Assembly (NCBI GenBank): GCA_027021095.1
Contig: JALUUZ010000135.1
Coordinates: forward strand, 1-14,364
Length of the DNA: 14,364 nucleotides
Origin: Gammaproteobacteria bacterium
GTDB taxonomy: Bacteria > Pseudomonadota > Gammaproteobacteria > SZUA-21
Direction: 5' to 3'
In this document: one piece after another, positions 1-14,364 of the stretch
How positions within the stretch are numbered: the first letter of the stretch is position 1
Layout: each line of letters starts with the position of its first letter
The notes under the pieces: model-generated
The model's input: the letters and a program-made list of their open reading frames with translations, nothing else
The model's database searches: none
Told to the model about the DNA's origin: nothing
Translations under genes and position numbers: made by a program

Positions 1-469
1 CGTCGTCCAACTCGACCTGCGCCATGGTGCGGTGTTGGACGTCGACGTCGTTGTGCATGGCCTGCACCAGGATCTTTGTGGCTTGTTCACAGGAGAAAGG
101 CACCAGGATGCCATCGTATAGATCCTTGCCGGGGTTGACGCCGATGACGCGCTGTCCGCTGAGGTACTTGGCGGTGTTGGCCACCAAGCCATCCTGCCCG
201 ACTGCGACGACCAAGTCCCCGGGCTCGAACAAAAACCGGTCCAGTTCCTGCCGTTTTAGCAGGTTGCGGCGCCAATCGCCGGGAATGGCGGAGATGAGTC
301 TATGCAACGCGGACCGGTGCTGTCTGTCGCGTTCTTCGATCAAGTCGATGGACTGACCACGCTCGGCCAGGAAAAACTCAGCCTGGCCACGGGTGGCGTG
401 CCGCGCAAGCAGTTGTTCGTATTCTGTTTCACGCGTGACGATCACGACCCGTGGTACGAGGGCATTCAT
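1..469 (-). CDS. NAD kinase-like (ATP-NAD kinase/DAGK_cat fold) protein, N-terminal ~156 aa. The gene continues past the window's 5' edge. It is not in the ORF track because it is edge-truncated.
   Basis: Reverse-strand frame open from the ATG at 469..467 through position 1. Translation: MNALVPRVVIVTRETEYEQLLARHATRGQAEFFLAERGQSIDLIEERDRQHRSALHRLISAIPGDWRRNLLKRQELDRFLFEPGDLVVAVGQDGLVANTAKYLSGQRVIGVNPGKDLYDGILVPF... The 'DLVVAVGQDGLV' block corresponds to the GGDG(T) motif of NadK/PpnK-type kinases, degenerate here (GQDG). The canonical NadK 'NxGxLGFL' block is replaced by 'NPGKDLYDGIL'. The ATG overlaps the TGA of the upstream SPFH gene (ATGA), indicating translational coupling. Confidence 0.6.
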   Translation of the reverse strand, partial: MNALVPRVVIVTRETEYEQLLARHATRGQAEFFLAERGQSIDLIEERDRQHRSALHRLISAIPGDWRRNLLKRQELDRFLFEPGDLVVAVGQDGLVANTAKYLSGQRVIGVNPGKDLYDGILVPFSCEQATKILVQAMHNDVDVQHRTMAQVELDD

Positions 470-1662
470 CCTTCAATCCCGGTGTTCTGCAGTTTTTGCG
501 CGCCGGCAGCAAACAAATCCGCGAGGTTGGTCGACAGCACATCCGGGGTGATGTTGATGTGGTCGATCTTTTGCAACTTGCCGGCGATTTCCTGTAGCGC
601 CAGGGCGAATACCACATTGGCTGGCAGTGATTCATAGACAGACATGCGTTCTTTTTCGCCCGCTGCTTCGGCCAGCCCGACCGCTTGTATTTTTTCCGCT
701 TCAGCTTTACCCTCCAGGCGGATTGCATCGGCGTCTGCCGCCGCCAGGCTGCGCCGTACCTGCGCCTTGGTTTCTGCAGCGAGTTTTTGTACATCGCTGT
801 CGGATTGTGACATGATCTGCCTGCGTTCCCGCTCAGCCTCTGCTTCCAGTTTTGCACGGGAAGAAACAGCTTCAGACTGTATCCGTTCCCGTTCGATAAG
901 TGCCTTGACCGAGGCTTCTTCAACGGCGGACTGTTCCTCTACACGCCGGCGCTCATTTCTGCCTTGTTGTGAGATCAGGCTTTCTTCGCGTGCGGCCAGT
1001 TCGATTTTGCTTTGCAATTCATTTTCAGCAATGGCACGTTCTTTTTCGACGGCGAGTGCCCGGCGTTGAAAAGTCGCTTCATCTGCATTCTGCTGGATAC
1101 GCTCTCTAGTCGGAACCTGCAGGGCCTTTTCCAACTCGGCGACCGGGCTTATTTCGTTGATGCCCAGGCTGACGAGCTTCAAGCCCATTTCGGTAAAGAC
1201 GGTTTCACTCTCCATGCCCTGCTCGATGGCGTTGAGAATTTTTTCCGGTCCGTCCGTAATCAGCTGCCGTACTTCTTTGCTTGCGACATAGCGCGCTGCG
1301 TGCTTTTGCACCGTATTGGTGAACAACGCAGCCAGTTGTTCAAGAGGTGCTTTGCGGTGCAACCCGGTATCCAGGTCGATCGAGAAATCGATGCGTTCGG
1401 CCAGGCAGTCCGGGTCGGTGACACGGTAAATGAGCTCACCCTGAACGGTCGCCTCTTGAAAGTCACTCGTACGGCCTTGAAAAATAAATTGTAATTCACG
1501 GTCGTCCGTCGGCACTTCTGCGATACTGGTGCCCATGGAAGCGAACCAGAATGCAAGGCCCTTGCCGGATTTTACCAGGCGGCCATTTCTGAAACGCCGC
1601 ACGTGCATATTCGGCTCACTGCGCAGGTGTTTGAAGAAAAGTGTTTTTTTTATGTCCGTCAT
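466..1662 (-). CDS. SPFH/band-7 (flotillin/stomatin-like) domain protein with a long Glu/Ala/Arg-rich coiled-coil. No N-terminal transmembrane segment.
   Basis: 398-aa ORF. The N-terminal ~180 aa have the SPFH fold signature (HVRRFRNGRLVKSGKGLAFWF...ELIYRVTDP...). The central ~150 aa are heptad-like EA/ER-rich (RALAVEKERAIAENELQSKIELAAREES...AEAERERRQ...). A strong SD, AAGGGAGGGG, lies 5 nt upstream of the ATG at 1662. It is 16 nt downstream of the nadA stop. Confidence 0.75.
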   Translation of the reverse strand: MTDIKKTLFFKHLRSEPNMHVRRFRNGRLVKSGKGLAFWFASMGTSIAEVPTDDRELQFIFQGRTSDFQEATVQGELIYRVTDPDCLAERIDFSIDLDTGLHRKAPLEQLAALFTNTVQKHAARYVASKEVRQLITDGPEKILNAIEQGMESETVFTEMGLKLVSLGINEISPVAELEKALQVPTRERIQQNADEATFQRRALAVEKERAIAENELQSKIELAAREESLISQQGRNERRRVEEQSAVEEASVKALIERERIQSEAVSSRAKLEAEAERERRQIMSQSDSDVQKLAAETKAQVRRSLAAADADAIRLEGKAEAEKIQAVGLAEAAGEKERMSVYESLPANVVFALALQEIAGKLQKIDHINITPDVLSTNLADLFAAGAQKLQNTGIEG

Positions 1663-1678
1663 GTTTGCCCCTCCCTTG

Positions 1679-2611
1679 TCAGGCCGCGTTTTTCGCGGAG
1701 CGTTTTTTGCTGAAGTTCAGCATCCGTTCAATTGGTGCCCGGGCTTTTTCGATCGTTTCATCATCGAGATAGTCGATGACAAAGCCCTTGCCTTGTTGTG
1801 CGCGTACAACCAGGTCGACCGTGTTGCGCTTCATGTACGGGCAGGCATTACACTGACAGCCTGTATAGATCGGTGCCTGACGCAGATTCAGTTCAGGCCG
1901 AAGTTGGCGCATGTTGTGCAGCAAACCTTCTTCAGTCGCGATAAAGAGGGTTGTCGAGTCCGGGTCGCCTTCGAAGTTTTTCACCCAGTCCAGCATCTGC
2001 TTGGTGGAACCGACCATGTCGGCATGCAACAGCACCGGCAGTGGCGACTCGGGGTGTGCCAGCAGGTATGCTGTGCCCTTCGCGTTGGCCTGCTCGATCA
2101 TCCTGTTGATTTGTTCGTGTTTGAATTTATCGTGCACCTCGCAAACCGCGTTCCACACGGGCATGTCGTATCCATACTGGTAATTCAGATAGGCGCCCAT
2201 GTTGCGGTCCGGCGAGAAAATGACTTTTTTACCTTGTGCATAGAGTGCGGCAATAATGTCATCGACGTTGCGGGACGTGACGACCCAGTCTGAAACGGTT
2301 TTGTGTTCCGCGCTCGAATTGATATAACTCACGTGCACGCAGTCGGCATGTCGTTCACGCCACTGTTTCAGTGCGTCGATATCGGTCTGCGTGACCAGCG
2401 AACAGGTGGCGCCCTGGTCTGGCAGGATCACCTGTGCGTGCGGGTTCAGCATTTTGGCGGTTTCTGCCATGAACTGAACCCCGGCAAAAACGATACGGTC
2501 TGCGCGTTCACGTTGTGCGATCAGCGACAGCTCCAGGCTGTCACCGACATAGTCCGCCATCGCCTGCACTTCAGGGACAGTGTAGTAGTGTGCCAATGTC
2601 AGTGTGTTCAT
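1679..2611 (-). CDS. nadA: Quinolinate synthase A (de novo NAD biosynthesis)
   Basis: 310 aa. Clear NadA family similarity throughout (LAHYYTVPEVQAMADYVGDSLELS..., VHVSYINSSAEHK, FSPDRNMG, HPESP, CQCNACPYMK). SD GGAGGTG lies 6 nt upstream of the ATG. It starts 14 nt downstream of the nrtR stop. Confidence 0.9.
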   Translation of the reverse strand: MNTLTLAHYYTVPEVQAMADYVGDSLELSLIAQRERADRIVFAGVQFMAETAKMLNPHAQVILPDQGATCSLVTQTDIDALKQWRERHADCVHVSYINSSAEHKTVSDWVVTSRNVDDIIAALYAQGKKVIFSPDRNMGAYLNYQYGYDMPVWNAVCEVHDKFKHEQINRMIEQANAKGTAYLLAHPESPLPVLLHADMVGSTKQMLDWVKNFEGDPDSTTLFIATEEGLLHNMRQLRPELNLRQAPIYTGCQCNACPYMKRNTVDLVVRAQQGKGFVIDYLDDETIEKARAPIERMLNFSKKRSAKNAA

Positions 2612-2625
2612 GAGACACCTCCTGC

Positions 2626-3291
2626 TTACTTGATTATTTCAACCCTGCCAGGGTCGATGACGCGATAGAGTTTGGCCGGGCGGTGTGCACCCTGCCTTTT
2701 TTCTCTGCCGGTTTCTTCGATCTGTTCCAGCGCCAGTATCCATTTACGAAAGTTCCGGCGGTCGAGTTCTTCGCGAAGAATGATTTCATAGACATCCTGC
2801 AGCTCACTCAAGGTGAATTCCTGCGGCATGAACTGAAACGCAATCGTCGAGTAGTCGAGCTTGGCCACGAGCCGTTTATGGGCCATGGCAACGATCTGCC
2901 GATGATCGAAAGCCAGTTCCGGCAATGTGTCCATGTCAAACCAGTCCACCGCCTCGGCATCCGTTGCGGCCCGCAGCACCATCTGGTCTGAAGCCGCCAA
3001 GGCATAGTAGGCCACTGTTACTACACGCTCGCGCGGGTCGCGGTCGACCGCACCGAATGTGTAGAGCTGTTCGAGGTAAACGCCCTCGATTCCTGTTTCC
3101 TCGGCCAGTTCACGCCGCGCAGAGGATTCCAGGTCCTCGTCTATCTGCATAAATCCGCCGGGCAAGGCCCATGTCCCCTTGAAAGGTTCACTGCCCCGCC
3201 TGACCAGCAATAATTTCAATTGCTTGTCACGGATCGTAAACAGCACGATATCGGTGGTGATGGCAGGGTGTGGAAACTCGTATTGATACAT
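2626..3291 (-). CDS. nrtR: Nudix-related transcriptional regulator of NAD metabolism (NrtR family): N-terminal Nudix-fold ADP-ribose-binding domain plus C-terminal winged helix
   Basis: Nudix box remnants (GTWALPGGFMQIDEDLESSARRELAEETGIEG) followed by the NrtR-type C-terminal domain (LDYSTIAFQFMPQEFTLSELQDVYEIILREELDRRNFRKWI). Sits immediately upstream of nadA in the same operon. I chose the start at 3291 (MYQYEF...) rather than the track's 3324. Reasons: 3291 has the SD AAAGG 7 nt upstream, while the 3324 ATG has no SD and overlaps the predicted -10. Confidence 0.7.
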   Translation of the reverse strand: MYQYEFPHPAITTDIVLFTIRDKQLKLLLVRRGSEPFKGTWALPGGFMQIDEDLESSARRELAEETGIEGVYLEQLYTFGAVDRDPRERVVTVAYYALAASDQMVLRAATDAEAVDWFDMDTLPELAFDHRQIVAMAHKRLVAKLDYSTIAFQFMPQEFTLSELQDVYEIILREELDRRNFRKWILALEQIEETGREKRQGAHRPAKLYRVIDPGRVEIIK

Positions 3292-3313
3292 CGCGCTACC
3301 TTTGCGTACTTGA

Positions 3314-3351
3314 TACACTAACATGATAATGTATTATTTACGCAAAGTCAA
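3314..3351 (-). promoter_or_regulatory. Candidate sigma70 promoter of the nrtR-nadA-SPFH-NADK-like operon. On the minus strand: -35 TTGACT (3351..3346), 17-nt spacer, -10 TATCAT (3328..3323).
   Basis: Read directly from the minus-strand sequence TTGACTTTGCGTAAATAATACATTATCATG. Flanked by the 9-bp inverted repeat CTTTGCGTA / TACGCAAAG (3300-3308 and 3339-3347). Confidence 0.35.
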
Positions 3352-3412
3352 GGCTGCCCGGTGCTCTTGCATGGGTGGCATATAACTTGTTGATATTAAA
3401 TGGATAGCTTGT

Positions 3413-4720
3413 TTACGCGCCCAGGCCGGCCCGGTGCCGTTGAATCAGTATGCCAGCGAGCACGAGCAGGCATGGCAGCAGCAGCGCATAGGCCAGGGTA
3501 AGGAGTGTGATCGTGCTGTCGCTGTAGTGGAAGCCGTGCTGGCTCAGGCGTACCGGGCGGGAGATACCGTTCAGCGCTTCATGGTGGCTGAGCCAGTTGA
3601 AGGCCTGCAGGCCAAGGAAGCGGTTGATCCCGAGTCGCAGGTAGTTGTTGCTGAGAAAATCGCTGTCACCGAACACGATGATGCGCTGTGCAGCGCCTGG
3701 CCCCGGCGCGCGGTTTCGTTGCAGCGCGAGACCGATGGCAAAGGGCCCGGCCCGGGTGCTGTCGTGCTGCTTCAGCCAGTGCGACGCCTGTGTGGAGACG
3801 ATGGTGAAGCTGCGGTAGTTTTTTTTGCGTTCGAGCGTCAGGGCACTGGCGAGAATGAACAGCGCGTCATAGGACTGCAGGTCCTTGCGCGCAAAGATCC
3901 TGGGGCCGAAGCGGCGTGTCTTGATCAGCCATGTCGGTTTGCCGTGGCGGGTTTTTGCCATCAGTATCCCCGGCAGGCGCTGGATGCCGAGTTTACTGGC
4001 CAGTGTCTCCAGCCCGGGCCGTGCTTCCGGGTCCTGCAGCCAGAGCAGGTTGCCGCCGGCCCGCAGGTACCTCAGCAGCAGCGAGATTTCCTGTGCGCTG
4101 AACGCGGTCTTGGGGGCGGCCAGCACCAGGACACTAGTGTTGGCCGGGATGGCCGGCACACGGCGCAGGTCCAGGGTCTGTATCCGCGCATTGCGTTTTT
4201 TCAGTAACGCCGCAAAGGCAGAGTAGCCGCTTTTACTCGTATCGAACGGTGAGCGTTCCTGGTGGCCGGTGGTAAAGACGATCCAGTTGTCTTTGCCGTA
4301 GGCGAGTTGCAGCAGCGTGCTGCCGAACGATTCCTCGTCCAGCACGCGCAGTTTTTTATGCCGTCCCTGGTATTCGATGATCAGTTCCCTGGTTGCGACC
4401 ACACCGTAGCGTAACGCGAACTTGGTATCCTGCATCTGGTCGACGAATTTCAGCTTGATATCCGGTTTGATACGTTGGAAACGGGCGATGAAACGGCTGA
4501 TCTGTTTGCGGACGTCGGCGGCTTTGGGTGCGCCCTGGGCGTTGGAACGGGTGATAAAACCGTAGACCGTGACAGGCGAGTTGAGCGTCGACAGCAGGTC
4601 GACGCTGGCGCGTGACAGCGAATTCTTGTTGCCGGCGCTCAGGTCAAAGGCGAAGAATTCGTAGCGGCTGAACCAGGCGGCGGCCGCCAGCAGTAACAGG
4701 GTGATGAGTCTAGCCTGCAT
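3413..4720 (-). CDS. GldG-like auxiliary component of an ABC-type transport system (COG3225 family). N-terminal signal/anchor and C-terminal TM helix.
   Basis: 435 aa. N-terminal hydrophobic MQARLITLLLLAAAAWF and C-terminal TM LLTLAYALLLPCLLVLAGILI. The large periplasmic body is typical of GldG-like proteins that partner with ABC-2 permeases. Immediately downstream of the ATPase and permease genes. SD AAGGGGG lies 6 nt upstream of the ATG. Confidence 0.65.
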   Translation of the reverse strand: MQARLITLLLLAAAAWFSRYEFFAFDLSAGNKNSLSRASVDLLSTLNSPVTVYGFITRSNAQGAPKAADVRKQISRFIARFQRIKPDIKLKFVDQMQDTKFALRYGVVATRELIIEYQGRHKKLRVLDEESFGSTLLQLAYGKDNWIVFTTGHQERSPFDTSKSGYSAFAALLKKRNARIQTLDLRRVPAIPANTSVLVLAAPKTAFSAQEISLLLRYLRAGGNLLWLQDPEARPGLETLASKLGIQRLPGILMAKTRHGKPTWLIKTRRFGPRIFARKDLQSYDALFILASALTLERKKNYRSFTIVSTQASHWLKQHDSTRAGPFAIGLALQRNRAPGPGAAQRIIVFGDSDFLSNNYLRLGINRFLGLQAFNWLSHHEALNGISRPVRLSQHGFHYSDSTITLLTLAYALLLPCLLVLAGILIQRHRAGLGA

Positions 4721-4731
4721 TGCTCACCCCC
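4710..4731 (-). repeat. Partial repeat copy (terminal 19-21 nt, GGGGTGAGCAATGCAGGCTAG on the minus strand). It provides the gldG-like SD region and ATG.
   Basis: 19-nt perfect identity with 4875-4893 (reverse orientation). 20 of 21 nt identical with the minus-strand copy at 4912..4892. Confidence 0.75.
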
Positions 4732-4845
4732 TTTCTACTGCGACGGCGCCATGGCACGCCCTGGCTGGCTTTCGCTCGGTCGGCGTGCTCGACATAGTGC
4801 CGGCTATGCCTGCGCGCTCCTCGGTCGCGAAAGCCACCCAGGCCG

Positions 4846-4893
4846 CACCCTTGCACCGTCTCGCGACGAACGGTGGTGAGCAATGCAGGCTAG
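4846..4893 (+). repeat. Intergenic repeat copy A (full): CACCCTTGCACCGTCTCGCGACGAACGGTGGTGAGCAATGCAGGCTAG
   Basis: Shares a ≥37-nt core with copies at 12116-12153 and 13861-13910 (reverse), with 2-3 mismatches. A diverged copy lies at 10928-10966. Confidence 0.8.
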
Positions 4894-4910
4894 CCCGCAT
4901 TGCTCACCAC
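4872..4910. repeat. Perfect 14-bp-stem hairpin/palindrome GTGGTGAGCAATGC-aggctagcccg-GCATTGCTCACCAC. It is formed by the end of repeat copy A and an inverted partial copy that encodes the permease C-terminus.
   Basis: Read directly. The loop itself contains the palindrome GGCTAGCC. The permease stop TAG is the CTA at 4890-4892, in the loop. Confidence 0.85.
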
Positions 4911-5657
4911 GCTGCTGCGGCTGAAACGCTGGAAACGCAGCACGGTCAGGTAGAGAAAGAATACCGTGACCAGCACGAAATACAGCAGGTCTACCGAGCT
5001 CCACAGGCCGGCGGTCGGCAGATCGAGATGTCCGAGCAGCGACACGAACTGGATCAGCTGCTCGATCCAACCGACTTTCAGGCTGGCAAAGATCTCGATA
5101 AACACAAAGAAAAGCAGGACAAATGTCGCACTCAGCAGCGCGATGACCGGTTGTGTGGTCAGGCTCGACAGAAACAATGCTATCGCGCAATAGGCCAGTA
5201 CGGCCAATACCGTGCCGGACCAGGCACTGAACACGGTCCCGAGGTCGATATTGCCGCCGGGCATCACCCCGGCCGCTGTCAGCAGCATCAGTGCCAGCAT
5301 ACACAGCAGGAACATCAGCAGGCCGAGGAATTTGCCGAGCACGAGCTGTGTCATGCTGACAGGCTTGGTCAGCAGAAAAAGCAGGCTGCCATTGCGCCGT
5401 TGCAGTGTGACCGACCAGGTGGTCAGCGCCGGTACCAGCAGCAGGACAAAATAGAGCGTCAGCGCGAAAAAGAGTACGATGATTTCATAGGTCGGCCCCT
5501 TGGCGAGCGTCGCGGCGTAGTGCAGTTTGATTTTGTAGACACGCATCAGGAAAAACAGCCCTATGCCCATCGCCAGCTGCACAGCCGCGAGCATAAACCA
5601 GCCCAGCCTGGTTTTGAACAGGGCGCTGAATTCATGCCTGGCGATCCACAGCGTCAC
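4890..5657 (-). CDS. ABC-2 family transporter permease (GldF-like)
   Basis: 255 aa. Six predicted TM segments, ABC-2 permease-like. The GTG start at 5657 overlaps the TGA of the upstream ATPase gene (GTGA). The C-terminal six codons and the TAG stop lie inside the repeat hairpin at 4890-4912. Confidence 0.7.
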   Translation of the reverse strand: MTLWIARHEFSALFKTRLGWFMLAAVQLAMGIGLFFLMRVYKIKLHYAATLAKGPTYEIIVLFFALTLYFVLLLVPALTTWSVTLQRRNGSLLFLLTKPVSMTQLVLGKFLGLLMFLLCMLALMLLTAAGVMPGGNIDLGTVFSAWSGTVLAVLAYCAIALFLSSLTTQPVIALLSATFVLLFFVFIEIFASLKVGWIEQLIQFVSLLGHLDLPTAGLWSSVDLLYFVLVTVFFLYLTVLRFQRFSRSSVVSNAG

Positions 5658-6664
5658 CGCGACTGCCGCCTTTGTGCCGCCGGGGTGCGGGCAGCGGTGC
5701 TGTTGCCGCTGTCGTCTGTGGCCTGCAGTGCCTGGTTTTCAGCGTCAAGCGCCTGTGTGAACAGCTCTTCCAGCGACTGCTGCTGTGGAGTGATTTCGGC
5801 GATGTGCCAGTTGTGCTGGTTGGCCAGCTTGATGATGGCCTGGGTCGTGCTGTTGCGCTGTCGGCAATGGACCAGGTAACTCTGGTCGGGTCGGGCATCC
5901 ACCTCGCTGACGCCGTCGAGTCTGCGCAGCTGCCCGATATCAGGCGGTGTCTCGAACCGGACCTTGAGCAGCTCAGTGCGGGCGTGATTTTGCAGTGCCG
6001 CCGCCGGGCCGTTGTAGACGAGCCTGCCCTGTTTGAGGACTGCCAGGCTGGTGCAGGTCTGCCCGACTTCGGCCAGCAGATGGCTGGACAGGATGATGCC
6101 GCTGGTTTTCCCTAGAGTCTGCAGCAGCTGCCTGATGACTTTGACCTGTAGAGGGTCCAGGCCGTCGGTGGGCTCGTCGAGCAGAATGATGTCAGGCTGG
6201 TGTATGATCGCCTGTGCGAGATTGGCGCGCTGCAGCATCCCCTTGGACAATGAACTGACCAGCCGGTTTCCGAGTTTTTCCAGGCCGCACAGCTGCCTGG
6301 TCTGCTCGAGACGTTCACGCCAGTCTGCCGTCCTTCCGCGGCGGCTGAATCCAAGCGCGTAACGCAGGTTTTCGTCGATGGTCAAAGAGGGATATAAGAC
6401 GTTGCGGTCTGGCTGGTAGCCAATGTGCGCGCGCAGCCTGTGCGTGTCGTGGTGCAGCGGCTGGCCCAGGATTTCGATGCCGCCGGCAGTCGGCCTCAGC
6501 AGGCCACTGAGCAGTTTGAGCAGGCTGCTTTTGCCGGCACCGTTGGGACCGAGCAAGCCCAGTATTTCGCCACGCTGCAACTGCAGGTTGATGTTTTCCA
6601 CGCCCAGCCTGTTGGTATAGTGATAACTCAGGTTGGTGGTTTTGATCAGGATTTCTTCGGTCAT
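5654..6664 (-). CDS. ABC transporter ATP-binding protein (GldA-like)
   Basis: Walker A GPNGAGKSS, ABC signature LSKGMLQRANLA, Walker B IILLDEP, H-loop SSHLL. The track ORF begins at a TTG (6757). I trimmed to the ATG at 6664 (MTEEILIKTTNLSYHY...), which lies just before the conserved N-terminus. Confidence 0.8.
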   Translation of the reverse strand: MTEEILIKTTNLSYHYTNRLGVENINLQLQRGEILGLLGPNGAGKSSLLKLLSGLLRPTAGGIEILGQPLHHDTHRLRAHIGYQPDRNVLYPSLTIDENLRYALGFSRRGRTADWRERLEQTRQLCGLEKLGNRLVSSLSKGMLQRANLAQAIIHQPDIILLDEPTDGLDPLQVKVIRQLLQTLGKTSGIILSSHLLAEVGQTCTSLAVLKQGRLVYNGPAAALQNHARTELLKVRFETPPDIGQLRRLDGVSEVDARPDQSYLVHCRQRNSTTQAIIKLANQHNWHIAEITPQQQSLEELFTQALDAENQALQATDDSGNSTAARTPAAQRRQSR

Positions 6665-6774
6665 GGACCAGGTATCAATCAGTTTGTTCTTTTTTTTTGC
6701 AGCATGATTCGGGCCAGATTGGACGGCGCCAGGGTTTGGCGGAATAAAAACCCGCAATTTGGTAAGATTGTGTA

Positions 6775-8748
6775 ATGAAGTTGCTTGGTGTCGATACCGG
6801 TGGAACCTTTACGGACTTTGTGTACTACGATGGCCGGCGGCTGCGCCTGCACAAGACCCTGTCGACGCCGCATGCGCCGGAACAGGCCATCTTACAGGGG
6901 TTGACCGACCTGCAGTTGAACCTCGAAGACCTGGATATCGTGCACGGTTCGACAGTAGTGACCAATGCAGTGCTGGAAAGGAAGGGAGTCAGGACCGTCT
7001 ATATTACCAACCAGGGGTTTGCTGACCTGCTGACCATCGGCCGCCAGGCCCGGCGCCGGTTGTATGCGCTGCAGCCGCAGGCTGACGAGCCGCCGGTCGC
7101 GGCGGAGCTTTGTCTCGAGACCGGGGGCAGGCTGGGCGCAGACGGCAGCGTACTGCAACCGCTCGAGCCACACCAGCTCGATACCCTGCGCCGGCAGGTC
7201 GAGCAGCTGGCGCCGGCTGCCGTGGCGATCAACCTGCTGTTTTCCTATCTCGACGATCGTTTCGAAAGGCAGATCGAAGAAGTGATGCCGGACTCTGTGT
7301 TTGTTTCACGTTCTTCACAGGTACTGGCTGAAATGGGTGAGTATGAGCGTGGCATCGTGACCTGGCTCAATGCCTGGATAGGGCCGTTGGCACAGCAGTA
7401 CCTGCAGCGCCTGGAGCAGCAGGTTGCACCGGCACGCCTGACCGTGATGCAAAGCCATGGCGGCACCATGGCCGCCAGCCAGGCCGGTCGGCATGCGGTC
7501 GGTATGTTGTTGTCCGGCCCGGCCGGCGGCTTGAAAGGCGCCCAGTATATCGCCGGCCTGAGCGGCAGGACGAGACTGCTGACACTGGACATGGGCGGAA
7601 CCTCGACGGATGTCGCGCTGATCGATGGCGACATCAGCCTGACCACCGAGGGTGGTATCGACCGTTACCCGGTCGCGGTGCCGATGGTCGACATGCATAC
7701 CATCGGCGCCGGAGGGGGCTCGATCGCACGGGTCGATGCCGGGGGGCTGCTGCAGGTGGGTCCGGAATCTGCAGGCGCCGCCCCGGGACCTGCCTGCTAT
7801 GGCAGGGGAGGTGAACAGCCGACGGTGACCGATGCCAACCTGGTGCTCGGCCGTATTCCGGCAGACCGGTTTCTTGGTGGACGGATGAGCCTGGACCCGG
7901 CCGCAGCGGAGGCCGCCGTCGGCCGCCTGGCCGCACAGCTTGGTGTCAGCCGCCTGGAGTGTGCCGAGGGTATCGTGCGTGTCGCCAATGAGCACATGAG
8001 TGGTGCATTGCGCAAGATCAGTGTCGAACGCGGCATCGATCCGCGGGGGTTTACACTGGTCTCATTTGGCGGCGCCGGTGGTCTGCATGTGTGTGCACTG
8101 GCGCAATCGCTCGAGATAGGAAAGATACTGATACCCCGCTATGCCGGGGTGTTGTCAGCGCTGGGGATGCTGGTGGCGCCACGTTCGAGGCAGCTGTCAC
8201 GTACGCTCAACACAAGACTTGAAACCGCTGACACCGATACGATCGAGGCGGTGTACGCGGCGCTGATCCGTTCCGGCACAGCAGAACTCCTGGCAGAGGG
8301 CATCGCGCGTGAGGAGCTGCAGATACAGCGGCTCGCGGACCTGCGCTATCTCGGGCAATCTTATTGCCTGACCCTGCCGTGGCAGCAACCGGCGGCGCTG
8401 GCGGACAGTTTTCACCAGGCGCATCAGCAGCGTTATGGGCATGATCTGGATGAGCCGGTCGAGTTGGCGACACTGCGCGTCAGCCTGTTTGCCAGGCCGC
8501 GCCCCTTGGTGCTGGACGAACCTGGCGGGCACGGTATACAGCCACCGTCTTCGTTACCTCCATCGGCAAGCGGAGGCCTTGTACACTACCTGCGGGATCG
8601 GCTTAAACCGGGTGAAAGACTGACAGCACCGGCGCTGGTGATCGAATCGGTGGCGACCACCTATCTGGCCGAGGGCTGGGAGGGCTTTTGCGATGCGGAT
8701 GGCAACCTGTTGCTGCACAGGAAAAGTACCGCGGGATGCGCCGATTGA
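6775..8748 (+). CDS. hyuA: Hydantoinase A / N-methylhydantoinase A / 5-oxoprolinase A-subunit family protein (ATP-dependent). A standalone gene. No partner hyuB-like gene was found in this window.
   Basis: 657 aa. N-terminal MKLLGVDTGGTFTDFV (hydantoinase/oxoprolinase N-terminal domain). Central ASKHA-like glycine-rich motifs (LDMGGTSTDVALI, GAGGGSIARVDAGG). Family-typical length. SD GGTAAG lies 8 nt upstream. Confidence 0.85.
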   Translation: MKLLGVDTGGTFTDFVYYDGRRLRLHKTLSTPHAPEQAILQGLTDLQLNLEDLDIVHGSTVVTNAVLERKGVRTVYITNQGFADLLTIGRQARRRLYALQPQADEPPVAAELCLETGGRLGADGSVLQPLEPHQLDTLRRQVEQLAPAAVAINLLFSYLDDRFERQIEEVMPDSVFVSRSSQVLAEMGEYERGIVTWLNAWIGPLAQQYLQRLEQQVAPARLTVMQSHGGTMAASQAGRHAVGMLLSGPAGGLKGAQYIAGLSGRTRLLTLDMGGTSTDVALIDGDISLTTEGGIDRYPVAVPMVDMHTIGAGGGSIARVDAGGLLQVGPESAGAAPGPACYGRGGEQPTVTDANLVLGRIPADRFLGGRMSLDPAAAEAAVGRLAAQLGVSRLECAEGIVRVANEHMSGALRKISVERGIDPRGFTLVSFGGAGGLHVCALAQSLEIGKILIPRYAGVLSALGMLVAPRSRQLSRTLNTRLETADTDTIEAVYAALIRSGTAELLAEGIAREELQIQRLADLRYLGQSYCLTLPWQQPAALADSFHQAHQQRYGHDLDEPVELATLRVSLFARPRPLVLDEPGGHGIQPPSSLPPSASGGLVHYLRDRLKPGERLTAPALVIESVATTYLAEGWEGFCDADGNLLLHRKSTAGCAD

Positions 8749-8909
8749 GTACAAGCGGAAAAGCCAGGCTGGGCCGGTGTGCCGGGTGAGTGTATCTGTT
8801 AAGATATCGCTAACCAAGTCAGCCCCGATCCGCTATACTTTGCGGACCAAAATAGGAGTATTTTCCCTACAGTTTTAGTGGGAGATTTTTCTCTGGACCC
8901 TTGGCAGTG

Positions 8910-8949
8910 AATACTATAGTATTGCCAGCAATATGATGGTTTTTATAAC
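8910..8949 (+). promoter_or_regulatory. Candidate desaturase promoter (-35 TTGCCA 8922-8927, -10 TATAAC 8944-8949). A perfect 14-bp palindrome AATACTATAGTATT (8910-8923) overlaps the -35.
   Basis: Read directly from sequence. The palindrome is perfect. The region is AT-rich and lies 35-75 nt upstream of the desA ATG. Confidence 0.35.
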
Positions 8950-8983
8950 CCCTTGAAAGATAAAGAAGATATAGGCCCTCCGT

Positions 8984-10192
8984 ATGATAGATTCAATATT
9001 GGACTTTTTGCATAACGGCCTTACTGGTTTCAGTATTGGCGCAATGTTTATTACCGCTTTGATCGCGGTGCAGTTTACGATTTTCTGTGTGACGCTGTTC
9101 CTGCACAGGTGTCAGGCGCACAGAGGCATAGAATTTCATCCTGTGTTGGCCCATATCGTGCGATTCTGGTTATGGATTGCAACCGGGATGATCACCAAAG
9201 AGTGGGTGGCGATTCACCGTAAACACCATGCGACCTGCGAGACCAAGGAGGACCCGCACAGCCCGAAGATCTATGGCATCCGCAAGATTCTGCTCGAAGG
9301 CTCCGAGCTCTATCGCAAGGCCGCCAAAGACCAGGAACTGCTCGAGCGGTACGGCCACGGCACGCCGGACGACTGGATCGAACGCCATGTGTATACCAGG
9401 CATCGTATTCTCGGCGTGATCCTGATGATGTTTGCCAGTATTGCTGCATTCGGTGTCCTCGGTCTGACTTTCTGGGCCTTTATGATGATCTGGATTCCGT
9501 TCTGGGCGGCCGGTATGATCAACGGCACCGCGCACTATGTCGGTTACCGTAATTTCGAGACGCCGGACACCTCGACCAATCTGTATCCGCTGGCGATCTG
9601 GATCGGTGGGGAGGAGCTGCATAACAATCACCATTCCTTTCCGAGTTCGGCGAAGTTTTCGATCAAATGGTGGGAGTTCGATATCGGCTGGTTGTACATC
9701 CGTGTGCTTGGTTTTTTCGGCCTGATCAAGGTCAAGAAGGTCGCGCCCAAGGTCTATATCGATTCCGGCAAGGATTCGATCGATATGGAGACGATCAAGG
9801 CGATCGTCGTCAACCGGGTCAATGTGATGGCCGACTATGCGCGGCAGGTGATTACGCCGATGGTCAAGAAATCATGGCGCGAAATGCCTTCAGCGGCCAA
9901 TTTCAGTGTACGCAAGGTCAAGTCATTGCTGGTACGCGAGCACAGCATGATGGACCCAAGCTCTGAAAAGGCATTGAACGTAGTGCTGAGCGACAACCAG
10001 AGCCTGAAAACCATCTACAATTTCCGCATCCAGCTGCAACAGATCTGGGACCGGGCGGCGGCCAGTCACGAAACACTGGTCCAGGCATTGAAAGACTGGT
10101 GTGTACAGGCCGAGGCAACCGGGATCAAAGCGTTGCAGGACTTTGCACGCAGCCTGCATGGTTATACACGCGCTGTACCGACAAGCGTTTGA
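8984..10192 (+). CDS. desA: Membrane acyl-lipid/acyl-CoA delta-9-type fatty acid desaturase, with a ~150-aa C-terminal extension
   Basis: Three His boxes in canonical spacing (HRCQAHR, HRKHHA, HNNHH). Hydrophobic segments flank them. The overall 402-aa architecture resembles Pseudomonas-type DesA. Confidence 0.85.
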   Translation: MIDSILDFLHNGLTGFSIGAMFITALIAVQFTIFCVTLFLHRCQAHRGIEFHPVLAHIVRFWLWIATGMITKEWVAIHRKHHATCETKEDPHSPKIYGIRKILLEGSELYRKAAKDQELLERYGHGTPDDWIERHVYTRHRILGVILMMFASIAAFGVLGLTFWAFMMIWIPFWAAGMINGTAHYVGYRNFETPDTSTNLYPLAIWIGGEELHNNHHSFPSSAKFSIKWWEFDIGWLYIRVLGFFGLIKVKKVAPKVYIDSGKDSIDMETIKAIVVNRVNVMADYARQVITPMVKKSWREMPSAANFSVRKVKSLLVREHSMMDPSSEKALNVVLSDNQSLKTIYNFRIQLQQIWDRAAASHETLVQALKDWCVQAEATGIKALQDFARSLHGYTRAVPTSV

Positions 10193-10240
10193 TCGCATGC
10201 TGGCGGTTCACGGAGGAACCGTTTGCTATCACCAATAAAA

Positions 10241-10272
10241 AACCCGGCATCGTCATGATGCCGGGTTTTTTT
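10241..10272. terminator. Bidirectional rho-independent terminator shared by desA (+) and rpmG (-)
   Basis: AACCCGGCATC-gtcat-GATGCCGGGTT is a perfect 11-bp stem. It is preceded by A6 and followed by T7, so it can function on either strand. Confidence 0.65.
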
Positions 10273-10295
10273 GTTTGGGCTGCCTTGCGTGTTCG

Positions 10296-10466
10296 TTACT
10301 TGATCTTGGCTTCTTTGTAAGCCACGTGCTTACGGACCACCGGGTCGTATTTCCTGACTTCCATCTTTTCCGGGTGGGTACGCTTGTTTTTACTAGTGGT
10401 ATAGAAGTGCCCGGTTCCGGCAGAAGAAACCAGCCTGATCTTGTCGCGCTTGCTTTTACCAGCCAT
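10296..10466 (-). CDS. rpmG: 50S ribosomal protein L33 (56 aa). Absent from the ORF track because it is under 60 aa.
   Basis: Translation [56 protein letters not shown] is near-identical in pattern to E. coli L33. The SD AGGA is upstream. Confidence 0.9.
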
Positions 10467-10511
10467 TGCTCTGTTCCTGTAGTTCGTTGTAAACCTGTGT
10501 GCTCAAAAAGT

Positions 10512-10748
10512 TCAGACCCGGACGCCGCGTTTGCGTATCTCGCTCAGTACCTGGTCGATGCCTTTTTTGTCGATAATCCGTAAGCCTTTTGACGACAGGC
10601 GCAGTTTGACCCATCGCTTTTCGCTTTCGACCCAGATTCGATGGGTCTGCAGATTCGGCAGGAAGCGTCGCTTGGTTTTATTGTTGGCATGTGAGACATT
10701 GTTGCCTGACATCGGACGTTTGCCTGTTACCTGACATACTCTGGACAT
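10512..10748 (-). CDS. rpmB: 50S ribosomal protein L28
   Basis: [34 protein letters not shown]...[14 protein letters not shown] has high identity to E. coli L28. Confidence 0.95.
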
Positions 10749-10801
10749 TGTACTCGCCTTCTAGTATTTGAATCCTGATACATTATAAAACAAAGCGGGT
10801 G

Positions 10802-10830
10802 ATTTTACCTGCCCATTGTCCGAGATGCAA
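10802..10830 (-). promoter_or_regulatory. Candidate rpmBG promoter on the minus strand: -35 TTGCAT (10830..10825), 17 nt, -10 TAAAAT (10807..10802)
   Basis: Minus-strand sequence TTGCATctcggacaatgggcaggTAAAAT lies about 55 nt upstream of the rpmB ATG. Confidence 0.4.
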
Positions 10831-10927
10831 GCAGCACCATGTAACTCATTGTTTCTTGGTAGATAGCACCTGATCTCATACCTTTTTACTCCATTCATAA
10901 CGAGGCCGCGCAAAGGCATGCCTTCAC

Positions 10928-10966
10928 GCGGTCTCGCTGCGAACAGTAGCGAGCAGTGCGGGCTAG
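10928..10966 (+). repeat. Intergenic repeat copy D (diverged, ~29/39 identity to copy A). It ends in GGGCTAG, whose CTA is the stop codon (minus strand) of the His-rich lipoprotein gene.
   Basis: GCGGTCTCGCTGCGAACAGTAGCGAGCAGTGCGGGCTAG versus ACCGTCTCGCGACGAACGGTGGTGAGCAATGCAGGCTAG. Followed by the palindrome AAGGCATGCCTT hairpin at 10903-10930. Confidence 0.55.
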
Positions 10967-11178
10967 TGGACGTCGGAGTGGACGTCGTCCTCGACGTACT
11001 CCACCGGGCCGTCGACATGGCCATAGTGGTCGTATCCGGAATGATGGCCGGTGTTGTGGCTGTTATGGCCCGAGGAATTGTTGTGACCGTGGCTGCTCCG
11101 GGTTTGCGAATGGCCTTCACATCCGGCCAGGCCGACGCTGGCAGCGGCAATCAGTGAAATCATCAGAATCTTTTTCAT
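10963..11178 (-). CDS. Small secreted His-rich lipoprotein (71 aa). Signal peptide plus lipobox LAGC. The mature ~51 aa contains 13 His and an acidic tail. Putative periplasmic metal-binding protein.
   Basis: MKKILMISLIAAASVGLAGC|EGHSQTRSSHGHNNSSGHNSHNTGHHSGYDHYGHVDGPVEYVEDDVHSDVH. Strong SD AAGGGAGA lies 5 nt upstream of the ATG at 11178. The track's longer 88-aa version starts at an upstream codon that has no SD. The TAG stop is the CTAG end of repeat copy D. Confidence 0.6.
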   Translation of the reverse strand: MKKILMISLIAAASVGLAGCEGHSQTRSSHGHNNSSGHNSHNTGHHSGYDHYGHVDGPVEYVEDDVHSDVH

Positions 11179-11337
11179 TGGTTCTCCCTTTTTTGGTTGG
11201 CTGTTGTAAAAAGTCAATACCTGACTCATCCTGATGATATAGGATGGCGAATTTCAGGGGTGATGTCCATAGAAAATCACCAAATGACTGTGAATCTTAA
11301 CGTACTCTTTGCATTTTTGGTCTTGTATAAAAATTAA

Positions 11338-12012
11338 TCAAAGCAGTCCACGCTCGGCGAACGACACCAACTCACCATCGCCAATCACAAAATGGTCGAG
11401 CACCGAGACATCCACGACTTCCAGGGTGGACTTGAGCGTAACCGTCAAAGTCCGGTCGGCCTGGCTGGGTTCGGGAATGCCCGAAGGGTGGTTGTGTGCC
11501 AGGATAACGGCCGCCGCATTGTGGTGCAGACAGCGTTTGACCAGTTCCCGCGGGTGGACGCTGGCGCCGTTGATCGTGCCGAAAAACATTTTCTCGAAGG
11601 TAATGAGTCGATAGCGGTTGTCGAGAAAGAGACAGGCAAAGATTTCCTGTTCGCAGTCTCTAAGCTCCGCCAGCAGGTAGTCTTTGCAATAGCGCGGATT
11701 GTTCAGTGTGCGCCCACGCTGCAGCTTCTCGCGTTGCTGGCGCAGATTCATCTCCATCACCGCCTGCAACAGCGCATACTTGGCGCTGCCGAGTCCGGGA
11801 ATCCGCCTGAAGTCATTGTATTTGGCCGTCAGGATATTACGCAGCCCGCCATAGCGGGAGAGCAGTTCACGTGCCAGGTCCAGCGCCGATTTGCCCTTGC
11901 TGCCGGTGCCAAGAAGAATCGCCAGCAGTTCCGAATCACTCAATGCGCTGGCACCCAGTGCCAGGAGTTTTTCCCGTGGCCGCTCCTGTTCCGGCCAGTC
12001 TTTGATGCTCAT
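11338..12012 (-). CDS. radC: RadC/YicR-family JAB-domain protein (UPF0758)
   Basis: 224 aa. N-terminal helix-hairpin-helix-like region ([27 protein letters not shown]). C-terminal JAMM motif (HNHPSG...S..D). Shows the conserved gammaproteobacterial synteny: next to rpmBG and divergent from coaBC-dut. Confidence 0.85.
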
Positions 12013-12115
12013 GCAGCAAAGCTAACCTGAGTCGGCGTGGTGCGGCAAGCCTTGCAGCTTGTTGATTCTACGAGTTGCCTGCTGTGTCCGGTTTACGGTG
12101 CCGGCCCCGTCCCCG

Positions 12116-12153
12116 CCGTCTCGCGACGAACGGTGGTGAGAAATGCGGGCTGG
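12116..12153 (+). repeat. Intergenic repeat copy B: CCGTCTCGCGACGAACGGTGGTGAGAAATGCGGGCTGG. It lies 30 nt upstream of the coaBC ATG.
   Basis: 26-nt perfect match to copy A, then 8 of 10 matching. Confidence 0.8.
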
Positions 12154-12183
12154 CGTCGGCATAATATCTGTTACAATCGGCGT

Positions 12184-13410
12184 ATGAAACAGCTGTCTGG
12201 CAAAAGAGTGTTGTTGGGAGTCTGTGGCAGCATTGCAGCCTATAAAAGTGCAGAGCTTGTCAGAGACCTGCGTGATGCCGGTGCCGAAGTCCGGGTAGTG
12301 ATGACCGAGGCCGCGACAGAGTTCATTACGCCATTGACACTGCAGGCATTGTCCGGTCACCCTGTACGTACCGGCTTGGTCGATACCGCCGCAGAGGCGG
12401 CGATGGGACACATCGAACTTGCGCGCTGGCCTGATGCCGTGTTGGTGGCGCCCGCCAGTGCGGATTTCATTGCCCGGCTGGCACAGGGCAGGGCGGATGA
12501 TCTGCTGGCCGCGTTGTGCCTGGCGACACGGGCACCGGTCGCTTTGGCCCCGGCGATGAATGCGGGGATGTGGGAGAATGCAGCAACCCGTGCAAACATC
12601 GATAAGCTGACCCGCCAGGGTGTGGCCTTTTTTGGCCCGGTTTCCGGTGCACTCGCTTGTGGTGAGCAGGGGCCGGGAAGAATGATCGATAATCGAACGA
12701 TTATCGACAAGCTGGCAGCGCTGTTTCCTTCCGCTGCGTTACAGGGGGTTGCAGTGCTGGTTTCCGCCGGGCCGACACGCGAGGCGATCGATCCGGTCAG
12801 GTATCTGAGTAACCGCAGTTCGGGTAAGATGGGTTTCGCGGTTGCCGCCGCCGCGGTCGAGGCCGGTGCGCAGGTGACACTGATCAGCGGCCCGGTTGCG
12901 TTGCCGACCCCGGAACGGGTAAAGAGAGTGGATGTCATCAGTGCTGCGCAGATGTATCGAGCGGTCATGGAGCATGCGCCGGCTCACCAGATATTTGTTG
13001 CGGCGGCGGCAGTGGCTGATTTCGTCCCGCAGGCGTTTGCACAACAGAAACTGAAAAAAGAAAAATTTTCGGCAGAGGACGGATTTGTACTCAGGCTGAA
13101 ACAGAGTCCGGATATCCTTGCCGAACTGGCCGGACGCGAGCAACGGCCTTTTCTGGTTGGTTTTGCAGCAGAGACGGAGTCGGTGGAGCAAAACGGGTGT
13201 GCCAAGCTGCAGCGCAAAAAGCTGGATATGATTGCGATCAACGATGTCAGCGAAGGCCGCGGTTTCGACCGGGATGAAAATGAATTATTGGTCTTGTGGC
13301 CAGGTGGGCGAGCGCGGCTGGAACTGGCCGGCAAGGGCAGGCTGGCACGTGAGCTGATGGGGTTGATCGCTGACAGGTACCGGGAGCACTATGAAAAAAA
13401 TACAACTTAA
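12184..13410 (+). CDS. coaBC: Bifunctional phosphopantothenoylcysteine decarboxylase / phosphopantothenate-cysteine ligase
   Basis: [44 protein letters not shown]... aligns with the E. coli Dfp N-terminus. It is 408 aa from the ATG at 12184. The track's 12037 GTG start would add 49 residues with no homology and would run through a repeat copy. Confidence 0.9.
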
Positions 13411-13846
13411 GCTGCTGAATGACAAAATCGGCAATGAAATACCCTTGCCGGACTATGCTACCGATGGTTCAGCTGGAATGGATCTGCGTGCCTGCCTGGA
13501 CGGTCCGGTGACGATTGCGCCAGGCGAGACCCGGCTCATTCCCACCGGCATCGCAATCCACCTGGATGACCCGGGTATGGCGGCGACGATCCTGCCGAGG
13601 TCCGGCCTGGGGCACAAGCATGGGATCGTGCTGGGTAACCTGGTCGGCCTGATCGATTCCGACTATCAAGGTGAGCTTTTTATCTCGTGTTGGAATCGTG
13701 GCAAAACGGCATATACTATCGAGGTGGGTGATCGAATTGCGCAACTGGTCATAGTGCCGGTCGTCAGGGCGGAGTTTGAGCTGGTGCAGGCGTTCGATGC
13801 CAGTGCGCGCGGCAGCGGAGGCTTTGGTCACACGGGACGCACTTGA
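13391..13846 (+). CDS. dut: dUTP diphosphatase
   Basis: 151 aa with typical dUTPase motifs ([38 protein letters not shown]). It overlaps the coaBC 3' end by 20 nt, as in E. coli. Confidence 0.92.
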
Positions 13847-13875
13847 AGCCAGGTGTTTGCCTGGCCCGGATTTCT
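13847..13875 (+). terminator. Probable dut terminator: GCCAGG-tgtttg-CCTGGC followed by ccggaTTTCTT
   Basis: 6-bp GC stem directly after the TGA, followed by a T-rich tract. It is immediately followed by repeat copy C. Confidence 0.4.
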
Positions 13876-13910
13876 TACCACCGTTCGTCGCGAGACGGAG
13901 CAAGGGTGTG
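13861..13910 (-). repeat. Intergenic repeat copy C (reverse orientation): CACACCCTTGCTCCGTCTCGCGACGAACGGTGGTAAGAAATCCGGGCCAG
   Basis: Includes the CACCCTTGC extension also seen in copy A. Lies immediately after the dut terminator hairpin. Confidence 0.8.
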
Positions 13911-13979
13911 GGCTATCAGTGATGGAGCCTCCAAGGCTTCGCAATGAGACTTTTGGGTTGTCAGCTTTGGTAGGATCGA

Positions 13980-14364
13980 ATGGCGCATAACGGAAAGCAG
14001 GACTCCAGCCGGCAATTCGTGGGGAGCGCAAGCCTGGGTGCAGCCTTTATTCTCGTCGCCATCATGATCGTGACCGGCCTGTCCGGGCTGGGTTACTACC
14101 TGTTGGCGGAATTCGAACGTACGCAGCAGCTTGCCGCTGACAAACGCAACCAGGCAGTGGCCAGGGCCTATGCCGGGACTGTCAGTAACCTGCTGCGTCA
14201 TTATACGGCTCTGCTGGACAGGCTGGTACTGGACAAGGAACTGCCCGGCCTGTTTGCCGATCCTGATAAGGCCAAGCTGGCGGCCAAGGAAAACCGGCTG
14301 CGACGACTCATCCCGCACGCAGTCCGGCTCAAGCTGTTGCGCAAGGGGATCGGCGATACGGATC
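13980..14364 (+). CDS. Membrane-anchored protein, N-terminal 128 aa (one TM helix then a soluble domain). It continues past the window's 3' edge. Function unknown.
   Basis: Open frame from the ATG at 13980 (SD AGGA 4-5 nt upstream) to the end of the window. Translation: MAHNGKQDSSRQFVGSASLGAAFILVAIMIVTGLSGLGYYLLAEFERTQQLAADKRNQAVARAYAGTVSNLLRHYTALLDRLVLDK... GC-rich third positions typical of this genome. Preferred over the antisense track ORF 13875..14318. Confidence 0.5.
   Translation, partial: MAHNGKQDSSRQFVGSASLGAAFILVAIMIVTGLSGLGYYLLAEFERTQQLAADKRNQAVARAYAGTVSNLLRHYTALLDRLVLDKELPGLFADPDKAKLAAKENRLRRLIPHAVRLKLLRKGIGDTD

Follow-up and report, generated by a model that had tools for sequence, protein, structure and literature searches.

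The closest described counterparts of the operon analysed here were listed by Rodionov et al. in 2008 (Nucleic Acids Res 36:2047, PMC2330246). Their Table 1 gives 'nrtR<#>nrtX-nrtY' for Proteus mirabilis, Kineococcus and Frankia and '#nrtX-nrtY' for Streptomyces and Hahella; the pathway of nrtX-nrtY was marked '?' and no protein family was stated. The P. mirabilis locus reads nrtR(-)<>SPFH(+)-kinase-like(+), with two NrtR boxes in between. From this arrangement and the species, rather than from locus tags, we infer that nrtX is the SPFH gene and nrtY the NADK2-like gene. A preliminary description of the present DNA did not recognise an SPFH and NAD-kinase-like pair with NrtR as a described arrangement; it was already contained in that list. 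Our literature search found no characterisation of nrtX or nrtY later than the 2008 listing.

The window, a stretch of 14,364 nucleotides (GenBank assembly GCA_027021095.1, contig JALUUZ010000135.1), shares order and regulator with these loci, but its nrtR is co-directional and nadA is inserted, a layout not listed there. An NrtR that regulates its own operon, opening with nrtR and nadA, is known from the actinobacterial nrtR-nadA-nadB-nadC (PMC2330246, Table 1), and M. smegmatis NrtR is an example (PMC6800001). The operon in the window, however, has neither nadB nor nadC, and nadA is embedded within nrtR-nrtX-nrtY.

Operon layout and promoter region

At the left end of the window, the minus strand carries four open reading frames in the order nrtR-nadA-nrtX-nrtY (Table 1), all at the positions given in the preliminary description. 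Its picture of four translationally coupled genes was borne out on re-reading the sequence, with gaps of 14 nt between nrtR and nadA (2612-2625) and 16 nt between nadA and nrtX (1663-1678), and with an ATGA shared by the nrtX stop and the nrtY start (466-469). The identities it had assigned (NrtR, NadA, an SPFH protein and a NAD-kinase-fold protein) matched our domain calls and the NADK2 matches described below. A near-identical contig, L001, carries the same nrtR (221 aa) and a full-length nrtY (320 aa). The longest nrtR reading frame covers 2626-3324, but translation almost certainly begins at the ATG of position 3291, since the L001 gene call and a conserved RBS-ATG-TAT agree on it; the upstream ATG at 3324 falls within the -10 hexamer and the operator.

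Table 1. Features of the operon and of its promoter region in the window
Feature	Position	Strand	Remarks
-35 hexamer TTGACT, operon promoter	3346..3351	-	best sigma-70-like site; TTGAC invariant among relatives
NrtR box 1 (predicted), TTTGCGTAAATAATACATTAT	3326..3346	-	21 bp, GT-N7-AC core; occupies promoter spacer
-10 hexamer TATCAT	3323..3328	-	between both NrtR boxes; shares last three bases of box 1
NrtR box 2 (predicted), TTAGTGTATCAAGTACGCAAA	3301..3321	-	lies over the probable start of transcription and the 5' UTR
nrtR, Nudix-related transcriptional regulator, 221 aa	2626..3291	-	Pfam NrtR_WHD and NUDIX
nadA, quinolinate synthase, 310 aa	1679..2611	-	preceded by an AGGAGG Shine-Dalgarno within the 14-nt nrtR-nadA gap
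nrtX, SPFH/band-7 protein without membrane anchor, 398 aa	466..1662	-	Pfam Band_7
nrtY 5' part, first 156 of 320 codons, NADK2-type NAD-kinase fold	1..469	-	cut by window end

The promoter, TTGACT-17-TATCAT, was the top sigma-70-like site on the minus strand of positions 1-3500, with 10 of 12 matches; the invariance of TTGAC was seen in an alignment of five related upstream regions. NrtR operators were described as a 21-bp palindrome with a GT-N7-AC core (PMC2330246), a pattern that the predicted box 1 fits; its position and core are kept in four related loci (L086, L088, L087 and L003). The starts of the two boxes are 25 bp apart, box 2 being the downstream one. Box 2 alone in the whole window reaches 11 or more of 14 matches to TTAGTGT-N7-ACACTAA, with 0.27 such sites expected from shuffles. 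Tandem boxes at the same 25-bp spacing also occur in L086, L087, L088 and in loci of Proteus (L083) and Moraxella (L085). The preliminary description had suggested looking for NrtR boxes ahead of SPFH/kinase-like pairs elsewhere, and they were indeed found, in lineage-specific form: divergent actinobacterial loci carry two copies of TTATCGTC-N5-GACGATAA, gammaproteobacterial loci the TTAGTGT-N7-ACACTAA boxes. In at least one locus with no adjacent nrtR (L072), a GT-N7-AC box still precedes nrtX, resembling the Streptomyces entry in PMC2330246. Another locus, L006, has an ATATATG-type palindrome without the GT-N7-AC core.

The conserved module and the recruitment of nadA

The neighbourhood survey covered one genome per species and the best 80 of 551 relatives, from many phyla. 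Within this set, all 78 informative loci had the SPFH gene as the immediate upstream neighbour of the kinase-like gene; they came from Pseudomonadota, Myxococcota, Planctomycetota, Acidobacteriota, Actinomycetota and others. The nrtX stop and the nrtY start were at most 14 nt apart in 79 of 86 loci, and the genes overlapped in 36. Linkage of the SPFH gene to the kinase-like gene is far above chance. An NrtR gene was adjacent in about 60 of the 73 informative loci (~82%) among the same best 80 of 551 relatives; it ran in the same direction as the pair in 43 and was divergent in 14. In 13 of the 73, no NrtR gene turned up in flanks that extended about 3-7 kb upstream and as far as 8 kb downstream. 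The pair is thus linked to the NAD regulon elsewhere too, as the preliminary description had supposed, and the chance juxtaposition that it had set against this does not hold. No other neighbour was conserved: the top family occurred in 2 of 78 downstream genes, one of them NAPRTase.

NadA of the window was clearly assigned (PF02445, 285 bits; NCBIfam NF006878, 319 bits, cut-off 294). Its gene was absent from all 80 loci of the survey (one genome per species, best 80 of 551 relatives) and belongs to the module only among the gammaproteobacterial relatives of the window, at three positions: nrtR-nadA-X-Y, nrtR-X-Y-nadA-NADAR and X-Y-nadA. Because order and adjacency of the other genes are kept in many phyla and those of nadA are not, the three-gene unit of NrtR, an anchor-less SPFH protein and a NADK2-type protein is the evolutionary core of the operon, and nadA is a lineage-specific recruit. 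The initial view of an nrtR-nadA operon extended by the pair was therefore right about the tie to the NAD regulon but had the direction reversed, nadA being the insert. Gene order and coupling suggest that NrtX and NrtY interact physically; one clean fusion of the two was found (P0300), a single, divergent case.

Properties of NrtY, NrtX and NrtR

NrtY, about 300 aa long in the family, had human NADK2 (7r4j) as its top PDB sequence match, with E = 2e-12 when searched as a single sequence and 5e-17 as a profile. NADK2 also gave the best Foldseek matches (TM 0.67-0.73) to the NrtY model, whose mean pLDDT was 87.3. The protein stayed below all curated NAD-kinase models (Pfam 12.5-19.4 bits, cut-off 25.5; NCBIfam 32 bits, cut-off ~300). 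The profile searches that had been proposed for both proteins thus led to the NADK2 type, sub-threshold for NAD_kinase, and to Band_7 for the SPFH gene. With canonical NadK/PpnK, NrtY shares the two-domain NAD-kinase fold, the catalytic Asp in an xxDG loop and the NE motif, but it is far under the curated thresholds, lacks GGDG, the NxGxLGFL spacing and TGSTAY..SAGGP, and coexists with nadK in P. mirabilis, whose chromosome carries nrtY plus a canonical nadK product 74% identical to E. coli NadK.

In the NAD-kinase fold, the region around GGDG touches the phosphoryl donor. The catalytic Asp itself lies within GGDG, the motif by which NAD kinases are defined (PMC9245612). In NrtY its second Gly is Gln, and the GQDG already pointed out in the preliminary description was invariant in 55 of 55 family sequences, so that donor, acceptor or even reaction type could differ. 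The NxGxLGFL block had been reported as missing; its canonical form is gone, but a diverged version three residues longer, N-P-D-x-x-x-Y-D-G-I-L, aligns there. The glycine-rich TGSTAY..SAGGP block is replaced by TGTGATGW.

When residue roles in NADK2 were taken from PMC9245612 and PMC3535332, the catalytic D161 aligned with the invariant NrtY D93, the NE motif with N164-E165, the substrate-contact K76 with the invariant R13, and S306 and W319 with S192 and W205. Features specific to NADK2 and absent from canonical NadK recur in NrtY: an N-terminal (K/R)-T-x-YE strand with a substrate-contact residue, NxDP replacing NxGxLGFL, SSG, TGTGxxxW, and the common motif PEExK(L/I)xFx(V/I)RE. Canonical kinases have Asp and Tyr at the first and third of three positions where NADK2 and plant NADK3 have Ser and then Trp (NADK2) or Ala (NADK3), yet both are bona fide NAD(H) kinases (PMC3535332). 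NrtY differs from human NADK2 (C5orf33; PDB 7r4j, 7n29) in GQDG versus GGDG, in length (~300 versus 442 aa, at 20-22% identity) and in being bacterial, SPFH-paired and NrtR-controlled. Judging from the length difference alone, it would lack EMKA, the long animal-specific dimerisation insert of NADK2 (PMC9245612). We rejected the reading of NrtY as simply a degenerate NadK: nearest to human mitochondrial NADK2 in sequence and predicted fold, it is on these grounds a NADK2/C5orf33-type protein.

NrtX scored 53.8 bits with PF01145 (Band_7) against a cut-off of 23.6. It comprises an SPFH domain (1-173), predicted helices (175-233 and 242-344) and a conserved C-terminal segment; the coiled coil is long and of variable length in the family. 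Its AlphaFold model (mean pLDDT 79.9) matched stomatin, HflK/C, flotillin, erlin, prohibitin and vault MVP in Foldseek searches. With HflK/C-FtsH, stomatin, flotillin, prohibitin and erlin it shares the SPFH domain, long coiled-coil helices and conserved C-terminal segment, and nrtX-nrtY resembles SPFH-NfeD operons in being a tight two-gene unit with a partner (PMC2636767). In contrast to the cage- or ring-forming SPFH proteins, NrtX has no N-terminal anchor, and its partner is a soluble kinase-fold enzyme instead of NfeD or a membrane protease. No membrane segment was predicted in NrtX, 79 of 84 family members had no hydrophobic 19-mer scoring at least 1.6, and the conserved-neighbour analysis gave no NfeD partner beside nrtX. 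The membrane-microdomain role considered earlier is thus unsupported. MVP contains an SPFH-like domain. PARP4, a NAD-using enzyme, resides in the vault, a soluble cage whose interior binds NAD+ and related nucleotides (PMC12280208). MVP matched NrtX at low TM-scores of 0.2-0.35 and is a eukaryotic protein of ~800 aa with many repeat domains; the vault is cited here as a functional analogy for how a putative soluble NrtX assembly might act together with a NAD enzyme. By its sequence, for which no PDB relative was found, NrtX is a distinct SPFH subfamily, and it may be one of the small subfamilies that Hinderhofer et al. (2009) described as 'soluble', SPFH8/9.

NrtR scored 91 bits with PF21906 (NrtR_WHD) and 76 bits with NUDIX, and its Nudix signature is intact (G-x5-E-x7-REL-x-EE-x-GI). 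Among the linked NrtRs, an intact and probably active Nudix box was found in 16 of 64, from the window's clade and actinobacteria. Full-length PDB sequence matches were B. thetaiotaomicron AraR (5bs6, E = 5e-48) and Shewanella NrtR (3gz5, E = 7e-39). DNA binding by the latter is suppressed by ADPR and 2'-phospho-ADPR (PMC2330246). AraR, the nearest solved relative by sequence, binds arabinose, and effectors in the family are therefore not always ADPR; for this subgroup, ADPR is a putative effector taken over from other NrtR proteins.

Proposed function and alternatives

The most likely explanation, with a probability of roughly 0.55, is that the left end of the window is one NrtR-autoregulated operon of an uncultured gammaproteobacterium and that the module, derepressed by ADP-ribose, would add SPFH-scaffolded NAD(H) phosphorylation to NAD synthesis, a biochemistry that we infer. 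Between them, the two predicted tandem 21-bp boxes reach across the -35/-10 region and the start of transcription, and NrtR bound at both would silence the entire operon, nrtR included. ADP-ribose or a related NAD-derived nucleotide, a sign of NAD breakdown, would release NrtR, as in experiments on other NrtR proteins. The gaps of 14 and 16 nt are too short for internal promoters, and translation of nrtY is coupled to that of nrtX. All four proteins would accordingly be produced jointly, with a constant ratio of NrtX to NrtY. NadA would raise de novo NAD synthesis, as is established for its family, and NrtY would phosphorylate NAD+ or NADH at the 2'-OH to NADP(H), as an inducible accessory to the housekeeping NadK. 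The coiled coil of NrtX may drive self-assembly into a ring or cage, as in other SPFH proteins, which would hold, gate or localise NrtY.

Alternatively, NrtY may not be a NAD(H) kinase but use another ADP-ribose-containing substrate (such as ADPR itself, to yield 2'-phospho-ADPR, or else NaAD or a different dinucleotide) or serve as a non-catalytic NAD(H)/ADPR sensor, the nucleotide made or sequestered by NrtX-NrtY feeding back on NrtR. The invariant GQDG, the replaced glycine-rich block and the scores below the curated NadK models favour this reading, as does the in vitro response of NrtR proteins to ADPR, pADPR, NaADP and NADP(H) (PMC2330246); the intact Nudix boxes in 16 of 64 linked NrtRs would fit a substrate/product cycle. 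We nevertheless regard it as unlikely, given that the residues for catalysis and NAD contact in NADK2 are kept (D93, R13, N164-E165, W205) and that NADK2 and NADK3 remain NAD(H) kinases despite deviating from the canonical Asp/Tyr (PMC3535332).

The trio could also be an 'immune' module against phages or stress, which would detect NAD depletion through ADPR during infection and act via an SPFH assembly and the kinase-like protein as effector. Bacterial immunity commonly uses NAD depletion and ADPR as its currencies. This background (see also 10.64898/2026.05.01.722283), the patchy multi-phylum distribution with flanking genes varying by genome, and the presence on plasmids, some of them mobilisable, speak for it. 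It is very unlikely, however: NrtX and NrtY had no PADLOC match, only 2 of 78 downstream neighbours matched defence models, both generic Ser/Thr kinases, no homologue was found among 50,697 phage records, biosynthetic genes (nadA, NAPRTase) were recruited into or beside the module, and the module is controlled by a classic metabolic regulator, an NrtR with predicted operators at the promoter. We give slightly less credit still to NrtY as a redundant second NadK paralogue beside an unrelated SPFH gene with its own membrane role, the two being chance or convenient neighbours. The NAD-kinase fold with its catalytic Asp would allow this, and SPFH proteins usually partner membrane proteins such as NfeD and FtsH (PMC2636767), but the constant SPFH-nrtY order (78 of 78 informative loci, best 80 of 551 relatives) and the overlap or gap of at most 14 nt in 79 of 86 argue against it, as do the missing membrane segment and NfeD partner of NrtX and its standing as a distinct subfamily.

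If the module indeed couples SPFH-scaffolded NAD(H) phosphorylation to NAD synthesis, a cell in which NAD is being consumed would refill its NAD and divert part of it to the NADP(H) pool.

The nrtR-nrtX-nrtY module and its variants

The SPFH/band-7 gene and the NAD-kinase-like gene at the left end of the window belong to a module found in many bacterial lineages. Relatives of the kinase-like protein numbered more than 7,000 in a 90%-clustered collection, nearly all of them about 300 aa long and without a Pfam domain, and a library-wide profile search returned 404 clusters (50% identity) at E 1e-30 or better. A one-genome-per-species scan yielded 551 encoding stretches; the best 80 of these 551 were fetched with 8-kb flanks, and every ORF of the 80 loci was searched with the window proteins (phmmer). 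They came from alpha- and gammaproteobacteria, Myxococcota, Planctomycetota, Acidobacteriota, Actinomycetota, Chloroflexota-like and other lineages. Directly upstream of the kinase-like gene, on the same strand, an SPFH homologue was found in 78 of them, the remaining two having no upstream sequence. An NrtR homologue was adjacent in 59 of the best 80 loci (43 upstream and co-directional, 14 divergent, 2 just downstream) and one more lay at a distance of 3.6 kb; no NrtR gene was found in 13 loci with enough flank. The linkage of the pair to NAD genes, which the preliminary description had wanted checked in other genomes, is thus not a matter of chance. NadA itself was detected by phmmer in none of these 80 loci.

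The two genes are tightly spaced. The stop of the SPFH gene overlapped the start of the kinase-like gene in 36 of 86 loci and lay at most 14 nt from it in 79 of 86; the few large gaps come from SPFH ORFs that are split, probably by frameshifts. Neither all-against-all clustering nor a Pfam search of the downstream genes in 78 loci gave a further conserved neighbour; the clustering was noisy, naive ORFs of high-GC loci having fused into one giant cluster. The commonest downstream families, of which NAPRTase was one, were seen only twice among the 78. Since the SPFH gene was upstream in 78 loci, NrtR frequent and no other neighbour conserved, the conserved unit consists of NrtR, the SPFH protein and the kinase-like protein.

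This arrangement had been catalogued before. Rodionov et al. 2008 (PMC2330246, Table 1) give the entry 'nrtR<#>nrtX-nrtY' for Proteus mirabilis, Kineococcus and Frankia and mark its pathway '?'. On a P. mirabilis chromosome, a record filed among plasmids, we found nrtR(-)<>SPFH(+)-kinase-like(+), and on Streptomyces replicons the match was annotated 'SPFH domain-containing protein' next to 'hypothetical protein'. From the listed arrangement in the former and the SPFH annotation in the latter we infer that nrtX is the SPFH gene and nrtY the kinase-like gene. No other paper using these names in this sense was found, nor any literature pairing NrtR with SPFH proteins or SPFH proteins with 'NAD kinase'. 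To this arrangement, listed in 2008 as unknown, are now added the protein families, how broadly and how strictly the trio is kept together, a nadA-containing variant and concrete hypotheses.

The nadA gene is a recruit to this core, and its place varies among close gammaproteobacterial relatives. The order is nrtR-nadA-SPFH-kinase in the window, on the near-identical contig L001 and in loci L086 and L088, nrtR-SPFH-kinase-nadA-NADAR in locus L087, and SPFH-kinase-nadA on the contig encoding database protein P0021. The preliminary description had an nrtR-nadA operon extended by the pair, which inverts the relation. The independent insertions of nadA around one core speak for a functional link with NAD synthesis. 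A NADAR-domain gene follows the operon in L087 (8140-8715) and a DUF4291 gene in L086 (6955-7563) and L088 (6955-7575); together with the downstream NAPRTase genes these may represent further NAD/ADP-ribose links. In L086 (4730-4765) and at the equivalent place in L088 the nadA-nrtX spacer measures 93-127 nt, against only 16 nt in the window, and includes a conserved mini-ORF of four codons (ATG AAA CCG ACA TAA) as well as a strong Shine-Dalgarno sequence.

Some loci showed further peculiarities. In P. mirabilis tet(J) lies directly downstream of the nrtY homologue (L083 6635-7828), as does tetR(H)-tet(H) on the Moraxella plasmid pNP7-1 (L085 6927-8841) and on plasmid pAST2 (L084 6927-8841). 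The nrtR<>nrtX-nrtY module, or its remnant on pAST2, travels with tet(H) on plasmids. Locus L003 (CAWKAE010000023.1), a MAG titled 'uncultured Halobacteria archaeon', has an nrtR-nrtX-nrtY of gammaproteobacterial type, preceded by a sigma-70 promoter and NrtR boxes; its NrtY is 64% identical to that of the window, and the contig is probably mis-binned. Two database proteins, P0300 (574 aa) and P0374 (654 aa), join an N-terminal SPFH domain to a C-terminal NrtY-like part. P0374 looks frameshifted; P0300 looks a clean fusion and is a single divergent case, with GPDG replacing GQDG and the first strand absent. As Rosetta-stone support such fusions are weak, and we set them aside.

Operon anatomy and putative NrtR operators

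In the window, ORF calls and domain searches bore out the four minus-strand ORFs, the gaps and the ATGA overlap that the preliminary description had placed at 1-3351. The gaps of 14 nt and 16 nt each contain a Shine-Dalgarno sequence, and the ATGA overlap forms the last junction.

Features of the operon and its promoter region in the window
Feature	Position	Strand	Remarks
NrtR box 1	3326-3346	-	occupies -35/-10 spacer
NrtR box 2	3301-3321	-	over start region, 25 bp downstream of box 1
nrtR ORF	2626-3324	-	232 codons; Nudix + NrtR winged-helix domains
nadA	1679-2611	-	310 codons; NadA
SPFH gene (nrtX)	466-1662	-	398 codons; SPFH/band-7 domain
kinase-like gene (nrtY)	begins 469, exits window end	-	sub-threshold NAD-kinase matches only

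All ORFs but nrtY exceeded curated Pfam and NCBIfam thresholds. NadA passed the curated equivalog threshold over its full length (NCBIfam NF006878, 319.2 bits against a cut-off of 294; TIGR00550, 271.4 against 262.9; Pfam NadA, 285 bits over residues 2-299). NrtR scored above cut-off for PF00293 (76 bits) and PF21906 (91 bits) and aligned over its full length with the solved NrtR-family proteins 5bs6 and 3gz5. On L001 the gene caller placed the nrtR start at the second ATG (window 3291), giving 221 aa, which agrees with an RBS-ATG-TAT conserved in relatives. The 3' rest of nrtY was read from L001, a metagenomic contig encoding the same SPFH protein, where NrtY has 320 aa.

Beyond the window, mutM (Fpg; L001 12197-13015) lies 40 nt downstream of nrtY on the same strand; it is not conserved there in other loci, so any nrtY-mutM co-transcription would be lineage-specific. 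An ordinary ABC-2 transporter set on the operon's strand (3413-6757, minus; ATPase, permease and a GldG-like ABC_transp_aux/DUF4350 protein) lies upstream of it, stops 55 nt before the -35 element of the nrtR promoter and is outside the module. One 402-aa ORF of the window (8984-10192, plus), called as one gene on L001 as well, matched in Pfam both FA_desaturase (residues 22-233) and an ISL3 transposase DDE domain (285-396), an odd combination for a desaturase.

The top sigma-70-like site on the minus strand of the cluster region was TTGACT-17-TATCAT at 3351-3323. NrtR operators are 21-bp palindromes with a conserved GT-N7-AC core near regulated promoters (PMC2330246), and two candidate 21-bp GT-N7-AC sites, conserved in relatives, lie on this promoter. 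Box 2 was the sole site in the 14.4-kb window with a match of at least 11/14 to TTAGTGT-N7-ACACTAA, where shuffles give 0.27. In four relatives with otherwise different flanks the layout is kept: box 1 is overlapped by TTGAC, box 2 follows after 4-5 bp, and RBS and ATG come next. An AC-N8-GT palindrome, ATACATTATCATGTTAGTGTAT, was also considered as operator and dropped, the two GT-N7-AC boxes being the ones conserved in relatives. Within the cluster no further minus-strand promoter-like site was found, and terminator-like sites amounted to two weak ones at chance level inside coding sequence. The simplest reading would be a single autoregulated transcript for the whole operon.

Comparable boxes were present elsewhere. 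In divergent actinobacterial loci each intergenic region contained two copies of TTATCGTC-N5-GACGATAA, in the Proteus and Moraxella loci there were two TTAGTGTC-type boxes 25 bp apart, and many myxobacterial, planctomycete and alphaproteobacterial loci had a ATATATGC-N5-GCATATAT variant. Even without adjacent nrtR, locus L072 retained a GT-N7-AC box upstream of its SPFH gene and locus L006 an ATATATG-type palindrome. These variants reflect lineage-specific drift of one palindromic motif, as described in the 2008 paper (PMC2330246).

Relief of DNA binding by ADP-ribose has been shown only for the Shewanella and Synechocystis NrtR (PMC2330246), and by analogy with these we infer an ADPR-type effector for the window NrtR. 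The best PDB match, the arabinose-responsive AraR, calls for caution on this point; the co-regulated nadA argues for an NAD-derived signal. An intact Nudix signature was present in 16 of 64 linked NrtRs, namely in the window, in gammaproteobacterial relatives and in actinobacterial divergent-type regulators, which sets them apart from most NrtRs. As this signature correlates with ADPR pyrophosphatase activity (PMC2330246), the window NrtR may both sense and hydrolyse its own ligand.

Predicted folds and conserved residues of NrtX and NrtY

NrtX is clearly an SPFH protein (PF01145, 53.8 bits against a cut-off of 23.6). Its model shows an SPFH domain (residues 1-173) and long helices at 175-233 and 242-344, predicted to form the coiled-coil region that follows the domain and that in SPFH proteins serves oligomerisation. 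The conserved C-terminal segment reads 'LP..V..ALA.QE.AGKL..I.HLNITPD'. Lengths fall into classes of about 340, 397 and 417 aa, the sole difference being that about 55 or 77 residues are inserted in the second long helix (columns about 255-332 of alignment A3). If NrtX forms a cage, the class of coiled-coil length would alter the height of that cage. Foldseek matched the model to SPFH proteins that build rings and cages, namely stomatin, HflK/C and flotillin at E 1e-10 as well as erlin and prohibitin, and to the soluble vault shell; the sequence profile gave no PDB match.

Membrane-anchored SPFH proteins (stomatin, HflK/C, flotillin/FloT, QmcA) carry an N-terminal transmembrane helix or hydrophobic hairpin. 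NrtX, however, begins directly with the first SPFH strands, and in all loci it is paired with the kinase-like gene instead of the NfeD-type gene of membrane SPFH operons. The maximal 19-residue Kyte-Doolittle hydropathy had a median of 1.21 in the family and stayed below 1.6, the transmembrane threshold, in 79 of 84 members. The membrane-microdomain role suggested in the preliminary description hence found no support, though it stays conceivable. Identity with flotillin/FloT or HflC was discarded on the missing anchor, the missing PDB match by profile and a FloT score of 18 bits against 700 (NCBIfam). It is more economical to see NrtX as an oligomer that is soluble or peripheral. Hinderhofer et al. 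(PMC2636767) noted two small prokaryotic SPFH subfamilies as 'soluble', with no documented members, and in Bacillus a cytosolic SPFH protein is reported to be recruited by membrane partners.

For NrtY the closest solved relative by sequence was human mitochondrial NADK2 (E 2e-12 with the single sequence, 5e-17 with the profile); canonical NadKs reached E about 1e-6 and aligned only across residues 83-208. An AlphaFold model from 55 sequences (mean pLDDT 87.3) placed NADK2 structures on top in Foldseek (TM 0.67-0.73), then bacterial, yeast and human cytosolic NAD kinases, and its two-domain NAD-kinase fold matched NADK2 and canonical NADK at E 1e-20 to 1e-14. Nevertheless, the NAD kinase cut-off of PF01513 (25.5) was missed both by the full-length protein (12.5 bits) and by the window fragment (19.4 bits), and the best NCBIfam NadK equivalog gave 32.4 bits against 309. 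GQDG(L) stood instead of GGDG(T/N) in all 55 family members, the Asp being retained as D93, so that neither the GGDG of NadK nor the GGDG(T) of NADK2-type kinases is present. Because of these scores and the altered motif we rejected a canonical NadK identity. The residue following GGDG tunes the use of polyphosphate versus ATP (PMC8553519); a precedent for a change inside the loop, as in GQDG, was not found in the literature.

Several other active-site features point to NADK2. The NE/D motif is invariant (N164-E165), and D189, T200 and Y202 of Mtb Ppnk align with S192, T203 and W205 of NrtY, inside TGTGATGW; of the canonical TGSTAY..SAGGP block, SAGGP is absent. NADK2 shows the same replacement pattern at these NAD-site positions (PMC3535332): human S306 and W319 match S192 and W205, both invariant. 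Two further residues of the human enzyme have invariant counterparts in NrtY: R13 for the substrate-contacting K76 of the first strand, and D93 for the catalytic D161. NADK2-type motif 2, S-G-X(C/M) (PMC3535332), aligns as SSGLNLC with SSSGVVVT, the final C/M becoming T. Motif 1, PX-GXN(T/S)DP, agrees only in part: NrtY has V-I-G-V-N-P-D against P-V-I-G-V-N-T-D-P, with Asn and Asp kept, T/S missing and Pro shifted. The NxGxLGFL block, thought in the preliminary description to be lacking, has a counterpart in a diverged, NADK2-like form, NTDP aligning with NPD. In addition, 'PEEPKILFSIREP' corresponds to 'PEEDKLAFYVREAFP'. These correspondences were obtained by residue count on HMMER alignments, with roles from PMC9245612 and PMC3535332. 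Elsewhere on its record P. mirabilis also encodes a canonical NadK (74% identity with that of E. coli), so that NrtY is accessory at least there.

Proposed function, alternatives and significance

To the genomic anatomy, conservation, operators, folds and conserved catalytic residues, the best-supported account would add an effector, a reaction and a contact between NrtX and NrtY with its purpose. ADPR-type signals of NAD consumption would free NrtR from its two boxes and the operon would be transcribed. NadA would then raise NAD synthesis, and NrtY, made in fixed ratio to NrtX, would phosphorylate NAD(H), with NrtX oligomers scaffolding or gating it.

GQDG and the poor fit to NadK leave room for an NrtY that uses another substrate or acts as a sensor, a reading we consider unlikely but of appreciable weight. 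Were NrtY simply a redundant NadK beside an unrelated SPFH gene, the linkage of SPFH gene and nrtY in 78 of 78 informative loci (of the best 80 of 551) would be hard to understand, and we regard this as very improbable. Hardly more probable is a defence module. NrtX and NrtY had no match in PADLOC-DB 2.0, NrtR matched only the generic Nudix model PDC-S07, the 78 neighbours run through PADLOC were not defence genes, and tblastn against 50,697 phage records gave no homologue. Recruitment of biosynthetic genes to the module is also contrary to a role in defence, and we dropped this reading.

A bolder version of the NrtX-NrtY partnership is, in our estimate, rather unlikely as a whole. Here NrtX would assemble into a soluble, vault-like cage or ring whose wall is as high as the variable coiled coil makes it. 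NrtY, a kinase of NADK2 type that is induced by ADP-ribose and has the altered phosphate-binding loop GQDG, would be enclosed or gated by this assembly. As a pair they would be a cytoplasmic SPFH-enzyme compartment not recognised before, controlling NADP(H) or a phosphorylated ADP-ribose-type nucleotide, and eukaryotic NADK2/NADK3 would derive from NrtY as their bacterial sister group.

NAD kinase is regarded as the only way to NADP, and each bacterium as having a single NadK. The module places a second and widespread protein, of NADK2-like type, under a regulator that would sense NAD breakdown. The trio is a widespread conserved orphan where NAD homeostasis meets SPFH biology. The nrtX-nrtY pair, 'function unknown' since 2008, now has family assignments, a testable reaction and conserved operators. 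Since the known SPFH proteins are otherwise scaffolds at membranes, a soluble member that works with a metabolic enzyme would widen the uses of this fold. NrtY, finally, may bear on the origin of mitochondrial NADK2.

Follow-up and report, generated by a model that had tools for sequence, protein, structure and literature searches.

Ends of a probable IS1380-type MITE and of an older stub serve as stop and predicted start at an ABC-transporter gene junction

Where do a permease gene and the gldG-like gene next to it in an operon obtain their stop and start, when the junction between them is built of repeats? This question is raised by a 14,364-nucleotide stretch of DNA from a Gammaproteobacteria bacterium (the window, whose positions are used throughout), in which both genes lie on the minus strand. 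The 19-mer GGTGAGCAATGCAGGCTAG occurs three times within 4710-4910, where none would be expected by chance. When up to three mismatches were allowed across the window, exact matches were found at 4710-4728 (minus strand) and 4875-4893 (plus strand), together with a match with one mismatch at 4890-4908 (minus strand) and another with three mismatches at 12135-12153 (plus strand); in 200 of 200 shuffled sequences there were no matches. An earlier note on this DNA had called the junction repeat-derived, which these occurrences confirm, and had described it as a duplicated 19-mer with an inverted copy and about 110 nt of spacer in between. We found instead that it is made of one 184-bp MITE and a stub of 21-31 nt. 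Our overall reading, which we hold to be probably correct, is that the region 4697-4925 is a complete IS1380-type MITE inserted in CTAG directly beside the stub of an older copy, that the ends of these two copies serve as stop and start, and that the arrangement arose by the history inferred below. The features of the junction are as follows.

3413 to 4720, minus strand: gene for a GldG-like ABC auxiliary protein (Pfam ABC_transp_aux)
4710 to 4893, plus strand: complete MITE of 184 bp, with a 176-bp core at 4714-4889 and CTAG at 4710-4713 and 4890-4893
4714 to 4735, plus strand: left TIR, which on the minus strand holds the gldG SD (GGGGGTGA, 4724-4731) and ATG (4718-4720)
4868 to 4889, plus strand: right TIR, with the sequence GAACGGTGGTGAGCAATGCAGG
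4890 to 4893, either strand: CTAG common to the full copy and the stub, of which CTA at 4890-4892 is the permease TAG on the minus strand
4890 to 5657, minus strand: gene for an ABC-2 (GldF-like) permease, assigned by Pfam ABC2_membrane_2/3, homologues and alignment
4894 to 4921, plus strand: stub of a second copy, of left-end type, which read on the minus strand encodes the final 7-10 permease codons, (SRS)SVVSNAG

In an nhmmer search with the family profile, the MITE at 4710-4893 covered profile positions 2-184 (E 3e-58). Its terminal arms, 4710-4735 and 4868-4893, are 92% complementary and identical over the outer 19 nt, and the TIRs measure about 22 nt and begin CCCGCATTTCTCACCACC. The element is short and codes for nothing itself: apart from spurious ORFs that run through it, only the two neighbouring genes reach into it. 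The stub, which spans 4890-4921 when the shared CTAG is counted, aligns to profile positions 2-32 and scores better as a left end than as a right end, and past the 21-nt TIR it resembles the family only weakly, with 6 of the next 11 positions alike. A search of Rfam 15 gave no match in 4697-4925 at E <= 1. No intrinsic terminator or promoter was found inside the element, and two terminator-like matches in 4500-5100 are weak and both lie within coding regions.

These features account for both gene ends. The permease ORF ends GTG GTG AGC AAT GCG GGC TAG, and the gldG-like ORF begins ATG CAG GCT AGA, with a TGA lying two codons before it; further into gldG, the first canonical start in the same frame is codon 96, and no alternative start exists. 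Judged from the sequence, the permease owes its TAG stop and a C-terminal tail of 7-10 codons to the element, and gldG owes to it the SD, the ATG, codons 1-3 (MQA) and 2 nt of codon 4, that is, its first 3.7 codons. Translation of gldG would therefore start at the TIR ATG, where the SD is calculated to form a duplex of -16.8 kcal/mol with the 16S 3' end, compared with -11.0 kcal/mol for the consensus TIR. The gene-end sequences and the lack of another gldG start thus agree with the earlier proposal that the permease takes its stop, and gldG its SD and ATG, from an element end.

Identical TIRs flank transposase-encoding elements of 1.6-1.75 kb in metagenome loci, and this identifies the parent insertion sequence. 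The transposases of these IS copies match Pfam PF13701 (E about 8e-147 and 9e-161) and NCBIfam NF033539 transpos_IS1380 (E 1e-104, 350 bits against a cut-off of 180). In three loci (L080, L086 and L156) a TIR stands on each side of an IS1380-family transposase, with 1.6-1.75 kb between the two, and six more have one TIR beside a transposase gene, making nine loci in total; every IS flank that falls within its contig is CTAG. No IS1380-type transposase was found in 20.8 kb of source genome sequence. We classify the element by its ends as a MITE with IS1380-family TIRs and regard its mobilisation by the parent transposase as putative. Literature searches returned no described MITE of the IS1380 family, and full-text searches for the core and TIR sequences returned no paper. 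The element therefore appears to be an undescribed, abundant MITE of the IS1380 (piggyBac-related) family in environmental Gammaproteobacteria. IS1380 transposases are used as the prokaryotic outgroup of piggyBac, which duplicates TTAA (PMC10813416).

Searches of metagenomes gave 110 family matches in 76 loci, 43 of them full-length, and the element had no blastn match among plasmids. The full-length 184-nt architecture is also present in Thiohalobacter, Lysobacterales and other gammaproteobacterial MAGs, and one MAG (PMV_4.23) carries the family on at least 4 contigs. The 14.4-kb window itself holds one full copy, one stub and the following three remnants.

10921 to 10966, plus strand: copy D, a decayed right-end remnant with flanking CTAG at 10963-10966
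12115 to 12153, plus strand: copy B, a remnant with 39 nt of right end between radC and coaBC, with CTGG as its decayed flank
13858 to 13911, minus strand: copy C, a remnant with 54 nt of right end that lies 11 nt beyond the dut stop, with CCAG as its decayed flank

Two of these remnants had been assigned roles at gene ends. Copy D does give a small lipoprotein ORF (10963-11178/11229, minus strand) its TAG stop, which at 10963-10965 lies within the flanking CTAG. The use of copy B as SD and ATG of coaBC did not hold: it contains an ATG, but coaBC starts elsewhere. At the copy D site, the sequences of the window and of a relative (L002) diverge, and the relative's contig stops about 225 nt upstream of rpmB.

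Across the family, CTAG flanks 34 of 60 left ends and 54 of 85 right ends, and most of the rest carry YTAR, so that the tetranucleotides seen are CTAG, TTAG, TTAA and CTAA. Among 40 flank pairs, 18 were CTAG/CTAG, one was TTAA/TTAA and one TTAG/TTAG; a further six were TTAG/CTAG, a mismatch that a plain duplication of 4 bp leaves unexplained. When the flanks of 38 full copies were joined to look for empty sites, the one candidate to emerge was a diverged pair (L140 against L126), which does not fix the target sequence. Elements of the IS1380 family are flanked by direct repeats of 4-5 bp. On the basis of this family knowledge, the flank statistics and the sequence-identical flanks of the IS copies, the CTAG is most likely a duplicated target and not part of the TIR. 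Duplication of TA, as in IS630-like elements, is inseparable from a 4-nt duplication by sequence alone, and the IS1380 parentage favours 4 nt.

Because YTAR, mostly CTAG, stands on both flanks, a TAG lies at each end of the element on the strand that reads into it. In 16 of 135 cases an element end falls exactly where an open frame of 200 codons or more stops, compared with 4 and 4 coincidences in the other two frames and a YTAG-site baseline of 5.0%, and all 10 of the stop-coincident ends tested by Pfam belong to intact genes. With 110 matches and these 16 ends, the earlier description of a dispersed element tolerated at gene boundaries is borne out. That its end is itself a stop was half right, since the TAG is at the edge of the element but belongs to the flanking YTAR/CTAG. 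As this CTAG is most likely the duplicated target, the stop that seems to be supplied would in most family members most likely be the gene's own, re-formed after insertion.

Starts follow a similar pattern. Each TIR carries, facing outward, a strong SD-like GGTGGTGA, N3 and ATG, and the outward frame ATG-CNG-GCT-AGN passes through the CTAG without a stop. Open frames of at least 200 codons are in frame with the TIR ATG at 11 ends, compared with 3 ends for the other open frame. At another ABC-transporter junction, in a Lysobacterales MAG (L013), a stub that contains an ATGA overlap is followed by a full copy and then by a TIR-ATG start; the Pfam match of the ABC-2 permease there runs from residue 9, which argues that the TIR ATG is its start. 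The layout of stub and full copy is also found in L106. Together, the YTAR/TAG flanks and the outward SD-ATG of the TIRs explain the placement of the family at gene boundaries. A bolder proposal, which we advance only tentatively and think rather unlikely, is that the family is adapted to gene boundaries: YTAG targeting and the TIR (GGTGGTGA-N3-ATG-CNG-GCT-AGN) would form a portable module of stop, SD and start with which copies could settle within operons and even take the place of native gene termini, stubs would be neutral landing pads for re-insertion, a stub with a full copy would act as an alternative-pairing RNA switch by which translation of the downstream gene continues, and the recurrence at L013 would have been selected instead of arising by chance.

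The junction also has a marked potential to fold. The hairpin described earlier between the permease end and the adjacent copy was recovered, with directly adjacent arms of 19 nt (4873-4891 and 4892-4910) that are 95% complementary; as RNA, stub and TIR would pair over 17-18 bp at -32.9 kcal/mol. In addition, the 184-nt unit forms one long hairpin over its whole length (z = -8.6 for DNA and -8.9 for RNA), and this hairpin is conserved in the family, with compensatory changes at 19 of 54 pairs compared with 7.6 ± 1.6 in shuffles. G-U and A-C mismatches are similarly frequent in it. Since this covariation has no strand bias, the hairpin need not act at the RNA level. If it did form in the mRNA at equilibrium, it would bury the gldG ribosome-binding site: in the RNA fold, the probability that the AUG is unpaired is 0.002, and opening the site costs 18.8 kcal/mol. 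During transcription, the stub could pair with the near TIR first and leave the gldG site free; alternatively, a ribosome terminating at the permease TAG might melt the base of the hairpin. Such an RNA switch is an idea that we infer from modelled folds.

How the junction came about can be approached through the only two relatives of the operon that we found, whose permeases are 82% and 64% identical to that of the window. A permease search of the genome-contig collection gave no related locus, and the source genome and the 82% relative are apparently outside that collection. In both relatives the permease-gldG junction is compact (12 and 8 nt) and of unrelated sequence, with neither the element nor the 19-mer. 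Their permease tails read RFHRF-RHDSRCT* and RFSRF-YHTGIAD*, and that of the window RFQRF-SRSSVVSNAG*. Their gldG N-termini are 4-7 residues longer ahead of the conserved (Y/H)EFFAFD motif; the window GldG and its L002 orthologue share 70% identity from end to end, with residue 1 of the former corresponding to residue 9 of the latter. The orthologous junctions are too diverged for base-by-base alignment.

The most economical reading of these comparisons is a history in three steps, for which the two relatives (82% and 64%) are too diverged to place the target or to order the events. A first copy would have landed in a CTAG near gldG codon 8-10, and its outward ATG would have rescued translation. 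A deletion may then have taken the native permease tail, its stop, the spacer and the old gldG start together with most of the first copy, so that the permease became fused in frame to the stub and an 11-nt stop/start overlap was left; this stub-only allele would read ...GTGGTGAGCAATGCGGGCTAGACTCATC... Finally, a second copy would have inserted into the CTAG of the stub; as this step restored the CTAG and an identical TIR sequence on either side, neither protein would have been affected. The outcome would be the present state, with the permease ending in stub codons at the shared TAG and gldG starting at the ATG of the far TIR.

The history put forward in the earlier note differs from this one. 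There, the 19-mer was native to an overlapping junction, a small element expanded around it, and the direct copies would represent a long target duplication. Two direct copies do flank the remainder of the element, a single copy would make stop and start overlap coherently by 11 nt with both frames correct, and the L013 stub has an analogous ATGA overlap. However, this 19-mer forms the TIR of an IS1380-type IS and of a family that occurs in numerous unrelated genomes, and no transposition mechanism yields a TSD of about 21-31 bp equal to the element's own TIR. The empty, compact junctions that the note had anticipated in related genomes do exist, but with their 12- and 8-nt spacers they show neither overlap nor any sequence similar to the proposed ancestral 19-mer. 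We consider this explanation largely refuted and very improbable as it stands; an overlapping 19-mer is plausible only as an element-derived intermediate just before insertion of the full copy. Misassembly deserves even less weight. Repeats often break or mis-join metagenome assemblies, and many family copies lie at contig ends, so a chimera of collapsed repeats might be suspected, but the junction is also present in a second, independently assembled contig (L001) that is 99.79% identical to the window (30 SNPs, 3 of them inside the junction region), and both ORFs remain open and in frame. The agreement of the two assemblies leads us to conclude that the junction is not an artefact, for which we see almost no chance.

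An origin as REP/REPIN elements moved by a RAYT (IS200/IS605-like) transposase, which we find just as hard to credit, would account for long hairpin units with inverted arms and for many dispersed intergenic copies and remnants. It is at odds with ends identical to those of transposase-carrying IS1380-family elements, with YTAR tetranucleotides on both flanks, and with left and right halves that differ in sequence, have CCCGC... ends next to YTAR and are not two copies of one REP, whereas REP/REPIN units are copies of a single short REP that has a conserved 5' GTAG-type head, is linked to a RAYT gene and lacks a flanking repeat; no RAYT gene was noticed beside any copy, as an incidental rather than a systematic observation. 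Another alternative concerns function. The stub and the MITE might have been selected as a device for translational coupling or mRNA processing, in which the three TIR copies switch between 1:2 and 2:3 pairing and so set the ratio of GldG to permease. Consistent with such exaptation, the equilibrium fold hides the gldG SD and AUG while the earlier-transcribed stub competes for pairing, the layout recurs at L013 and L106, the window SD pairs with 16S more strongly than the consensus TIR does, and the hairpin covaries. Nevertheless, the known cases number only 2-3, neutral landing pads explain the recurrence equally well, and the covariation is without strand bias, so we judge this device to be improbable. 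A complete IS1380-type MITE beside an older stub remains our preferred reading of the junction.

This element resembles several known systems. MITEPsy1 of Pseudomonas syringae is derived from the IS5 family, is 100 nt long with 18-nt TIRs, and targets CTAG or YTAA with a 4-nt duplication (PMC3189936). Both are small, non-coding and present in many copies, and both have TIRs in common with an autonomous IS. Unlike MITEPsy1, to which it has no sequence similarity, the element described here has an IS1380 parent, a length of 184 nt, a hairpin conserved over its full length and an outward SD and ATG in each TIR. In the IS1380 family (IS1380, IS1247, ISEcp1, ISPme1), the autonomous elements that bear the present TIR encode a PF13701/NF033539 transposase, and ISEcp1 drives the expression of downstream genes. 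The ends here likewise begin with CC and have short repeat flanks, whereas the window has only a non-coding derivative; the flank is a 4-nt YTAR, compared with the 5-bp repeat listed for IS1247 (PMC3281130).

The earlier note had also drawn parallels with Rickettsia RPEs and with Correia elements, which we find apt as analogies but not as statements of membership. Correia elements (CREE/NEMIS) are TIR elements of about 100-190 bp, with Neisseria-specific 26-nt TIRs and a TA duplication; they form hairpins in mRNA, lie at genes or between them in operons and contain TAG at their ends, and they can affect adjacent genes in their termini or their expression. Our element works alike, as a hairpin-forming TIR element at gene boundaries, but differs in its TIR (CCCGCATTTCTCACCACC), its YTAR flank in place of a TA duplication, its environmental gammaproteobacterial hosts and its identifiable parent IS. 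RPEs are palindromic repeats that insert into ORFs without breaking the frame, so that translation runs through them and residues are added to the protein. The junction element is similarly a palindromic repeat that is tolerated in contact with coding sequence and contributes residues; it differs in lying between ORFs, with only its ends used as stop and start, and has no sequence relation to RPEs.

The locus is thus a neat instance of a familiar type of element and represents no new class of system. Its value is as a sequence-level case in which a mobile element rewrites both ends of adjacent operon genes without inactivating them, and it suggests a simple rule for how the family is tolerated, namely a target tetranucleotide that contains a stop combined with a start signal within the TIR. 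For annotation, it draws attention to over-extended or mis-started gene calls beside such repeats, such as that of coaBC in the window. For the biology of mobile elements, it offers an IS1380-family MITE whose hairpin is kept by compensatory changes.

The junction between the ABC-2 permease and GldG-like genes of the window carries three copies of the 19-mer GGTGAGCAATGCAGGCTAG, which is exact at 4710-4728 (minus strand) and 4875-4893 (plus strand) and has one mismatch at 4890-4908 (minus strand). A fourth, weaker copy lies at 12135-12153, and dinucleotide-preserving shuffles gave no matches (0/200). Inverted arms at 4873-4891 and 4892-4910 adjoin each other and are 95% complementary. The features of the junction are:

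3413-4720, minus strand: GldG-like ORF, opening ATG CAG GCT AGA, 169 nt beyond the permease end
4710-4893: full-length member of the repeat family
4890-5657, minus strand: ABC-2 permease ORF, 3' end GTG GTG AGC AAT GCG GGC TAG

The earlier note had proposed that this junction is repeat-derived, and the 19-mer copies and the full-length family member bear this out. The inverted copy plus spacer that it placed between the direct 19-mers is instead one unit of ~184 nt, conserved in other genomes. L001, assembled independently from the same population, matches the window at 99.79% identity (30 SNPs, 3 inside the junction region) and has the same junction structure, so the junction is not an assembly artefact. 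These SNPs are clustered, with 15 of the 30 in 42-324 and 6 in 1808-2029, which suggests local recombination or strain mixing.

We scanned public genomes for the conserved core CCGTCTCGCGACGAACGG and then extended the flanks of the matches. The core was recovered in Thiohalobacter thiocyanaticus, three Lysobacterales MAG contigs, a gammaproteobacterial MAG (4 contigs), and another Pseudomonadota MAG; other matches of the scan were chance matches in coding DNA. Flank extension defined a conserved unit of ~184 nt with terminal inverted repeats (TIRs) of 21-22 nt and distinct left and right halves. A TIR scan of metagenomes yielded at least 120 stretches, and a profile built from seven copies found, among the matches listed, at least 110 non-overlapping copies, at least 43 of them full-length. 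At three loci among the matches listed, the same TIRs lie 1.6-1.75 kb apart and enclose an IS1380-family transposase ORF of 438-497 aa (PF13701, E 1e-147 and 1e-161; NCBIfam transpos_IS1380, 350 bits with a cut-off of 180), and an IS1380-type transposase gene lies beside one TIR at six more of the loci listed. Because the element shares its TIRs with a transposase-carrying insertion sequence (IS), the 4710-4893 element is, as judged from sequence, a MITE whose parent is an IS1380-family IS; it has the defining features of MITEs apart from proven target duplication and proven mobility. Neither Rfam nor a plasmid search returned a match to the element, and in the literature we found no paper containing its sequence and none describing an IS1380-derived MITE.

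The family also includes a recurrent internally deleted form of ~155-158 nt (L113:1678-1834 and loci L128, L132, L140, L164, and L068), longer copies of 217-274 nt with internal insertions (L009, L063, L166, and L053), and a TIR-to-TIR mini-element of 54 nt (L061:3642-3695). One-ended remnants with recurrent inner boundaries occur in the window (12115-12153 and 13858-13911) and at L061, L108, L164, L166, L157, L092, L051, L103, L123, and L136. The first profile position of right-end remnants is 145/146 in 6 cases, 134 in 4, and 110 in 5, and the left-end stubs seen in the window and at L013, a Lysobacterales MAG locus, each extend ~32-39 nt inward from the end. Such boundaries are not expected from random deletion and might instead reflect mosaic subfamilies or a structure-guided breakpoint.

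Among the family copies in the matches listed, 34 of 60 left TIRs and 54 of 85 right TIRs are bordered on the outside by CTAG, and the tetranucleotide on the other flanks is nearly always TTAG, TTAA, or CTAA, that is, YTAR. The IS copies have CTAG on all flanks that fall inside the contig, and CTAG is ~nine-fold under-represented in family loci (0.44 per kb). IS1380-family elements generate short direct repeats, of 5 bp in IS1247 (PMC3281130), and the family has served as a prokaryotic outgroup for piggyBac, whose insertions duplicate TTAA (PMC10813416). From the YTAR flanks, the CTAG flanks of the IS, and these precedents, we infer that the flanking CTAG is the duplicated target. A clean filled/empty pair was not found among the family loci searched, and six TTAG/CTAG flank pairs do not fit simple duplication. 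These pairs are asymmetric (left TTAG with right CTAG 6 times, the reverse once; loci L050-L169); speculatively, a piggyBac-like mechanism could ligate 4-nt overhangs from the donor site into a non-identical YTAR target. The short motif CTAG-GAGCCTGTCGG(A/G)-YTTAG occurs directly beside MITE ends and at other places in the same loci (L053, L062, L098, L106, L112, and L113), and could mark either the end of a different element that targets CTAG or a favored landing site.

The use of element ends as stops and starts is explained by two family-wide properties, the flanking YTAG and an outward start signal in the TIR. The YTAG places a TAG at each element end. Of 135 element ends among the matches listed, 16 fall exactly on the stop codon that closes an open frame of 200 codons or more, versus 4 and 4 for the other two frames and a baseline of 5.0% for other YTAG sites in these loci. 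All ten tested ORFs that stop at an element end are intact genes whose Pfam domains reach within a few residues of the stop. Genes sharing their stop in this way include PanC, PmbA, TruD, an LpxL-type acyltransferase, a sulfatase, RlpA/SPOR, and GumN, and at L017 each gene of a convergent pair ends in one of the two flanks. Therefore, in most copies the seemingly supplied stop is most likely the gene's own C-TAG, which would have served as target and been re-formed after insertion.

All TIRs bear the outward signal GGTGGTGA-GAA-ATG-CGG-GCT-AGN, in which 7 of the 8 positions of GGUGGUGA match the anti-SD complement GGAGGUGA and the ATG frame passes through CTAG without a stop. Open frames of at least 200 codons follow 11 ends in the TIR-ATG frame versus 3 in the other open frame, among the matches listed. 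The ABC-2 permease at L013 must start at the TIR ATG, since its Pfam match begins as early as residue 9. The same is likely at L105, L032, and L019, and the RluD, QueA, and TatT genes probably have their true start downstream of the TIR ATG. For gldG, pairing of the SD with 16S rRNA is -16.8 kcal/mol with the window variant, versus -11.0 for the consensus TIR and -5.8 and -2.4 for the native sites of its relatives.

Only two close relatives of the permease were found among 5.8 billion proteins (82% and 64% identity), and both, at L002 and L004, belong to an ATPase-permease-gldG operon like that of the window. Their junctions read TAG + 12 nt + ATG and TAG + 8 nt + ATG, and no family copy lies within 16 kb. 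The earlier note's expected empty site is thus matched in being compact and element-free; with 12- and 8-nt spacers and no similarity to the TIR, it is not matched in detail. The permease C-termini (RFQRF-SRSSVVSNAG* in the window, RFHRF-RHDSRCT* and RFSRF-YHTGIAD* in the relatives) part exactly where the repeat begins. GldG is 70% identical to its L002 orthologue over its whole length, with window residue 1 at L002 residue 9, and 19 residues precede the conserved (Y/H)EFFAFD motif in the window versus 26 and 23 in the relatives. Because a TGA lies two codons 5' of the ATG and no further in-frame canonical start occurs before codon 96, past the N-terminal membrane helix, gldG can, on the reading frame, start only at the TIR ATG. 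The element end thus provides the permease stop and the gldG SD and ATG, as had been proposed.

In alignment with the family profile, the segment 4894-4921 fits the left end (positions 2-32) better than the right, and is therefore a stub of a second copy, sharing CTAG 4890-4893 with the full copy. The most likely history has three steps. A first copy would have entered a CTAG read as nCT-AGA near gldG codon 8-10, its outward ATG keeping gldG translatable. A deletion of ~200 nt would then have taken the native permease tail, stop, spacer, old gldG start, and most of the first copy, joining the permease to the stub in the same frame, so that ATGCGGGCTAG remained as a stop/start overlap of 11 nt. 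In the last step, the full copy seen today would have inserted into the stub's CTAG, changing neither protein because target and symmetric TIR were re-created on both sides. The overlap that the earlier note took as ancestral is plausible as this intermediate, but not as the element-free ancestor, which the relatives show to be different. The window's layout recurs independently at L013 (JBFJNB010000005.1, 2200-2620), which supports this history:

1171-2268, minus strand: ABC-2 permease, starting at the far TIR ATG
2258-2440: full MITE, following the stub
2447-3424, minus strand: ABC ATPase, ending ...ASQQEGSER* inside a 39-nt left-end stub

The ATPase TGA overlaps the stub's ATG as ATGA. Another locus, L106, has a full copy, CTAG, and a TIR stub.

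The 184-nt unit forms a very stable hairpin (z about -8.6 to -8.9), and compensatory changes occur at 19 of 54 pairs (21 copies); shuffles give 7.6 ± 1.6 and slid controls 1-4. G-U mismatches are about as common as A-C ones, so the constraint does not have to act on the RNA. In the predicted equilibrium mRNA fold, the SD and AUG of gldG are sequestered (P(unpaired AUG) 0.002; opening cost 18.8 kcal/mol). The stub, transcribed first, could pair with the near TIR (computed, -32.9 kcal/mol) and free the gldG ribosome-binding site, or a ribosome terminating at the permease TAG could melt the hairpin base. No terminator or promoter was found in the element, so permease and gldG are likely co-transcribed.

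Three remnants lie elsewhere in the window:

10921-10966: copy D, a decayed right-end remnant whose CTAG contains the stop of a small lipoprotein gene
12115-12153: copy B, between radC and coaBC
13858-13911: copy C, 11 nt past dut

The lipoprotein stop that the earlier note traced to a repeat end does lie in the CTAG flanking copy D. The earlier note also read copy B as giving an SD and ATG upstream of coaBC. This ATG is not the coaBC start. In the 457-aa coaBC call from GTG 12037, the Flavoprotein domain starts only at residue 56, which makes ATG 12184 the real start; the call is over-extended through remnant B (12037-12190). A frame of 14 codons runs from the copy B ATG (12143) to a TGA (12185-12187) that overlaps the coaBC start codon as ATGA, and a TACAAT box between the two ATGs means that this frame may not be transcribed.

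A 402-aa ORF at 8984-10192 (plus strand) matches Pfam FA_desaturase (residues 22-233) and DDE_Tnp_ISL3 (residues 285-396). L002 has the same ORF with the same two matches, which suggests a genuine protein, fused or mis-matched, and not a piece of an IS. Between this ORF and rpmG, 10181-10287 gives weak Rfam matches on both strands (Thr_leader, 28 and 27 bits; sX11, 26 bits), all far below gathering scores and most likely reflecting a palindromic terminator.

Correia and RPE elements are bacterial MITEs at gene boundaries. The likeness to them drawn in the earlier note holds for how the element works there, but it belongs to neither family. CTAG/YTAA targeting is common to the element and MITEPsy1, an IS5-derived MITE (PMC3189936), of which it is likewise not a member. 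The element adds to a known kind and is not a new type of system; its behavior at gene boundaries is recurrent and neatly explained.

Follow-up and report, generated by a model that had tools for sequence, protein, structure and literature searches.

Here, we report that the window, i.e., the whole stretch of 14,364 nt analysed, probably carries a non-autonomous transposable element of the MITE type, present as a single intact copy together with at least four end-fragments in decay (Table 1). The canonical length in this family is 184 nt. It is apparently an undescribed member of a well-known class of bacterial MITEs, similar to ERIC and Correia elements. The bacterial MITEs tabulated by Delihas measure approximately 100-200 bp and exhibit terminal inverted repeats, 5'-TA-3' termini, stem-loops formed by pairing of the 5' and 3' ends, and ORF fusions (PMC2229807). 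In these characters, our element matches the class.

An earlier note on this DNA had described four copies of a 40-50 nt intergenic repeat at 4846-4893 (+), 12116-12153 (+), 13861-13910 (-) and, in diverged form, at 10928-10966 (+), which we refer to as copies A, B, C and D. All four are present at these positions. The 25-mer core CCGTCTCGCGACGAACGGTGGTGAG matches exactly at 4856-4880 (+) and 12116-12140 (+) and with one mismatch at 13874-13898 (-). Three occurrences in the window, plus the diverged fourth copy, stand against zero expected by chance; none of 200 dinucleotide-preserving shuffles contained any match. Pairwise over 39 nt, copies B and D are 92% and 77% identical to A, respectively, while copy C is 85% complementary to A over 54 nt and 94% complementary to B over 35 nt. 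The 5' extension CACCCTTGC common to A and C is likewise real, and the general assignment to small dispersed intergenic repeats of the REP/ERIC/RPE kind was borne out. The unit size, however, was misjudged. The short pieces represent the terminal inverted repeat with the adjoining subterminal block of a palindromic, MITE-like element of 184 nt, and copy A is not a 48-nt unit but the right arm of the element at 4710-4893. What had been noted as the core corresponds to the right-hand 38 nt, i.e., the right subterminal block together with the right terminal repeat.

Table 1. Copies and fragments of the element in the window and further along the same contig. E-values were obtained with the 184-nt nhmmer profile.
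Feature	Position	Strand	Evidence
Intact 184-nt palindromic element	4710..4893	+	nhmmer full-length, E=6.7e-56; aligned with 184-nt copies of other genomes
Left-end fragment of second copy, 21-31 nt	4890..4920	+	nhmmer profile positions 1-31, E=0.006
Copy D, old diverged right-end stub	10913..10966	+	profile positions 131-184, E=5.8e-4; 77% to A
Copy B, 38-nt right-end stub	12115..12153	+	profile positions 146-182, E=2.7e-9
Copy C, 57-nt right-end stub	13861..13917	-	profile positions 128-184, E=3e-10
Further left-end fragment	L011 19776-19835 (same contig, 6 kb beyond the window)		nhmmer profile

The element is an imperfect palindrome over its entire length. It is bounded by near-perfect 22-nt terminal inverted repeats, (Y)TAGCCCGCATTTCTCACCACC ... 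GGTGGTGAGAAATGCGGGCTA(R), which are 97.4% paired (19 scored pairs, 35 copies) and continue imperfectly to approximately 37 nt. Beside these repeats lie conserved, non-complementary subterminal blocks, the left one being CTTCTACTGCGACGG and the right one CCGTCTCGCKACGAAC. The outer limit of conservation is sharp at YTAR, and the bases beyond are random. Among the ends listed, more than 95% carry the TA that is found at both termini; of 167 ends, 126 have C and 34 have T at the outermost position, and the two outermost bases do not covary. In the intact copy of the window, the terminal inverted repeats comprise 19-22 nt, CTAGCCTGCATTGCTCACC ... GGTGAGCAATGCAGGCTAG.

Folding of this copy yields a rod-like hairpin of -109.6 kcal/mol on the plus strand and -121.6 kcal/mol on the minus strand (z = -8.6 and -11.2, respectively). 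Across 35 full copies, 95.2% of the cells in the hairpin are paired and 21 out of 46 pairs exhibit compensatory double changes. None of 500 shuffles attains these values, and slid controls are 34-44% paired. The 22-nt end is not self-complementary; the palindrome exists only as the whole element. The near-palindrome described within the core forms an asymmetric internal loop in the large hairpin and has no structure of its own. Nor is the palindrome TCGCGA a feature of the family: CGCGAC occurs in only about 10 of the 35 full copies, and most show CGCTAC.

The family is widespread in uncultured marine Gammaproteobacteria. Copies of approximately 90% identity, nearly always 183-185 nt long, were found in MAGs labelled Lysobacterales, Halieaceae, Thiotrichales and "Gammaproteobacteria PMV_4.23", with 9 loci in 5 MAGs carrying the element; the idea of a repeat specific to one lineage fails on these near-identical copies. 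Multi-copy dispersal, in turn, was confirmed by a search of metagenomes with the terminal-repeat pattern, which returned at least 120 contigs with the element next to unrelated genes. The highest local density is 5 copies in 12.5 kb (L075), and hundreds of copies genome-wide are plausible for the source organism. Among the matches listed, 42 of the 83 paired elements measure 183-185 nt and the remainder 55-368 nt with unchanged ends. This size range, with its mode of 184 nt, stays below the approximately 400 bp typical of MITEs and, together with the lack of a transposase gene, agrees with this class. Of the unpaired ends listed, 56 out of 92 are situated at contig ends, which indicates that assemblies break at a repeat. 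No protein family recurs beside the elements among the fetched loci, and the elements have no coding capacity.

Copies A, C and D directly abut a gene terminus, as had been claimed for every copy, but B does not: it is located 30 nt upstream of the coaBC ATG (12184) in the divergent radC/coaBC promoter region, with the radC start at 12012. On the minus strand, the end of the intact element contains the called ATG (4718-4720) of a GldG-like gene (3413-4720) together with the preceding Shine-Dalgarno-like GGGGGTGAG. The adjoining left-end fragment shares CTAG with the intact element and carries the inverted repeat I18 (19 nt, 95% complementary). Its minus strand encodes the final six codons and the stop (VVSNAG*, TAG 4890-4892) of an ABC-2 permease gene (4890-5657), whose C-terminus departs from its homologues exactly at this point. 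Likewise, a His-rich 71-aa ORF (10963-11178) upstream of rpmB has its TAG stop (10963-10965, minus strand) within the terminal CTAG of copy D. In copies B and C the terminal CTAG is mutated to CTGG. The dut stop (13846) and an algC-like start (13980) are separated by a spacer with approximately 100 nt of additional sequence, in which copy C is situated, and copy B contains a weak -35-like GTGAGA that, judged by consensus match only, may pair with CATAAT at 12160-12165.

Comparison with relatives revealed filled and empty sites. In the nearest relative genome, GCA_054014035.1 (CoaBC and permease 80% and 82% identical to those of the window), sites A and C are empty, as is the site of the L011 fragment; the site A orthologue lacks the element in the relatives L136 and L138. 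The permease/gldG spacer comprises 12 nt in GCA_054014035.1 vs. 170 nt in the window. Insertion at site A was accompanied by replacement of approximately 60 nt of the native junction, and the site is rearranged. The dut/algC spacer measures 32 nt in this relative (L135) vs. 133 nt in the window. At the site of copy B, L135 shows unrelated sequence over approximately 45 nt between conserved flanks, and at that of copy D a similarly decayed remnant ending in ...ATGCAGGCTAG, such that D is common to both genomes. A search for the element in 31 kb of the relative and in a more distant homologue locus found no copy. A half empty site is given by CGCTAC-TAA-AAGT in L135 vs. CGCTAC-TAG-CCCGCATTT in L011, where the TA of the stop codon is present in both and the element starts at G; a clean two-sided empty site was not obtained among the relative loci compared. 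The retention of D at an orthologous site where it overlaps a stop codon, and the overlap of B with a weak promoter-like match for coaBC, could also be read as conserved operators or parts of flanking genes with no repeat family behind them. We regard this reading as hardly credible, as the same sequence lies beside unrelated genes in at least 120 contigs, and the relative lacks B and C in its orthologous spacers but conserves the promoter and coding blocks around them. In accordance with the earlier note, there is no resemblance to tRNA or attC-like models, and no Rfam family matches either. No Rfam 15 covariance model matched at E<=1 in overlap with copies A or C, and copies B and D gave sub-threshold hits only (SNORA57, 23.8 bits at a gathering cutoff of 40; RT-19, 22.5 bits at 78.3).

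The ends coincide with stop codons. At 44 out of 168 ends listed (26%), an ORF with 100 or more open codons ends exactly at the terminal TAR, compared with 4 and 17 in the other two frames. There is no orientation bias in this coincidence (20 left and 21 right ends). We infer that a transposase encoded elsewhere binds the approximately 37-bp ends and puts the element into TA within YTAR, presumably with duplication of the TA, in a reaction that would resemble that of IS630/Tc1 or the IS427 group of IS5. Pyrimidine-preceded TAA and TAG stops would then serve as target sites, and the first base of the element, G, would regenerate TAG, such that copies come to lie flush against gene ends in either orientation. 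The inserted element would be co-transcribed and fold as a long hairpin. Subsequent deletions and insertions at the hairpin tip may produce the size classes of 58, 66, 95, 158 and more than 200 nt, and solo ends of the kind seen in B, C and D may likewise result from deletions. An autonomous IS with matching ends was not found in approximately 0.7 Mb of fetched loci, in PLSDB plasmids or in IMG/VR.

The approximately 90% identity across orders, the nearly invariant length and the compensatory changes exceed the needs of a purely selfish element and thus leave room for selection on function. We consider it unlikely that the element is primarily a structured RNA or DNA element selected by the host and not currently mobile, which might, e.g., stabilise 3'-UTRs, be processed by RNase III/E, or act as a pause site or terminator in both directions. 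Function would then conserve its sequence and shape, as reportedly argued for ERIC. The strong covariation at an almost fixed length of 184 nt, a fold that is very stable on both strands and the failure to find a transposase partner in the loci, plasmids and viral contigs searched would all suit such a role, as would the position directly after stop codons and inside operons, from which it follows that the element must be transcribed. Yet the orientation relative to the flanking genes is unbiased, no U-tract terminator signature is found at the copies, and arm-to-arm templated repair can also yield covariation in a DNA palindrome. Moreover, copies are freely lost, truncated and decayed, as stubs B, C and D and a relative living without copies at the same loci demonstrate, and TA-ending terminal inverted repeats with a range of deletion derivatives are the signature of a transposon. 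In an equally doubtful proposal, the ends form a portable gene-boundary module: each end would offer an in-frame-capable TAG on either strand when read inwards and a Shine-Dalgarno-like GGTGGTGAG with an ATG 2-3 nt later when read outwards, and the 22-bp stem would pair the stop region of the upstream gene with the start region of the downstream gene, the whole acting as a translational-coupling and mRNA-processing device under selection. A ribosome terminating on the upstream gene might then melt the 22-bp basal stem and expose the downstream start. Selection as such a module would explain the near-fixed length, the compensatory changes and the identity across orders.

It is quite improbable that the element is REP/REPIN-like and owes its mobility or maintenance to a RAYT (Y1/HUH tyrosine transposase), a link proposed in the earlier note. 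A 321-aa protein with Y1_Tnp and Bac_DnaA_C domains is encoded in the window's own metagenome sample (L143 530-1495; 99% identical to L121). Some sources name its homologues "REP element-mobilizing transposase RayT", and its gene stops at the TAG with which a second intact 184-nt element ends. In most copies, a GTAG tetranucleotide is found 4 nt inside each terminal repeat (the window's right arm shows GTCG instead), and solo and paired forms both exist, similar to REP singlets and REPINs. However, the element flanks the Y1 gene on one side only, and this adjacency is expected anyway from the preference for stop codons (26% of ends abut a stop). The relative's orthologue shares the DUF4149-Y1-ptsP context, and no element lies in its vicinity. 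Members of this clade show a degenerate HUH motif (EFH or SIH vs. HYH elsewhere in the family), the score for NCBIfam REP_Tyr_transpos reaches 38.6 vs. a cutoff of 80, and two more distant members (L144, L145) are flanked by different inverted motifs of their own, GGGGTCAA/TTGACCCC, with no element detected. Finally, REP units are short imperfect palindromes (20-40 nt) with GTAG/CTAC conserved at the foot, and a RAYT gene has intact HUH and Tyr motifs and repeats on its flanks; the 22-nt terminal repeat itself is no palindromic REP unit. The RayT-like gene is probably unrelated to the element it abuts.

The element resembles ERIC/IRU (RU-1; Enterobacteria, Vibrio), which are likewise imperfect palindromes throughout their length (100-200 nt), carry TA at their termini and occupy transcribed intergenic sites in either orientation, with shorter and longer variants by internal deletion or insertion and high conservation across genera; neither has a known transposase (PMC2229807). 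ERIC differs in its length (127 vs. 184 nt) and terminal repeats (approximately 7 vs. 22 nt). Our element, unlike ERIC, resides in uncultured marine and sediment Gammaproteobacteria, and its stop-codon coincidence has been quantified. A blastn search (word size 11, E<=1e-3) gave no match in 5,426 complete genomes of E. coli, in which ERIC, REP/BIME and RU-3 are present. Some of the ERIC features are reportedly described in Hulton 1991 and Wilson & Sharp 2006.

The Correia/NEMIS elements of Neisseria are also MITEs, with approximately 24-bp terminal repeats, TA termini and internal-deletion size variants; they are co-transcribed with their neighbours and form long hairpins, which are RNase III substrates in Neisseria (PMC2229807). 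Our element, in contrast, is unrelated in sequence, has neither an IHF-site variant nor a TATA-type outward promoter, and forms a GC-rich rod in a much wider range of hosts. The IS630-derived MITEs RUP (Streptococcus pneumoniae) and Nezha (cyanobacteria) have terminal repeats and TA-containing targets and are presumably moved in trans, the model we infer here (RUP: PMC2229807). For RUP, the parental IS630-Spn1 with matching terminal repeats is known, whereas no parent of our element was found in loci, plasmids and viral contigs. REP/BIME and REPIN-RAYT systems share abundant intergenic palindromic repeats just downstream of genes and singlet and doublet forms; our unit, however, contains no self-complementary REP of 20-40 nt and has true terminal inverted repeats finishing in TA. 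Palindromes that become part of coding sequence are known from RPE (Rickettsia) and the enterobacterial RU-2/RU-3 (YPAL) (PMC2229807), and our element similarly contributes the stop and the six preceding codons to one gene and, to its neighbour, the called start with the first codons. Whereas RPEs insert in frame within genes, our element is found at gene boundaries, where its terminal CTAG is a stop on both strands.

Stubs and hairpins of this family create artefactual gene starts and ends in annotation, e.g., the called coaBC comprises 457 aa and begins upstream of copy B. The element also breaks metagenome assemblies: the Logan contig L012 spans exactly from copy B to the dut stop before copy C. 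From a biological point of view, the family is a clean case of a MITE landing on stop codons that can be absorbed into operon junctions with neither gene destroyed. Its conservation across orders without a visible transposase repeats, in another group of bacteria, the long-standing puzzle of ERIC, which the many metagenomic copies make amenable to comparative tests.

The four short repeats described in the earlier note lie exactly where it placed them. Their 25-mer core occurs without mismatch at 4856-4880 (+) and 12116-12140 (+) and with one mismatch at 13874-13898 (-), and none of 200 dinucleotide-preserving shuffles held any match. Over 39 nt, the repeat finder aligned copies B and D to copy A with 92% and 77% identity, respectively; copies A and C share 85% over 54 nt, and B and C 94% over 35 nt. 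Two inverted pairs had been missed: 4710-4735 is the reverse complement of copy A's end (pair I4), and an inverted copy at 4892-4910 adjoins copy A directly (pair I18). In the alignment, sequence conservation runs far 5' of the proposed core, up to an inverted second copy of the terminal sequence. Alignment and profile thus replace the proposed unit of 40-50 nt by a 184-nt element with two inverted ends. Its left end reads CTAGCCCGCATTTCTCACCACC-CTTCTACTGCGACGG... and its right end ...CCGTCTCGCKACGAAC-GGTGGTGAGAAATGCGGGCTAG, with the terminal strings TAGCCCGCATTTCTCACCACC and GGTGGTGAGAAATGCGGGCTA. Seven of eight complete copies measure exactly 184 nt, at a mean column identity of 89%.

Copies B, C and D as well as the fragment beside copy A match only part of the profile, and hence the former core represents the right terminal inverted repeat plus the adjoining subterminal block. 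Copy A belongs to a recent, nearly intact copy, while the other three, B, C and D, represent solo ends in decay. A metagenome contig of 53.9 kb, ERZ27262676:k141_177585, contains the window. In the remaining readable contig (20 kb), no other element sequence was found beyond one left-end fragment in the part named L011. All features are collected in the table; genes follow Pfam and the contig gene calls.

Element copies, genes of the window and related loci
Feature	Location	Strand	Remark
Intact element (includes copy A, 4846-4893)	4710-4893	+	nhmmer E=6.7e-56
Copy B	12116-12153	+	profile positions 146-182 only
Copy C	13861-13910 (profile match 13861-13917)	-	profile positions 128-184 only
Copy D	10928-10966 (profile match 10913-10966)	+	profile positions 131-184 only
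Left-end fragment	4890-4920		profile positions 1-31
Left-end fragment outside window	L011 19776-19835		profile search
MAGs carrying the element	JAKEGK01 (PMV_4.23), JBFJNB01, JBFGYD01, DTYI01
SPFH domain protein	466-1662	-
NadA	1679-2611	-
NrtR	2626-3324	-
GldG-like ABC auxiliary protein	3413-4720	-
ABC-2 permease	4890-5657	-
ABC ATPase	5654-6757	-
Hydantoinase	6775-8748	+
Desaturase-like ORF	8984-10192	+
rpmG, rpmB	10296-10748	-
71-aa ORF	10963-11178	-
radC	11338-12012	-
coaBC	ATG 12184, to 13410	+
dut	13391-13846	+
algC-like	from 13980	+
Y1_Tnp + DnaA C-terminal HTH gene	L143 530-1495; L121 5268-6230; L139 4001-4969

On either strand the element folds into a rod hairpin (-109.6 and -121.6 kcal/mol; z = -8.6 and -11.2). 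Among 35 full copies, standard pairs fill 95.2% of the pair cells and compensatory double changes occur at 21 of 46 pairs, values matched by none of 500 shuffles; slid controls were 34-44% paired. On the '+' strand we count 89 G·U against 31 A·C cells, but two fixed pairs account for 50 of the G·U cells, and, against this excess, the better fold of the window copy is that of the minus strand. The near-palindrome CCGTCTCGCGACGAACGG that had been noticed in the core turns out to be an asymmetric internal loop of the whole rod, and the hexamer TCGCGA is not a general feature, being present in only ~10 of the 35 full copies. Promoter and terminator scans at the copies gave chance-level consensus matches only.

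One genome per GTDB species was scanned with an exact 20-mer, which returned nine true matches in five MAGs, plus one chance-like match. Two of these MAGs are labelled Lysobacterales and the others Halieaceae, Thiotrichales and 'Gammaproteobacteria PMV_4.23', which speaks against an element specific to one lineage. A degenerate terminal-repeat pattern matched at least 120 metagenome contigs. Among the matches listed, 42 of 83 two-ended elements are 183-185 nt long; the others, with the same ends throughout, fall into classes of 58, 66, 95 and 158 nt with a tail to 368 nt. In the 58-nt form only the 22-bp terminal stem is present, with GTCTCGCTACGAAC as its closing loop, and the remaining classes represent hairpin-tip deletions or nested palindromic insertions. 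Solo right ends of ~50-58 nt that start near CCGCACCCTTG, exactly like copy C, recur in other contigs. Unpaired ends often have a contig end no more than 260 nt away (56 of 92 among the matches listed), so assemblies evidently break at the element. An independent assembly of the same organism (Logan contig L012 from SRR8439019, 1723 nt) runs from inside copy B to the dut stop before copy C; that this unitig breaks at the repeats is indirect evidence for identical 31-mers elsewhere in that sample.

An Rfam E-value scan of the window gave no match at copies A and C, and only sub-threshold ones at D (SNORA57, 10847-10950) and B (RT-19, 12052-12137); the remaining weak matches fall on a terminator hairpin. 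This hairpin (10234-10287, AAAAAACCCGGCATC...GATGCCGGGTTTTTT), perfect and bidirectional, separates the desaturase-like ORF from the convergent rpmG and resembles Thr_leader and sX11 below threshold on both strands. Neither PLSDB plasmids, queried with the consensus, nor E. coli genomes, queried with the window copy, gave a blastn match; a terminal-repeat scan of IMG/VR and a full-text literature search with 15-nt strings of the element likewise returned nothing. The MITEs reported from Thiomargarita differ from our family by their TATA termini and 10-bp direct repeat. A second palindromic repeat of ~165 nt, unrelated to the element (TTAAGGAACCTCTGATTAATTC...GAATTAATCAGAGGTTCCTTAA; L097 682-847), surfaced in flank-joining blastn. 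It is abundant in the same marine-sediment contigs, likewise at contig ends (also L038, L044, L048, L064, L068, L088, L091, L116, L118, L119, L122 and L133).

Copy A is placed within the ABC operon (3413-6757), B in the divergent radC/coaBC spacer, C between dut and algC, and D where the 71-aa ORF ends. Within the protein database, GCA_054014035.1 is the nearest genome; it is syntenic (CoaBC 80%, permease 82% identity). In this relative the permease/gldG spacer at site A measures 12 nt versus 170 nt in the window (8 nt in a homologue locus with 64% identity), and the dut/algC spacer at site C 32 nt versus 133 nt. Its site B carries ~45 nt of unrelated sequence with conserved flanks on both sides, and its site D holds in the identical place a decayed remnant of its own, ending ...ATGCAGGCTAG, which dates the family back to the common ancestor. 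A search of 31 kb, made up of loci L135-L137 of the relative and of L138, a more distant homologue locus, detected no element. The L011 fragment provides a half empty site: CGCTAC-TAA-AAGT in the relative versus CGCTAC-TAG-CCCGCATTT in the window genome, so that the stop-codon TA is common to both and the G is the element's first base. Blastn with joined flanks gave no empty site among the loci, and the comparisons yielded none that is clean on both sides.

At site A, ~60 nt of native junction are missing, which held the last permease codons and stop, the ribosome-binding site, and the gldG start with its first ~12 codons. The permease now ends ...RFSRSS-VVSNAG*, with six codons and TAG from a 21-nt left-end fragment. 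Judging by the gene call, the GldG-like ORF would start at MQAR..., its putative ATG lying within the terminal repeat and preceded by AAGGGGGTGAGCA. Both ORF lengths stay near normal (255 aa vs 252; 435 aa vs 441).

The relative has fpg directly after the GldG-like gene (L136 7384-7423); the window genome has ~3.9 kb extra between them (window ~300-3400; L013 8251-12196), comprising NrtR, NadA, the SPFH protein and a 320-aa ORF, and no element fragments were detected at the borders of this region. Within the single 402-aa desaturase-like ORF, a fatty-acid desaturase domain (residues 22-233) is followed by a match (residues 285-396, E=3.7e-11) to the DDE domain of the ISL3 transposase; since the relative has the same architecture (L136 752-1960), the fusion is conserved rather than a recent IS scar. 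coaBC was called as 457 aa from GTG 12037, reading through copy B. The alignment with the relative and with homologues of ~400-413 aa indicates ATG 12184, right after the conserved ATATCTGTTACAATC block, as the probable real start.

Conserved in the relative (L135 144-362), the 71-aa ORF has a signal-peptide-like N-terminus and a His/Gly-rich tail, and in both genomes the terminal CTAG of decayed copy D forms its TAG stop. Such coincidence is frequent: among the matches listed, an ORF open for at least 100 codons ends exactly at the terminal TAR in 44 of 168 ends, compared with 4 and 17 in the other two frames. Left and right ends contribute equally (20 and 21), and eight elements have convergent stops on both sides. 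Conservation stops abruptly at the outermost base: of 167 ends among the matches listed, 126 have C there and 34 have T. Further outward the bases are random, and no covariation links the two outermost bases within an element. This fits an insertion at the TA of YTAR, the end motif of the terminal inverted repeats, in which the TA would be duplicated in the manner of IS630/Tc1-type elements. After insertion, the first G of the element would then restore a TAG stop.

The enzyme acting in trans would probably be a DDE transposase of the IS630 or IS5/IS427 type. Where left and right ends lie far apart (L056, L062), they enclose housekeeping genes and no transposases. All-against-all clustering of the 2,273 ORFs from the loci yielded no element-linked protein family; only ABC ATPases, GGDEF proteins and acyl-CoA ligases recur. 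The earlier note had pointed to a RAYT, the Y1/HUH tyrosine transposase of REP/REPIN systems. A 321-aa Y1_Tnp+Bac_DnaA_C protein, whose homologues some sources call 'RayT', indeed terminates where a second intact element has its terminal TAG (L121, and L143 from the window's own sample). A functional tie is nevertheless unlikely: the relative's ortholog has the same DUF4149-Y1-ptsP context and no element, this Y1 clade has lost the first HUH histidine (EFH or SIH, versus HYH elsewhere in the family), and two more distant members (L144, L145) have flanking inverted GGGGTCAA/TTGACCCC motifs of their own, with no element detected. The adjacency is thus regarded as another stop-codon insertion, and the degenerate HUH motif (EFH) suggests a domesticated, presumably non-catalytic protein.

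From the earlier interpretation, a small, dispersed and mobile repeat therefore stands, whereas unit size, lineage specificity and the RAYT link do not. The element fits the bacterial MITE class described by Delihas, whose members measure ~100-200 bp, carry terminal inverted repeats and TA termini, form end-to-end stem-loops and fuse to adjacent ORFs (PMC2229807). Nearest to it in behaviour are ERIC/IRU, with its whole-length palindrome, discrete size variants, cross-genus conservation and no known transposase, and Correia/NEMIS; the element is unrelated in sequence to both. Given the fixed length of the element, its compensatory changes and an identity of ~90% across orders, retention of the hairpin for a host function stays a minority possibility. 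When transcribed, the hairpin may affect mRNA stability or translational coupling.
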